From: an uncultured Rhodobacterales bacterium
GTDB lineage: Bacteria; Pseudomonadota; Alphaproteobacteria; Rhodobacterales; Rhodobacteraceae
Assembly (NCBI GenBank): GCA_964391555.1
Contig: CAYMMT010000006.1
Location: forward strand, 6,487-56,885
DNA length: 50,399 nt
Direction of reading: 5' to 3'
Shown here: positions 1 to 50,399 of the stretch, one piece after another
Position numbering within the stretch: position 1 is the stretch's first letter
Layout of the letters: every line of letters starts with the position of its first letter
Notes under the pieces: model-generated
Databases searched by the model: none
Seen by the model: only the letters and a program-made list of their open reading frames with translations
What the model was told of the DNA's origin: nothing
Made by a program: the position numbers and the translations under genes

Positions 1-7
1 CCCGTGA

Positions 8-1381
8 TCACTGTGGACGGTCATTCGTGAGAGGCAACGAAATCGTGACCGCCAATCCGGTATGAGAGGTGTCCAATTCGACCCGTCCGCCAAAGGCCGT
101 CGTTGCGGCCTCGACGATCGCCAGCCCAAGTCCGCTGCCGTCGCTTGGCACGACCTGACCGAAGCGGGAGAGCGCGGTATCGACCTGATCGGGCTCTATC
201 CCCTTACCATTGTCGCGGACGGTTATGGTGCACGCGCCGGCCGATACGGCGAGCGACAGCTCGACCTCATCCAGTGTATCGCCACCGTGGAACAGCGCAT
301 TGGTGATGAGGTTGCGGACCGATTGTTCGAGCAAGAGCGCATCGGCACGGACTTTGACCGAGGTCTCCGGGATCATCGCGGAGAATGCGACGCTGCGGTC
401 ATGCATGCTCGCGCGATAGTCCGGGATGTGACCCCGAAGCAGGGCCGCGACGTCGACGACGTCGAGAGTTTCCGGCGCCAGCGCGCTCGCGCGCTCCAGT
501 GTCAACAGGCCCTGGGCCAGGTGTGACAACTCTCTCGCGGCTTCCACGATGTCGGCGCCACGGGTGCGCATGGTCGGCTCATCGGGGGCCGTCTGAAGGG
601 TCTCGGCCAGCGACAACACCCCCGCGATCGGGTTGCGCAGCTGGTGTGCGGCGTTCGAAATGAACGTGTCCTTGGCATTCATTGTCGCGGACAACTCGTC
701 GAGCAATCCGTTCAATGTGCCGACAATTCCCGTCACCTCTGCCGGGATGGCCCGCCGGATGGGGGACAGGTCCTTGGCGGATCGGCGGGAGATCGCGTCT
801 TCGAGGTCATTGAGGGGACGCAGGCCAATCCGGACACCGAACCAGACCACCACCGCCAGCGCCGCCATGAGAGTGGCAATGACCACGGCAGTCGTCCGAA
901 GAAGCGATTGGACCCGGGCCGCGCGGACGGACGTGTCTTGCCAGACCGTGAAGGTGAACGCCCCCGAGAGGCCGTCGATCTCCATCGGCTCGAAGAAGCG
1001 GAGGGCCCGGACAGGCCGATCCTGGTAGACCGCATCGTAGTAGGATTGGGGCGCGCTTGGGTCGACGCTCGAGGGGGGCACTGGCGGGGTGGCATAGCCG
1101 GTGACAAAGACACCGTCTGGTGCGTAAACGTGATAGAACACCGGGCCGCCGGAGGTATCGCGCAGAAGGTCCCGGGTGTCCTCGCTGAGCGCGTCTCCGC
1201 CGGTAAACGCCGTATCCCGGGAAATCGCGAGGGCAGTTGACAGAAGGGACCGGTCAAACCGGTCGGCGGCGCTGTCGATCGCGTTCTGCCACGCCCAGTA
1301 TCCCACCGCGCCGGCGATCAACAGAAGCGGCCCGAGGATGATGGCGGTCAATCGCGCCCGCAGCGAAATGGCCGGGGTCAT
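8..1381 (-). CDS. Two-component sensor histidine kinase (TctE-like)
   Basis: 457-aa ORF. N-terminal TM helix, a second TM near aa 165-185, H-box SNAAHQLRNPIAG, and ATP-lid motifs DNGKGI and GSGLGLAIV. The 4-nt overlap with the upstream response regulator gene suggests one operon. Confidence 0.85.
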   Translation of the reverse strand: MTPAISLRARLTAIILGPLLLIAGAVGYWAWQNAIDSAADRFDRSLLSTALAISRDTAFTGGDALSEDTRDLLRDTSGGPVFYHVYAPDGVFVTGYATPPVPPSSVDPSAPQSYYDAVYQDRPVRALRFFEPMEIDGLSGAFTFTVWQDTSVRAARVQSLLRTTAVVIATLMAALAVVVWFGVRIGLRPLNDLEDAISRRSAKDLSPIRRAIPAEVTGIVGTLNGLLDELSATMNAKDTFISNAAHQLRNPIAGVLSLAETLQTAPDEPTMRTRGADIVEAARELSHLAQGLLTLERASALAPETLDVVDVAALLRGHIPDYRASMHDRSVAFSAMIPETSVKVRADALLLEQSVRNLITNALFHGGDTLDEVELSLAVSAGACTITVRDNGKGIEPDQVDTALSRFGQVVPSDGSGLGLAIVEAATTAFGGRVELDTSHTGLAVTISLPLTNDRPQ

Positions 1382-2046
1382 GGTCTGTCCTGCATGAGGT
1401 AGCCCAAACCGCGGCGGACCCTGATTTCAATCCCATGGGGCTTCAATCGTTTGCGCAGTCGCGAGACATAGACCTCCACGACCGGTTCGTCGACGTCGGC
1501 GCCGGTGCCGTAGAGGCTGTCGAGCAGGGATTGCTTCGAAACTGTCCGGCCCTCCGCCAGGAGCAGCGCCTCGAACAGGGCCACTTCCCGACGTGGCAGG
1601 TCGACAGGCCCGTCAAGACTCTCGACCGTGCGGCTTGCCGGGTCGAACCGAAGCGAGCCGATCGTGCGAATTGGCGCCGGGCCGGCTTGGACCCGGCGGG
1701 ACAGCGCGCGAATACGGGCAGCGAATTCCTCCATGTCGAAGGGTTTGACGAGGTAGTCGTCCGCGCCCGCGTCCAACCCGGCGATCTTGTCCGTGGTTTC
1801 GGCGCGGGCCGTCAGCATCAGGACCGGGCGATGGTCCCCGCGGTCCCGCATCCGCTGCAATACGGTCAGCCCGTCCATGCCCGGCAGGTTGATGTCGAGC
1901 ACGACCATGTCCGCGCCGTCCTCGCGCAGATAGGTGTCCGCCGTATCCCCGTCCTCGATCAGGTCCACGGCATGGCCCGCGTCCTCAAGACTGTAGGCGA
2001 TCCCTTTTGCCAGCGAGAGATGATCTTCCACGACGACGATGCGCAT
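1378..2046 (-). CDS. OmpR/PhoB-family response regulator (TctD-like)
   Basis: 222 aa. Receiver motifs MRIVVVEDH, VVLDINLPGMDG and KPF, plus a C-terminal winged-helix trans_reg_C-like tail (VEVYVSRLRKRL...RGLGYLM). Divergent from a tricarboxylate-transporter operon. Confidence 0.9.
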   Translation of the reverse strand: MRIVVVEDHLSLAKGIAYSLEDAGHAVDLIEDGDTADTYLREDGADMVVLDINLPGMDGLTVLQRMRDRGDHRPVLMLTARAETTDKIAGLDAGADDYLVKPFDMEEFAARIRALSRRVQAGPAPIRTIGSLRFDPASRTVESLDGPVDLPRREVALFEALLLAEGRTVSKQSLLDSLYGTGADVDEPVVEVYVSRLRKRLKPHGIEIRVRRGLGYLMQDRP

Positions 2047-2066
2047 GACCCACTTTTTTCACCCCT

Positions 2067-2086
2067 TGCAAGGTTCATGCAAGTTT
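2067..2086. promoter_or_regulatory. Direct repeat TGCAAG(G/T)TT x2 at 11-bp spacing; candidate OmpR-type response-regulator box
   Basis: TGCAAGGTT at 2067-2075 and TGCAAGTTT at 2078-2086, in the divergent intergenic region between the regulator and the binding-protein gene. One helical-turn direct repeats are typical of OmpR/PhoB-family sites. Confidence 0.4.
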
Positions 2087-2178
2087 GGGCGCGCATAACA
2101 GGACGGTCAGGACGGCTTGGAGGGCCGTTTTCGATAGAATCCGCCCGCAGTCGGGCGGCAGATCCTTGGGAGGACTAC

Positions 2179-3291
2179 ATGACTATGACTATCGCAAAGC
2201 GCCCACTGGCGCTCGCTGCTGCCTTGTGCGCTGGCGTGTCGGCCATGGCCACCACCGCCGCGGCGGACCAGAATGGGTTCAGCCTCGAAGGCGAAACCGT
2301 GGAATGGATCATTCCGTTTTCGGAGACCGGCGGGTCGGCCAAGTGGGCCAATTTCTACGCCCCGCTCCTGAGCGAGGCGCTGCCCGGCCAGCCTACGGTT
2401 GTGGTCACGTTCATGCCGGGTGCCGGCTCCACCAAGGGTGCCAACCATTTCCAGGGTCTGGAGTACGAAGATGGCACGACCATTTTTGGTTCGTCCGGCT
2501 CGACCCAGTTTCCGTATCTGCTGACTGACCCGCGGGTGCGGTACGAATATGGGGACTGGAACGTGGTTCTGGCCTCCGGCACCGGCGGCGTCGCTTACCT
2601 GCCGCCGGATCTGGCTGGCCAGTTGGGTGACGGCGGAAGCGCGACGCCGCTCGCGGGTGAGAACTTCATCTACGGCTCTCAGGGCGCGACGCGTCTGGAC
2701 CTCGTGCCGCTTCTGGCGTGGGAAATGCTCGGCCTGCAGGTCGAGCCTGTCTTCGGCATCGAAGGCCGCGGCGACGGTCGGCTGATGTTCGAGCGCGGTG
2801 AAGCCAATATCGACTACCAGACCTCGTCGTCGTTCCTGTCGGGCGTCGCCCCGCTGGTCGAGGCCGGAACCGCCGTGCCGTGGTTCTCGTTCGGGGCGCT
2901 TGACGACGACGGAAACATCGTGCGCGACCCGACCTTCCCGGACATGCCGACCTTCAAGGAGGTCTGCGAAGCGACCGAGGGCTGCGAAACCTCCGGAGAG
3001 CAGTGGGACGCCTGGAAAGCCTTCTTCATCGCCGGCTTCCCGGCCCAGAAGATGGTGTTCCTGCCGGCCGGTGCGCCCGATGACGCCATCGCCGCCTACA
3101 CCGAGGCCTTCGAGGCCGTGAAGGCCCGCGCGGACTTCGCGGAAATCAGCGCCGGGCGCCTGGGCGTCTACCCGCAGATGACCGGGGCCGCGGCCGCGAC
3201 GGCACTCGATAGCGCGACCAACGTGCCGGACGCCGCCCGTGACTTTGTCATCGGCTGGCTGATGGACCGCTATGGCGTGTCGCTCCAGTAA
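2179..3291 (+). CDS. Periplasmic substrate-binding protein, distant TctC/Bug-like (tripartite tricarboxylate transporter)
   Basis: The internal ATG at 2179 is preceded by GGGAGGA. Signal peptide MTMTIAKRPLALAAALCAGVSAMATTAAA. PGAGSTKGAN...EDGTTIF resembles the TctC PGAGG...pDGyT motif. It lies directly upstream of tctA. The longer 1435 start is antisense to the regulator gene and was rejected. Confidence 0.65.
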   Translation: MTMTIAKRPLALAAALCAGVSAMATTAAADQNGFSLEGETVEWIIPFSETGGSAKWANFYAPLLSEALPGQPTVVVTFMPGAGSTKGANHFQGLEYEDGTTIFGSSGSTQFPYLLTDPRVRYEYGDWNVVLASGTGGVAYLPPDLAGQLGDGGSATPLAGENFIYGSQGATRLDLVPLLAWEMLGLQVEPVFGIEGRGDGRLMFERGEANIDYQTSSSFLSGVAPLVEAGTAVPWFSFGALDDDGNIVRDPTFPDMPTFKEVCEATEGCETSGEQWDAWKAFFIAGFPAQKMVFLPAGAPDDAIAAYTEAFEAVKARADFAEISAGRLGVYPQMTGAAAATALDSATNVPDAARDFVIGWLMDRYGVSLQ

Positions 3292-3301
3292 GGCTAATTC
3301 C

Positions 3302-3340
3302 GGCGGCGCCCGTCTGCCGGGCGCCGTCAGTTTCAATTTC
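3302..3340 (+). terminator. GC-rich hairpin with a weak T-tract between the binding-protein and permease genes (attenuator/terminator-like)
   Basis: GGCGCCCG (3305-3312) pairs with CGGGCGCC (3318-3325) around a 5-nt loop, extendable to about 11 bp, followed by GTCAGTTTCAATTTC. Confidence 0.4.
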
Positions 3341-3358
3341 AGACATCGGGGGTGAGCC

Positions 3359-5386
3359 ATGGAGATGCTCGCAACAGCGCTGCCCGCCTTGGGCGATGCC
3401 TTCGGCATGATCCTTCAGCCCCATGTCATCGGCTACCTTGTCCTCGGCGTGGTTATGGGCCTCTGCATCGGGGTTTTCCCGGGTCTTGGAGGCATCGCGG
3501 GCCTCTCGCTCCTCTTGCCATTCATGTTCGGGATGGAGCCCCTGACGGGTCTCGCGCTTATGGTCGGCATGGTCGCCGTGGTGCCGACCTCCGACACATT
3601 CGCCAGCGTGCTCATGGGCATTCCCGGCTCCTCGGCCTCGCAGGCCACGGTGCTTGACGGCTTTCCGATGGCCAAGAAGGGCCTCGCGGCGCGGGCACTG
3701 TCGGCGGCCTTTGCCTCGTCTCTTTTCGGTGGTCTCGTGGGCGCGGCGTTCCTCACGGTATTCATTCTCGCCGCGCGCCCGATCGTGCTGCTATTCCAGA
3801 CGCCGGAACTGTTGATGATCACGATCTTTGGCCTGTCCATGGTCGGCATCCTTGCCGGTCGCGTGGCGATCAAGGGCATCGTGGCGGCCGGTCTGGGGTT
3901 GCTGGTGGGCACCATAGGCGAAGGTGCCAGCTCCGGCGCCCTGCGCATGTCCACGTTCGACACGCCCTACCTCATGGACGGGCTCAAGCTCGTCATCGTC
4001 GGTCTGGGCATCTTCGCACTACCGGAAATCGTGGCCCTTCTCCGGCAGGACCGCGCCATTTCAGACCGCGCCGCCCTGGGTGGCGGCTGGCTGGAGGGGG
4101 TGCGCGACTGGTGGGCGAACAAGTGGCTGTCGGTGCGCTGCTCACTGATCGGCGTGACCGTCGGCGTGATCCCCGGCCTTGGCGGCTCCGTCGTCGACTG
4201 GATCGCCTACGGCCACACGGTACAAAGCTCCAAGGACAAATCGCAGTTCGGCTCCGGCGATATCCGTGGCGTGATCGGGCCGGAGAGTTCCAACAATGCC
4301 AAGGAAGGCGGGGGGCTCGTGCCGACGCTTCTCTTTGGCATTCCGGGCTCCGGCTCCATGGCGATCTTCATCTCCGCCGTGGCGCTTCTGGGAACCGGAT
4401 CTATCGAGGTCGGCCCCTCGATGCTGAAGAACAACCTCGATTTCACTTACGCAATTGTCTGGCTGCTGGCCCTCGCCAATGTTGTCGGCACGATCATTTG
4501 CATCGCCGCGGCAGGGGGCATCGCAAAGCTGACCGAGATCCGGTTTGCCCTGCTGGCGCCGTTTCTGTTCATGATCATTGCCTTTGCAGCGTTCCAGTCA
4601 CGTCAGGAAATCTGGGATCTCGTGGCGCTGTTCGCGATTGGCCTGCTGGGCATCCTGATGCGCCGGTTCGATTGGTCACGCCCGGCTTTCCTGATCGGCT
4701 TCGTGCTCGCCGGCCCGGCCGAGCGCTACACCAACCAGGCCTTCCAGATCGCGTCCTCCCGCTTCCGCCGGAGCATGGAGGAAGGGCTTGACTATGTCTT
4801 CAGCCCCATCGTGATCGTGCTGATCATCATCACCCTGCTCTCCGTCGTCGTCGGCCTCCGGCAATCGAAGAATATCCGTGCCGAAGGCGAGGTGACCGCC
4901 GGAACCAAACGCGCGCCGTTCATCTTCCTGCTCGCCGTTACGGCCTATGTGATCGCGGCCTATGTCAATGCGTCACTGATCCCGGATTTCGCGCGGATGG
5001 ATCGGGTGTTCCCGGTCTTCGTGGCTACGGTGACGCTGGCAGGGTGTGCGATCCTGATCGTGCAGATGATGCTGAAGCCCGAGACCCACGACCTCTTTGC
5101 CGACCGCGAGGTGCAGGACAGAGAGGTCAACACCCACGGCCTCTGGGCCACGTTGGGATGGTTCGCGGGACTTCTGATCCTGACCTCGCTGGTGGGGTTC
5201 ATCCTTGCGCTGGCCGTGTTTCTGCTCCTGTTCATGCGGATGCGGGCCGGACAAAGCTGGGGCTTCTCGGCGCTCTACATGGCGGCAGGCATCGTCTTTA
5301 TCTCAGCCATGGCCTGGACGTTGAACCGCGACTTCCCGCCGGGGCTTCTGCAGTCCTACGTTGACCTGCCCTGGCCCCTGACATGA
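3359..5386 (+). CDS. tctA: Tripartite tricarboxylate transporter permease TctA with a C-terminal TctB-like 4-TM extension
   Basis: 675 aa and polytopic. TctA-type motifs GVFPGLGG, GIPGSSASQATVLDGFPMAKKG and GVIPGLGGSV. The last ~170 aa add four predicted TM helices where a separate TctB would normally be encoded. Confidence 0.85.
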   Translation: MEMLATALPALGDAFGMILQPHVIGYLVLGVVMGLCIGVFPGLGGIAGLSLLLPFMFGMEPLTGLALMVGMVAVVPTSDTFASVLMGIPGSSASQATVLDGFPMAKKGLAARALSAAFASSLFGGLVGAAFLTVFILAARPIVLLFQTPELLMITIFGLSMVGILAGRVAIKGIVAAGLGLLVGTIGEGASSGALRMSTFDTPYLMDGLKLVIVGLGIFALPEIVALLRQDRAISDRAALGGGWLEGVRDWWANKWLSVRCSLIGVTVGVIPGLGGSVVDWIAYGHTVQSSKDKSQFGSGDIRGVIGPESSNNAKEGGGLVPTLLFGIPGSGSMAIFISAVALLGTGSIEVGPSMLKNNLDFTYAIVWLLALANVVGTIICIAAAGGIAKLTEIRFALLAPFLFMIIAFAAFQSRQEIWDLVALFAIGLLGILMRRFDWSRPAFLIGFVLAGPAERYTNQAFQIASSRFRRSMEEGLDYVFSPIVIVLIIITLLSVVVGLRQSKNIRAEGEVTAGTKRAPFIFLLAVTAYVIAAYVNASLIPDFARMDRVFPVFVATVTLAGCAILIVQMMLKPETHDLFADREVQDREVNTHGLWATLGWFAGLLILTSLVGFILALAVFLLLFMRMRAGQSWGFSALYMAAGIVFISAMAWTLNRDFPPGLLQSYVDLPWPLT

Positions 5387-6450
5387 GCGCGCCCCTGCGC
5401 CTGTTGCGGCTGGACGGGGACGGCATCGGGCCAGAGATCATGGCGGCGGCCATGGCCGCGCTGGATGGGGTCCGCCCGCGGCTGACCCGCGCGGTTCAGG
5501 TGGAGCCGATGAAGATCGGCTTTGCCGCGTTGCAGGCGACCGGCTCCACCATACCGGACGCGGTAATTGATGCGGCACGGGCGGCGGACGGTGTGCTGCT
5601 TGGTCCGGTCTCTCACAATGCCTATCCGCCACGAGAGGAGGGCGGGCTGAACCCGTCCGGCGTGCTTCGCGGTGCGCTGGAGCTTTTTGCAAATATCCGC
5701 CCGGCGCGGGCCTGGGACGGGGTGCCGGCACCCTCGCAAACCCCGATCGATCTCGTCGTCGTGCGCGAAAATCTCGAAGGGTTTTATGCCGACCGCAACA
5801 TGGTCTCCGGCCCGGGAGAGGTCATGCCGGTTCCGGGCGTTGCGCTTGCCACCCGAAAGATCACGGAAGCCGCCTCGCGCCGCATTGCCGAGGCAGCGTT
5901 TGCCCTCGCGTCCACCCGACCCGCCCGCAAAGTCACAGCCGTGCACAAGGCCAATGTGATGCGGTTGTCGGACGGGCTGTTTCTGGACGTGGTTCGGGAA
6001 GTTGCCGGCGGGTTTCCGGATGTGGCCTATGACGAGATGCTGGTCGACGCCGCCGCGGCGATGTTGGTGCGGGACGCGGCGCGGTTCGATGTGATCGTGA
6101 CCACCAACATGTTCGGCGACATCCTCTCCGATCTCGCCTCGGAACTGGCGGGCGGTCTGGGGCTGGCGGGGTCCCTCAACCGGGGCCCGGCCCATGTCGC
6201 GGCGCAGGCGCAACACGGCTCCGCTCCCGACATCGCCGGTCGGGACAGTGCCAATCCGGTGTCGATGATCCTGTCGCTCGCCATGCTGCTGGATCATTTC
6301 CGCGAAACCGACGCCGCCTCCGCGATCCGTGACGCCGTGGCGCGCTGCCTTGCCTCGGCGGGGACCCGCACCGTCGATCTGGGAGGCAGGGCATCAACAT
6401 CGGCCTTTTGCGAGGCCATGGCCGAACGTTTGCAAGAGGACATCGCATGA
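5383..6450 (+). CDS. Isocitrate/isopropylmalate/tartrate dehydrogenase-family oxidative decarboxylase
   Basis: 355 aa. Family signature NMFGDILSDLASELAGGLGLAGSLN, with VHKANV upstream. ATGA start/stop overlap with tctA. Confidence 0.85.
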   Translation: MSAPLRLLRLDGDGIGPEIMAAAMAALDGVRPRLTRAVQVEPMKIGFAALQATGSTIPDAVIDAARAADGVLLGPVSHNAYPPREEGGLNPSGVLRGALELFANIRPARAWDGVPAPSQTPIDLVVVRENLEGFYADRNMVSGPGEVMPVPGVALATRKITEAASRRIAEAAFALASTRPARKVTAVHKANVMRLSDGLFLDVVREVAGGFPDVAYDEMLVDAAAAMLVRDAARFDVIVTTNMFGDILSDLASELAGGLGLAGSLNRGPAHVAAQAQHGSAPDIAGRDSANPVSMILSLAMLLDHFRETDAASAIRDAVARCLASAGTRTVDLGGRASTSAFCEAMAERLQEDIA

Positions 6451-7535
6451 GCCAGACCCCGATTCCCTTTTGGTTCCTGCGCGGCGGCACGTCCCGTGGC
6501 CCGTATTTCCGGCGCTCCGATCTGCCCGAGGATCTCGACACCCTGAGTGAGGTTCTGGTTGCCGCGGTCGGCTCCGGCCATCCGCTCAACATCGATGGAA
6601 TTGGCGGTGGCAATGCCGTCACGACCAAGGTGGCCATGTTGTCGCGGTCCGAGGATGACTGGGCCGATATCGACTATTTCTTCGCGCAGGTCAGCGTTGA
6701 GGGCCGAACCGTCGATTTCAAACCGACCTGCGGAAACATCCTCTCCGGTGTCGGTCCCGCCGCGATCGAAATGGGGATGATCGAGCCAACGGGCGGCGAA
6801 ACCGAGGTCAGGATCCGCGCGGTGAACACCGGTGCCCGGATCGCGGCGACGGTTCAGACCGGGCCGCAGGGTGTGGTCTATGAGGGGGCAGCGCGGGTGG
6901 ATGGCGTACCGGGCACTGCGGCGCCCATTGCCCTGCAGTTCATGGACACGGTGGGCAGCGCGACGGGCAAGCTTCTCCCGACGGGCAACTTGCGCGACAC
7001 CTTTGGCGGCATCGAGGTGAGTTGCATGGACGTCGCCATGCCCATGGTCATCGCCCGCGCGGATGCGTTTGGTTTGTCGGGATACGAGACGGTCGAGGAC
7101 CTCAACGACAACGCCGGTTTCTTTGCCCGGATGGAGGCGGTTCGTATCGAAGCCGGAGCGGCCATGGGGATGGGGGACGTCTCGGCGTCGGTGACACCGA
7201 AATTCGGCCTGCTGGCCCCTGCGCGAGACGGCGGCAACGTTGCGACGCGGTATTTCATGCCATGGAAGACCCATCCGACCCTCGCCGTGACCGGGGCGCA
7301 ATGTCTGGCCAGCGCGATCCTGACACCCGGCACGGTGGCGGAAGGGATCGCGACACGCCCCGTGCGGTCCCCGGCCACCATGGTGCTGGAGCACCCGACA
7401 GGGGCGATCGACGTGCTGGTCGATTATAACGACACGCCTAGCGGACCTGTTCTGACCTCCGCTGGCTTGGTGCGTACCGCGCGCCTGCTGGCCAAGGGTG
7501 AGGTCATGGTGCCGGGGTCGATCTGGAGGCCTTGA
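6447..7535 (+). CDS. PrpF-family isomerase (4-oxalomesaconate tautomerase / methylaconitate-aconitate isomerase family)
   Basis: Start MSQTPIPFWFLRGGTSRGPYF is the canonical PrpF/GalD N-terminus. ATGA overlap with the upstream dehydrogenase. Confidence 0.85.
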   Translation: MSQTPIPFWFLRGGTSRGPYFRRSDLPEDLDTLSEVLVAAVGSGHPLNIDGIGGGNAVTTKVAMLSRSEDDWADIDYFFAQVSVEGRTVDFKPTCGNILSGVGPAAIEMGMIEPTGGETEVRIRAVNTGARIAATVQTGPQGVVYEGAARVDGVPGTAAPIALQFMDTVGSATGKLLPTGNLRDTFGGIEVSCMDVAMPMVIARADAFGLSGYETVEDLNDNAGFFARMEAVRIEAGAAMGMGDVSASVTPKFGLLAPARDGGNVATRYFMPWKTHPTLAVTGAQCLASAILTPGTVAEGIATRPVRSPATMVLEHPTGAIDVLVDYNDTPSGPVLTSAGLVRTARLLAKGEVMVPGSIWRP

Positions 7536-7553
7536 TAAGGGCAAGGCCGTTAA

Positions 7554-7572
7554 GGTATACAACGGTATACAA
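7554..7572. promoter_or_regulatory. Tandem 10-bp repeat GGTATACAA-C-GGTATACAA (each with a GTATAC palindrome); candidate GntR-type operator
   Basis: AT-rich tandem repeat in the 53-bp gap upstream of the 7589 ORF. The GT-N-AC palindrome core is typical of GntR-family operators. No cognate regulator is seen nearby. Confidence 0.3.
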
Positions 7573-7588
7573 TATAGAGACCTGAGTC

Positions 7589-7828
7589 ATGACCGAAACC
7601 TACGACACCTGCCTGATCCTCGCCCGCGCCGAATTGCTGCGCGCGAGGGCGCTTCTGGCCGATGAGATCACGCAGTATCCAACGCCGATTTCGGGCTGTG
7701 ATGCGCAGTTCAATCACCTGATCGCAGAACGCAGCCGGATTGGCGACGCGCTGACCGCGCTAAACGCCGCTGTCTTTGTTCCGACGCCGCGAAGCCCGTC
7801 TCCGGACACCGGGGTCGAAAGCCGATGA
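7589..7828 (+). CDS. Hypothetical small protein (79 aa)
   Basis: ORF with GC3-rich codons and predicted helical content. ATGA overlap with the downstream dehydrogenase. No recognisable motif. Confidence 0.45.
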   Translation: MTETYDTCLILARAELLRARALLADEITQYPTPISGCDAQFNHLIAERSRIGDALTALNAAVFVPTPRSPSPDTGVESR

Positions 7829-8793
7829 AGGTCCATATTCTCGACGACTGGTTCGATACGCTGCGCGGTTTGCCGTGTTTCGCGAAACTCGACGGTCAGG
7901 ATGTAACCGTATGGACCGATCACGAACCCGATGCGGCGCGACTCGCCGATCGGGTTCAGGATGCCGATGCCCTCGTGCTGTTCCGCGAACGCACGACGAT
8001 TTCCCGCGATCTGCTCGACCGCTTGCCGAACCTGCAACTGATCTCCCAGCGAAGCGTCTATCCCCATATCGACGTCACCGCCTGCACGGACAACGGGGTG
8101 ATGCTGTGCTCCAACATGCATTCGGATACGCCGTCATACGCCGCGGCGGAGCTCACCCTGTCACTGATCCTGGCGACCTACCGTCAAATCCCTCAACAGC
8201 AGGCGTCTCTGCGCGCCGGCAACTGGCAAATGGGCGTTGGTCGGACGCTGCGGGGACGGACGCTCGGGCTCTATGGCTACGGGCGGATAGCCCGGGCCGT
8301 GGCAAGCTACGCAGCGGCTCTGGGAGTGACGGTGCAGTGGTGGGGGTCCGGGGCGGGCCGGGCGCGTGCGGCGGCTGATGGCCAGCGCGTGGCCGGCAGC
8401 CGGGAGGCGTTCTTTGCCACCTCGGACGTGGTCAGCCTGCATGTGCGACTGAAACCCGAGACACGGGGGATCGTCACGGCCGAAGACCTCGCGGCGATGG
8501 GGCCGCGCAGCCTGCTCGTGAACACCTCGCGCGCCGGCCTGATTGCGCCGGGGGCGCTGGAGGCCGAGATCGCCCGCGGCCGGATCAGTGCCGCGGTTGA
8601 TGTCTTCGACGAGGAACCACTGCGGGACACCGCCCATCCCTTGCTCACCCACCCAAACGTGCTTGCCACGCCGCATATCGGCTACGTGACCGAGGATGAG
8701 TTCGACCTGCAATTCTCGGACATCTTCGACCAGGTCGTGGCCTATGCCGAAGGCCGCCCGATCCATGTCATCAACCCCGAGGTCACCAGGTAA
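7825..8793 (+). CDS. D-isomer-specific 2-hydroxyacid dehydrogenase (NAD-binding)
   Basis: 322 aa. Rossmann motif GLYGYGRIARAV, RLKPETRG, and the catalytic-region PHIGYVT motif typical of the family. Confidence 0.85.
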   Translation: MKVHILDDWFDTLRGLPCFAKLDGQDVTVWTDHEPDAARLADRVQDADALVLFRERTTISRDLLDRLPNLQLISQRSVYPHIDVTACTDNGVMLCSNMHSDTPSYAAAELTLSLILATYRQIPQQQASLRAGNWQMGVGRTLRGRTLGLYGYGRIARAVASYAAALGVTVQWWGSGAGRARAAADGQRVAGSREAFFATSDVVSLHVRLKPETRGIVTAEDLAAMGPRSLLVNTSRAGLIAPGALEAEIARGRISAAVDVFDEEPLRDTAHPLLTHPNVLATPHIGYVTEDEFDLQFSDIFDQVVAYAEGRPIHVINPEVTR

Positions 8794-10175
8794 TGGACAA
8801 TCCGGATATCGTGGTGATCGGGGGCGGGAACGCGGCGCTTTGTGCGGCGATGACCGCCGCCGAAGCGGGCGCGCGGGTCATGATCCTCGAGGCCGCGCCA
8901 AGGGCCTACCGGGGCGGCAACTCGCGCCACACGCGAAACTTTCGCTGCATGCATTCGGGGCCACTGGGGCCGCTGATCGAAAGCTACACTGAAGAGGAGT
9001 ACCTTGCCGACCTGTTGAAAGTCACCGGCGGCAAGACCGATGAGCATCTGGCCCGCCTCGCGATCCGGTCGTCAGAGGAATGCCTGCCGTGGATGGAGGC
9101 CCATGGAGTGCGGTTCCAGCCTTCGCTCTCGGGCACCTTGAGCCTCGCGCGGACCAACGCGTTCTTTCTTGGCGGCGGCAAGAGCCTCGTGAACGCCTAC
9201 TACCGGACGGCCGAGGCGCTGGGGGTGGAGGTCCATTACGACGCGCCGGTCACCCATCTGGAGATGCAGGACGATCGCGTGACCCGGATCGACTACGCCG
9301 TCGGTGCCGAGACCCGGTCGGTGTCGCCCAGGGCCGTTGTCGTCGCCTCGGGCGGGTTTCAGGCGGATATCGATTGGCTGACCCGGGCCTGGGGACCCGC
9401 CGCGCAGAACTTTCTGATCCGCGGCACGCCCTACAACCGCGGTGTCGTTCTGGCGGATCTTCTGGATCAGGGGATCGAGCAGGTGGGCGACCCCACCCAG
9501 TGCCACGCCGTCGCCATCGACGGGCGTGCGCCCAAATACGATGGGGGCATCGTCACCCGGCTCGACTGCGTGCCGTTCTCGATTGTCGTCAACAAACATG
9601 GCGCGCGGTTCTATGACGAGGGCGAGGACGTGTGGCCCAAGCGATACGCGATCTGGGGCCGGCTGGTGGCCGATCAGCCCGATCAGGTGGGCTATGCGAT
9701 CATAGACGCAAAGGCGTTGGATCTGTTCATGCCGTCTGTCTTTCCGCCGATCAAGGCCGACACGCTCGAGGATTTGGCCGTCCGGATGGGCCTTCCGGCA
9801 GACCGCCTGCGGGCGACGGTCGACGCCTTCAACAACTCCTGCGGCGATACATCAGGGTTCCACCCGACAGAACTCGACGGTGTCGCCACCACGGGCCTCA
9901 CTCCGCCCAAGACCAATTGGGCGCGCCCCATTTCGGAGCCCCCGTTCTACGGCTACTCGCTCCGGACCGGGGTCACCTTCACTTACCTCGGGTTGAAGGT
10001 GGACGAACGCGCGCAATGCTCGATCGGCAACCGGCCTGTCGCGAACCTCTGGGCCGCCGGGGAGACCATGGCCGGGTCGATCCTCGGTCAGGGGTATCTG
10101 GCGGGTTTTGGCATGACCATTGGCACCGTCTTCGGACGCGTTGCCGGGCGGGAGGCGGCGGCTTATGCAAACTGA
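8793..10175 (+). CDS. tcuA: FAD-dependent tricarballylate dehydrogenase TcuA
   Basis: N-terminus DIVVIGGGNAALCAAMTAAEAGARVMILEAAP..RGGNSRHTRNFRCMH matches the TcuA signature. TAATG junction with the upstream gene, and tcuB follows. Confidence 0.85.
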   Translation: MDNPDIVVIGGGNAALCAAMTAAEAGARVMILEAAPRAYRGGNSRHTRNFRCMHSGPLGPLIESYTEEEYLADLLKVTGGKTDEHLARLAIRSSEECLPWMEAHGVRFQPSLSGTLSLARTNAFFLGGGKSLVNAYYRTAEALGVEVHYDAPVTHLEMQDDRVTRIDYAVGAETRSVSPRAVVVASGGFQADIDWLTRAWGPAAQNFLIRGTPYNRGVVLADLLDQGIEQVGDPTQCHAVAIDGRAPKYDGGIVTRLDCVPFSIVVNKHGARFYDEGEDVWPKRYAIWGRLVADQPDQVGYAIIDAKALDLFMPSVFPPIKADTLEDLAVRMGLPADRLRATVDAFNNSCGDTSGFHPTELDGVATTGLTPPKTNWARPISEPPFYGYSLRTGVTFTYLGLKVDERAQCSIGNRPVANLWAAGETMAGSILGQGYLAGFGMTIGTVFGRVAGREAAAYAN

Positions 10176-11232
10176 CCTGGTCGACGAAGCCCGCCGTCAG
10201 GCCCAGATCTGCAACGCCTGCCGCTATTGCGAAGGGTATTGCTCGGTCTTTCCGGCGATGCACGCGGACCGCGCCTTTTCGGACGGGGACATCACGCAAC
10301 TCGCCAACCTCTGCCACAATTGCCGTGGCTGCTACTACGCCTGCCAGTACACCGCGCCGCACGAATTCGACCTGAACCTGCCAAAGGCTCTGGCCAAGGT
10401 TCGTCACGACAGCTGGAAGTCATTGGCTTGGCCCCGGGGCTTTGCCGGCCTCTTTGACCGGTCGGGCGTGGCCATTGGCGCGGGGCTGGTCGTGGCCTTC
10501 ACGCTGCTCTTTGCTCTGGCGCAAGCCATGCGCCCAGAGAGCGGCGAGGGGTTCTACGCCGTCATGTCTCACGGACTGATGGTCACCATCTTTGCACCTG
10601 CATTCCTGCTGCCACTGGCTGCCTTGGCCGTGTCGATCAGGGCGTATTGGCGCGCGGTGGGTGGCACGGGCTGGACCTTGGGCGATATCTGGGTGGCCTG
10701 TCGCAGTGCCGGGCGGATGAAGAACCTCGAGGGCGGTCATGGCGACGGGTGCAACTTTGAGGACGAGGACCGGTTTTCGAAGGCCCGCAGGCAGTTCCAT
10801 CAGGCGGCGCTCTGGGGGTTCCTGATGTGCTTTGCGTCCACGTCGAGCGGAACGGTCCTGCATTATGGTTTCGGTCTGGAAGCCCCCTATGGGCTTTTCA
10901 GTCTGCCAAAGCTGTTGGGTGTCCCCGGTGGCCTTGCCCTGTGCATTGGCACGGCCGGTCTTGCCCGGCTCAAGACCAAGGCTGATCCCAACCTTGGTGC
11001 ACCGAGTGTCTGGGGCGGGGAAATGGCGTTTGTGCTCCTGCTCTTCGCGGTCAGCGCGACGGGCCTCCTGCTCTATGCCGCCACCGGGACGGAGGCCGTG
11101 TCTCTGCTGCTGCCGCTCCACCTCGGCACGGTGCTGACCTTCTTCCTGCTGACGCCCTACTCGAAGATGGCCCATGGTTTCTATCGCATGGCGGCGCTCA
11201 CGCGGGAGGCCGTGCGCGCCCGGTCCAACTGA
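10165..11232 (+). CDS. tcuB: Tricarballylate utilisation protein TcuB (Fe-S membrane protein)
   Basis: Cys clusters CNACRYCEGYCSVFPAM and CHNCRGCYYACQY, followed by multiple TM helices. Start chosen at ATG 10165 (MQTDLVDEAR), overlapping the tcuA end. Confidence 0.85.
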   Translation: MQTDLVDEARRQAQICNACRYCEGYCSVFPAMHADRAFSDGDITQLANLCHNCRGCYYACQYTAPHEFDLNLPKALAKVRHDSWKSLAWPRGFAGLFDRSGVAIGAGLVVAFTLLFALAQAMRPESGEGFYAVMSHGLMVTIFAPAFLLPLAALAVSIRAYWRAVGGTGWTLGDIWVACRSAGRMKNLEGGHGDGCNFEDEDRFSKARRQFHQAALWGFLMCFASTSSGTVLHYGFGLEAPYGLFSLPKLLGVPGGLALCIGTAGLARLKTKADPNLGAPSVWGGEMAFVLLLFAVSATGLLLYAATGTEAVSLLLPLHLGTVLTFFLLTPYSKMAHGFYRMAALTREAVRARSN

Positions 11233-11453
11233 TCGCTGCCAGCGACCGGAGCCCCGGTCAGCCGCACCGAAACGGCACGGCTGCCCTGCGACTTTCGGAC
11301 AGCGCCGGTTGTCGTCCCGGCGCCTGTGACAGCGGAAATCCGTTCATTTCCGGAGGTTTGCCGGCTTGATATTGAACAAACCGTGCTCGGGCCCCTGCGC
11401 ATTAATGAGTCTGCAAGACACATGCTCTAGCCGGGGATCTGTCGCAGTATCCG

Positions 11454-13523
11454 TTGGAGCACGGGATGGAATTACGAAAGCAGATCTTCCTCTTGGCGGC
11501 ATTGCCCCTGCTTGGGCTCGCGGTCATGGGTGCGTACCTGTCCGCCACAAAGTTCCTTGAGCTGCGCGGCGCCCTTCAGACAAAAGGGCAGATCGTCGAG
11601 GTGGAGATGATGGCCTCACTGGTCCATGTCTTGCAGCTTGAACGCGGCCTGTCGGCCGGTTTCGTCTCCAGCGACGGCGCGACTTTCGGCGACAGGCTTC
11701 CCGATGCGAGAGCGAAGACGGACGAGATCCTGGCCCGGATGACGACGAAATCGGAAGAGATTGTGCGCGGGGAACAGGAAATCCGAGCAGCGCGGGAGCG
11801 CATTGATAGGCTCGAAATTTCCGTTGCCGAGCTAGCAGGCACGTATACCGATTTCATCCGCTCAACCCTTGCAAACTCCCAGATGAGGCTTCTTCACCAG
11901 GGCGACCCGGACATGACCCGAATAGGGGCTGGCGTGGTAGCCTTGAGCGAAGCCAAGGAGGCAGCGGGTCTGCAGCGTGCGGCTGGTGCCGCGGGGTTCG
12001 GCGCCGGGTCCTTTTCACCTGCGATTTTCCGGTCTTTCCTGGAAAGAGGAGCCATGGAACGGGGTTTCATTGACCTGGCCTTGTCGAAGCTGGAAGGGAG
12101 ATTTGACCGAAGCGAACTGGACGGCGCGCAGGCTGCCGCGGGTATTGAACCCTTCAGGCTGGCGGTTGAAACCGCCCGAACCGGAACCGCCATCAGCGGC
12201 CACGACGCCTCAGAATGGTTCGCGCGGTCCACGGATTGGATTGAGTTTCTTCGAGGCGTCGAACTTGACGTATATTCGGAGCTTCGTTCCCGGGCGGATG
12301 CCAACCAGCGGACCTCGGCTTTGGTCTTTGCCCTGTCCCTTGGCCTTGTCATCGGAATGATTGCCGCGACAGGATTTTTCTGCATGCGCATTTCCAAGAC
12401 CTTCAACAGCGGCTTCACGGGGCTCAGCAACGCGCTGCTGCGGCTGGGGAACGGAGAGTATGACGGGCGGCGTTACTCGGAGCCCAAGGACACGGAAATC
12501 GGCCGCCTGTTCGCGGCCATCGACCAGACCCGGACCGCATTGGTCGCGGCGCGGGAGGAGTTGGAGACCAACGACCGCGAACGCTCTTCCGTCATTTCGG
12601 CCATTGACGAGGCCCTGTCCAAGCTTGCGGTCGGACAATTGAACAGGCCGATTTCAGGCCGGCTTCCGGAGACTTACGAAGGGCTTCGACGCAGCTACAA
12701 CAGCGCCTTGGAAAACCTTCGCGAAGCAATCGAGGGCGTTGGAGAGGCCGTAGGTCTGATGCAGACATCAAGTGAAAACCTCAGCAAGTCCAATGACGAT
12801 CTGTCGCTGAGGACCTCCTCTCAAGCCGCGGCGCTTGAGCAGTCGACCGCCGCGCTGTCGCAATTGTCGGAGCATGTTGCGTCTTCGGCGCAATCCGCCA
12901 ACGGCGCCAGCGAATCCGCGAACGCGCTCCGGTCCGACGCTGTCACCGGGTCCGAGGAAGTGACCGAGGCCATTGAAGCCATCAAGGAGATTGCGGAGTC
13001 GACGAACCAGATGACCAAGATGGTTGCCCTGATCGAGGACATTGCGTTCCAGACCAACCTGCTTGCCTTGAATGCCGGGGTTGAGGCCGCCCGCGCCGGA
13101 GAGGCCGGGAAAGGGTTTTCGGTGGTCGCGATCGAGGTGAGAAACCTTGCCTCGCGGGTGACCGATACCACGGTCGAGATCCGTGGTCTGATCGATGATG
13201 CGACCGAGAAAACATCGAATGGCGTTCACCTGGCCGAGAAAGCCGGCGCCGCGTTCGAGGCAATCCGGGAGGGCGTCCAGAGTATCTCGGGGTCGGTCAA
13301 CCAGATTGCCACGGAAGCGAATGCGCAGAACAACACGATCGAAGAAATCAAGGCCGCTATGATCGAACTGGATCAGGTCGCCCAACGCAATGCGAACATG
13401 GTCGAGGACAGCCTTTCTCTCGGGGTTCAACTCAACCGGCAGGCCAATGACCTCTTCTCTCAGTTCTCGCAATTCGAGGTGGACCTCCCCCTGCAGGACG
13501 AACGCGAGGCGCGCGCGGCATGA
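11454..13523 (+). CDS. Methyl-accepting chemotaxis protein with an N-terminal NIT-type sensor domain
   Basis: 689 aa. TM1, then the NIT-like motif [18 protein letters not shown], a second TM, a HAMP region, and the conserved MCP signalling hairpin [37 protein letters not shown]. The alternative start is ATG 11466. Confidence 0.85.
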
Positions 13524-13837
13524 TCTGCCGTTCCCGCCTGCGAGGGGTTCATGTCGTCGTTGGCGAGCGGCTCTGACCGAGACGAAAACCAGCCCCTTGA
13601 AGCGTGGCCTCTTGCCGGGCACGGCCGGTGACTAGCGCAATGGACCAAGGGTGGCGCATACGAGTTCGGCCGTGCGCAAGGACGGATGGCCGCGCAGGAG
13701 CCGTTGCGGCAACCCTCGTCAATCTTCGGCGCGATTTGGCTTTGTGCCGAAAGACCGCGACCCGGCAGGTCACCGAACAAGGACCGGTTGCAGAGGTCGG
13801 CGGCCCAGGCGGGCGGGTTGCAAGGTCCGGCCGTGTC

Positions 13838-14719
13838 TCACGACCGGAGTCCAGTTTCGGGAGATCGGTCCGAATTGGGGATCAGCGACTTCACCCAGTT
13901 CCGGAACGTCAAAGCCGGGTCCGACTTTGATGTGACGGCCAGAAAATACCCCTCCGGACTGGGCAGCCGTGTCTGTGAGATCTGCACCAGCCGGCCATCT
14001 GCCAGGGCCTCCGCCGCCAACAGGGAGCTGGTCAACGCGACGCCCGCCCCTCCGATCGCCAGATCCAGCGCGGCGCCGTAGGAGTCGACATATGCCGACA
14101 CGACAGGTTCGTCGGGCTGACCAGCCTGTCTGGCCCAGTCCCGCCATCCGAGTGACGTGCCGACAGCTTCGATCAGGACTTGCGCGCGAAGCGGGCCGGT
14201 TCGGTCCGGTCGCGCCACGGCAACCAGATCGTCCGGCGTCAACCGCTCCCCGCCCTTACCGACCTGCCGCTGTGACCCGAAACGCACCTCGACATCCGCC
14301 AGGGACGCACTGAATTCGTCCGGCCAGATCGTACCGACCAGCCGAATACGCTGCCCCGGATTTCGTCCGAGGAAATCTTTCAGCTTGGGCGCGATCAACC
14401 AGCGGACCACGCTGACAGAGGCCGCAACGGTCAGCAGACCCGACCGTGACCCTGTCTCGAACCCGGAGACTGCGGTGGCAAGCTGGTCCAGCGATGCCCC
14501 GACTTGCGGCAGAAACCGGCGACCGTCGTCCGTGAGGGCCAGGCCGCGCGGTTTGCGCACAAACAGGTGAACCCCGAGCCGCAGTTCGAGAGAGCGGACC
14601 TGCTGGCTGATCGCTGATTGCGTGAGGCCCAGTTCATCCGCGGCGGCTGTGAAGCTCAGATGCCGGGCCGAGGCCTCGAAGGAGCGCAACCAGGTCAGCG
14701 GCGGCAGAGATCTTACCAT
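13838..14719 (-). CDS. LysR-family transcriptional regulator (GcvA-like)
   Basis: HTH LRSFEASARHLSFTAAADELGLTQSAISQQVRSLE near the N-terminus when started at MVRSLPPL (14719). The ORF extends to 14779, but that start would bury the operator-like palindrome inside the gene. Confidence 0.85.
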   Translation of the reverse strand: MVRSLPPLTWLRSFEASARHLSFTAAADELGLTQSAISQQVRSLELRLGVHLFVRKPRGLALTDDGRRFLPQVGASLDQLATAVSGFETGSRSGLLTVAASVSVVRWLIAPKLKDFLGRNPGQRIRLVGTIWPDEFSASLADVEVRFGSQRQVGKGGERLTPDDLVAVARPDRTGPLRAQVLIEAVGTSLGWRDWARQAGQPDEPVVSAYVDSYGAALDLAIGGAGVALTSSLLAAEALADGRLVQISQTRLPSPEGYFLAVTSKSDPALTFRNWVKSLIPNSDRSPETGLRS

Positions 14720-14734
14720 TTGATCAACATCGAT

Positions 14735-14749
14735 ATTAGCATCGCTAAT
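14735..14749. promoter_or_regulatory. LysR-type T-N11-A dyad ATTAGC-ATC-GCTAAT
   Basis: Perfect 6-bp inverted repeat containing T-N11-A, 16 nt upstream of the preferred LysR start codon and in the region divergent from the 14994 hydrolase gene. Confidence 0.5.
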
Positions 14750-14993
14750 ACCAAAGCCCCCACATTCGTCGTTTGTCAATCAGGGTCGGGACAGTGTTCT
14801 GTCACCAGAGGAGAGGAGTGGCCGGTGCCGCCCAACGATTGCAATTCCGCGACCCATGGCGGCAGGGCTCAATTCCCGGACCGGGTGCGACAGAGAGGGG
14901 CCTGACAACGGTGATTGATCCTCCAACGCGCCAAGGTCCGGCCTGCGTCTGCCCGAACCGGCGATCACAGCCAGGACCTGCGGGAAGCGGACC

Positions 14994-15773
14994 ATGATGT
15001 GGGCACCCCGGCCGAGGACAGACTTCGCCCCCCTGCGCGGCATTCGGGCGGGGTCCGGCCCGCGTGTGATCCTGCTGCATGGCGTGGGTCTGCGGGCGGA
15101 GGCTTGGAGCGCGCAAATTGACGTTCTTCATAAGTCGTTCGAGGTTGTCGCACTGGACACGGCCGGACATGGTGACAGCCCGCCGCTGACCGTTAACGCA
15201 AGCCTCGCGGCCTTCACCGACCTCGTCGCCGCGGCCATCGATGGTCCGGTTCTTGTCGCCGGGCATTCCATGGGGGCGATGATCGGGCTGGATCTGGCGA
15301 TCCGGTATCCCGACCTGGTGCTGGGCATCGCGGCACTGAACGCGATCTACAGACGGACGCCAGAGGCCGCCTCGGCGGTCCGCAAGCGGGCGGCCGTCCT
15401 CGAAGGCAATTCGTCCCCGGAGTCGACCGACACGCTGAAGCGATGGTTCGGGACTGCGCCATCGCCCGAAGCCACCGCGTGCTTCAATTGGCTGAGGTCG
15501 GTCGATCCGGCGGGTTACCGCGCGGCGTACATGGTTTTTGCTCACGAAGACGGGCCGGATGACGCAGGCCTCGCGCAACTGCGCTGCCCCGCCTTGTTCT
15601 GCACCGGTTCGGAGGAGCCGAACTCCCTGCCAGCCATGTCGGAGGCCATGGCCACCCTTGCTCCGCAAGGAACGGCCAGGATCGTCGACGGTGCGGCGCA
15701 CATGATGCCGATGACCCACCCCACCGAGGTCAATGGCATCCTGATGGACTTCTTCGAACGGTGCAGGGCATGA
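14994..15773 (+). CDS. Alpha/beta-fold hydrolase
   Basis: 259 aa. VILLHGVGL oxyanion region, nucleophile elbow GHSMGA, and a C-terminal His (AAHMMPMTHP). Confidence 0.8.
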   Translation: MMWAPRPRTDFAPLRGIRAGSGPRVILLHGVGLRAEAWSAQIDVLHKSFEVVALDTAGHGDSPPLTVNASLAAFTDLVAAAIDGPVLVAGHSMGAMIGLDLAIRYPDLVLGIAALNAIYRRTPEAASAVRKRAAVLEGNSSPESTDTLKRWFGTAPSPEATACFNWLRSVDPAGYRAAYMVFAHEDGPDDAGLAQLRCPALFCTGSEEPNSLPAMSEAMATLAPQGTARIVDGAAHMMPMTHPTEVNGILMDFFERCRA

Positions 15774-15850
15774 GGATTCCCCGCTCCGGACGGGCCAAAC
15801 GGCCCTTGGCGCAAGCGTCGCGGGCCCAGCCGCCGGGACATCGCGCCGCG

Positions 15851-15883
15851 CGGCACCCCGGTCCGTCGTCCGGCACCCCGGTC
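15851..15883. repeat. 13-nt direct repeat CGGCACCCCGGTC x2, 20 bp apart
   Basis: Exact copies at 15851-15863 and 15871-15883, in the 209-bp gap upstream of the LLM oxidoreductase gene. Confidence 0.5.
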
Positions 15884-15982
15884 GCCCGAGACCCTCACGA
15901 ATATCTCGCCCGATCCTTCGGGCTCTTTGTCGGCGAAGGTCGCTCAGGCGATCTCGCCCCGTTGCAGGAAAGGCCCTGAGCC

Positions 15983-17017
15983 ATGGACTTCTCTCTGTTT
16001 GCGCATATGGAGCGCACGTCACCCGATCAGGCGCATACGGCGCTCTACGAGGAGTTCATCTCGCTCTGTCAGATGGCCGACCAAGGGGGAATGCGGGCCA
16101 TTTGGACCGGCGAGCATCACGGGATGGACTTCACAATCGCGCCCAATCCGTTTCTGTCGATCGTGGATTTGTCCCATCACACGAAGACCGTGAAGCTCGG
16201 CACCGGAACAGTGGTCGCGCCCTTCTGGCATCCCATCAAACTGGCCGGGGAGGCGGCGGCGACGGACCTGATGACCGGCGGACGACTTGAACTCGGAATC
16301 GCGCGCGGGGCCTATTCCTATGAATACGAACGCCTGATGCCGGGAATGGATGCGTGGGAAGCCGGCCAGCGGATGCGTGAAACCGCACCTCTCCTGCGCC
16401 CGATCTGGGCGGGGGACTGTGCGCACGAGGGGACCTTCTACAGCTTCCCCGCTACGACGGCGGCACCGAAGCCCGTGCAGGAGGGTGGCCCCCCGATCTG
16501 GATTGCCGCGCGGGACCCCAACAGCCATCAATTTGCGGTCGACAGCGGGTTCAACGTCCAGGTGACGCCGCTCTGGCAAGGGATGGAGGAGATCGAAGCC
16601 CTAATGGGCCGCTTCGAAGAGGCTGTTGCGCAATCCCGGGAAAACCGGCCGAGGATCATGCTCCTGCATCACACCTATGTCGGTGCGGACGCGGCGGATG
16701 TGGATCAGGCGGCCCGTGAACTCAGCCGGTTCTATTGCTATTTCGGGGCCTGGTTTCAAAACAAGCGGCCCGTCAGCCAGGGCCTGATCAAGGCGCTGAG
16801 CGACGATGAGTTGGCGGCCAATCAGATGATGGCACCTGCCAACATGCGCCGGGATCTGACAATCGGGACACCGCAGGAGGTCATTGACCAGATCAAGCGA
16901 TACGAGGACCTTGGTTACGACGAATATTCGTTCTGGATCGACAGCGGAATGAGCGCTGAACGCAAGCGCGCCTCACTTGCCCGGTTCCTCGATGACGTCA
17001 TGCCGGCCTTTGAATGA
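15983..17017 (+). CDS. LLM-class (luciferase-like) flavin-dependent oxidoreductase
   Basis: 344 aa. N-terminus MDFSLFAHME... and WTGEHHG are typical of bacterial luciferase-like monooxygenases. Confidence 0.85.
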   Translation: MDFSLFAHMERTSPDQAHTALYEEFISLCQMADQGGMRAIWTGEHHGMDFTIAPNPFLSIVDLSHHTKTVKLGTGTVVAPFWHPIKLAGEAAATDLMTGGRLELGIARGAYSYEYERLMPGMDAWEAGQRMRETAPLLRPIWAGDCAHEGTFYSFPATTAAPKPVQEGGPPIWIAARDPNSHQFAVDSGFNVQVTPLWQGMEEIEALMGRFEEAVAQSRENRPRIMLLHHTYVGADAADVDQAARELSRFYCYFGAWFQNKRPVSQGLIKALSDDELAANQMMAPANMRRDLTIGTPQEVIDQIKRYEDLGYDEYSFWIDSGMSAERKRASLARFLDDVMPAFE

Positions 17018-17024
17018 GCACAAC

Positions 17025-18494
17025 ATGAAACACTATCAATTGTTCATCGACGGCACCTGGGTCGATGGAGCTTCCGGTCAGGTCATGGAAAGCCTTGACC
17101 CTTCGACCGGCGCTCCGTGGGCAACATTTGCCTGCGCCGCGCCCGCGGACGTGGACCGGGCGGTCGCCGCGGCGGCGCGCGCGCTCGAGGATCCGGTTTG
17201 GCGCGACATGACGCAGACGGCCCGGGGCAGACTGCTGTACAAACTGGCCGATCTGATTGAGGCCAAGGCGCAGGAGATCGGTCGCGTTGAGACGAAAGAC
17301 AGTGGCAAGCTGCTGGCCGAGACCACCAGCCAGACGGCCTACGTCGCTGATTACTATCGCTATTTCGGCGGACTTGCGGACAAGCTCGAAGGTACGGTGA
17401 TCCCGATCGACAAGCCCGACATGCATGTCTTCACAACGCGGGAGCCGATCGGCGTCGTGGCCGCGATTGTGCCCTGGAATGCGCAAATGTTCCTGACCGC
17501 GACCAAGCTGGGCCCCGCTTTGGCGGCAGGATGCACCGTGGTTCTGAAGGCGTCCGAGATTGCCCCCGCGCCCATGCTGGAGTTTGCCTTTCTGATCGAA
17601 GAGGCCGGCTTTCCGCCCGGCGTCGTCTCCGTGATAACCGGCGACGCGGACGGCTGCGCCATTCCGCTGACCCGCCACGCGCAGGTGGATCGGATAGCCT
17701 TTACCGGCGGGCCCGACACGGCGCGTCACGTGATCCGCAATTCTGCCGAGAATTTCGCGGTGACGTCTCTGGAGCTGGGCGGCAAATCCCCGATTCTCGT
17801 GTTTGAAGATGCCGATCTCGACAGCGCCGCAAACGGGCTGATTGCCGGAAACTTCGGCGCGTCGGGCCAGTCCTGCGTTGCCGGATCGCGGGGGCTGGTG
17901 CACCGGTCCGTCTTTGAGGACGTTGTCGCGCGGGTCGCGGCGCGCGCGGGGGACATCGTTGTCGGTGATCCGATGGCGGCAAAGACGCACGTCGGTCCGC
18001 TTTGCACCGAGGATCAGGTGCAAAAGATCGAACACACGTTGTCGGAGGCGCGGGCTCAAGGCGCGCGCGTCCGGTTCGGAGGGAGCCGTCTGGATCGCCC
18101 CGGAAACTACATGGCGCCGACGCTGGTTGACTGCCCCAACAGTGAGATCGAAACCCTCAAGGTCGAGATGTTCGGACCCGTGATGTCCCTCTTGCCGTTC
18201 GATTCCGAGGACGAGGCGATCCGGTTGGCCAATGGCTCGGACTACGGGCTTGGATCTGGCGTTTTCACCTCCAGCCTTGCCCGGGCGCACCGCGTTTCGG
18301 GGCGTCTGCGATCCGGCATTTGCTGGGTCAATACATATCGTGCGGTCTCACCTCTGGCGCCGTTCGGCGGGTTCAACCATTCCGGCTATGGGCGAGAGGC
18401 CGGTGTCGAGGCCCTGCTGGAATACACCCGCACCAAGACCACTTGGATCAACACCTCGGACGCACCGATGAGCAATCCCTTCGTCATGAGGTGA
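17025..18494 (+). CDS. NAD(P)-dependent aldehyde dehydrogenase
   Basis: Start MKHYQLFIDGTWVD. Motifs VPWNAQ, ELGGKSP and the catalytic Cys in GQSCVAGSR, plus the C-terminal PFGGFNHSGYGRE. Confidence 0.9.
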   Translation: MKHYQLFIDGTWVDGASGQVMESLDPSTGAPWATFACAAPADVDRAVAAAARALEDPVWRDMTQTARGRLLYKLADLIEAKAQEIGRVETKDSGKLLAETTSQTAYVADYYRYFGGLADKLEGTVIPIDKPDMHVFTTREPIGVVAAIVPWNAQMFLTATKLGPALAAGCTVVLKASEIAPAPMLEFAFLIEEAGFPPGVVSVITGDADGCAIPLTRHAQVDRIAFTGGPDTARHVIRNSAENFAVTSLELGGKSPILVFEDADLDSAANGLIAGNFGASGQSCVAGSRGLVHRSVFEDVVARVAARAGDIVVGDPMAAKTHVGPLCTEDQVQKIEHTLSEARAQGARVRFGGSRLDRPGNYMAPTLVDCPNSEIETLKVEMFGPVMSLLPFDSEDEAIRLANGSDYGLGSGVFTSSLARAHRVSGRLRSGICWVNTYRAVSPLAPFGGFNHSGYGREAGVEALLEYTRTKTTWINTSDAPMSNPFVMR

Positions 18495-18566
18495 CCTCCT
18501 GTCTCCGAGGTCCGTTCACCGATTGATCGTCACGGTAGGCGAGGATCCTCCGCCCGGGATCGGGGG

Positions 18567-19292
18567 CTATGATCCCGCCAAGCCAAATCGCCGTGGCACA
18601 AGGCCCGACTGGAACCACTCGATGAAGCTCACCATGGAGAAAACGGGCATCTGAACCGCGTCCCGGATTGCGGCGGCGTAGGGGACCATGTTGGTGCATT
18701 CGAGCACAAGGGCCCCGATCTGAGGGTTGTCAGATACCAGTTTTCGCGCGGCGTCGACATTGTCCCTGGTTGCGGCGGCCACGTCCAGTTCCGGTTCATT
18801 GTCGAGGATCACGCGGGTGAATTCCCGCAGGCCTTCCGTCGTGCCGATTGGCGTGCCTGCCGGGACGCCCGCCGCCGCAAGGTGGGCATCGCTCAATGTT
18901 CCGCCCGAGACCGTCAGGACGCCGCAGACCTTGTCTTTCGGGAGGAGGGCGTTGACCATCGGGACCTGCATGAGCGACGACGTTGCGACGGGAACGCCAA
19001 GGGCGTCGCTGAGTTCGGCCTGGAACAGCGAAAGAAACCCGCAATTCGTCGCGATGCCGTCGACACCCGTCGCGACAAGCTCCTGACCCGCCGCCACAAA
19101 GGCAGGCAAGGTGCCCTTTGCATTCTGGCGGACCACGCGGTCCGGCGACGCGTCTTTCACCACCCTGTAGTGGACCGGAAACGGCCATGTCAGGGCATTG
19201 CCAACGTCGCCGGGGATCCGCGGAAACCGGGCCTCCAGCATCAGGATCCCGACCGAGGCCCCGTAGACTGCCTTGCCACCGGTTGCTTTCAT
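18567..19292 (-). CDS. Asp/Glu/hydantoin-racemase-family protein
   Basis: 241 aa. GILMLEARFPRIPGDVGNA and two Cys-containing half-domain motifs (TNCGF and LECTNM) are typical of this racemase-like family. Confidence 0.7.
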   Translation of the reverse strand: MKATGGKAVYGASVGILMLEARFPRIPGDVGNALTWPFPVHYRVVKDASPDRVVRQNAKGTLPAFVAAGQELVATGVDGIATNCGFLSLFQAELSDALGVPVATSSLMQVPMVNALLPKDKVCGVLTVSGGTLSDAHLAAAGVPAGTPIGTTEGLREFTRVILDNEPELDVAAATRDNVDAARKLVSDNPQIGALVLECTNMVPYAAAIRDAVQMPVFSMVSFIEWFQSGLVPRRFGLAGS

Positions 19293-19388
19293 CTCGTCTC
19301 TCCGCTTCAGCGATTAACCATTGACCTGTTTCGCCCGGCTTTCCAAGCTTCGCGGAAACGGGGTGATGTCTTGATCAATCCAAATCAC

Positions 19389-21062
19389 ATGACGGGCGCG
19401 GAAGCATTGGTCGGCATGCTGGAGGCCTACGGCGTGCAGCACATTTTCGGGTTGTGCGGCGATACGACCCTGCCGCTCTATGATGCCTTGGCGCGTCTGG
19501 ACCATGGCATCACGCATTTCCTGACCCGGGATGAACGTCATGCCGCCTATATGGCCGACGGCTATGCGCGTGTCACCGGGCGGCCGGGTGTCTGCGAAGG
19601 GCCCTCCGGAGGCGGAGCGACGTATATCCTGCCGGGGCTGGTCGAAGCCAACGAAAGCTCCATCCCCGTTCTGGCGATCACCACCGACGTCGCGACGACC
19701 TCGGCCGGGCGGTATCCGCTGACAGAGCTTGATCAGGTCGCGCTGTTCAGACCCCTGACCAAGTGGAATGCGTCGCTCGACAACGCCGCCCGGCTTCCGG
19801 CGATGGTGCGCCGGGCATTCCGCGAAATGACCACCGGGCGGCCCGGCGCGGTCCATCTGGCACTGCCGTTCGACACCCAGAAGGCCGAGGTGGATGCAGC
19901 CGAGATCTGGGCCGAACCGCGCCACAGGCAGTTCCCGGCCAGTCCGGCGGCCCCCGCCGCGACCGATATCTCTGCGGCGGCGGAGGCCCTGCGCGGCGCA
20001 AGAAACGCGGTGGTGATTTGCGGCGGCGGACCGGTTATTGCGGGCGCCTTCGAGGCGTTGGCTGACCTGGCCGACTGCCTTGATATCCCGGTTGCAACCA
20101 CCGTGTCGGGGCAGGGGGCCATCGCCGAGACGGCGCCCCGGGCCGTGGGGGTTGTGGGATCAAACGGCGGTGTCCCATCAACCCGCGCCGTGGTCGAAGA
20201 GGCGGATCTGGTGCTCTTCGTGGGGTGCCGGGGCGGATCCGTGACGACAGAGCGCTGGCGGTCTCCCGCGCCGGGATGCCGGATCATTCATATCGACAGT
20301 GATCCCGGCGTCATCGGCGCGAATTACAAGGCGGATGTCGCCATCGTCGCCGACGCGAAACTGGCGCTGGAGGCTCTGGTGGCCGAACTGTCCCGGGCCG
20401 ATGCGCCCGGCCAGAGCGGCGCCGCGCGGGCCAAGGCCGCCTGGGACGCGAAGCTGGCGGATTTCGCGCCGCTGGCGGCGAGTCCCGAACGCCCGATCCG
20501 GCCCGAAGCGGTCATCGCCGCCTTGGCGGAGATCCTCGACGACGATGCCACGATCGTCGCGGACCCCGGTACGCCGTGCCCGTACTTTTCCGCCCACTAC
20601 CGCTGGCGCAAGCCGGGGCGGCATTTCATCACGAACCGGGCCCACGGCGCGCTGGGCTACGCCCTCGCTGCTGCCATGGGCGCGCAGGTCGGCCGCCCGC
20701 GATCCAAGACCGTCGCCGTCATGGGCGACGGATCCTTCGGATTCTGTTGCGGGGAGTTCGAAACGCTGGTGCGGTACAACATTCCCGTTACCTCCATCGT
20801 CTTCTCGAACGCCGTATTCGGATGGATCAAGGCCGGACAGAACGCGGGCTTTGGAAAGCGGTTTTATAACGTGGACTTTGACCGGACCGATCACGCGTCG
20901 GTCGCACGGGCGTTCGGGGTCAAATCGTGGACCGTCGAGGACCCCGGGCAACTCACCGCCGTCTTGCGGGAAGCGGTCGCACATGAGGGCCCGACCCTCG
21001 TCGACGTGATCTCTCAGCCGCTGCATGAAGCTGCCGCGCCCGTGTCGGAATGGGTTGCGTGA
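19389..21062 (+). CDS. Thiamine-pyrophosphate-dependent enzyme (acetolactate-synthase-like)
   Basis: Start [28 protein letters not shown]-binding motif MGDGSFGF...N near the C-terminus. The 18882 ORF start is antisense to the racemase gene and was rejected. Confidence 0.85.
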
Positions 21063-22186
21063 CCCTCGACCAGATCATCACCGGGTACGACCTGTGGTTC
21101 CTCGAATTGCCGGTGATTTCGGTCCGGGATCACGGCATCGGCAAGGTGGCCGGCCATTGCGAGGTCATCGTGGTGCGGCTGACCAGTGAAGGCGGGGCAG
21201 AGGGGTTCGGCGAGGCTTCCCCCTGGGTCGTATTTACCGGATCGCCCGAAGCGAGCTATGCCGCGCTCGACCGCTATCTCCGGCCGCTCGTCATGGGCAG
21301 GGCCGTGTCCGAGCGCCAGGCCATCATGGCCGAAGCCGCCCGAGCCGTTGCCCACTGCACCGAGGCCATGGCGGCGCTCGAAAGCGCGCTGCTGGACCTC
21401 GAGGGGCGTATCTCGGGGCAGCCGGTTTATCAGATTCTTGGCGGCAAGACAGGGGACAGCATTGCGCTGTCGGTCTCGATCGCGGACCCGGACTGGTCCC
21501 GGGACGAGACACTGCTCGCGAAACTGCGCGAGGATGGTGTGAGGATCATCAAGCTCAAGACGGGTTTTGCCGGCCATGACTTTGACATGATGCGCCTCGA
21601 AAGGCTCGCGCGCGACTGGCCCGAATTTGCAGTCCGGGTGGATTACAATCAGGGTCTGGCGCCCGCGGACGCGCTCGCGCAGGTCTCTGACGTCGCCACG
21701 TTCGCGCCTGACTTCATCGAACAGCCGGTCCCCGCGGCTTGCTATGACGACATGGCCCGAATTCGGGATGGTATCGACGTGCCGCTTCTGGCGGATGAAA
21801 GCGTCTTTGGTCCCGAGGACATGGTTCGGGCACTGCGAGAGGGCATTTGCGACGGCGTGTCGGTCAAGATCATGAAATCGGGCGGGCTCCTGCGGGCGCA
21901 GGAGGTGGCGCGGATGGCGGTGGCCGGTGGCCTGAGCGCCTATGGTGGCGACATGTTTGAGGCGGGCCTCGCCCATCTCGCGGGTGCGCACATGATTGCG
22001 GCAACGCCCGGGATCACGCTGGGCTGTGAGTTCTACCAGGCGCAGTACTTTCTGCGCGAGGACATCCTGGAGACCCCATTTCCGTCTGCCGGGGGGCAGG
22101 TTGTTCTGCCCGACACGCCGGGGCTGGGACTGCGCCCTGACATCGGAAAGCTCAATTACTACGCAAAGGTCAAATCCCATGGCTGA
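21050..22186 (+). CDS. Enolase-superfamily enzyme (mandelate racemase / muconate lactonising family)
   Basis: 378 aa. KLKTG, VDYNQG, FIEQP and LLADES metal-ligand/acid-base motifs at the expected spacing. The alternative GTG start at 21059 gives a GTGA overlap with the upstream stop. Confidence 0.85.
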
Positions 22187-23435
22187 CGCCGTCAAGACCG
22201 TCGCCGTCATTGGTGCAGGCATCGTCGGAGTTTCCACCGCGATCTGGTTGCAGCGCGACGGGCACAGGGTCATTCTGATCGACCGCGACGGACCGGCGGC
22301 GGGGACAAGCTTTGGCAACGGTGGCGTGCTGGCCTCTTGCTCGATCGTGCCGGTGACCGTGCCGGGGTTGCTGCGCAAGGCGCCGGGCATGTTGTTCAGT
22401 CCCGATCAGCCGTTGTTCCTGAAATGGAGCTATCTGCCGACGTTGATGCCGTGGTTGATCAGGTACCTCGGCAACGGACATGCCGAGGCGGTCAAGCACC
22501 GGGCCAAGGCCATGACGCCGATCATCGGCGACAGCCTCGCCGACCATCAGGCGCTGGCCGAAGGGACGAAAGCCGCGCGCTATATCGTGCCATCCGACTA
22601 TCTGTTTCTTTACCGGGACCGGGCGCACTACGAAGGCGATGCGTTTGGCTGGCAGGTGCGTGCCGACAATGGTTTTGAGTGGGAAACGCTCGAAGGGGAT
22701 GCTTGGCGCAGCTATGATCCCGGTTTCGGACCCGGCATCAATCTGGGTGTCAAACTGGGCAATCACGGCCGCATCAGCGACCCCGGCGCCTACGTCAAGG
22801 CCTTGGCAGTCCACGCGGAAGGGCGCGGCGCAAGGGTCATCAAGGCCCATGTCGACGATGTCGTGCGCGAAGATGGCAAGCTGACCGGCCTGCGCGCAGG
22901 GGGAGAGACGATTGCCTGCGACGCGGCCGTTCTGGCCACCGGCGCATGGTCAAAACCGCTCGCCTCGAAATGCGGTCTCGGTGTGCCGCCGCTGGAAAGC
23001 GAGCGGGGCTACCACCTTGAACTGTGGGAGCCGTCGATCATGCCGCGTTCCCCGGTCATGGTGGCCTCGGGCAAGTTCGTGGCCACTCCGATGGATGGTC
23101 GCCTCCGACTGGCAGGCGTCGTGGAATTCGGGGGGCTGGACGCAGGCCCCTCGTCGTCGCCATTCCGGCTGCTCGAACGCAACATTCGCGCCGCGATGCC
23201 CACGCTCACCTGGAAGGAAACCACGGAATGGATGGGTCATCGCCCTTCGATGGCGGATTCGCTTCCGGTTATCGGGGAGGCGCCGGCGCTCGAGGGGGCC
23301 TACGCCGCCTTCGGCCACGACCACGTCGGCCTGACCGGGGGACCAAAAACGGGGCGCATCGTGGCGCAGCTGGTGGCGGGCAGAAACCCCAACCTTGACC
23401 TAAGCCCCTATTCCCCGGCACGTTTCGCGAAGTGA
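22179..23435 (+). CDS. FAD-dependent oxidoreductase (DAO / D-amino-acid-dehydrogenase-like)
   Basis: Start [37 protein letters not shown] (GxGxxG plus an acidic residue). 8-nt overlap with the upstream gene. Confidence 0.85.
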
Positions 23436-23482
23436 GTGTCGCAATGACCGCTTTCACGTCACAAAATAGCAGGGAGATTATC

Positions 23483-24457
23483 ATGAACAACAAAGCGCAC
23501 ATGCTCTTTGGAGCCGTCGCCGTTGCCGCAATGGCCGCGCCCGCAAATGCCCAGAATTGGGATATGCCGATGGCCTATTCCGGCTCCAACTTCCACTCGG
23601 TGACGGGGGCCGAGTTCGCCCAATGTGTGACGACCGGCACCGGCGGCGACATCACCATCACCACGCACCCGGGCGGGTCGCTTTTCGCGGGTGCCGACAT
23701 CAAGCGTGCCATTCAGACCGGGCAGGTGCCGATTGGCGAACGTCTGCTCTCGGGCCACCAGAACGAAAGCGCGATCTTCGGCTGGGATTCGATCCCCTTC
23801 CTCGTGTCGTCGTTCGACGAGCATGACAGGCTTTACGAAATCGCCAAACCGGCGGTGGAGGAAGTTCTGGCAGAGCAGAACCTGACGCTTCTTTATTCCG
23901 TCCCGTGGCCGCCGCAGGGGCTCTACTTCCGGGATGAAGTAACGTCGATGGAAGACATGGTTGGCGTGAAATTCCGTTCCTACAACAATGCCACCTCGCG
24001 GCTGGCGGAACTGACCGGCATGTTGCCCGTGACCATTGAAGCCGCGGAAATCAGCCAGGCCTTCGCAACCGGTGTGGCGGACAGCATGGTGTCGTCCGGC
24101 GCAACCGGATACGACCGCAAGGTTTGGGAAAGCCTGAACTATTTCTATTCGGTCGATGCCTGGCTGCCGCGCAACTACGTGATGGTCAACTCCGATGTCT
24201 GGGCTGACGTGTCGGAGGCGAACAAGAATGTTATCCAGGCCTGCGCGGGCATGGCGGAATACGCCGGGACATGGCGCGCCAAGGAATACACCGGCTTCAC
24301 GCTGGCGGGTCTGGCGGCCGGTGGCATGACCGTCGAGCCTGCCAACGACGCGCTGATGGCCGGCCTGAAAGAGGTTGGGGAGACGATGACCGCAGAATGG
24401 CTCGAAGCTGCCGGTGAGGCCGGCGCGGCCATCATCGACGCCTACAACGCGGAATAA
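23483..24457 (+). CDS. TRAP transporter substrate-binding protein (DctP-type)
   Basis: AGGGAG RBS. Signal peptide MNNKAHMLFGAVAVAAMAAPANA, and a DctP-like length. The Q and M subunits follow. Confidence 0.85.
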   Translation: MNNKAHMLFGAVAVAAMAAPANAQNWDMPMAYSGSNFHSVTGAEFAQCVTTGTGGDITITTHPGGSLFAGADIKRAIQTGQVPIGERLLSGHQNESAIFGWDSIPFLVSSFDEHDRLYEIAKPAVEEVLAEQNLTLLYSVPWPPQGLYFRDEVTSMEDMVGVKFRSYNNATSRLAELTGMLPVTIEAAEISQAFATGVADSMVSSGATGYDRKVWESLNYFYSVDAWLPRNYVMVNSDVWADVSEANKNVIQACAGMAEYAGTWRAKEYTGFTLAGLAAGGMTVEPANDALMAGLKEVGETMTAEWLEAAGEAGAAIIDAYNAE

Positions 24458-24473
24458 GCGACACGACACCAGG

Positions 24474-24502
24474 GGCGGCGCGCCTGCGCCGTCCTTTCCT
24501 TT
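24474..24502 (+). terminator. Hairpin plus T-rich tail after the TRAP binding-protein gene (attenuator-like)
   Basis: GGCGGCGC/GCGCCGTC 8-bp stem (one G-U) around a GCCT loop, followed by CTTTCCTTT. Confidence 0.35.
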
Positions 24503-24517
24503 GGCTGGGTAGGGGCA

Positions 24518-25042
24518 ATGATCATGGGCGCGTTGCGCAAGATTCTGGACTTTCTCTATGTGGCCGCGGGCGTGCTGGCCGCGCTGTGCCTGATCGCGAT
24601 CCTGTCGCTGATCGTGCTGCAGATGCTGGCCCGCTGGACCGGCGAGGTCTTTCCGGGGGCTCCGAATTACGCGGGCTACGCCATGGCCGCGGCGTCATTT
24701 TTCGCCTTCGCCAATGCCTTGGGCCGCGGCGCCCATATCCGGGTGTCGATCCTGCTCAACGCGGTGCCACGGCGACTGAAATGGGTGCTCGAGGTCTGGT
24801 GTTTCGGCCTTGGTGCGGCCATCGCCGCCTACTTCACCTACTACGCCTACACATTCGTTTTCTGGTCCTGGAAATTCAACGATGTGAGCCAGGGACAGGA
24901 CGCCTCTCCGCTCTGGATCCCGCAGTCCGTCATGGTTCTCGGCGGCGGGCTTCTCACGGTCGCGCTGGTCGACAATCTGGTCCATCTGTTCGTCAGGGGC
25001 GAGCACCGGATCAGAGCCGAAACCGTCGGACACGGGGAGTAG
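24518..25042 (+). CDS. TRAP transporter small permease (DctQ-type)
   Basis: 174 aa with four TM helices, positioned between the P and M subunits. Confidence 0.85.
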   Translation: MIMGALRKILDFLYVAAGVLAALCLIAILSLIVLQMLARWTGEVFPGAPNYAGYAMAAASFFAFANALGRGAHIRVSILLNAVPRRLKWVLEVWCFGLGAAIAAYFTYYAYTFVFWSWKFNDVSQGQDASPLWIPQSVMVLGGGLLTVALVDNLVHLFVRGEHRIRAETVGHGE

Positions 25043-25048
25043 CGACGC

Positions 25049-26359
25049 ATGACCGAAGTCTACGCAATCACGATCTTCCTGTTCGTTCTTTTCTTTCTTC
25101 TTGGAACCGGTGTCTGGGTGGGCCTCGCGCTCATGGGGGTGGCCTGGGTCGGAATGGAACTCTTTACCAACCGGCCCGTCGGCGACGCGATGGTCACGAC
25201 GATCTGGGCGTCGAGTTCGAGTTGGACGCTGACAGCCCTGCCGCTGTTCATCTGGATGGGAGAAATCCTGTTCCGAACCCGATTGTCGGAGGATATGTTT
25301 CGCGGTCTGTCGCCTTGGCTGGCGCGGCTGCCGGGAGGACTGGTTCACACGAACATCGTTGGCTGTACGGTCTTTGCCGCCGTGTCCGGGTCGTCCGCCG
25401 CGACGCTGACGACGGTCGGCAAGATGTCGATCCCCGAACTTCGCGCGCGCGACTACCCGGAGCGGGTCGTCATCGGCACGCTGGCGGGCGCGGCGACGCT
25501 TGGGCTCATGATCCCGCCGTCGCTGGCGCTGATCGTCTATGGCGTCACGGTCAATGAAAGCATCACGCAGTTGTTCTTTGCCGGGGTGCTTCCTGGCCTG
25601 CTCCTCGCGCTGATGTTCATGGGATATGTCGCGATCTATTCAAAGCTGTCGGGCAACTGGAATCCCAAGCAGGAAACCGGGATGAGCCTGGCCGACAAGC
25701 TGTCCAACTCGCGCTACCTGATCCCCGTCTTGCTGCTGATTTTCGTCGTGATCGGCTCGATGTACGGCGGTTACGCCACGGCGACAGAGGCGGCGGCGAT
25801 TGGCGTCATCGGGTCGCTCATCCTTGCGGCCGGCCAGGGATCGCTCAACTGGGGCACCTTTACCGAAAGCCTCATGGGGGCAACGCGCACCTCCGCCATG
25901 ATCGCTCTGATTCTCGCGGGCGCCGCTTTCCTCAAGCTCGCGATGGGCTTTACCGGACTGCCGCGCGCCTTGGCCGAAGGCGTTGCCGCCATGGACCTGA
26001 CGCGGTTCCAGCTTCTGATGGTGCTTCTCGTTTTCTACATCGTTCTCGGCATGTTCCTTGACGGGATTTCCAGCGTTGTCCTGACGATGGCCGTGGTTGA
26101 ACCCATGGTACGTGAAGCGGGCATCGACCTGATCTGGTTCGGGATCTTCGTGGTCGTGGTGGTCGAGATGGCGCAGATCACGCCACCGATCGGGTTCAAC
26201 CTGTTCGTCCTGCAGGGCATGACCCATCACGAGATGGGCTACATCACCCGAGCGGCCCTGCCGATGTTCCTGATCATGGTCCTGATGTGCTTCATTCTGA
26301 TCTGGGTCCCGGAACTGGCGCTCTGGCTGCCCGAGACAATGCGGGGTGGGCCCGGCTAG
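25049..26359 (+). CDS. TRAP transporter large permease (DctM-type)
   Basis: 436 aa and polytopic. The DctM-like sequence runs throughout (e.g. FAAVSGSSAAT and PPSLALIVYG). Confidence 0.9.
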   Translation: MTEVYAITIFLFVLFFLLGTGVWVGLALMGVAWVGMELFTNRPVGDAMVTTIWASSSSWTLTALPLFIWMGEILFRTRLSEDMFRGLSPWLARLPGGLVHTNIVGCTVFAAVSGSSAATLTTVGKMSIPELRARDYPERVVIGTLAGAATLGLMIPPSLALIVYGVTVNESITQLFFAGVLPGLLLALMFMGYVAIYSKLSGNWNPKQETGMSLADKLSNSRYLIPVLLLIFVVIGSMYGGYATATEAAAIGVIGSLILAAGQGSLNWGTFTESLMGATRTSAMIALILAGAAFLKLAMGFTGLPRALAEGVAAMDLTRFQLLMVLLVFYIVLGMFLDGISSVVLTMAVVEPMVREAGIDLIWFGIFVVVVVEMAQITPPIGFNLFVLQGMTHHEMGYITRAALPMFLIMVLMCFILIWVPELALWLPETMRGGPG

Positions 26360-26367
26360 CGGCGGGC

Positions 26368-27276
26368 ATGCTTCGTTTCGCGGCCCGCCACGGACGCTGG
26401 TGCCTGATCGCCGGTCTGGTCGCAGGGCTGACCCTGCCCGGACTGGCGGGGGCGTTGCGCTCCGCCCTCCCGCATATGATTGCCGCTTTGTTGTTTCTGG
26501 CCGCGTTTCGGGTTGGGCCGCAGGCGATCTTGCGCGGTCTCAGAAGCGATTTCACCGTTGTCCGGCTGGTCCTGATCTTTCAGGTCCTCGCGCCGCTCAT
26601 TGCGCTTGGCGCATCGCACGCACTGGGCGTGTCGGGCTCCACCGCGGCCCTCGCGGCCGTTCTGATGCTGTCTGCTCCCTCCGTCACCGGAAGCCCGAAC
26701 TTTGCCCTGATCATGGGTGTCAGGCCGGAGGCCGCGCTGCGTCTTCTCATGGTCGGGACGGCGCTGCTTCCCCTGACCATCCTGCCGGTCCTGTCCCTGA
26801 TCCCGGATCTCGACACGGGCGCTGTCGTCTTCGCGGCCGGTCGCCTGATCGTCGTTGTCGGTCTGGCCGGTGGCGTGGCGTTCCTGTTGCGCCGGGGGCG
26901 CTGGGCCAGACTGACAACGGCTCAGGAGCAAAACCTCGACGGGGCCTCGGCGATACTTCTGGGGGTTGTGGTCATCGGCCTGATGTCCGCGGTTGGCCCC
27001 TTGCTGACCTCCGCGCCACTTGTTTTCGGAATGTGGCTGGCCTTTGCGGCGGCACTGAACTTCTCCGCGCAGCTTCTGGCTTGGAAAAGCATCGCCAAAT
27101 TGGCCCCGGCAGAGGACCGTCCCGCGATCAGTGTCGTGGCCGGAAACCGCAACATCGCCCTGTTTCTCGTCGCGCTTTCGCCCGACATCACGACCGACCT
27201 GCTAAGCTTCATCGGGTGCTACCAGATCCCGATGTACCTCACGCCCATCCTGTTTCAGCGCTTCTATCGCCGCTGA
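26368..27276 (+). CDS. Integral membrane transporter, bile-acid/Na+ symporter (SBF)-like fold
   Basis: 302 aa from MLRFAARHG, with 8-9 TM helices. Paired motifs SAPSVTGSPNFAL and VVAGNRNIALFL resemble the two crossover helices of SBF/BASS proteins. The assignment is tentative. Confidence 0.5.
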   Translation: MLRFAARHGRWCLIAGLVAGLTLPGLAGALRSALPHMIAALLFLAAFRVGPQAILRGLRSDFTVVRLVLIFQVLAPLIALGASHALGVSGSTAALAAVLMLSAPSVTGSPNFALIMGVRPEAALRLLMVGTALLPLTILPVLSLIPDLDTGAVVFAAGRLIVVVGLAGGVAFLLRRGRWARLTTAQEQNLDGASAILLGVVVIGLMSAVGPLLTSAPLVFGMWLAFAAALNFSAQLLAWKSIAKLAPAEDRPAISVVAGNRNIALFLVALSPDITTDLLSFIGCYQIPMYLTPILFQRFYRR

Positions 27277-27324
27277 GTTGTCAGCAATTGGCAGCCGGAA
27301 CCCGATCGCCCGCGAGGGAGCGGT

Positions 27325-29205
27325 CTAGAACACCGCGTTCATGACCGTGAGTGAAACGATCAGAAACAACACGGTCATGATCCCGCCGCTCTTGACGAAG
27401 TCCGTGACCTTGTAGCCAGCCGGTCCCATGATCAGGGCGTTGACCTGATGGGTTGGGATCAGGAACGAGTTGGAAGTCGAGATTGCCACGGTCAGGGCGA
27501 AAACCGCCGGATCACCACCGGCGGCGACGGCGATGGAGACGGCAAGCGGGACCAGCAGAACGGTCGCGCCGACGTTGGACATCACGAGCGTGAAGGCGGT
27601 TGCCAGAACTGCCACGCCAACCTGCAGACCCCAAATCGGCCAACCATCGAGCAACGTCAGAATCTGTTCGGCTATCCAGGCCGCGGTTCCGGTATTCTGC
27701 ACCGCCTGTCCAAGGGGGATCAGGCTGGCGAGCAGGAACACGGTTGGCCAACTGACCGCCTCGTAGGCCTCGTCGATCCGCAAGACGTTTGTCGCGATCA
27801 TGCCCGCCGCGCCGACCAGAAGAGCGACGGAGAGGCGCAGATCCGTGAAGAGGATCAATGCCACGGCAATCGCGAAGAAGACCAGCGCCCAGGTCACCTT
27901 GTTCGGGCGCATTTCTTCCATCGGGAAGTCGCTGGTGACGACGACGAAGTCCCGGTTTCGTGTCAACCGGGCGAGGCTGTCCCACGCGGTGAAGGCGACA
28001 AGCGTGTCGCCGGCCCGGAACGGTTCGGTGCCGATATCGGTCGCCTCGTGCTCCTCGGTTTCCACGAGGCTGAGCGTTTCACCGCCGCGATGAATCGCCA
28101 GCAGGCCGAGACCATAGGTCTTGCGCATGGTGACGTCGCGCGCGGATTTGCCGATCAGGTCGCTGTCGGGCGGAATGACCACCTCGGCAACACCGGCGAC
28201 GGTTGGCGCATAGGCTTCGGCAAAGATGTCGAGTTCCGGAAGGACCTCGAACCCATAGGCGTAGGCGATATCTTCGATGACCTTGCGGCGGCCCAGAATG
28301 GCGAGGCGGCAGGGGTCTTCGACCTTGGTGTCGAGTACGGGCGTGAACCAGCGCTGCCCGCGATGGTAGGAGCCAACGATATAAAGGTTATGGGCCAACA
28401 TGATCTCGGCGAAGGTATGGCCGCGCAGCAGCGATCCCTCGGGCACCACCACTTCGACCAGGTCCGATTTCAGCCCGTAAATCTTCTTGAGGTATTCCTT
28501 GACCGACTGTCCGCTGCTGCCTTCATCCTTGTCCGTGTGATCGGGCAGGACCCAACGCCCGAGCAGCACGAAATAGAGGATACCCGTCGCCACCAGGCCC
28601 AGTCCCACCGGCGTCACGGAGAAGAGCGAGAAGGGTTCCATCTGCTGGGCCTCGGGCAGGGATTGGTTCGAGGTCAGGATCAGGTCGTTGAGCAGGATCA
28701 GAGGAGAGGACCCCACCATCGTCACGGTCCCGCCGAGTATCGCGCAAAACCCCATGGGCATCAGCAACCGGCTGAGCGGAAGCCCGGTTCGCGTCGAAAT
28801 CCGGCTGACCACCGGCAGGAACAGTGCGGCCGCACCCACGTTCTGCATGAAGCTGGAGATGATGCCGACCGTGCCGGAGATGATCGGGATGATCCGCGCC
28901 TCGGTCTTGCCGCCGTATTTGAGGATGGTGGCCGCGACCTGACTCATCAGACCCGTGCGGTCGAGACCCGCTCCGATGATCATCACTGCAATGATCGATA
29001 TCACCGCGTTGGAGGCGAAACCCTCGAACAGGCGGGCCGGGTCGGCGAGGTTGTCCAGACCGGGAACTTGCGACAGCAGGCCCAGCGAAATCATGACCAG
29101 TATGGCAGAGAAGTCTATTCGAAAGACCTCGGTCACGAACAGCACAACCGTCACGCCGAGGATGGCGAGCACCACGATCATTTCCGTCGTCAGTATGATC
29201 TCCAC
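27325..29205 (-). CDS. SLC13/DASS-family permease with two central TrkA-C domains
   Basis: Polytopic N- and C-terminal halves flank two soluble RCK_C-like repeats (EVVVPEGSLLRGHTFAEI and EVVIPPDSDLIGKSARDV). Start chosen at GTG 29205, preceded by AAGGGGGGG. The ORF extends to TTG 29292. Confidence 0.8.
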   Translation of the reverse strand: MEIILTTEMIVVLAILGVTVVLFVTEVFRIDFSAILVMISLGLLSQVPGLDNLADPARLFEGFASNAVISIIAVMIIGAGLDRTGLMSQVAATILKYGGKTEARIIPIISGTVGIISSFMQNVGAAALFLPVVSRISTRTGLPLSRLLMPMGFCAILGGTVTMVGSSPLILLNDLILTSNQSLPEAQQMEPFSLFSVTPVGLGLVATGILYFVLLGRWVLPDHTDKDEGSSGQSVKEYLKKIYGLKSDLVEVVVPEGSLLRGHTFAEIMLAHNLYIVGSYHRGQRWFTPVLDTKVEDPCRLAILGRRKVIEDIAYAYGFEVLPELDIFAEAYAPTVAGVAEVVIPPDSDLIGKSARDVTMRKTYGLGLLAIHRGGETLSLVETEEHEATDIGTEPFRAGDTLVAFTAWDSLARLTRNRDFVVVTSDFPMEEMRPNKVTWALVFFAIAVALILFTDLRLSVALLVGAAGMIATNVLRIDEAYEAVSWPTVFLLASLIPLGQAVQNTGTAAWIAEQILTLLDGWPIWGLQVGVAVLATAFTLVMSNVGATVLLVPLAVSIAVAAGGDPAVFALTVAISTSNSFLIPTHQVNALIMGPAGYKVTDFVKSGGIMTVLFLIVSLTVMNAVF

Positions 29206-29392
29206 GCGCCCCCCCCTTGCTGCCGGATCACTGTCGCACGATATGAGGCTGGTTTGTCTCCCCTTTTTCAATTTTTGAAACGTGTTGGGCAAGAAACCTC
29301 GCCGTCACCTCGGCCTCGAGACCGGGGTCGACCATGGTCTGTGGGTCAGGTTCGCTGGCCGAGCGATACGTGCCGGGCCCGGGACGATCCGG

Positions 29393-29653
29393 TCAGAAGA
29401 CGGCGCGGCGGGCTCGGGCGCCGCCGCGCCGGGCGGGTTTGGGCAAGGTCAGGGACAAAGGGCGCAATGGCGCCTCTATCGACGCCTTGAGCAGGTCGCA
29501 GAATACGGCCACTGCCGGGGAGGCCTGCGCAAAGGGAACAGCCGCGCCGTAGGCCCGTTTGGCCTCGCGCCGGTACGCGGCCTCCGGCGGCAGCCAGCCC
29601 AGCCACTGGATATACCCCAATTGGCCCAGTTCCTTCGCTCGCTCAGTGGTCAT
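29393..29653 (-). CDS. Hypothetical 86-aa protein downstream of the cobalamin riboswitch
   Basis: MTTERAKELGQLGYIQWLGWLPPEAAYRRE... has high GC3 from this ATG onward. Its start overlaps the stop of a 39-codon upstream ORF that carries a strong SD. No recognisable motif. Confidence 0.35.
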   Translation of the reverse strand: MTTERAKELGQLGYIQWLGWLPPEAAYRREAKRAYGAAVPFAQASPAVAVFCDLLKASIEAPLRPLSLTLPKPARRGGARARRAVF

Positions 29654-29799
29654 GTATCCTATGTCGAGTTGTGAGATTGTCTTTTCCAGAAGCATCGCGC
29701 CCTCCGCGCAAAGGGGCATGGCGCCGGGAGCAAGGCGTCGGAACTGGTCCTGTCTGGTCCATTTCGTCTCTCCCTCCCTCGGCGCCCCGCCAGGGTTTC

Positions 29800-30000
29800 G
29801 GTGTCTGCGGCGCGCGATATGCGCTGACCGGAGATGGCAGGTCTCCTGACTTGCGGGTCGCAGCTCTCCCGAACCTTCCCGGGCCGCCTTGAAAAGAAGG
29901 CCCAGTGGCATAGCCGGGGTCGCTCACCGCTTACAGTTGCGGGGGCAGTCACGGACTTGGGAAGATCCCGCACCGTGTTCCCTTTTCATCCCGTTGGGGC
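29800..30000 (-). promoter_or_regulatory. Cobalamin (B12) riboswitch
   Basis: The minus strand reads AAAAGGGAACACGGTG...AAGTCCGTGACTGCCCCCGCAACTGTAAGCGG...GCCACTGGGCC...GGCCCGGGAAGG...CCCGCAAGTCAGGAGACCTGCC. It contains the GCCACTG motif (29903-29909) and a canonical B12 box AGTCAGGAGACCTGCC (29836-29852). The outer boundaries are approximate. Confidence 0.9.
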
Positions 30001-30133
30001 CAGAGCCCGGCGGGGAACCATCGCGATAGTGGTCGCGCTCAGGCGCAGGGCCGTCAAGTGCTTTTCTGCGGTTTCGGGAGGCGCCAAGACGTTGACCCAT
30101 GCCTTTGGCTCGACACCGGTCGCCTAAAGAAAA

Positions 30134-33100
30134 TTAGGCCGGGGTATCGATGAGGAGGTCCTTGAGTTCGGGAAAATGGAGGTCGGTGACAAGATCGTAC
30201 ATCGACACGAGCCGTCCCGCGAAGGGCTTGTGGTCGGAAAGCCGTTCAAGAAGCGCTCGCAAGACCCCGCACCGATCCGCCGTTTCCACGACAACGCTGG
30301 CGTCGGTTGCGCGGTAGGGACTTTTTTCGTCGAACCGCAGGTCCAGAGGCCAAAGAGCGGCGCTTTCGATCGGTCCCGAAATGACCTCTTGCGCCACGTG
30401 ACTGTCGAGTTCCGCCAGGAGAGAAATGGCAGGCGGATAGAGTTCGGGGTTCAGACCCCGCAGCATGGTGACGTAGTGCCTCAGCTGAAACGAGCTCATG
30501 TCAGTGATATCGGCGACTTCGATCGGCCAGGTTTCGTCGAGACGATAAAACCTCTCCAGGACCGAAAGGGTCAGTGTCCGTTGCCGATACTCGTGCCACA
30601 ACGGCGCGAGGGCGGCCCTGTAGGGCGCGTCGATGAGCATTCCGGTGTCGCTATCCCGGCGCGCCAGCCGGTCGATGTCGGCGGGCTGACCCGCGGCAAG
30701 GCTCAGACCGTTGGCGGCCAGTTGACCGCCGGTCTTGTCCGCTTGATCGTCCCGGGAGCCAAGCGCCCGGGGTATCACCGGGCTGCGGCGATTGGTGGCG
30801 ACAGGGTTCTTGCGGTCGACGGTCGCAAGGTACGTGCCCAACGCCGCACCGACGGTCTCGAAATCCATGTATTCGGCGGCAATCGCAGCGCTGAGCAAAC
30901 CGGAAAAGCCATCGGAATATCCGGCGGAATGGATCTCCGCCGGAGCGACCCCTGGCGTCCAAGGCATGTGATCCGTGCAACGCAAGAGGACGGCAATGTA
31001 GAGCGCGTTTCCGAAGGGGTCCCGCCGGACGTCGTCCTCGAGGCCGATCAGGTCCTTGGAAAAGTCGGGAGAGCCCGCCTCGATTAGGCAGTTCCGCAGG
31101 AATTCCTGCGCGACGTCCGGTGCGGAGACGGCGGCCTTGTCCCACGACCGGCGCAGTTCGTAGGATTGCTCCAGAAGGGATGCCGTTGCCGGCCTCTGGT
31201 CCCTGGCAGGCTCGGCCAGCGCTGGCGCGTCTCCAGCTTCCGGAACTGGGGTGTTGATGAGATCGGAGAGTTCCTCCGCCATGCCTTTCGTGAAAATCTG
31301 GGTCCCGGTCTGCTGGACCGTATCCATCACCCGGCGACTGTCTGCGGCACGATACCGGTCCGGCAGGGCCGCCCGTTCGGCCGGGGACAGATCAAGTCCG
31401 CGCAGGTGACGGATCACCGCGCGCCATGTCACGGGCAGCGTAACCAGGTCACTGCCGAGGTGGCGGTCAAGGCGGTCCGCCAAATCCACCGGGAACTCAT
31501 CCGGCGGATCGGAGATGAACGCGCCGTAATAAAGCGCGTCGAGCGGGTCGTCGCCGGTGTTGCGTGTCTTGAAGAATGCTGCCGCCGTTGCGCAGACCTC
31601 AAGCGCCCGATCCCGCAGATCCTGCTTTCTCGCGCGGGCATCGCCCGTGTCTGTCGCGACGGGACCGGCCAGAAGACCCGGCAGCATCAGACGACGCAGG
31701 TCCGGGATATGGCGCACCTTGTCCAGCTCACCCGGGACGGGATCGACCAGCCAATACTGGTTGCGCAGGCGCATCAGAAGCTCTTCGGCCTCGGAAAGCG
31801 TCAGCGGGTCCTCCGACGTGGCACCCCGGTCGAGGCACGGACCCGCCAGAACGTTGAGGATAATCTCCGGATCTATGATCCGGAGCATGAGGCCGGGGTG
31901 GGCCAGTGGTCTGACCCTGGGGTCGGTGATCCGGTTTAGAATGCGCGTATAGAGGAATATTTGCGCAAATTCGGCTGCAAATCCGCCCTCGGCCTCGAGT
32001 TCCGCAATCAGGCCGTCCACGTCGCGAGGATTGCCGTCGGCATATTTGGCAAAGGCGATAATGGCGAGAGGATGACCGGCCAAGAGCCTGCAGACGGTCC
32101 GCGCCTTGGCCTCGTCGTGAAAAAGCGTGGTATTGGCCGGGTTCAACCGTTGCAGTTCGGCTCTCAGGAGCTTTGCCCCCGAAGGCGGGTAAAGGCCTTT
32201 GAGATGGACCCGGTCCCCGAACCACCGGTCCAGCTCGGCCTCGGTCAGCGGCTCCTCGCGACCGCTGACGATGACCCTCATGCCGGGCAGGTGGTTGAAC
32301 TGCAGGACGCTGAGCAGATCCATGATTTGCGAAACGACCTCATTGCCCATCGCGCGCTCCGGGGCGTCGTCGGGGAACTGGCGCTCCACGACCGCCAACC
32401 TGTCGATCGCTTCGAAAGTATCAAGGATGACCACCATCGACATGTCGGCCAGAGGCCTGGCCCAGTCCTCGTCCAACTTGTCGAGTTCATGCAGAACCCG
32501 GCTGAGTTGATCGAAATTGCTGTGCCTGTTGCCCGACTCGTCCACCTTGTAGAGCGCGATGTCCCGGCGCAGGGACGACAGACCGTCCAGCAGCGCGTCG
32601 TTTCCGTCGGGCGACTGCAATTGCAGATGCGCCGTGATCTGGCGAAAAAGCTCCTGCAGGATTTCGACGGGTTCACCGAGTGCCAACTGCCGCCGATCGA
32701 AATCCAGCAGGACCTGGATCAGATCCGGTTTGCTGCGTTGCCACGCGAGCATGAGGCTCGACAGAAGGGCCGATTTCCCCGCGCCGCCGATCCCGGTGAG
32801 CAGGAGCGGCTTTGCGTTCTCGCTCCGGCCCTTGGCGTGGTGGCTGATCCTGTCGCGCTGTGGCGTAAAGCCAAAATGCCGTCCCGGCATCACCACGCGC
32901 AGGTCGGTGCGGGCCTGCAGTTCCTTGATCTGGGCCGAGGCGAAACGCGAAAGCTCCCGAATTGTCATGGTTCGGTAGGCCATGCGGTCAGTCTTGCGAA
33001 CCTGACGTGTCGCAGTGGCGAGCGCGGGAACGTCTTTCGCAAACTCGGCGGCATCAAGAAGTGCGGCCGCGCGCGACAGCGCCTGTTGCAATGCGTCGAT

Positions 33101-33463
33101 GTCGGCCTTTGTCCCCGGGTCATCAAAGCTGATCCGGTCCATGGTCAGAACCTCGCGCAGCGCCCGGGTCAGCGGATCACCGGGGTCTTGGGGCGCGTCG
33201 TATTCCATGAAGTCCCGCAGGGCGCGGGGGGAAAAGAACTGGTTGAGCGCCGCCCGCCGCGCAGCGGGGTCAAGCTGCCAGCAATAGGTTCCGTCCTGAT
33301 CGATCTTCTCGTCCGCAACCGGGCTCAGGGTGCGCCACACGACGTCCCGGCGGGCGACGTCCCCTTGCGGGAGTTTCAATGCGCTGCACAGGCTCTCGAG
33401 CGTGAAGAGACCCGTCACACTGCCCGCTTTCAGGGCCTGCTGCGCGAGGAACCGGTCGTTCAT
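30134..33463 (-). CDS. NB-ARC/Apaf-1-like STAND NTPase with an unassigned N-terminal (~200 aa) and C-terminal (~520 aa) region (gene C of the protease operon)
   Basis: 1109 aa from MNDRFLAQQ, with an ATGA overlap with gene B. Walker A LLLTGIGGAGKSAL, Walker B MVVILDTFEAID, VIVSGREEP, a GxP motif LAGHPLAIIAF and a winged-helix-like segment. No TM helix or signal peptide. The 33637 start would overlap gene B by 178 nt and was rejected. Confidence 0.85.
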   Translation of the reverse strand: MNDRFLAQQALKAGSVTGLFTLESLCSALKLPQGDVARRDVVWRTLSPVADEKIDQDGTYCWQLDPAARRAALNQFFSPRALRDFMEYDAPQDPGDPLTRALREVLTMDRISFDDPGTKADIDALQQALSRAAALLDAAEFAKDVPALATATRQVRKTDRMAYRTMTIRELSRFASAQIKELQARTDLRVVMPGRHFGFTPQRDRISHHAKGRSENAKPLLLTGIGGAGKSALLSSLMLAWQRSKPDLIQVLLDFDRRQLALGEPVEILQELFRQITAHLQLQSPDGNDALLDGLSSLRRDIALYKVDESGNRHSNFDQLSRVLHELDKLDEDWARPLADMSMVVILDTFEAIDRLAVVERQFPDDAPERAMGNEVVSQIMDLLSVLQFNHLPGMRVIVSGREEPLTEAELDRWFGDRVHLKGLYPPSGAKLLRAELQRLNPANTTLFHDEAKARTVCRLLAGHPLAIIAFAKYADGNPRDVDGLIAELEAEGGFAAEFAQIFLYTRILNRITDPRVRPLAHPGLMLRIIDPEIILNVLAGPCLDRGATSEDPLTLSEAEELLMRLRNQYWLVDPVPGELDKVRHIPDLRRLMLPGLLAGPVATDTGDARARKQDLRDRALEVCATAAAFFKTRNTGDDPLDALYYGAFISDPPDEFPVDLADRLDRHLGSDLVTLPVTWRAVIRHLRGLDLSPAERAALPDRYRAADSRRVMDTVQQTGTQIFTKGMAEELSDLINTPVPEAGDAPALAEPARDQRPATASLLEQSYELRRSWDKAAVSAPDVAQEFLRNCLIEAGSPDFSKDLIGLEDDVRRDPFGNALYIAVLLRCTDHMPWTPGVAPAEIHSAGYSDGFSGLLSAAIAAEYMDFETVGAALGTYLATVDRKNPVATNRRSPVIPRALGSRDDQADKTGGQLAANGLSLAAGQPADIDRLARRDSDTGMLIDAPYRAALAPLWHEYRQRTLTLSVLERFYRLDETWPIEVADITDMSSFQLRHYVTMLRGLNPELYPPAISLLAELDSHVAQEVISGPIESAALWPLDLRFDEKSPYRATDASVVVETADRCGVLRALLERLSDHKPFAGRLVSMYDLVTDLHFPELKDLLIDTPA
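32771..32794 (-). other. Walker A codons (GIGGAGKS) of the STAND NTPase
   Basis: The reverse complement reads ggg atc ggc ggc gcg ggg aaa tcg. Confidence 0.9.
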
Positions 33464-35508
33464 TGCTCCGCCTCGTCCGTGGTGTCGAACAGGTCGGACG
33501 GCATATGGTCGACCACGAAGCGCGACATGGCCTGCAAGGGGGCCTCTTGTTGAGCATAGGAGCCCATGGTGCGGGACAACAGCTCGATGGCCGTGTCGTC
33601 CACGGCCGCACCAAGCGCCGTGCGCTGGCGAAACCATGTATCAAAGAGCTGGTCGAAATTGCTCAGATCGTCGGTGTCCGAGATCGTGCTCGTCACCACA
33701 TTGGCGCTGTTCACACCGCCGATCGCGTTTTCCCTTGGCAGACCGATCAAGACCACCCGCAAACCGGGGATCTGTTCAATCCGGTCATAAAGCGTGGCGA
33801 GGTATTCGCGGCCCGAGGCGTCCGATAGGCGATGATGTTCGAGGTCGTCGATCATCAGCCAGACCGACTGGTTGGGAAGTCTTTCCCGCATCTTGCTGAC
33901 CAGGATGTTGACCAGTTCCTGCACATAGGCCGCGGTGGTGGTCTGCGGCGTCTTGGGTAGGCCCGAGACAAGATCGGACGCGAAACTGTCCATCGTTTCA
34001 CTGACGAAGCTGAGCGCATCGGCCTCGGTCTCGCCGGCACGAAAAACGATGTGTTTGTGCTCTGGCGTCCGGAAAAGGCCCTCGATGATTTCGGTGGTAA
34101 AGCTCTTGCCCGGTTTCCTAACCGGCGTGCCGCCGGGTTCGTAGTGCACCATGAGGATGCGCTTTTTCGGATCCTCCCACATCTGCTGCAGCTTCCCCAG
34201 CAGGTCCCTGCGTCCGAAAAGCGGCTTGACCCCGTCCACGCATCCCAGGGGCGGGGCCAGACTGGCCGAGCGCCTGATCCGGTCGAAACTGCCCTTCGCC
34301 GCCAGATCATCGGCTATGTGCTTCAGCGAAATCGCCACATTCATGAAGAGCTTCGGCCCGGTGTCGACGTCCCGATACGCGATGCCGACGTGGTGCAGGC
34401 CGATCGGTTCCGCGATCTCGTTGATCAGGAGCCCGCCGGACGAACCTTGTGCGGTGGGCGCTTCGTGAAACAGGCGCACGTCCTTGCGGAACGAAAACTT
34501 CATGTCGCCCATCGTGATGGTCTGGTCGAGGCCCGATGGATGGTGCAGCGCGATGGCGAAACTCGGGAAGGCCTTCGGAAGCTTTTCGAGGTCGTACCAG
34601 CCACGTTGCAGTCCCGGCGCACTGTCGAGGCGCAGAACGGCATAGTCGAGGTTGCCTGCCATCTCCTGCAGGAAGGCGTTGCGAATTGCGTTGTCTTCCC
34701 ACCAGCGGTTTGGGGCGTTTTCGGGCTGCGCCTTGCCCATGGGGCTGGATGCGATGATCTGGTCCCCGGCCACCGGATGCCATGCGCCGGTAGCGGACTT
34801 CGTGCCCGTCGTCTCCGAATAGTCGAACCAGCAGGTGAGCGTCGTGGGGTCGAAAGGACCACTCGCAAGGTCATCCATGACGTGCTGGTTGGTGATCACC
34901 GCCGAGGGCCCGATCAGAAATCCGGTGCCCAGAGGCACGATGTCCTCGCGGTTGTTTTCGGCGACAATCCGACAAAGGCGCCGCCGCGCCTGGATGATCG
35001 CGGGCAGGACGTGGCCGGGATCCACCCAGGTCGGAATGTCGCCATGGGCCTGAGGGGTTGCGAGGGTCGCGTTCTGTGGCGTGGCCCGGGGCAGAAGCTG
35101 CGCGACCGCGTTTCCACCGACGCAACCGACCACGCGTTCCATCAGCTTGCGCCGGGTTTCGGCCGTCCCCTTGGCCGGGGCCCCGGCCGGATCGAACAAG
35201 CCCGCTGCAACCGCGCCGGCCATGAAAGACAGGACATGCGCGCCGTCGGGCAGGGATCCAAGGGCGAGCGCGAGGGCATCCGTATCCCTGGCCGGATCGA
35301 GCGCGCCATAGCCGGAGCGATCGAGGCCGGAGGCCACCGCGTAAAGAAACCCCGGGCACGCCGATCGCGTCCCGCCCTGCACCACCCACCTGTCGAAGTA
35401 CGACCGCACCATGCCACGGAAAAACGCCAGCCCCTCGGTCAATGCGATCATGTCCTCGGGTCGGACCCCGTCGACGCCGTCCCCGTTTTTCGTGGTCCCG
35501 CCCGTCAT
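33460..35508 (-). CDS. Trypsin-like serine protease fused to a degenerate P-loop NTPase-like module (gene B)
   Basis: 682 aa. Chymotrypsin-fold triad context GTGFLIGPSAVITNQHV (His209), LDYAVLRL (Asp288) and GSSGG (Ser357). C-terminal half: FGRRDLLGKL...GGTPVRKPGKSF (Walker-A-like with an insertion) and VWLMIDDLE (Walker B). No signal peptide. Confidence 0.85.
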   Translation of the reverse strand: MTGGTTKNGDGVDGVRPEDMIALTEGLAFFRGMVRSYFDRWVVQGGTRSACPGFLYAVASGLDRSGYGALDPARDTDALALALGSLPDGAHVLSFMAGAVAAGLFDPAGAPAKGTAETRRKLMERVVGCVGGNAVAQLLPRATPQNATLATPQAHGDIPTWVDPGHVLPAIIQARRRLCRIVAENNREDIVPLGTGFLIGPSAVITNQHVMDDLASGPFDPTTLTCWFDYSETTGTKSATGAWHPVAGDQIIASSPMGKAQPENAPNRWWEDNAIRNAFLQEMAGNLDYAVLRLDSAPGLQRGWYDLEKLPKAFPSFAIALHHPSGLDQTITMGDMKFSFRKDVRLFHEAPTAQGSSGGLLINEIAEPIGLHHVGIAYRDVDTGPKLFMNVAISLKHIADDLAAKGSFDRIRRSASLAPPLGCVDGVKPLFGRRDLLGKLQQMWEDPKKRILMVHYEPGGTPVRKPGKSFTTEIIEGLFRTPEHKHIVFRAGETEADALSFVSETMDSFASDLVSGLPKTPQTTTAAYVQELVNILVSKMRERLPNQSVWLMIDDLEHHRLSDASGREYLATLYDRIEQIPGLRVVLIGLPRENAIGGVNSANVVTSTISDTDDLSNFDQLFDTWFRQRTALGAAVDDTAIELLSRTMGSYAQQEAPLQAMSRFVVDHMPSDLFDTTDEAEQ
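33709..34221 (-). other. Degenerate P-loop NTPase-like module of gene B (approx. aa 430-600)
   Basis: A PGKS(F/T) motif and an hhhhDD Walker B about 85 residues apart. Boundaries are approximate. Confidence 0.55.
34309..34956 (-). other. Trypsin-like peptidase domain of gene B (approx. aa 185-400)
   Basis: His/Asp/Ser motifs as listed for gene B. Boundaries are approximate. Confidence 0.7.
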
Positions 35509-35517
35509 CGCGCCCCG

Positions 35518-38322
35518 TCAGTCCAGAACGCCGGTATCAAAGACGCCATCACCGACGGACAGGACCGCGTCAATGTCATGGGCGTAGTTCTGGGACAGCG
35601 TGCCACCGCCGAAATGCAGACCGCAGAACTCCATCGCGCCATGCAGGGAGATCACGGCGGAGCCGGAATTGCCCGCCAGCGTCGTGGCATCGTGAGTGAA
35701 GGTCCATGCCCTGGTATCCCCGCTCACGGTACCGGGGCGCGACATGACCTTGCCGGGGCTGAGGTATTGCTTGCCGTATTCCTCGCCATAAAGCTCGTCG
35801 ATACGGTCCCAGAACGGCAGGAAGTCATCACTGCTTGAGGCCGGACCGCTGCTGCCGCTGGGCCGCGCCGGGTATCCCGACAAAAGGATGTCCGTCAGGG
35901 ACGGGTCGGTCATCGACACGAGCGTGGTATCGAGCGGCAGGGGCGGGGGCTCGTGACCGTTGTCGGTGTTCATCGCGACCACCGCCATGTCGAGCTTGCC
36001 CAGATCCACCAGCCGTCCGATGGGTGATTTGCCCGCCGTGATGATGTCGGTCAATTCGTAGCGGGTGGTCTCATCCTCGGCTTCGGGGTCAAAGATGATC
36101 GAGGCGTTTCGCCGTTTCAGGAACGCCTGATCGCCGGGGGCGGCGGGCAGCCCGTCGACAAAGGTATCGATGACGTGGCGGTTGGTCATGACCCGTCCGT
36201 CGGCCATGACGAATCCGGTCCCCGCATGAGCCCAGGTCCCATTGGGCATCTGCACATCCACCCGGCCCACGGCAGCCGTCAGCCGCTGCCACCGGCGGCG
36301 CGTGGCGACAAGGATGGAGGCCCAGTTTTCCAGTCGGGGGTCCCGGATTTCGCTCCCGTCGGCCTTGACCCTCACCGCGGGCCGCCCGGTGAGCCTGACC
36401 AGCGCTTCGATAGTCGCCCGTTGCTCTTCGGGGACCGCGTCGGGCAGGGCCGCATCGTCCGCCAACGCCGACAGCAGCGCATCGAACCGCCGCATCGCTT
36501 CGTTTTGGGTCTCCTGGTTCACGAGGTTTCCCGCGGCCTCCTGCCGTTTGGACAGGGCCGACTGGACCTGATCCATCACGGATTGGGTGCCTTCGGTCCG
36601 CAGGGTTTCCACCGCGGTCTCCGCGCTCAACTCGGCGGCGCTCTCCAACGTGCGGTTGCCGCGCAGCGCCAGGCGGCGGAATGTCTGGTCGAGCGGCAGT
36701 GGCGGCGTGGCCGGCGCACCGATTGCCGCCGGGGCCGGAAAGACACCCGGCTGGGCCAGGCTGATCCGGGATGCGAACTGAGGCGAAGGCGCCGGGGGCA
36801 GGGCGGTTTCGAGGCGCCCGGAAAACCCCTCTCCGGCTCTGATTTGCCAGTCCAGCGCGATGAAGTTGGCCTCGGCTTCAAAAGCGGTCCCGGCGAAATC
36901 CTGTCCGAAGGCCGCGAGGGCCGGACTTGAGGATTCCGTCGGGGCGGGTGCGCCGGGCAGGGCGGCCAAATCCGTGGCGAGGAGCCTTTCGGCATCCACG
37001 ATCCCGGCTCCCATGTTGGTGGCGTCCCAGCCCGGCGGGGTCTCGGCGGTGTGTCTCAGGGCCAATCGAAACAGGTCATTGACGGTAATCTGCCGGTCTG
37101 CCGCGGCCTGCCGGATCGCGTTCCCCCCGAAGCGTTCGATCCAGAGCGCCGCGACCCCGGCCGTCAACGCCACCGCGAAGGACGTGCCTTGCCCCCGCGC
37201 ATTCACATCCGCCAATTCGCCGGGCGAAGGCTGGTGCCCCGGCGGGACCGCGACACGTCGGGCGACATACACGTTTTCGCCCGGCGCGGAGACATCGACC
37301 GTCGGACCCGAACAGGATCCTTTCCACTTCCTCTTGTCCTTATCGACCCCGGCGATAGCGATGACGTTTGCGGTGTTGGCCGGAAAGGTCACGTTGCCCA
37401 CGCAATTGCCCGCGGCCGCCAGCACGATCATTCCGCTCTCCACCGCGCGCCTGACGGAGCGGTTGATCGAGCGCGACCACAAGCCGCCAAGGCTCATCGT
37501 GACGATCGCGCAGCCCTGCCGGCGGGCATGGTCGATCCCGGACGCAATGGCCCGACCTGACAATCCGATCACCACACGGTTCATCACCCGGATCGGGATC
37601 AGTGTTGCGCCGCGCGCCGTGCCGGTGACGTGTCCGGACGGACGGCTGATGGCCACGCTCGACGTTCCCGTTCCGTGACCGGGAGAGGCCATGTCCGGGC
37701 TGAGCGGGTCCGTTGGATCGGCCCGGTCGGCAAGGAAATCGTAGCCCCGAGCGACGTCCAGCCCGCTATGCAACTCGCCATGGGTCGCCACGCCGGTATC
37801 AGGCTGGCCGATCAGGACGCCCGCGCCGGTCACGCCGAACCGGGCCTCCGCCTGTGGCACCTTCATCATCTTGCGCGCCCATTCGCTGTCATCCGACCCG
37901 TCGGCCTGCGATTGGCAACGCCGCCAGACCGCTTCACCGATACCTTCCGTCGCCCTTGGCGCGGTGAGGAGTTCGGAATAGGGGGCCTCGATCGCCGGGA
38001 TCACCGCGTCGATATCCAGAGCCTCGCGCAAGTCCCCCGCCTCCTTGAGCAGGAGTTCCGGCGATTGCTCCCGCGGCAAATTCGGAAACTGGAGGATGAG
38101 GACTTCGGGCGCGTCTTCGTCGGAGAGCGTGAAGAGATCAAAGTTGCCCGCGCCAAGCAGGCTTTCCAGCCGTGCCCGTTCCGCCTCCACATTCGGTGGC
38201 TCCGCGTATTCCAGCTCGAATGCCAGAATGTCCTCCGGCATCGCGCGGCTGTTCCGGCGTTCTCCGAAACGCGCGGCCGCTTTCAGTAAATCGAGCATTC
38301 GATCCCCCATACTCTGGCCCAT
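35518..38322 (-). CDS. Dual serine protease: N-terminal subtilase (S8) domain plus C-terminal trypsin-like domain (gene A)
   Basis: 934 aa. S8 triad motifs LIGQPDTGV (Asp175), SPGHGTGTSS (His216), AAAGN (Asn305) and GQGTSFAVALTAG (Ser381). A long Ala/Pro-rich linker spans aa ~445-640. The trypsin-like part has GTGFVMADGRVMTNRHV (His716), LDMAVV (Asp778) and AGNSGSAV (Ser886). No signal peptide. Confidence 0.85.
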   Translation of the reverse strand: MGQSMGDRMLDLLKAAARFGERRNSRAMPEDILAFELEYAEPPNVEAERARLESLLGAGNFDLFTLSDEDAPEVLILQFPNLPREQSPELLLKEAGDLREALDIDAVIPAIEAPYSELLTAPRATEGIGEAVWRRCQSQADGSDDSEWARKMMKVPQAEARFGVTGAGVLIGQPDTGVATHGELHSGLDVARGYDFLADRADPTDPLSPDMASPGHGTGTSSVAISRPSGHVTGTARGATLIPIRVMNRVVIGLSGRAIASGIDHARRQGCAIVTMSLGGLWSRSINRSVRRAVESGMIVLAAAGNCVGNVTFPANTANVIAIAGVDKDKRKWKGSCSGPTVDVSAPGENVYVARRVAVPPGHQPSPGELADVNARGQGTSFAVALTAGVAALWIERFGGNAIRQAAADRQITVNDLFRLALRHTAETPPGWDATNMGAGIVDAERLLATDLAALPGAPAPTESSSPALAAFGQDFAGTAFEAEANFIALDWQIRAGEGFSGRLETALPPAPSPQFASRISLAQPGVFPAPAAIGAPATPPLPLDQTFRRLALRGNRTLESAAELSAETAVETLRTEGTQSVMDQVQSALSKRQEAAGNLVNQETQNEAMRRFDALLSALADDAALPDAVPEEQRATIEALVRLTGRPAVRVKADGSEIRDPRLENWASILVATRRRWQRLTAAVGRVDVQMPNGTWAHAGTGFVMADGRVMTNRHVIDTFVDGLPAAPGDQAFLKRRNASIIFDPEAEDETTRYELTDIITAGKSPIGRLVDLGKLDMAVVAMNTDNGHEPPPLPLDTTLVSMTDPSLTDILLSGYPARPSGSSGPASSSDDFLPFWDRIDELYGEEYGKQYLSPGKVMSRPGTVSGDTRAWTFTHDATTLAGNSGSAVISLHGAMEFCGLHFGGGTLSQNYAHDIDAVLSVGDGVFDTGVLD
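35578..36270 (-). other. Trypsin-like peptidase domain of gene A (approx. aa 685-915)
   Basis: H-D-S motifs in chymotrypsin-fold order. The His716 codon cac is at 36177-36175. Confidence 0.7.
36988..37845 (-). other. Subtilase (peptidase S8) domain of gene A (approx. aa 160-445)
   Basis: D-H-N-S motifs in canonical subtilase order. The Ser381 codon tcc is at 37182-37180. Confidence 0.75.
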
Positions 38323-38592
38323 CCCTTGACGCAGCGTAACAGAGGGATTTCAGGCCGTTAAGGATTTTTGCACGTCCTGATTGAGTCGGTTGTCATCGAT
38401 TGGGCCGGGTTGCGCGGGGCTTCGGCTACAAAACCTGAATTCAGTTAAGGCGCTGATAAAAATAGTTTAATGAAGGTTTTCAATGGAAGTTGACGTAGGG
38501 TCCTTGCCATCAATGAACGGTGGATTGTACGCTGAAAACACTGCTGCAATCCGATTTCGACCGTTAACACAATTCAATTGAGAGGACGCATT

Positions 38593-40035
38593 ATGACCGT
38601 TCGAGTGCGACAGGATGTTTATGCACTTCCATCAGGAGACATGACGCTGGATTGGTACCGGCAGGCCGTGGCCCTGATGCAAAGCCGAGGCCTTGATGAC
38701 CCCACAAGCTGGTGGTGGATCGGCGCTGTCCACGGCCGACCTCAACCGCCGCAGTTCCCGCCTGCACCGGTCGGCGCGTCCGCCTTCTGGGATCAATGCC
38801 AGCACCAGACGTGGTTCTTCCTGCCGTGGCATCGCGGATATCTCGCCGCATTCGAGGCGACGGTTGCCAAGGCGGTCGAGGAATTGGGGGGGCCAACCGA
38901 CTGGGCTCTGCCGTATTGGAATTATTCCGAAAGCCTTGTCACGAACCCGGAGGCCCGTCGCCTGCCCCCCGCCTTCCGCAGTCCGAACCTGTCCGACGGA
39001 TCACCCAATGCGCTCTTTGCGCCGCGCGGCGCGGACGCAAACGGCGAGTTCGGGCTTCGCAGCGTCGATGTCTCGCTCGACGCGTTGACCCAGAGTGTCT
39101 TTACGCCCGTGTCGGGGGTTTCGGCGGGCTTCGGTGGGCCGAGCACCGGGTTTTCGCATTTCGGCATGGCCAGCGGTGCGCTGGAAAACATCCCCCACAA
39201 CGTCCTCCATGGCCGGATTGGCGGTTGGATGGGAAATCCCAACACGGCCGCTTTCGACCCGATCTTCTGGCTGCACCACTGCAATATCGACCGGCTCTGG
39301 GAGGTCTGGCGCGACGCCGACCCGGCCCATCTGAACCCCGCCGACCCCGACTGGCTGGCCAATGTGCCGTTCGAGTTGCATGATGAAGACGGCACGCCCT
39401 TCAGTTTCACCAGCGCCGAGATGGAGAACACGACAACCGTGCTCCATGGGTATCAATATGACAGCGTGCCCCCGCCGGCGGTTGTCGTGGCCGGCGGTCC
39501 GACAGGAGGCGTAACCGAAATGGCTGACCTGGAGAGCCCCCCTGAACTTGCCGGTGCGTCCGAGGCCCCCTTGCCTCTGCGGGGCGACCGGACCCCGGCC
39601 AAGGTCCGCATCGACACGGCCGGGCTTGACCGGATGAGCGAGGGGCTGCTCGCCCCGAGCGTCAAGGTCTATCTGCGGCTGGAAGGGGTCAGGGGGACCG
39701 GTGTGCCGGCGGACTACGATGTGTTGATCGACCTCGAAGGGGACGGGATAGAGCCGATCCAGGTGGGCGTGCTGTCGACCTTTGGTGTCGCGAATGCGAG
39801 CGATCCGGAGTCGGACCACGGTGGCGTTGGCATAACGCAAGTCTTTGATATCACTGCCTCGGCCGAGCGGCTTAACCTTACGGACGGCAGCGCATCCGAA
39901 TTGAACGTGAGTTTTCATCGCGTCGCACAAGGCCCTGTTACCGAGATGGCCCTGCCCCTTGTCGACGGGGGCGACGTCCCTGCCGAAGCGGCCTCGTCCG
40001 TGGAGATTGGACGCATCGGCGTCTATTTCGAATGA
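38593..40035 (+). CDS. Tyrosinase / polyphenol-oxidase-like type-3 copper protein with a C-terminal extension
   Basis: 480 aa from MTVRVRQDV, with a GAGAGGA RBS. CuA His in AVHG, CQHQ and PWHRGYL. CuB His in IPHNVLHG and FWLHHCNIDRLW. A Pro/Gly/Ala linker (aa ~296-335) is followed by a ~145-aa extra domain. No signal or Tat motif. Confidence 0.9.
   Translation: MTVRVRQDVYALPSGDMTLDWYRQAVALMQSRGLDDPTSWWWIGAVHGRPQPPQFPPAPVGASAFWDQCQHQTWFFLPWHRGYLAAFEATVAKAVEELGGPTDWALPYWNYSESLVTNPEARRLPPAFRSPNLSDGSPNALFAPRGADANGEFGLRSVDVSLDALTQSVFTPVSGVSAGFGGPSTGFSHFGMASGALENIPHNVLHGRIGGWMGNPNTAAFDPIFWLHHCNIDRLWEVWRDADPAHLNPADPDWLANVPFELHDEDGTPFSFTSAEMENTTTVLHGYQYDSVPPPAVVVAGGPTGGVTEMADLESPPELAGASEAPLPLRGDRTPAKVRIDTAGLDRMSEGLLAPSVKVYLRLEGVRGTGVPADYDVLIDLEGDGIEPIQVGVLSTFGVANASDPESDHGGVGITQVFDITASAERLNLTDGSASELNVSFHRVAQGPVTEMALPLVDGGDVPAEAASSVEIGRIGVYFE
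39598..40032 (+). other. C-terminal extension domain of the tyrosinase (aa ~336-480)
   Basis: It lies beyond the copper-binding core, after a low-complexity linker. Beta-rich-looking sequence (VKVYLRLEGVRGTG...YDVLIDL...VSFHRV...IGVYFE). Boundaries are approximate. Confidence 0.5.
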
Positions 40036-40826
40036 CCCTGTCGCGAGGGGTGCCCGCGCGATCGGGCCCCCCGATCTTTCGAACGGATATCCTGGCAAAC
40101 CCGGGCCTGTCCGTGCCCTTGGGATTGGCGGCGCTGGCCTGGCTGGCGCTGGGCCTGTTGGCGCGGAGCTCGGGGGGTCTTCCCCTTTGCATCGGTGGCC
40201 CGAACGCGTTCGGATGGCAATTGCAATCCGCGTGGGTCGCAGAGGTGACGTGTCTTGATCCGATGATCGCGGTGCGTTGGGCATTGATGGTTTTCGCGAT
40301 GATGTTGCCCGTTGCGGCGCCTCATTTCAGCGTTGCCGTGGCCAAGACGCGGCCGCGCCACCAAGGGGTCGTTCTGGCAGCGGCGCTGATCTCTTATGTG
40401 GTGGTCTGGCTGGCGTTGGGAGTGCCCTACCTCGTGCTCTTCGTGATCTCGGCGGCCATCGACGGCGCATCGCCCTGGCCCTTGGGTCCTGTCGGGGTCT
40501 TTGGCCTTGCGATTTTGTGGAGCCTTTTGCCTCTGCGCCAATCCGCTTTGCGGCGGTGCCATCGGGTCCCCGCCTTTTTTGGCGGCGGTCCAGCGCAGGC
40601 CCAGTCCGCTGCCAACTGGGGCGCCGGCCTGGCCGTCGATTGCGCGGCGGTTTGCTGGCCTGCCATGGCCGCGGTGATGCTGTCGGGGCAGGGGATCATG
40701 GGGATGTTCGTCGTGACCCATGTCCTGTTGTCCGAACGCCTCGCCGAGCGTCCGCGGAAGCCGTTCACAACCTGGCCGCTCGCTTTGTTGGCCTGTGCTG
40801 CGGTCGTCAAGTCCGGGCTCGCCTAG
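40032..40826 (+). CDS. DUF2182-like predicted metal-binding integral membrane protein
   Basis: 264 aa with about 6 TM helices. The WALMVFAMMLPVAAP motif and conserved Cys/His (RRCHRVP and DCAAVCWPAMA) resemble DUF2182. ATGA overlap with the tyrosinase stop. Confidence 0.6.
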   Translation: MTLSRGVPARSGPPIFRTDILANPGLSVPLGLAALAWLALGLLARSSGGLPLCIGGPNAFGWQLQSAWVAEVTCLDPMIAVRWALMVFAMMLPVAAPHFSVAVAKTRPRHQGVVLAAALISYVVVWLALGVPYLVLFVISAAIDGASPWPLGPVGVFGLAILWSLLPLRQSALRRCHRVPAFFGGGPAQAQSAANWGAGLAVDCAAVCWPAMAAVMLSGQGIMGMFVVTHVLLSERLAERPRKPFTTWPLALLACAAVVKSGLA

Positions 40827-41110
40827 GATCCGGCGCGCCAAGATCCTGAAATTGTTGGCTAATGCGCAGCCATCCGCCTACGCTAATCGGAGTGCGCCGC
40901 GACATCCATTAACCAATAGGTTGCATTTGGGGGGCGAGCGAGTCCACTTTGGTGACACGGCCCCAAGAATCTCGGGGCGGCTCGCGGTTTGGCGCGAGGG
41001 CGATACTGGACCGGTGGAAATTTGAGCCGCCACTCTCGAGGTCCGGGCGCAAGTCAAACTTTGGACGACGCTAAGGCAGCTGGAAGAACCGCAGCGCGGA
41101 GGAGCCCGAG

Positions 41111-43378
41111 GTGCAGCCCGACAACGACGCCATGTTGACATTTGCCCGCTTCGGTATCCGCCTGTTCTGGCTGCGGCAGGTGATGTTTGTCGGCGCGACG
41201 GTGATCACGTCGGCGTATCTCGAAAACGCGATGCCGATCATTCTGTATCTCGTCTGCCTTGGCGCGGAACTGAGCGAGGTCCGCCTGTCTCACGGTGTTC
41301 TTCGGGAACAGGTCCTGTCAGAGGACCGCCTTCGCCAACTGGTCCGGCACCACGGCTGGGTCGCCGTTTGGAGCGCCACCGGAGTCAGCGTCTATGCAGT
41401 CCTTTCCGCATGGATGGGCCCGCCGGAATACCTATTTGTTCCAATGGCCTACCTATTTTCTGCCGCACTTTATGCGACGATGTTCAACCATCAGATCAGC
41501 CAGATTCTCCTGCCCCGGATGATGATCTATTCGGTTGGCTTTCTGCTCATCGCCGGCCTTGGCCTGACCTCGGTCGGATCGGACCAGCTTCTGCTGGGCT
41601 TTGCTCAGTTCCTCACCTTGGTCTCGGCGGCACTGTTCATCGCCATCAACGCCATCGTCATGCGGCGCAGTTATACAGACCGTCAACGGCAACTGCGTGA
41701 GGCCGAAGAACGGGAGGACCGCCTGCTGAAGGAAATCAGGGACCGTCAAACGGCCGAGGACGCCCGGCACAGCAGCGATCAGCGCTTTCGGACTCTTTTC
41801 GAGAACGCTCCGATCCCGATCCGGGAAGAGGACCTGTCCGGCATGAAACGGCTGATTGATCAGGTGAATCTGCCCGACCCGCAGGACTTTGGCCGGTTCA
41901 TTGACGACAACCCCGACTTTCTGAGGGAATGCGCCGACGCAATCGTGGTGGTCGACGCCAATCGTGCCTCGCTTCTGCAGCATGGCTACGCCGAAAAGAC
42001 AGAGATGCTGAAACACGTTGTGCGCGAGCTCGCGCCCGCAGCGCAAGACGTTGTCCGCATGACGGCCACGGCCTTGAACGCCGGCGACCCCGGACGCAGC
42101 TACCAGACCCGGATTCGCCGAACCGACGGTGAGGAGCGGACGGTCGCCGCCACCTGGTCGGTCCTGCCCGGCCACGAAGACACCTATGCCCGGATCCTGC
42201 TGTGTTCCATCGACATGACCGACCGGCTCGCCGCCGAAGAGGCGCTGCTTCAGGCGCAGAAGATGGAGGCCGTCGGGCAACTGACGGGGGGCGTCGCCCA
42301 TGACATCAACAACCTGCTGACGGTCATTCGCGGCAATGTCGATCTGTTGGAGTCCACCATTGATCTGGATGGCTCCCTGTCTGAACCGATCAAGAGCGCG
42401 ATCGACCGCGGGGCCGAGTTGACGCGGGGGCTTCTCGCCTTTTCCCGCAAGCAACCGCTATCGCGACGGACGTTCGAACTGGGCGAGCACATCCGCCGCA
42501 TGACAACCCTTCTCCGCCGGACACTGGGCGAGGAAAACCTCATTGAGATCGACATCCCCGACGATCTCTGGCCCGTCTTTGCAGATGCCGCCCAAGTGGA
42601 GGCGGCGCTTCTGAACCTCGCTCTAAATTCGCGGGACGCCATGGTGGATGGTGGGGTCTTGACGATTTCCTGCCGCAACCTCCCGATCGATACGGGCAAT
42701 GAGATGGAGTTGGAGGCCGGGGACTACGTGGTGCTGAGCGTGGCCGACACCGGGATCGGCATGGATGCTCAAACCCGCAGTCGCGCCATTGATCCGTTTT
42801 TCACGACGAAGGAGCCGGATGCCGGCACGGGGCTGGGGCTGTCCATGGTGTACGGTTTTGCCAAGCAATCCGGCGGAACCCTTCATATCGAAAGTACGCC
42901 GGGGGAGGGGACTGCGATCTCACTTTACCTTCCAAGGTCCACACAGGGCGCGGTCGCGGTCGCTCAATCCGACGATACCGAGACGCATGCAGAGGCCCGG
43001 GGGCAGACGATACTGGTGCTCGAGAACGACGACGGCGTGCGAAGTTTTCTCACCCGCCTGCTGGAAACCAGCGGCTACGAGGTGCTGCAAGCCGACAGCG
43101 CCGAAACCGCTCGGGACGTCGTGGCCGGCGCCTCGCGGATCGATCTGCTGTTGTCGGACATCATGCTGCCCGGCGGGACTCGCGGTCCCGAGTTCGCGCG
43201 GGAGATGCTTGACAGGAACAACGCGCTGCCGGTGATCTTCATGTCCGGTCGGCCAAGCGAGATCGAATCCGCCGCTTCTGTTGGCTTCGGCGATGCGTCG
43301 GTTTTGGCCAAACCCTTTACCAAGGATGCGCTTCTCGGGCGCATTTCCAGAAGCCTTGCTGCGCGGTCGGTCACCTGA
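41111..43378 (+). CDS. Hybrid sensor histidine kinase (membrane region, PAS, HisKA, HATPase, receiver)
   Basis: 755 aa. N-terminal TM helices, a PAS-like region, H-box GGVAHDINNLLTVIRGN, N/G boxes (LNLALNSRDAM and GTGLGLSMVYGF), and a C-terminal receiver (ILVLENDD...LLLSDIMLPG...KPF). The alternative start is ATG 41132. Confidence 0.85.
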   Translation: MQPDNDAMLTFARFGIRLFWLRQVMFVGATVITSAYLENAMPIILYLVCLGAELSEVRLSHGVLREQVLSEDRLRQLVRHHGWVAVWSATGVSVYAVLSAWMGPPEYLFVPMAYLFSAALYATMFNHQISQILLPRMMIYSVGFLLIAGLGLTSVGSDQLLLGFAQFLTLVSAALFIAINAIVMRRSYTDRQRQLREAEEREDRLLKEIRDRQTAEDARHSSDQRFRTLFENAPIPIREEDLSGMKRLIDQVNLPDPQDFGRFIDDNPDFLRECADAIVVVDANRASLLQHGYAEKTEMLKHVVRELAPAAQDVVRMTATALNAGDPGRSYQTRIRRTDGEERTVAATWSVLPGHEDTYARILLCSIDMTDRLAAEEALLQAQKMEAVGQLTGGVAHDINNLLTVIRGNVDLLESTIDLDGSLSEPIKSAIDRGAELTRGLLAFSRKQPLSRRTFELGEHIRRMTTLLRRTLGEENLIEIDIPDDLWPVFADAAQVEAALLNLALNSRDAMVDGGVLTISCRNLPIDTGNEMELEAGDYVVLSVADTGIGMDAQTRSRAIDPFFTTKEPDAGTGLGLSMVYGFAKQSGGTLHIESTPGEGTAISLYLPRSTQGAVAVAQSDDTETHAEARGQTILVLENDDGVRSFLTRLLETSGYEVLQADSAETARDVVAGASRIDLLLSDIMLPGGTRGPEFAREMLDRNNALPVIFMSGRPSEIESAASVGFGDASVLAKPFTKDALLGRISRSLAARSVT

Positions 43379-43426
43379 CACCGGCTCCGGGACCGTCTGT
43401 CCGCAGCTTGCGTCGGTGGAGTGGCC

Positions 43427-44293
43427 TTAGTCGAATCCGTAGAACTTCGCCGCCGTGTCGCCAAAGACCGCCTTGTGCTGAGGCTCGGGAACGGTGGCGC
43501 GATGGGTCGCGACAAGCGTCGCGTAATCGGATGTCAGCGCATCCACCGGGAAGTTCGATCCAAACATCACCCGATCAGGTCCGAACTGGTCGAGTACGGT
43601 CTCGATGATCGGGCGCAGGCTGTCCGGGGTCCAGCCATGATCAAACATACCCAGGCCGGACAGCTTGCACCGGACCTGTGGCCGGTCAGACAGAAGACGC
43701 AGACTTGAGGCCCAGTCATCGAGCCCTTTGACCGTCCGGTCATGGGGTGATCCCGCGTGGCAAAGGGCGATCGGTACATCCTGCGCCACGTCGAGCACGC
43801 GTGCCATGCCCTCATAGAGGTCGGGGATGAGTTGCAGGTCAAAGGACAGGCCGCGGGCACCGGCCTCGCGCAGCCCGGCTGCAAATCGGGGATCTTCCAA
43901 CAGCGCGTTGGTCCCGGTGACCGCGTCTTCGCCCGGAGCGCGGCCAACGATCTGGCGGACACCTGCAACGGTCGGAAGGGTCTGGTACCGGTCAAGCTGT
44001 TCGATCAGATCGGCTGACGTGAGGTCACAGAACACGACCTGTTTCATGGGCCAGTCGCGGTTGGCATCGGCAACGGATTGGACCCATCGCGCCTCCGCCC
44101 AAGGGTCCTCCGCTCCAACCTGAATGTGAACCGAGGCCTCGAACCCGCTGGCATCCTTGCGAAATTCATCCAGCAAGTAGTTCCGCTGAATGGGTGTCGG
44201 ATCGCCGAAAAACCTTTCCACGCCCGTGGCCATCAACCAAGGGTAATGGACCGCGTTCAAATCCCAAAGGTGGTGGTGCGCGTCGATCCTCAT
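43427..44293 (-). CDS. Amidohydrolase-2-family hydrolase (lactonase-like)
   Basis: Start MRIDAHHHLWDL is the metal-binding HxH typical of PF04909-type enzymes, with the C-terminal FGSNFPVD. ATGA overlap with the upstream gene. The longer 44701 start was rejected. Confidence 0.8.
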   Translation of the reverse strand: MRIDAHHHLWDLNAVHYPWLMATGVERFFGDPTPIQRNYLLDEFRKDASGFEASVHIQVGAEDPWAEARWVQSVADANRDWPMKQVVFCDLTSADLIEQLDRYQTLPTVAGVRQIVGRAPGEDAVTGTNALLEDPRFAAGLREAGARGLSFDLQLIPDLYEGMARVLDVAQDVPIALCHAGSPHDRTVKGLDDWASSLRLLSDRPQVRCKLSGLGMFDHGWTPDSLRPIIETVLDQFGPDRVMFGSNFPVDALTSDYATLVATHRATVPEPQHKAVFGDTAAKFYGFD

Positions 44294-45327
44294 GCTCCGA
44301 TCTCCGTCGCGCGCGCAAGGATATCGACACCTTGCGACTTCCAGAAGTGCAACAGATCGATGAAAATCCAGTTTTCCGCCAGCTTGTCGCCCTCTCGCCG
44401 GTAAATGTCGATGACCCGGAATTCGCCGGTCTGGCCTGTGCCGGGCATCCCCATGAATCCGCCGTCGTGGCGCGCGGTGAAATTCGGATAGCCAAAGAAC
44501 CCTCCGTAGTGCCCCTCCGCCAGCCGCGCGATGTGCCGTGTTCTGGTCCGGTCCGAGAATGCGGCCCGGAAGGGGCCGGAATGTTGCCTGGCATAGCGCG
44601 GGATCGTGTAGGTGGCACCGATCCCGGCCGGGCCCCACCAGAGCATTCCGGGATGCCATGTCCGGGCGAGTTCCTCTTCCAACGGCAGGCCCAGCTGCCA
44701 CTGCCCGAGGTCAGAGATCATCGCGTTGATCGCGGCCAGTGTCTTGGGCGCCTCGTCGGCCGGCTGAGGGTCGAACAACAGCCCGTCATGGGTGGCGGGG
44801 CCCGGTTGGACCAGCGAGGCCCCGGTTTGCGGCGGAAACGGGTTCTGGCCCGCCTGCTGCATCAGGTGGGGGATGTCGACGTACATCGCCGTTTCGGTGA
44901 TCTGCCCGTCAGACACCCGGTGGAACTCGCAATAACGCAGCATCGTGAGCTTGCCGGTGGGCCGAATGCCGAGCCACGGCGCATCGAAGAGGCCCATGAG
45001 GTGGCCCATGGACACGACCCAGACGGACCCGATCTCACCATCCTCCGTCGCCCCGCTGAAAAACACGTCCTGCCGCCGGGTGAGGGAAGTCAAGGACGTC
45101 ATGAGGGGCGCCCAGAACGTCCCGGCGACGGTGTCAGCCCCCTCCAATGTGTCGAAGGGCGAGAAGCCGCGCCAGAGATAATTGGCAGGGGTGATTCCCG
45201 CGAGAATTCCGGCCACGGCCCCCGGTTCGGCTCCCTCCAACGCTGCGTGGAGATTGCGCACGACTTCTTTTTCCACCTGAAAATCAGCCGATTGCGCGCC
45301 AGCATTAACCTCGTCTTGCATACGCAT
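44290..45327 (-). CDS. Tandem SnoaL-like (NTF2-fold, ester-cyclase-like) two-domain protein
   Basis: Two repeats each end in a G(I/M)xPTG(K/Q)...(enW)..D motif, as in SnoaL/ester cyclases. Start uncertain: M at 45327 or 45321, and the ORF extends to 45444. Confidence 0.65.
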   Translation of the reverse strand: MRMQDEVNAGAQSADFQVEKEVVRNLHAALEGAEPGAVAGILAGITPANYLWRGFSPFDTLEGADTVAGTFWAPLMTSLTSLTRRQDVFFSGATEDGEIGSVWVVSMGHLMGLFDAPWLGIRPTGKLTMLRYCEFHRVSDGQITETAMYVDIPHLMQQAGQNPFPPQTGASLVQPGPATHDGLLFDPQPADEAPKTLAAINAMISDLGQWQLGLPLEEELARTWHPGMLWWGPAGIGATYTIPRYARQHSGPFRAAFSDRTRTRHIARLAEGHYGGFFGYPNFTARHDGGFMGMPGTGQTGEFRVIDIYRREGDKLAENWIFIDLLHFWKSQGVDILARATEIGA

Positions 45328-45331
45328 GCAA
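45316..45331. promoter_or_regulatory. Operator-like palindrome TTGCATACGCATGCAA (site 1)
   Basis: TTGCA-N6-TGCAA dyad overlapping the predicted start codons of the SnoaL-like gene, in the divergent region with the ABC operon. Confidence 0.45.
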
Positions 45332-45370
45332 AAAATCCTTGTCCGATCCGGTGCCCTGAGGCTACCGTTC

Positions 45371-45386
45371 TTGCAAGCGTATGCAA
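45371..45386. promoter_or_regulatory. Operator-like palindrome TTGCAAGCGTATGCAA (site 2)
   Basis: A second copy of the TTGCA-N6-TGCAA dyad, 55 bp from site 1 and 44 nt upstream of the ABC ATPase start. Confidence 0.45.
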
Positions 45387-45429
45387 AACGCAGCCCGATC
45401 ACGGGGTCAACCACCGGGGAGGTGGCCAT

Positions 45430-46485
45430 ATGGCTGAAATTCAACTCAGTGCCGTGACGAAGCGGTGGGGATCGTTCATCGGCGTCGACAACTTCGACCT
45501 GACGATTGCGGACCGCGAGTTCCTTGTCCTCTTGGGGCCGTCAGGCTGCGGCAAGACAACGACGATGCGAATGATCGCGGGCCTCGAGGATCCGACCGGC
45601 GGTGAGATCAAGATCGACGGCAAAGTCGTCAACAACCTTGATCCAAAGGATCGCGACGTTGCGATGGTGTTCCAGTCCTACGCGCTTTATCCGAACCTGA
45701 ACGTCTACGAAAATATCCGCTTCCCGCTGAGGATGCGAGGCATCGACCCGTCAACCCATGACGAGAAGGTGCGCCGCGCCTCGGCGATGGTGGAGTTGGA
45801 CGATTTCCTGCACCGAAAGCCGTCGGAGTTGTCCGGCGGTCAGCGACAGCGCGTCGCGCTGGCCCGCGCCATCGTGCGGCAGCCCAACGTGTTTCTCATG
45901 GACGAACCGCTGTCGAACCTCGATGCCAAGCTTCGGGTTTCGACCCGCGCCCAGATCAAGAATCTCAGCCACGAACTGGCCGTCACCACCGTCTACGTGA
46001 CGCACGACCAGATCGAAGCCATGACGCTCGCCGATCGCGTGGTCGTGATGAAATCGGGCGTCGTCCAGCAAGTCGGCAGCCCCACGGAAATCTACGACGC
46101 CCCGGCCAATACCTTCGTGGCCAGCTTCATCGGCAACCCCGCGATGAACCTCATTGATGGCGAGGTGACGGGCGGCGTGTTTCGGGCCCAGCACGTCGAA
46201 GTTGCCGGCCTCGACGCGCCCGATGGCAAGATGACCCTCGGTTTCCGCGCCGAGGACGCCAGCGTCGCGGGCGACGGCGAAACCGGGCAGATCAATGCGC
46301 CGATCTACACGCTCGAACTTCTCGGTGACAGCACCATGGTGTCGGTTCGCATCGGCGGCGCCCTGGTTTCGGTCAAGGCAGACAAGAATTTTCGGGCCGA
46401 AATCGACGATACGGTCGGGATCGTCATCAACAAGGACCATTGCCACCTGTTCGACGGTGAAACGGGGGCGCGGCTGGGGGGATGA
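45430..46485 (+). CDS. ABC transporter ATP-binding protein (MalK/UgpC-type, carbohydrate uptake)
   Basis: Start MAEIQLSAVTKRWG. Walker A GPSGCGKTT, signature LSGGQRQRVALARA, Walker B VFLMDEPLSNLD, and a C-terminal MalK-like regulatory domain. The upstream part of ORF 44194 was rejected. Confidence 0.9.
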   Translation: MAEIQLSAVTKRWGSFIGVDNFDLTIADREFLVLLGPSGCGKTTTMRMIAGLEDPTGGEIKIDGKVVNNLDPKDRDVAMVFQSYALYPNLNVYENIRFPLRMRGIDPSTHDEKVRRASAMVELDDFLHRKPSELSGGQRQRVALARAIVRQPNVFLMDEPLSNLDAKLRVSTRAQIKNLSHELAVTTVYVTHDQIEAMTLADRVVVMKSGVVQQVGSPTEIYDAPANTFVASFIGNPAMNLIDGEVTGGVFRAQHVEVAGLDAPDGKMTLGFRAEDASVAGDGETGQINAPIYTLELLGDSTMVSVRIGGALVSVKADKNFRAEIDDTVGIVINKDHCHLFDGETGARLGG

Positions 46486-46600
46486 CCCCCCTGTAAACCC
46501 CGCGGGGCAGATCACCCCGGGGACAAAACGGGGTGCGTGTTTGCAAGGCGCACCTCACCAACAGGGAGCCCGAACAGGGACTCAAGGGAGACAAAACGAA

Positions 46601-47860
46601 ATGTTTCTGAAGAAAATCGCCATCACTGGGGCCGTGGCAAGCCTCATGGGAACCGCTGCATTTGCCGCCGGTCACGGGCCCGACTGCGGTCCGGAAGGCA
46701 AATCCATCCGCATCCTCGCAAGCGACTTCCCCGCCATTCATGCCGTCGCCGGCACCGCGGAGGAAAACTGTGCGGCTGCCGCGGCCGAGTTCGTCCGCAA
46801 TCACACGACCGAGGCGCGCGATATCATGAACGCGGCCCTGACGCCCAATCCGGCGGAGTATACCTCGGTCATCGTGGCGAACTCCACGCTTACCCAGTTG
46901 ATGAACGACGGACTGGTGCGCCCGCTGAACGATCTGGTGGACAAGTACGGCGACAACATTCCCGATAACATCAAGATCACCATCGACGGCAACGTCATGG
47001 CCATCGCCTTCATGGCGAACTCGCAGCACCTCTTTGCCCGGACCGACATCCTCGAGCAGGCCGGCGTGGAGGGGATCCCGTCGACCTACACCGAACTGAT
47101 CGCCGCTGCCGAGGCCATCCGCGCCGCCGGAATCATGGAAAACCCGATCGTCGCCAACATGCAGGTCGGCTGGAACATCGCGGAGACGTTCAACACGATC
47201 TACCTTGCTCATGGCGGTGAATTCTTCGAGCCCGGAACGGCCAAGCCCGCGATCAACTCCGAGGCCGGCATCGCCACGCTGGAGATGATGGCGAAAATCG
47301 CCGAATACGCCCATCCCGACCATCTGAGCCAGGCCTCGAACGAGACACAGGCGACCTGGGAGGCCGGACAGGCCGCGTTGGGCATCATGTGGGGGTCCCG
47401 TGGCGCAGTGATCCTCGATGACGAAGGCTCCACGCCCGAAGTGACGGGCAACACCGTTCTCGCCGCGGCGCCATCGGTCGAAGGCATCGGTGTCCCCGGC
47501 GCGACGCTCTGGTGGGACGGGTTCACCATCGCGGCCAACGTGCCCGACGATGATGCCGAGGCGACATTCGCCGCACTGGCCTCCGCGCTGACGCCCGAGA
47601 TGGTCGCGGCCAACAACGACGACGCCGTTTGGCTGCTTGACGGCTTCCAGCCGGGCGCCGCGGCCGCCGGCGTCTCCGCCACGGCGCAGGGCGGGGCAAA
47701 GCCTTACCCGATGGTCCCCCAGATGGGCCTTCTGCACAACGCGCTGGGCGCGGAGTTGTCCGACTTCATGCAGGGCAACGAAAGCGCGGAGCAGGCCCTG
47801 GCCGATGCAGAAGCCGCCTATATCACGGCGGCAACCGAAGGCGGCTTCCTGTCGGAATAG
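46601..47860 (+). CDS. ABC transporter extracellular solute-binding protein (family 1, sugar-type)
   Basis: AAGGGAG RBS and signal peptide MFLKKIAITGAVASLMGTAAFAA. 419 aa, positioned before two permease genes. Confidence 0.8.
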   Translation: MFLKKIAITGAVASLMGTAAFAAGHGPDCGPEGKSIRILASDFPAIHAVAGTAEENCAAAAAEFVRNHTTEARDIMNAALTPNPAEYTSVIVANSTLTQLMNDGLVRPLNDLVDKYGDNIPDNIKITIDGNVMAIAFMANSQHLFARTDILEQAGVEGIPSTYTELIAAAEAIRAAGIMENPIVANMQVGWNIAETFNTIYLAHGGEFFEPGTAKPAINSEAGIATLEMMAKIAEYAHPDHLSQASNETQATWEAGQAALGIMWGSRGAVILDDEGSTPEVTGNTVLAAAPSVEGIGVPGATLWWDGFTIAANVPDDDAEATFAALASALTPEMVAANNDDAVWLLDGFQPGAAAAGVSATAQGGAKPYPMVPQMGLLHNALGAELSDFMQGNESAEQALADAEAAYITAATEGGFLSE

Positions 47861-47868
47861 TATTCGTC

Positions 47869-47897
47869 GGGGCGGGGCCTTCGGGTCCCGCCCTTTC
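47869..47897 (+). terminator. Rho-independent terminator/attenuator after the binding-protein gene
   Basis: GGGCGGGGCC / GGTCCCGCCC 10-bp stem (one G-U) closed by a TTCG tetraloop, followed by TTTCT. Confidence 0.6.
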
Positions 47898-47933
47898 TGA
47901 ACCGCTCACAACAGACTCGACGGAACAGAGCAC

Positions 47934-48968
47934 ATGAAACACAAGACCTTCTTCTGGTTCATCCTGCCGACCCTGTCGGCCATGGTGCTCTTCATCGCGC
48001 TGCCGATCGTGTCGGTCCTGATCCAGTCGCTCTACGTGGAACATGAGCAAGTTCTCGTCACGGTCGAGAATTGTGGCCCGTTCGGCTGTACGGAATCGGT
48101 TGCGGTGGACCTCGATGCCACGGAGGCCATCCGGCAGGAGGCCCCGCTGGGCCAGTTCAACGGCGTCGGCACCTACACGAACCGGGCCCATCTCGCCTTT
48201 GCCGAACTGGGCGAGGCGTGGCGCACCACCGATACGTTTGGCGAATTCTGGAATCGGGTCATGAGCCTGCCGTTCTACGCGGCGCTGGCGTTCACGTTGA
48301 CCTATACCTTCGCCGTCACGCCCTTTGTCCTTGTCCTGGGTCTCGCCATCGCGGTGGGGGTCAACAACCTGCCGACGCTCTTCAAGGGTGTGACGATCTT
48401 CATGTCCCTGCTGCCGATGATGGTGCCGCCGGTTGTCGGCTCCCTGATCCTGCTGTGGATGGTGGATGCCGAAGGTATTCTGGGCGCGACCATCCAGAAC
48501 ATCTTTGGCGACGAGAACCTCTCTATCCGGGCATCCGGCCCGCTGATGTGGATCATGCTCATCGTCTACGGTATCTGGTCGTCGATCCCGTTCAGTTTCA
48601 TCGTCTTTTATGCCGGGCTGCAGACGGTCCCCGATGATACGATGGAAGCGGCCCGCATCGACGGAGCGACGAAGTGGCAGCGGCTGCGCTACGTGGTTGT
48701 CCCGCACCTGATGCCACTGGTGGTGTTCATCACGCTCATTCAGCTCATGGACAACTTCCGGGTCTTTGAGCCCATCGTCAGCTTCCAGGCCGGCGCCTAT
48801 GCCCAGTCGCTCTCGACGATTATCTACAACGACCTGCGTGAAGCCGGGAACCCGCTTTACGGCTCTGCCGGGGCGACCTCGATCCTGACGATCCTCGGCG
48901 TCGTCATCCTGTTGTCGCCGGTTCTGGTGCGCACCTACCGCGACTTCACCCGCAAATCGACGCATTGA
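47934..48968 (+). CDS. ABC transporter permease (UgpA/MalF-like)
   Basis: 344 aa with 6 TM helices. EAA-loop region DDTMEAARIDGATKWQRLRYVVVP. Confidence 0.9.
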   Translation: MKHKTFFWFILPTLSAMVLFIALPIVSVLIQSLYVEHEQVLVTVENCGPFGCTESVAVDLDATEAIRQEAPLGQFNGVGTYTNRAHLAFAELGEAWRTTDTFGEFWNRVMSLPFYAALAFTLTYTFAVTPFVLVLGLAIAVGVNNLPTLFKGVTIFMSLLPMMVPPVVGSLILLWMVDAEGILGATIQNIFGDENLSIRASGPLMWIMLIVYGIWSSIPFSFIVFYAGLQTVPDDTMEAARIDGATKWQRLRYVVVPHLMPLVVFITLIQLMDNFRVFEPIVSFQAGAYAQSLSTIIYNDLREAGNPLYGSAGATSILTILGVVILLSPVLVRTYRDFTRKSTH

Positions 48969-48980
48969 GGGGGCTGAAAC

Positions 48981-49862
48981 ATGGCGACCAAGGCAGATAG
49001 CGGCATCACCCCTCTCAAGGTCTTTTCGGTGGGCTTCGTCGTCCTCTGGCTCATCATCGCGGCGTTCCCGTTCTTCTGGACGCTCTGGGGCAGCTTCAAG
49101 GTGCAGGCGGACTTCTTCTCGCGCGCCGACTGGACCAATGCGCTCTACGGCGCCTTCACCCAGCAACAGACCGGCGGGTCCTTCACGACACAGGCCTACT
49201 ACGGCGCGTGGATTCAGGAAGAGTTCTGGCGCGCGGTTCTCAATACCGCGATCGTCGTGTTCTTCACGGTCATCATTTCGCTCACCTTCGGGACGCTGGG
49301 GGGCTATGCGCTCGCGCGGTCCGGCTTCCGCTATGCGTTCTGGCTGCTGATGCTGGCGCTTGTCTTCCGCGCCATGCCGCACATCACGCTCGTCTCGGGG
49401 TATCTCCTGCCGTTCTTCGAATGGAACGTCTGGGGTATCCTGCCCACCACGATCATTGTGCTCGTGGCCATCAACCAGCCTTTCACGCTGTGGATGCTGC
49501 ATTCGTTTTTCAAGAACATTCCCAAGGACATGGATGAAAGTGCGATGGTCGACGGCTGCAACCGCTTCCAGGCATTCTGGTACGTCATCATTCCGGTCAT
49601 GTGGCCGGGGGTGATTACCACGGGTCTGTTCTCGTTCCTGCTCGCGTACAACGATTTTGCCGTGACCGCGATGCTGCTGAGTTCCGAGAACCAGACAATG
49701 ATCCCGGCGGTGGTGAGCTTTCTTGGCACGACGCAAGAGGCGGGCAACGTGATGTTCGCCGTGGCCGCTGTTGTCTCAGCAACCGCACCGCTCTTTGTCC
49801 TGATCCTGTTCTTCCAGCGGCAGATCGTGTCAGGCCTGACGGCAGGTGCCGTGAAAGGGTGA
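48981..49862 (+). CDS. ABC transporter permease (UgpE/MalG-like)
   Basis: 293 aa with 6 TM helices. EAA-loop region DMDESAMVDGCNRFQAFWYVIIP. Confidence 0.9.
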   Translation: MATKADSGITPLKVFSVGFVVLWLIIAAFPFFWTLWGSFKVQADFFSRADWTNALYGAFTQQQTGGSFTTQAYYGAWIQEEFWRAVLNTAIVVFFTVIISLTFGTLGGYALARSGFRYAFWLLMLALVFRAMPHITLVSGYLLPFFEWNVWGILPTTIIVLVAINQPFTLWMLHSFFKNIPKDMDESAMVDGCNRFQAFWYVIIPVMWPGVITTGLFSFLLAYNDFAVTAMLLSSENQTMIPAVVSFLGTTQEAGNVMFAVAAVVSATAPLFVLILFFQRQIVSGLTAGAVKG

Positions 49863-49865
49863 GGA

Positions 49866-50399
49866 ATGAAAGGATCACGCCCCGCACAGGCGGTGCTCAG
49901 CCGCGATACGGATTTGTCAAAAACCGATGAGACCCGCGCGGTTATCGAAGGCATGGTTGATGGCCTGAATGACCACCGGATCAGCGACATCGGGGAGTTC
50001 TTTTCCGAAAGCTTCCGTTGGATGGGCAACACAGGGTGCGGTACCAAGACCGGTCTGCGCGAGTTTCAGGACAACTGGCAACGCCCGTTTCAGGCGGCCT
50101 TCTCCGACAAAGTCTGCATAGACGAGGCGCGGCTCTACATGGGCGAATGGGCGGCGGCCTTCGGCCGTCAGGAGGCGACCCATTCCGGCCCCTTCATGGG
50201 CATCAAACCCACCGGAAAGCGTATCGAAATCAGGTACATGGACTTCTGGAAAGTTGAGGACGGCAAGATCACCGACAATTGGGTGATGGTCGACTTTCCC
50301 CATGTTCTGGCCCAACTCGGCCGCGACGTCTTTGACGGTGAGGGCTGGGAGAGATTTGACCGGGGCGAGGCGATCGCGCCCCGGCCCGTGACCGAGGAC
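49866..50399 (+). CDS. SnoaL-like (NTF2-fold, ester-cyclase-like) protein, 3' end beyond the window
   Basis: Not in the ORF track because no stop codon falls within the window. My translation from ATG 49866 is MKGSRPAQAVLSRDTDLSKTDETRAVIEGMVDGLNDHRISD...GPFMGIKPTGKRIEIRYMDFWKVEDGKITDNWVMVDFPHVLAQLG. It stays open for 178 codons to the window edge. Confidence 0.7.
   Translation, partial: MKGSRPAQAVLSRDTDLSKTDETRAVIEGMVDGLNDHRISDIGEFFSESFRWMGNTGCGTKTGLREFQDNWQRPFQAAFSDKVCIDEARLYMGEWAAAFGRQEATHSGPFMGIKPTGKRIEIRYMDFWKVEDGKITDNWVMVDFPHVLAQLGRDVFDGEGWERFDRGEAIAPRPVTED

Follow-up and report, generated by a model that had tools for sequence, protein, structure and literature searches.

A three-gene operon joining a STAND ATPase to serine proteases in a Rhodobacterales bacterium is a probable member of the CARD-NLR class

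Three adjoining genes of an uncultured Rhodobacterales bacterium join an NLR-like STAND ATPase to several serine-protease domains. Do they form a system of their own, or do they belong to a known one? A preliminary description had favoured the first answer, an undescribed and unnamed system. The known systems to be compared are the CARD-NLR family (Wein et al., bioRxiv 2023, PMC10312443; Nature 2025), LypABC (Banks et al. 2026, PMC13236601) and the NucA-peptidase system (Kaur, Burroughs, Iyer and Aravind 2020, PMC7159879). We analysed a stretch of DNA of 50,399 nucleotides, called here the window. The genes are the following.

35518-38322, minus strand: gene A, an ORF of 934 aa with an S8 subtilase and a trypsin module like LypC or 'protease 1'.
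33460-35508, minus strand: gene B, an ORF of 682 aa whose helical N-domain precedes a trypsin-like protease and a divergent P-loop NTPase, LypA-like.
30134-33463, minus strand: gene C, an ORF for an NLR-like STAND ATPase, LypB-like.

A, B and C are real genes and form a conserved operon. The ORFs and the junction sequences agree with the tight packing on the minus strand seen at the outset. The A-B spacer is 9 nt long (TGA-CGGGGCGCG-ATG), and B and C share an ATGA stop/start overlap at 33460-33463. Counted from the ATG that overlaps the B stop, C has 1109 aa. The trio is found in 39 of the 53 loci that contain B, and most of these loci come from species-representative genomes, mainly of Alphaproteobacteria. 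Its range covers Rhodobacterales, Rhizobiales, Azospirillum, Sphingomonas, Beta- and Gammaproteobacteria, Actinomycetota and Longimicrobium, and its flanks vary from locus to locus. This is far beyond chance, because the same A-B-C set is kept in dozens of genomes. The co-location of the three genes in other genomes, a check proposed at the outset, was found.

The surroundings of the operon are transport and metabolism genes, and Pfam matches of the neighbours place it outside any defence island. NucA is absent from the 50-kb window (tblastn with NucA). The same search, together with the Pfam matches of the neighbours, gave no gasdermin, phospholipase or endonuclease there. An ORF of 172 aa lies 3' of C (29393-29911). 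We rejected it as a part of the system because it has no Pfam match and is not conserved in the related loci. A scan for promoters and terminators of the operon gave counts no better than in shuffled sequences. The three products had been described as free of signal peptides and TM helices. This agrees with a Kyte-Doolittle scan, in which the 19-residue windows of all three proteins stay below a mean of 1.6, and with their N-termini, none of which is signal-like.

Gene A contains two protease modules.

37045-37827, minus strand: subtilase domain of A, aa 166-426 (D175, H216, N306, S381; Pfam Peptidase_S8, 9e-29).
35575-36660, minus strand: C-terminal module of A, aa 555-916, a linker region and a trypsin domain (H716, D778, S886; PADLOC).

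Pfam places Trypsin_2 at residues 701-895 of the second module (1e-9). The catalytic residues first read from the sequence are conserved among 43 aligned homologues: D175, H216 and N306 in 42 each, S381 in 41, and H716, D778 and S886 in all 43. The PADLOC model PDLC03014, labelled 'subtilase', matches the S8 domain (5.3e-11). PDLC03010 matches the trypsin module over nearly the full length of the model (1.5e-22), and it also matches stand-alone protease relatives (9e-27 to 3.5e-30). Residues 555-916 are homologous to stand-alone proteases of 384-418 aa (L007-L009; related loci are cited by number) and to trypsin-NucA fusions in related operons (L003). The S8 subtilase occupies the effector position, where relatives have the NucA endonuclease. 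The homologues of A align from residue 9, therefore its true start may be M9 (38298).

Gene B comprises three parts.

35086-35460, minus strand: N-terminal bundle of seven helices, aa 17-141, at the position of the CARD-like domain (AlphaFold2 model).
34396-34929, minus strand: trypsin-like (S1) protease domain with the triad H209/D288/S357 (Pfam, alignment).
33463-34221, minus strand: C-terminal P-loop module, aa ~430-682, with the motifs PGKS and W..DD (hhalign, AAA_16).

B homologues are numerous (855 representatives at E<=1e-30), and PADLOC models match B-type proteins (7e-11). Trypsin_2 is found at residues 194-371 (7e-9). The triad proposed earlier for this domain is again well kept in 54 homologues (H209 in 53, D288 and S357 in 54). 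Among solved structures, glutamyl endopeptidases, DegS and FAM111A are nearest to it. The C-terminal module had been called a degenerate P-loop. It is indeed divergent, and hhalign relates it to the nucleotide-binding (NOD) module of C (probability 78%, E 1.8e-5, 187 columns), while AAA_16 matches 5 of 28 B family members. However, G467 and D554 are present in all 54 homologues and K468 in 44 (R in 7), so the P-loop is relaxed rather than lost.

The AlphaFold2 model of B has an overall pLDDT of 83.8, and of 86 in the N-domain, with helices at 17-24, 31-45, 54-63, 75-84, 89-101, 112-130 and 132-141. Foldseek with the full model against the PDB returned trypsin folds only. With the N-domain alone, nothing came below E=1 in the PDB or among viral models (BFVD), although Foldseek is possibly insensitive for small helical bundles. 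This search includes no match to a Death/CARD fold in the PDB, though 8SS1 and 8SRZ are reported as deposited (PMC10312443). The HMM profile of the N-domain found solely artificial helical repeats and noise among PDB sequences and Pfam. Pfam bDLD2 (PF20707) matches one of 28 B members (E 0.021), and the B of the window is itself unmatched. The B of an Azospirillum relative (L021) had no PDB match by phmmer, 8SS1 included. Finally, a cluster look-up of distant B relatives of ~592-599 aa, aimed at LypA, gave no useful names.

Gene C was divided as follows.

32864-33463, minus strand: N-terminal domain of C, aa ~1-200, of no known family, kept among close homologues.
32054-32860, minus strand: nucleotide-binding (NOD) module, aa ~202-470 (Pfam, family alignment).
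30137-32053, minus strand: C-terminal region, aa ~471-1109, presumed sensor (identity comparison).

The NOD motifs were read correctly and in the right order by the preliminary description, which expected an NB-ARC-like protein. The motif GIGGAGKS (K230) is retained in the family alignment. In 57 C homologues, K230 and S231 are kept in 56, D348 and E351 in 57, R402 in 56 and P465 in 53. At profile level, however, the NB-ARC label was not supported. While Peptidase_S8 and Trypsin_2 matched the proteases as foreseen, C gave only sub-threshold P-loop/STAND models in Pfam and no match to the NB-ARC profile. NACHT was the best of these models, with 24.4 bits where the cut-off is 26.7, and AAA_16 was another. 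A word-index search found 15 homologues of C. Among 15 family members, AAA_16 matches 14, NACHT 10, nSTAND1 five and NB-ARC one (0.0024). Compared by sequence with solved structures, C gave P-loop-level matches only, such as Cdc6 and Ras. Beyond the NOD module, C carries ~640 aa, with weak TPR matches in one family member only. C is the part where identity to relatives falls fastest, and its C-terminal region is the fastest-evolving.

[quoted passage not shown] Profiles of the N-domains of A, B and C and of the A linker were compared by hhalign for a shared adaptor domain on the EAD/Death principle; none was found, all probabilities being below 3%.

The related loci connect the operon with operons that carry NucA. 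This nuclease occurs in at least 14 of them. It stands directly after C in L008, L020, L031, L034, L050, L054, L055, L059 and L060, and it is fused to trypsin in L003, L021, L022, L026 and L032. The gene order of L026, B-C-trypsin-NucA, is the LypABC order. One further protein (P0013) has a C-like STAND module fused to a trypsin domain.

We conclude that the operon probably belongs to the CARD-NLR class, whose STAND/protease systems serve immunity or cell death and include the Lysobacter gasdermin system and Caulobacter LypABC (probability about 0.72); this placement comes from architecture, from the intermediates L008 and L026 and from PADLOC models. C presents an NLR-like STAND ATPase: it has a helical N-domain, both Walker motifs (A and B) intact and a long C-terminal region. 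In B, aa ~430-682 supply a divergent C-terminal ATPase, like that of the CARD-protease LypA. The second trypsin-like protease, free or effector-fused in the class, corresponds to A residues 555-916. A dedicated death effector (gasdermin, endonuclease or phospholipase) is not encoded within the window. Parts of the operon also match PADLOC models that bear the labels 'nacht', 'subtilase' and 'trypsin-like'. Hence, the locus represents a system type that is already described and partly tested, and the claim of an undescribed system falls; what may be new is confined to the repeated association with a neighbouring tyrosinase. Other identities were rejected. A comparison with IetAS had been drawn at first, and PADLOC finds neither IetA nor IetS in A, B or C; its sole IetS match, a weak one, is an S8 protein of L115 (1e-4). 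For Avs and for retron RT-protease systems, the PADLOC matches are merely marginal.

The initial scheme, with C as sensor, B as adaptor-protease, A as protease effector and cell death or abortive infection as outcome, all inside the cell, fits the published CARD-NLR family. C would be the NLR-like sensor, and its N-domain would hold B. Its NOD module would bind and hydrolyse ATP and drive oligomerisation. The fast-evolving C-terminal region may sense a phage- or GTA-derived protein, or a perturbation of the cell. B, as adaptor-protease, would dock on C through its N-terminal helical bundle, and its trypsin domain would turn active on the assembled complex. The degenerate NOD-like module of B may bind nucleotide or co-assemble with C. 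A would be the executioner, with a trypsin module comparable to 'protease 1' or LypC fused to the S8 subtilase. Once activated, it could degrade cellular proteins or mature a downstream effector, and cell death or lysis would follow. Work on LypABC and on the Lysobacter system is the basis from which we infer how activation proceeds from step to step, that B touches C and that the outcome is lethal.

The downstream effector could lie next to the operon.

38323-38592, no strand: intergenic region from which A and the tyrosinase gene diverge (alignment, repeat search).
38593-40035, plus strand: cytoplasmic tyrosinase with a C-terminal DUF7868, candidate linked effector (Pfam; no signal peptide).
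40032-40826, plus strand: membrane copper chaperone of the PpoB2 type that partners the tyrosinase (PF09948; several hydrophobic segments).

Under a protease-activated cascade, signalling would pass from C to B to A, the S8 domain, the trypsin domain or both would remove DUF7868 from the tyrosinase, and toxic quinones or melanin would form. We regard this as a tentative possibility. It extends the CARD-NLR explanation and does not exclude it. The tyrosinase-DUF7868/PpoB2 pair, divergent from A in the window, is beside system parts or co-operonic with them in at least ten other loci. The divergent arrangement recurs in L170 and L171, with a tyrosinase 74% identical, and in L003/L004, L012, L015 and L018. 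However, it may be a single inherited juxtaposition in one alphaproteobacterial clade. Alignment and repeat search of the intergenic region found no conserved motif, operator or convincing promoter. Co-directional arrangements are C-Tyr-PpoB2 in L100 (gap of 14 nt), Tyr-PpoB2-B-C in L135 (gap of 4 nt and overlap of 8 nt), A-B-C-TrypNuc-Tyr-PpoB2 in L032 and Tyr-PpoB2-S8-NucA in L115. S8 genes also adjoin the tyrosinase in L133, L147, L163 and L165/L166.

The L100 tyrosinase fills the slot directly after C, which is the slot of NucA in other loci. It also has PPO1_DWL, the middle domain of plant polyphenol oxidases, where this segment precedes a cleavable C-terminal shielding domain. Nevertheless, a lid role for DUF7868 is speculative. 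Of 80 tyrosinase-DUF7868/PpoB2 loci from metagenomes, about 70 have no system part nearby, the genome scan places a tyrosinase in just 4 of the 39 A-B-C loci, and our literature search found no link between tyrosinase and phage defence. A bolder reading, which we hold to be rather unlikely, would have the pair serve CARD-NLR/NucA-peptidase systems as an alternative effector module, with an S8-ended cascade that strips DUF7868 and starts quinone or melanin chemistry in the infected cell. If this were true, prokaryotes would have a counterpart to the arthropod prophenoloxidase cascade, and the effector would be of a type unnamed in the CARD-NLR literature consulted. The analogy with arthropods is functional only. 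Both would have a recognition step, a serine-protease cascade and a type-3 copper oxidase, possibly a zymogen. The arthropod cascade is extracellular and this one intracellular, no homology of sensor or proteases is implied, and cleavage of the tyrosinase is hypothetical here.

GTAs are common in Rhodobacterales, to which the closest relatives of the operon belong. So, the operon could be a lysis module co-opted for GTA release, not for phage defence, as LypABC in Caulobacter crescentus. LypABC has the same make-up of B-like, C-like and trypsin-effector proteins and is required for GTA-mediated lysis (PMC13236601), and the present locus, like lypABC, lies outside a defence island and looks chromosomal. 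Even so, we consider this role quite improbable. The window has no GTA or phage genes, and Rhodobacter capsulatus frees its GTA by holin-endolysin, according to Banks et al. (PMC13236601). Moreover, the relatives extend to Actinomycetota, Longimicrobium and Bacteroidota, and L169 has an element-like context. Therefore, mobile defence genes fit this spread better than a GTA role.

Finally, S8 and trypsin-like proteases are frequently secreted, and RefSeq gives the Ruegeria pomeroyi copies plain names ('S8 family serine peptidase', 'trypsin-like peptidase domain-containing protein'), but an origin of the trio as ordinary secreted or housekeeping proteases beside an unrelated ATPase is scarcely credible, being already contradicted by the conservation of the trio despite changing flanks and opposed by the missing signal peptides and TM segments, by the translational coupling of the genes and by B, which itself joins a protease to a STAND-like NTPase.

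The value of the finding is mainly the correct filing of the operon as a CARD-NLR-type system. The S8-fused form looks common in our sample (39/53 B-containing loci). One such copy lies on the megaplasmid of R. pomeroyi DSS-3, and this could make the S8-fused form practicable as a model. A functional tyrosinase link would provide a new effector class based on oxidative cross-linking chemistry. It could also reveal the downstream target of the proteases, a question still open for LypABC.

Among the known systems, the NucA-peptidase ('NucA-trypsin') system is System 3 of Kaur et al., a computational prediction only (PMC7159879). The operon may fall within this network. The system is mainly alphaproteobacterial and has several trypsin-like peptidases and sometimes an S8 peptidase. 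In some operons a STAND NTPase has a Death-like domain and trypsin as fusion partners, and the authors suggested that the system works as a proteolytic cascade (PMC7159879). The operon has the S8 protease and the order helical domain-trypsin-NTPase, but bDLD2 is undetected in B. Its trypsin domains are present, whereas the defining NucA (Endonuclease_NS) is missing from the window.

LypABC is a second system to compare. LypA (CARD, trypsin and divergent ATPase, 592 aa) resembles B, and its N-domain binds that of LypB (PMC13236601). LypB (N-domain, ATPase and TPR-like repeats) resembles C, with the Walker A lysine at K230 in both. The trypsin module of LypC resembles the C-terminal half of A. 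Both hosts are alphaproteobacterial. However, the order here is LypC-like, LypA-like, LypB-like (A-B-C), B is ~90 aa longer than LypA and has a larger N-domain, and LypC has a C-terminal endonuclease where A has an N-terminal subtilase. GTA release is the role of LypABC.

According to Banks et al. (PMC13236601), DefenseFinder uses the name CARD-NLR, and it has yet to be established how these systems are activated and how they finally kill. Members are the gasdermin system of Lysobacter enzymogenes, the Pedobacter system and a 'three-gene operon' class with Azospirillum sp. TSO35-2 as its type example. The Lysobacter and Pedobacter systems confer phage protection, and RIIB is the trigger of both (PMC10312443). 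The operon differs from the family as follows: an S8 subtilase stands in the effector position, where the preprint names gasdermin, endonuclease and phospholipase (PMC10312443), and the Death/CARD fold of the N-domain is unconfirmed for B. Both have an NLR-like ATPase that begins with a helical N-domain of ~150-200 aa, unassigned to any family, and ends in repeats, which are putative in C. They also share a trypsin-like protease that starts with a helical domain and another trypsin-like protease that is often effector-fused. All are encoded in one operon, and the system is cytoplasmic with an abortive-infection logic.

The three minus-strand genes of the window are best read as a member of the known CARD-NLR family, with a subtilase in the effector position. 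This is a family of STAND/protease systems in immunity or cell death, recently characterised in Lysobacter and Caulobacter. Likening the operon to the published descriptions, we give this reading a probability of about 0.7. The genes are:

30134-33463, minus strand: gene C, ORF of 1109 aa, STAND ATPase
33460-35508, minus strand: gene B, ORF of 682 aa, trypsin-like domain and P-loop module
35518-38322, minus strand: gene A, ORF of 934 aa, subtilase and trypsin-like domains

A gap of 9 nt separates A from B, and the B stop overlaps the C start as ATGA, so the tight packing first described is borne out. In Pfam, A presents Peptidase_S8 at 166-426 (9e-29) and Trypsin_2 at 701-895 (1e-9), and B presents Trypsin_2 at 194-371 (7e-9). 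C gave STAND or P-loop models below threshold only (NACHT at 24.4 bits, short of its cut-off of 26.7, and AAA_16). The preliminary description had expected the two peptidase families, which were found, and NB-ARC or a related STAND model, of which NB-ARC was not found. Among 15 members of the C family, AAA_16 matches 14 and NACHT 10, versus one for NB-ARC. The NB-ARC label is therefore unsupported at the profile level. An NCBIfam search of the three proteins gave nothing specific beyond Pfam. No hydrophobic segment or signal-like N-terminus was found in them, in line with the claim of cytosolic proteins devoid of signal peptides or TM helices. Alignments of A with its homologues begin at residue 9 of A, which makes M9 a possible true start. 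An ORF of 172 aa (29393-29911, minus strand), 222 nt downstream of C, has neither a Pfam family nor a counterpart in the related loci. It probably lies outside the system and is perhaps not even a gene.

A word-indexed search returned only 15 relatives of C, and 81 of B. In a full HMMER scan, the B profile matched 855 representatives of 50%-identity clusters at E<=1e-30, so the B-type protein defines a sizeable family. We also scanned the contigs of one genome per GTDB species (185,579 species genomes) with a pattern from the B alignment. It returned 79 loci from the best 80 of 97 relatives, and their domains were mapped with phmmer. From these best 80 relatives, at least 53 loci (a lower bound, window counted) carry a B-type gene with trypsin and P-loop, and 39 of the 53 hold the full trio of A (S8 and trypsin), B and C in the gene order of the window; contig ends cut several of those that lack it. 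The main hosts are Rhodobacterales, Rhizobiales, Azospirillum and Sphingomonadales. Others are Lampropedia, Aromatoleum, Tahibacter, Arthrobacter, Ilumatobacteraceae, Longimicrobium and one Flavobacteriales MAG. The genes flanking the trio vary between loci. The catalytic and nucleotide-binding residues singled out earlier hold up. When 43 sequences of A, 54 of B and 57 of C are aligned, they are invariant or nearly so, except for the B Walker lysine (retained in 44/54).

Identity of the window proteins to those of the nearest related loci (L169, L170, L171)
Tyrosinase, divergent from A: 74% to L170/L171; absent from L169
A: 70-72% to L170/L171; 62% to L169
B: 57-63% to L170/L171; 52% to L169
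C: 51-53% to L170/L171; 40% to L169

This gradient, lowest in C, fits a fast-evolving sensor. Ruegeria pomeroyi DSS-3 carries a copy of the trio on its megaplasmid (NC_006569.1, 216248-224325; SPO_RS20860, SPO_RS20855 and SPO_RS20850). Its B gene was matched in two pieces and has a short annotation, the 5' part being covered by an antisense 'hypothetical protein'. A frameshift or a mis-called start may account for this.

The C-terminal 380 residues of A form a self-contained module. More distant operons (Catenuloplanes L007, Spirosoma L008, and L009) have it as a stand-alone protease of 384-418 aa, and in trypsin-NucA fusions (L003) it makes up the N-terminal half. The P-loop module of B aligns with the NOD module of C (hhalign probability 78%, E 1.8e-5, 187 columns), and by this profile similarity it is a diverged relative of it. 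In the AlphaFold2 model of B (pLDDT 83.8), a helical N-domain is followed by a trypsin fold and an alpha/beta P-loop domain. A confident model of residues 1-160 has seven helices (pLDDT 86). The Death/CARD fold, which defines the N-domain in this family, was not recovered for B by Foldseek or profile searches. Foldseek, possibly weak on small helical bundles, gave no match below E=1 against the PDB and viral models, and profiles matched nothing among PDB sequences and Pfam; across the family, bDLD2 matched one of 28 B members (E 0.021). These N-domains are poorly similar in sequence, according to Wein et al. (PMC10312443), and a crystal structure was obtained for one from Azospirillum (PMC10312443). 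In one C homologue (P0013, 1484 aa, Logan contig), a trypsin domain is fused to the C-terminus of the C-like STAND ATPase. This sensor-protease fusion supports a physical coupling of STAND and trypsin.

The effector slot changes between loci. A NucA endonuclease gene directly follows C in nine loci (L008, L020, L031, L034, L050, L054, L055, L059, L060), and NucA is fused to a trypsin domain in five more (L003, L021, L022, L026, L032). One of these, L026, has the gene order and composition of lypABC. There is no NucA in the window. Distant four-gene versions carry a protein of 334-543 aa before the two proteases (L007 6047-7051, L008 86-1393, L009 5164-6795), presumably in the position of the Lysobacter gasdermin gene. 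These proteins had no PADLOC match and no confident Pfam match, with a weak VWA_2 in L009 only. PADLOC models matched proteins of the window and of related loci as follows:

PDLC03010 'nacht': A trypsin module, 1.5e-22; its stand-alone relatives, down to 3.5e-30
PDLC03014 'subtilase': A S8 domain, 5.3e-11
PDLC03017 'trypsin-like': B-type proteins of L008 and L054, 7e-11 and 4e-7

The three models come from one numbered series, and we infer that they describe accessory proteins of a gasdermin-type system.

The part of the finding most worth pursuing is the association with a tyrosinase. Divergent from A lies a pair of genes (38593-40826, plus strand), followed directly by a kinase gene:

38593-40035, plus strand: cytoplasmic tyrosinase with C-terminal DUF7868
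40032-40826, plus strand: PpoB2 membrane copper chaperone
41111-43378, plus strand: hybrid histidine kinase/response regulator

The pair keeps this divergent position beside the system in L170, L171, L003/L004, L012, L015 and L018. Elsewhere it is tightly packed and co-directional: C-Tyr-PpoB2 in L100 (14-nt gap, the slot held by NucA in other loci), Tyr-PpoB2-B-C in L135 (4-nt gap, 8-nt overlap), A-B-C-TrypNuc-Tyr-PpoB2 in L032 (Actinomycetota) and Tyr-PpoB2-S8-NucA in L115. A metagenome scan with the tyrosinase alignment found parts of the system, or a related S8 gene, in 8/80 tyrosinase-DUF7868/PpoB2 loci; most of the 80 stand alone. The B-type loci mapped in the 185,579 species genomes are few (53, a lower bound), and by rough reasoning the adjacency is unlikely to arise by chance. 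Part of it could reflect shared ancestry inside one alphaproteobacterial clade. The tyrosinase is a putative zymogen whose DUF7868 may be cut off by the protease cascade. In L100, the tyrosinase has PPO1_DWL, the middle domain of plant polyphenol oxidases, which in those enzymes lies before a cleavable C-terminal domain. Our literature search found no paper tying a tyrosinase to bacterial defence.

The operon could serve in phage defence, or in GTA release as in Caulobacter. The window lacks genes of phages, GTAs, mobile elements or defence; the neighbours are TRAP and CitMHS transporters, metabolic enzymes and the hybrid histidine kinase. For a 329-aa ORF (26287-27276, plus strand) between the TRAP genes and CitMHS, neither a Pfam match nor a counterpart in the fetched loci was found. 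In L169 (1-22097), a closely related operon, with A 62% identical, lies among VapE-like, HTH_17, WGR and 1825-aa DEAD/UvrD helicase genes. Such surroundings resemble an integrated element and differ from the metabolic neighbourhood of the window.

The CARD-NLR model is also the likely mechanism. The variable C-terminal region of C would sense a trigger, and C would oligomerise with ATP. The helical bundle of B would dock on the C N-domain, and B would be activated on the complex. A would be the executioner, its trypsin module carrying a subtilase where relatives have a nuclease, and the result would be cell death or lysis. The initial reading of C as sensor, B as adaptor-protease and A as effector is essentially right. 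The parts of the operon, their conservation and their linkage are observed directly; the activation order and contacts would follow by analogy with LypABC and the Lysobacter system.

The claim of an undescribed system was wrong. The architecture was foreseen by Kaur et al. 2020 (PMC7159879) in a predicted "NucA-peptidase" system, found mostly in Alphaproteobacteria. This combines several trypsin-like peptidases with, in some cases, an S8 peptidase; some operons add a STAND NTPase that is fused to trypsin and a Death-like domain, and a proteolytic cascade was proposed. The architecture of the window operon also matches the Lysobacter gasdermin system, with two trypsin-like proteases and an NLR-like ATPase, whose homologous systems have endonuclease or phospholipase effectors in place of gasdermin (Wein et al., PMC10312443). 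The LypABC operon of Caulobacter was dissected by Banks et al. 2026 (PMC13236601). LypA consists of CARD, trypsin and an ATPase without canonical Walker motifs; LypB, of an N-domain, an ATPase with Walker A K230 and TPR-like repeats; LypC, of trypsin and endonuclease. The LypA CARD binds the LypB N-domain. Lysis depends on the serines of both peptidases and on the Walker residues of LypB, and the LypC endonuclease is dispensable (PMC13236601). Component by component, LypA matches B, LypB matches C, and the trypsin part of LypC matches the C-terminal half of A. However, the trypsin module is fused to a subtilase in A and to an endonuclease in LypC.

What the first reader, a model, noticed from the sequence alone, without database searches (positions are those of the whole stretch)
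35518..40826. Protease operon sits divergently next to a latent-type tyrosinase: possible bacterial analogue of a prophenoloxidase activation cascade
**Seen in the sequence**
- The protease/STAND operon and a type-3-copper tyrosinase gene diverge from one 270-bp AT-rich spacer.
- The tyrosinase has all six copper-ligand His contexts and no secretion signal.
- After the catalytic core (about aa 1-295) it has a Pro/Gly/Ala-rich linker (aa ~296-335) and an extra ~145-aa C-terminal domain.

**Established knowledge**
- Plant and fungal polyphenol oxidases are latent until a C-terminal shielding domain is removed proteolytically. This has also been reported for Verrucomicrobium spinosum tyrosinase.
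- Arthropod prophenoloxidase is switched on by a trypsin-like serine-protease cascade as an immune effector.

**Inference (speculative)**
- The STAND-controlled proteases could cleave the linker and unleash intracellular quinone or melanin chemistry as a toxic effector.
- Adjacency may equally be coincidental.
Basis: inference. Interest (0 to 1): 0.7.

Follow-up and report, generated by a model that had tools for sequence, protein, structure and literature searches.

The report
Latent tyrosinase wired to protease–NTPase system
A copper enzyme that makes reactive quinones and melanin is built here in a locked form, and it sits beside a set of regulated proteases in bacteria from several phyla, which suggests, without yet proving, a bacterial counterpart of the insect melanisation cascade.

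Summary
The tyrosinase (38593-40035) belongs to the same family as Hahella HcTyr1 (PDB 8B74). HcTyr1 is a crystallised latent enzyme: a C-terminal lid plugs the copper site with Phe397, and the form that has lost the lid is about 10-fold more active. The window protein has the same invariant Phe397, a disordered linker and no signal peptide. The downstream "DUF2182" gene is PpoB2, the known copper chaperone for this tyrosinase type.

The adjacency is not coincidental. The same five genes (STAND-like NTPase, trypsin-NTPase, S8+trypsin protease, then divergently tyrosinase and PpoB2) recur at 53-75% tyrosinase identity with flanking genes that differ from those of the window. Non-orthologous serine proteases, with or without STAND NTPases, sit in co-directional operons with this tyrosinase type in Gemmatimonadota, Acidobacteriota, Actinomycetota and Nitrosospira. 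Rhizobia carry a single-protein S8-tyrosinase fusion.

The protease operon matches a conflict system that has been predicted but not tested (Kaur et al. 2020, "System 3"). The usual cargo of that system is a NucA nuclease, and tyrosinase has not been reported as cargo. No one has shown cleavage, toxicity or an immune role. I rate this a new variant of a known kind, with high interest.

The parts
30134..33463 (-). Gene C: 1109-aa STAND-like P-loop NTPase. It has an N-terminal region, an NTPase domain with GIGGAGKS and VVILDTFE motifs, and a C-terminal region of about 600 aa with no family match.
   Evidence: Pfam gives NACHT E=3.4e-5 and AAA_16 E=4e-4, both below the curated cut-offs. There is no PADLOC or NCBIfam hit. 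Its start overlaps the stop of B by ATGA. An equivalent gene is conserved in L001, L002, L085, L087, L170-L173.
33460..35508 (-). Gene B: 682-aa protein with an N-terminal region, a trypsin-like protease domain and a C-terminal P-loop NTPase region (RKPGKSF, WLMIDDLE).
   Evidence: Pfam Trypsin_2 at 194-371. The triad H209/D288/S357 and G467 of the P-loop are invariant in 11 orthologues. The orthologue in L122 also hits AAA_16. This matches the 'STAND NTPase with N-terminal trypsin' component of Kaur et al. 2020 System 3.
35518..38322 (-). Gene A: 934-aa double protease. Its parts are a propeptide-like domain (about 10-110), a disordered linker (116-135), an S8 subtilase (166-426), a Pro/Ala-rich linker, a helical domain (about 566-682) and a trypsin-like protease (701-895).
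   Evidence: Pfam S8 E=9e-29 and Trypsin_2 E=1e-9. Both catalytic triads are invariant in 22 homologues: S8 D174/H215/S380 and trypsin H715/D777/S885. AF2 model pLDDT is 78.9. Foldseek matches subtilisins, including unprocessed pro-subtilisin E. The PADLOC model 'nacht' hits residues 555-916 at E=1.5e-22.
38323..38592 (.). 270-bp divergent intergenic spacer, 47% G+C.
   Evidence: No sigma-70 consensus and no inverted repeat was found. Spacers of homologous loci are also AT-rich but are not conserved in sequence.
38593..39477 (+). Tyrosinase catalytic core (aa 1-295), a type-3 copper site.
   Evidence: Pfam PF00264 E=3.6e-34. The His ligands are invariant. Model pLDDT is above 90.
39478..39540 (+). 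Flexible linker (about aa 296-316), the candidate cleavage region.
   Evidence: Low model confidence over about residues 300-320, below 50 at 307-312. The equivalent linker 302-314 is disordered in the HcTyr1 crystal.
39541..40035 (+). C-terminal lid domain (DUF7868, aa 317-478) with placeholder Phe397 (codon TTT at 39781-39783), then the stop codon.
   Evidence: Pfam PF25271 E=1.6e-22. F397 is invariant and aligns with HcTyr1 Phe397. Foldseek top hit is 8B74 (TM 0.77/0.85), followed by latent plant polyphenol oxidases.
40032..40826 (+). PpoB2-type membrane copper chaperone (formerly DUF2182/COG5486), translationally coupled to the tyrosinase.
   Evidence: Pfam PF09948 E=8.3e-21. ATGA overlap with the tyrosinase. 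A PpoB2 match follows the tyrosinase in most of the 80 genome loci (about 60). Its role in copper transfer to PpoB1 in Marinomonas mediterranea is described in PMC2855505.

Best explanation
The tyrosinase is a cytoplasmic zymogen. Its C-terminal lid (DUF7868) inserts Phe397 over the dicopper site, and PpoB2 loads the copper.

In this lineage the tyrosinase-PpoB2 pair has been recruited as cargo of a three-gene protease/NTPase module:
- C is a STAND-like NTPase.
- B is a trypsin-like protease fused to a P-loop NTPase.
- A is a pro-subtilase fused to a second trypsin-like protease.

The proposed sequence is as follows. A trigger sensed by the NTPases switches on B and/or A, possibly as a short cascade, because A itself looks like a zymogen. 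An activated protease then cuts the exposed linker (about residues 300-320) and the lid leaves. The enzyme then oxidises free or protein-bound tyrosine and other phenols to quinones inside the cell, causing cross-linking, reactive oxygen and melanin. The system would work as a suicide or growth-arrest effector, in the same way that related operons deploy a NucA nuclease.

Shown:
- The lid architecture and the conserved placeholder residue.
- Intact catalytic residues in all three protease domains.
- Recurrent gene linkage and a gene fusion.

Inferred:
- The cleavage itself.
- Which protease performs it.
- Control by the NTPases.
- The toxic or immune outcome.
For: Latency:
- The protein is in the same family as HcTyr1 (PDB 8B74): E=1e-79 by sequence, and it is the Foldseek top hit at TM 0.77/0.85.
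- In HcTyr1 the lid with Phe397 covers the site, linker 302-314 is disordered, and the cleaved form is about 10-fold more active. Its activator is unknown.
- Window F397 aligns with that residue and is invariant in 70 homologues.
- The Marinomonas family member is described as an SDS-activated tyrosinase.

Linkage:
- Identical five-gene modules occur in L001, L002, L171 and L172, and in L092 with the same genes; L095 is cut within gene A. The flanks that were read differ from those of the window.
- Ferrimonas (a gammaproteobacterium) carries a variant without the S8 domain, beside an integrase.
- L173 has both a Trypsin-NucA fusion and the tyrosinase in one cluster.
- Co-directional operons with gaps of 40 bp or less:
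  - L122: Tyr-PpoB2-A-B.
  - L006: Tyr-PpoB2-S8-B-STAND.
  - L022: Tyr-PpoB2-EAD1-trypsin-x-STAND/TPR.
  - L016: Trypsin-PLD, EAD1-trypsin, STAND, Tyr, PpoB2.
  - L044: Tyr-PpoB2-S8.
- In 80 representative genomes, 13 protease genes lie within 3 kb of Tyr/PpoB2 and 3 lie beyond. Those 3 belong to the same clusters (binomial p=2e-4).
- Linked loci fall in at least six separate tyrosinase clades.
- One 975-aa rhizobial protein fuses S8 to a tyrosinase.

Conflict-system context:
- A-B-C matches System 3 of Kaur et al. 2020.
- A homologues are followed by NucA in about 25 of 84 loci.
- EAD1 domains sit on the linked trypsins.
- Protease-activated pro-effectors are established for Hachiman and AVAST.
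Against: - No experiment shows that any of these proteases cuts any tyrosinase.
- HcTyr1 lost its lid without an added protease over months of storage.
- Linkage is facultative. About 70 of 80 tyrosinase-PpoB2 loci have no protease neighbour. One close homologue at 59% identity sits among housekeeping genes. Close A-B-C operons such as that of Ruegeria pomeroyi lack a tyrosinase.
- The linker shows no motif specific to the linked subset.
- An intracellular polyphenol oxidase can protect rather than harm, as with Streptomyces MelD2.
- The window locus is flanked by transporters and a histidine kinase, not by known defence genes.
- C is only weakly STAND-like by Pfam, and PADLOC does not recognise B or C as known defence proteins.
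- The System 3 operons themselves have never been tested.
Confidence: 0.5

Rival explanations
1. The proteases are dedicated maturation enzymes for ordinary melanin or pigment production, or for phenol detoxification. The NTPases act as a physiological switch, for example in response to stress, copper or phenolics. There is no conflict or immune role and no self-toxicity.
For: - The founding PpoB1/PpoB2 operon makes melanin in Marinomonas.
- Several loci have only an S8 protease next to Tyr-PpoB2, with no NTPase (L026, L044, L069, L027, L032).
- The secreted rhizobial S8-tyrosinase fusion looks like a self-maturing enzyme.
- Intracellular MelD2 is protective.
- The window's flanks are metabolic and a histidine kinase follows PpoB2.
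Against: - In the STAND-containing loci, the same operons or their close relatives carry NucA or PLD toxin domains fused to trypsin, and EAD1 adaptor domains. These are the features by which Kaur et al. 2020 recognise conflict systems.
- The module moves between unrelated contexts and sits by an integrase, an Acb2/Tad1-like gene and a transposase.
- Two NTPases and three protease domains would be heavy machinery for a housekeeping maturation step.
Confidence: 0.25
2. The adjacency reflects co-transfer on the same mobile islands without biochemical interaction. The tyrosinase-PpoB2 pair and the protease system are independent cargo.
For: - Both modules occur alone far more often than together.
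- Some loci lie next to integrase or transposase genes.
- In Rhizobium phaseoli plasmids the two are about 16 kb apart.
Against: - Linkage recurs with non-orthologous proteases, in at least six tyrosinase clades and five gene orders, with gaps of 40 bp or less or overlapping genes.
- All protease hits in the 20-kb neighbourhoods belong to clusters contiguous with the tyrosinase, and none lies elsewhere in 782 kb of outer flanks.
- A single-polypeptide S8-tyrosinase fusion exists.
Confidence: 0.1
3. The functional arrow points the other way or sideways. The tyrosinase modifies a product or component of the protease system. For example, it might hydroxylate or cross-link tyrosines on peptides released by the proteases, on an invader protein, or on the proteases themselves. 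In that case it is not the proteases' substrate.
For: - Tyrosinases oxidise peptidyl tyrosine; this rests on established enzymology, not on a test here.
- L173 carries NucA as well, so the tyrosinase need not be the terminal effector.
Against: - The lid-and-placeholder architecture with an exposed linker is the signature of an enzyme that has to be unlocked.
- No precursor-peptide gene or other biosynthetic gene is conserved with the module.
Confidence: 0.1

Closest known systems
HcTyr1, latent tyrosinase of Hahella sp. CCB MM4 (PDB 8B74; PMC11609597)
   Same: It has the same two-domain family (PF00264 + DUF7868), the same placeholder Phe397 and a disordered linker, and the form that has lost the lid is about 10-fold more active.
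   Different: Identity in the structural alignment is only 34%. HcTyr1 was studied as an isolated enzyme, its physiological activator is unknown, and no protease partner was considered. Its genomic neighbourhood was not examined here.
PpoB1/PpoB2 melanin operon of Marinomonas mediterranea (PMC2855505)
   Same: A tyrosinase is followed by a PpoB2 (COG5486) copper chaperone in one operon, and the tyrosinase is described as SDS-activated.
   Different: That operon is known for melanin synthesis and has no reported protease/NTPase partner. The identity of PpoB1 to the window protein was not measured here.
Kaur, Burroughs, Iyer and Aravind 2020, 'System 3': multiple peptidase domains coupled to NucA-like endonuclease (PMC7159879)
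   Same: It is mostly alphaproteobacterial. It includes trypsin-like peptidases, an S8 peptidase, a STAND NTPase with an N-terminal trypsin and optional EAD1. A proteolytic cascade was predicted to deploy the effector. A homologues are followed by NucA in many loci.
   Different: The window has no NucA. Tyrosinase-PpoB2 occupies the neighbouring position instead. The paper does not mention tyrosinase or any oxidase. The system is a computational prediction.
Gated pro-nuclease + trypsin-like protease pairs in Hachiman and AVAST (Tuck et al., Science 2025; PMC12799240)
   Same: A sensor-coupled trypsin-like protease cleaves a proenzyme whose active site is masked, releasing a toxic activity. This is the experimentally proven logic closest to the one proposed here.
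   Different: The effector there is a metallo-beta-lactamase-fold nuclease, and the sensors are Hachiman or Avs. No homology with those components was detected here, and PADLOC gives no Avs or Hachiman hit.
Arthropod prophenoloxidase activation cascade
   Same: A serine-protease cascade converts a latent type-3 copper oxidase into an active producer of cytotoxic quinones and melanin as an immune output (abstract of PMC4700666).
   Different: The arthropod cascade is extracellular and uses clip-domain proteases. Its oxidase belongs to the arthropod hemocyanin-type family and is activated by an N-terminal cut; those points rest on established knowledge. Here the system is cytoplasmic, uses S8/Trypsin_2 proteases and has a C-terminal lid. 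At most it is convergent.
Plant/fungal latent polyphenol oxidases and Verrucomicrobium spinosum pre-pro-tyrosinase
   Same: A C-terminal domain shields the copper site and is removed to activate the enzyme. Latent apple, tomato and aurone-synthase structures are the next-best structural matches.
   Different: Those enzymes are secreted or targeted to plastids, and no dedicated NTPase-regulated protease genes are linked to them.

Membership tests
Type-3 copper tyrosinase (PF00264) | CuA and CuB sites with three His each (H-x(n)-H-x8-H and H-x3-H-x22-H). | tested here: met
   H47/H71/H80 and H202/H206/H229 are present and invariant in 70 homologues. Pfam E=3.6e-34.
Lid-bearing latent bacterial tyrosinase (HcTyr1 type, DUF7868) | C-terminal DUF7868 domain. 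| tested here: met
   PF25271 E=1.6e-22 at residues 317-478, above the cut-off.
Lid-bearing latent bacterial tyrosinase (HcTyr1 type, DUF7868) | Placeholder residue from the lid over the dicopper site. | tested here: met
   Window F397 aligns with the crystallographic placeholder Phe397 of 8B74 and is invariant.
Lid-bearing latent bacterial tyrosinase (HcTyr1 type, DUF7868) | Low activity until the lid is removed. | not testable with these tools
   This needs an enzyme assay. It has been shown only for HcTyr1.
PpoB1/PpoB2 operon | A PpoB2 (PF09948) copper-chaperone gene directly downstream of the tyrosinase. | tested here: met
   PF09948 E=8.3e-21 with an ATGA overlap. The arrangement is conserved in most of the 80 loci, about 60.
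Kaur et al. 2020 System 3 (NucA-trypsin conflict system) | Trypsin-like peptidase(s), optionally with an S8 peptidase. | tested here: met
   A has S8 + Trypsin_2 and B has Trypsin_2, with intact triads.
Kaur et al. 2020 System 3 (NucA-trypsin conflict system) | NucA (Endonuclease_NS) endonuclease as a core component. | tested here: not met
   There is no NucA anywhere in the window (best tblastn E=0.13). It is present in related loci L086-L088, L097, L101-L115, L173 and L174.
Kaur et al. 2020 System 3 (NucA-trypsin conflict system) | A STAND NTPase fused to an N-terminal trypsin domain through a Death-like domain (bDLD2). | tested here: inconclusive
   B has the trypsin domain followed by a P-loop region, and the L122 orthologue hits AAA_16. 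No Pfam model reported a Death-like domain.
STAND NTPase (gene C) | NACHT/NB-ARC-type P-loop domain with a C-terminal sensor region. | tested here: inconclusive
   NACHT scores 24.2 bits (cut-off 26.7) and AAA_16 scores 21.3 bits (cut-off 32.6). Walker A and B motifs are visible in the sequence. Orthologues in L006, L016 and L022 hit AAA_16, nSTAND1 and TPR.
Known anti-phage systems (PADLOC-DB v2) | Component proteins match the models of a described system. | tested here: not met
   Only A (residues 555-916) hits a model named 'nacht'. B has weak hits, and C, the tyrosinase and PpoB2 have none.
Arthropod prophenoloxidase cascade | Clip-domain serine proteases and an arthropod-type prophenoloxidase, acting outside the cell. 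| tested here: not met
   The proteases are S8/Trypsin_2 without a clip domain. The oxidase matches tyrosinases, plant polyphenol oxidases and mollusc hemocyanin units. It has no signal peptide.

The most novel reading that the evidence does not exclude
Bacteria possess an intracellular melanisation or quinone-burst arm of immunity. A STAND-type sensor triggers a serine-protease cascade that removes the lid of a copper-loaded pro-tyrosinase, and the infected cell is killed or cross-linked from within. This would be a convergent counterpart of the arthropod prophenoloxidase cascade. Tyrosinase would be a new class of effector, interchangeable with NucA or PLD nucleases in the same chassis.
Probability: 0.35. 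Interest if true: 0.88.

Novelty: new variant of a known kind. Interest (0 to 1): 0.72.

Why it matters
The physiological activator of lid-bearing bacterial tyrosinases is an open question. The enzyme whose structure was solved lost its lid "spontaneously" over months. These loci name concrete candidate proteases, encoded next door or fused in one polypeptide.

The result would also add an oxidative, copper-dependent enzyme to the list of bacterial conflict effectors. That list is currently dominated by nucleases, NADases, pore-formers and proteases. It would provide a bacterial parallel to melanisation immunity in animals and wound browning in plants.

It also gives the untested Aravind-type "System 3" operons an easily scored read-out, because pigment formation is visible by eye.

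Tried and rejected
- **Co-regulation through the spacer.** No sigma-70 consensus, terminator or inverted repeat was found. Spacers from nine divergent loci are AT-rich but align poorly. Only a palindrome shared by two near-identical loci was seen. Co-regulation therefore could not be assessed.
- **A cleavage motif specific to protease-linked tyrosinases.** The linker and the PELAGAS start of the lid look the same in linked and unlinked members. No signature was found.
- **Naming B and C.** NCBIfam and PADLOC gave nothing useful.
- **NucA in the window.** None is present.
- **Literature on tyrosinase in phage defence or conflict systems.** Nothing was found in the held library.
- **De novo clustering of genes neighbouring A.** The result was too noisy, because of antisense ORFs, to define further cargo families.
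- **Rhizobium phaseoli plasmids.** They carry both an A homologue and a tyrosinase, but about 16 kb apart, so they were not counted as linked.
- **Matching 'longest contig' lengths between tyrosinase and A hit lists.** This suggested about nine further co-located pairs. Three of them (P0002/P0123, P0008/P0147, P0018/P0131) are confirmed by look-up. The rest are indirect evidence only.

Full report
**1.
The window carries three tightly packed minus-strand genes:
- C: 30134-33463.
- B: 33460-35508. The B/C junction overlaps by ATGA.
- A: 35518-38322. A and B are 9 nt apart.

Two plus-strand genes diverge from them: the tyrosinase (38593-40035) and the next gene (40032-40826), which overlap by ATGA. 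The spacer between the two sets is exactly 270 bp at 47% G+C, against 63.8% for the window.

Pfam assigns these domains:
- A: Peptidase_S8 plus Trypsin_2.
- B: Trypsin_2.
- C: weak NACHT/AAA_16 hits, below the curated cut-offs.
- Tyrosinase: PF00264 plus DUF7868 (317-478).
- The "DUF2182" gene: PF09948, now named PpoB2, a copper chaperone.

The six His ligands are present and invariant in 70 homologues. There is no signal peptide.

**2. The tyrosinase is a member of a characterised latent family.**
More than 3,500 proteins share the tyrosinase + DUF7868 architecture. One of them has been solved: HcTyr1 from Hahella sp. CCB MM4 (PDB 8B74). It matches the window protein at E=1e-79 over residues 4-432.

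The AlphaFold model of the window protein is confident (pLDDT 91.9), apart from residues 300-320 and a loop near 450-460. HcTyr1 is its best structural match (TM 0.77/0.85). The next matches are the Ralstonia tyrosinase 7XIO and latent apple, aurone-synthase and tomato polyphenol oxidases.

The HcTyr1 paper reports these points:
- A lid domain lies over the active site.
- Phe397 is the placeholder residue.
- Linker 302-314 is disordered.
- A form that had lost the lid was about 10-fold more active.
- None of the conditions tested induced significant cleavage, so the physiological activator is unknown.

Window Phe397, in the motif TFG, aligns with HcTyr1 Phe397, in LFG, and the residue is invariant in the family. 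The pairing with PpoB2 reproduces the Marinomonas mediterranea ppoB operon, whose tyrosinase was described as SDS-activated. Calling this a "latent-type tyrosinase" is therefore well founded.

**3. The protease operon is a predicted conflict system.**
- All three protease domains keep their catalytic triads in every orthologue aligned: A S8 D174/H215/S380, A trypsin H715/D777/S885, and B H209/D288/S357.
- B continues into a P-loop region.
- C has Walker motifs and weak NACHT similarity.
- The model of A has a beta-alpha-beta-beta-alpha-beta domain (10-110), then a disordered stretch (116-135), ahead of the subtilase. Foldseek lists unprocessed pro-subtilisin E with 441 aligned columns. A may therefore itself be a zymogen; this is an inference.
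- The A family has at least 877 members, mostly in Alphaproteobacteria. One is on the Ruegeria pomeroyi DSS-3 megaplasmid.
- A-B-C is a conserved core.

This core matches "System 3" of Kaur et al. 2020. That system is alphaproteobacterial and combines trypsin and S8 peptidases, a STAND NTPase with an N-terminal trypsin, optional EAD1 and a NucA endonuclease. The authors proposed that a proteolytic cascade deploys the NucA endonuclease. Consistent with this, about 25 of 84 loci anchored on A carry Endonuclease_NS directly after A or after A-B-C. The paper mentions neither tyrosinase nor any oxidase. The window has no NucA.

**4. The linkage test.**

*Anchored on the tyrosinase.* The same divergent five-gene module occurs in L001 (75% identity), L002 (60%; L003, L004 and L005 are copies or relatives of the same locus), L171 (53%) and L172 (54%). 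The flanks that were read (L001, L002, L171, L172) differ from those of the window. Among loci anchored on A, L092 has the same genes, and L095 has the tyrosinase, PpoB2 and the start of A before the contig ends.
- Ferrimonas balearica, a gammaproteobacterium at 55% identity, has STAND, trypsin-NTPase and trypsin divergent from Tyr-PpoB2, beside an integrase and an Acb2/Tad1-like gene.
- L173 (55%) has a Trypsin-NucA fusion, STAND, B and a split A divergent from Tyr-PpoB2. Nuclease and tyrosinase can therefore coexist in one cluster.
- One homologue at 59% identity is unlinked.
- Among the 20 closest tyrosinase clusters, seven are linked by direct look-up and four more by matching contig lengths. 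One is unlinked, and the rest were not examined.

*More distant tyrosinases* show different, co-directional arrangements with gaps of 40 bp or less:

| Locus | Organism | Gene order |
|---|---|---|
| L122 | metagenome contig, unnamed | Tyr-PpoB2-A-B |
| L006 | Roseobacter | Tyr-PpoB2-S8-trypsin/NTPase-STAND |
| L022 | Acidobacteriota | Tyr-PpoB2-EAD1-trypsin-x-STAND/TPR |
| L016 | Gemmatimonadales | Trypsin-PLD, EAD1-trypsin, STAND/TPR, Tyr, PpoB2 |
| L010 | MAG labelled Actinomycetes | Trypsin-NucA fusion and an S8 upstream of the tyrosinase |

In addition, single cytoplasmic-looking S8 genes sit next to Tyr-PpoB2 in Nitrosospira, an actinomycete and Mesorhizobium montanum.

*Statistics.* In the 80 representative-genome loci, custom profiles found 13 protease genes within 3 kb of Tyr/PpoB2 (429 kb of sequence) and 3 further out (782 kb). 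Those three belong to the same clusters (binomial p=2e-4). The linked loci fall in at least six separate clades of a tyrosinase tree.

*Fusion.* Sinorhizobium americanum and seven related clusters encode one 975-aa lipoprotein-like polypeptide. It combines S8, a tyrosinase and a C-terminal region that resembles the lid by eye (no DUF7868 match was reported), and it is followed by a trypsin gene and a second S8 gene.

*Anchored on A.* The tyrosinase is a minority cargo. Among close A relatives with enough flank, 1 of 4 carries it. None of 18 more distant relatives does, and 8 of those 18 carry NucA instead.

Conclusion: the link is real and recurrent, but facultative.

**5. Mechanism.**
The simplest reading is that one of the adjacent proteases removes the lid by cutting the exposed linker. 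The NTPases would gate that event. The tyrosinase would be an alternative or additional pro-effector on a chassis that elsewhere deploys NucA or PLD.

Tuck et al. 2025 provide an experimental precedent for this logic. In their work, trypsin-like proteases coupled to Hachiman or AVAST sensors cleave a gated pro-nuclease.

Several things are not shown:
- That any cleavage occurs.
- Which of the three protease domains acts on the tyrosinase.
- Whether A is first processed by B.
- What triggers C.
- Whether active cytoplasmic tyrosinase is harmful.

On the last point the literature points both ways. Tyrosinase-generated quinones are toxic, yet the intracellular MelD2 of Streptomyces protects against phenolics.

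**6. Rival explanations.**
- *Ordinary maturation for pigment production (about 0.25).* This fits the loci that have only an S8 protease, and it fits the secreted fusion. It does not explain the NucA, PLD and EAD1 company or the mobility of the module.
- *Hitch-hiking on shared islands (about 0.1).* This is contradicted by the recurrence with non-orthologous proteases, the operon-level packing and the fusion.
- *A reversed or sideways relationship, with the tyrosinase modifying peptides or proteins of the system (about 0.1).* This cannot be excluded. It ignores the zymogen architecture.

**7. Comparison and novelty.**
Each component is known or predicted:
- The lid-bearing tyrosinase (HcTyr1).
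- The PpoB2 chaperone.
- The System 3 protease/NTPase chassis.
- Protease-activated pro-effectors.

Their combination does not appear in the literature I could search. It is a new variant of a known kind.

It is not a member of the arthropod prophenoloxidase system. It lacks clip domains, its oxidase belongs to a different lineage and it is cytoplasmic. It may nevertheless work like that system. It also fails one defining feature of System 3, because NucA is absent from the window, so it is best described as a derivative of that system with the effector swapped.

**8. Limits.**
All evidence is comparative or predicted. Many loci come from metagenome bins. The A-anchored sample of close relatives is small. 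The contig-length matches are indirect. The placeholder geometry rests on alignment to the crystal structure rather than on measured distances in the model.

Noticed in passing
L175 5240-8167 (Sinorhizobium americanum CCGM7 plasmid B, NZ_CP013053.1 110502-113429): One 975-aa protein combines a lipoprotein-type signal (..AASLGC), an S8 subtilase, a tyrosinase and a C-terminal region that resembles the lid by eye. It is followed by a Trypsin_2 gene and a second S8 gene. Eight clusters of this fusion exist in rhizobia (Mesorhizobium, Rhizobium sp. BK077, Ensifer aridi, R. johnstonii).
   Followed up: partly
L016 2188-5028; L010 7374-9641; L173 1-1828; L174 15750-17726: Trypsin-like proteases are fused in one polypeptide to toxin domains: PLDc_2 in L016 and Endonuclease_NS in L010, L173 and L174. 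All sit in clusters related to the A-B-C system, which suggests self-contained protease-plus-pro-toxin units.
   Followed up: partly
L085 (Ruegeria pomeroyi; also DSS-3 megaplasmid NC_006569.1 221575-224325): A model marine bacterium carries A-B-C without a tyrosinase or NucA nearby. Next to it are a Crp-family regulator and a 1007-aa SAM/guanylate-cyclase/AAA_16 protein. L171 has the same Crp and FAD-oxidase neighbours, but with Tyr-PpoB2 inserted.
   Followed up: partly
L170 905-2387 (Ferrimonas balearica): The module lies beside an Acb2/Tad1-hairpin gene (a fold known from phage anti-defence proteins), a phage integrase fragment and an HNH gene. On the other side are five large genes with no family match.
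   Followed up: no
window 35518-36660 (A residues 555-916): The PADLOC model named 'nacht' (PDLC03010) matches the helical-plus-trypsin half of A at E=1.5e-22, not the NTPase C. I could not find out which candidate defence system that model belongs to.
   Followed up: no
window 37990-38295 (A residues 10-110): The model of A shows a beta-alpha-beta-beta-alpha-beta domain and then a disordered segment ahead of the subtilase, as in subtilase propeptides. A may need processing itself. Pfam reports no Inhibitor_I9 hit.
   Followed up: partly
L086 12836-22805 (Mesorhizobium): Another arrangement: A is followed by NucA, a separate S8, a 565-aa protein with no family match, an AAA_5 ATPase and a protein of more than 1600 aa, without B or C. 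The same 570-aa family follows NucA in 15 metagenome loci.
   Followed up: no
Rhizobium phaseoli plasmids, e.g. NZ_CP013550.1 15008-17737 and 33422-35008: An A homologue and a tyrosinase-family gene lie on the same plasmid about 16 kb apart in many strains. I did not count this as linkage.
   Followed up: no
L002 and L092 spacers between A and the tyrosinase: Both spacers share the palindrome TTGTTCATGACGAACAA, a possible operator. It was seen only in these two closely related loci and is absent from the window spacer.
   Followed up: no
window 41111-43378 and 29393-29911: A hybrid histidine kinase (PAS, HisKA, HATPase, receiver) follows PpoB2 on the same strand. A 172-aa ORF downstream of C has no family match and may not be a gene.
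   Followed up: no
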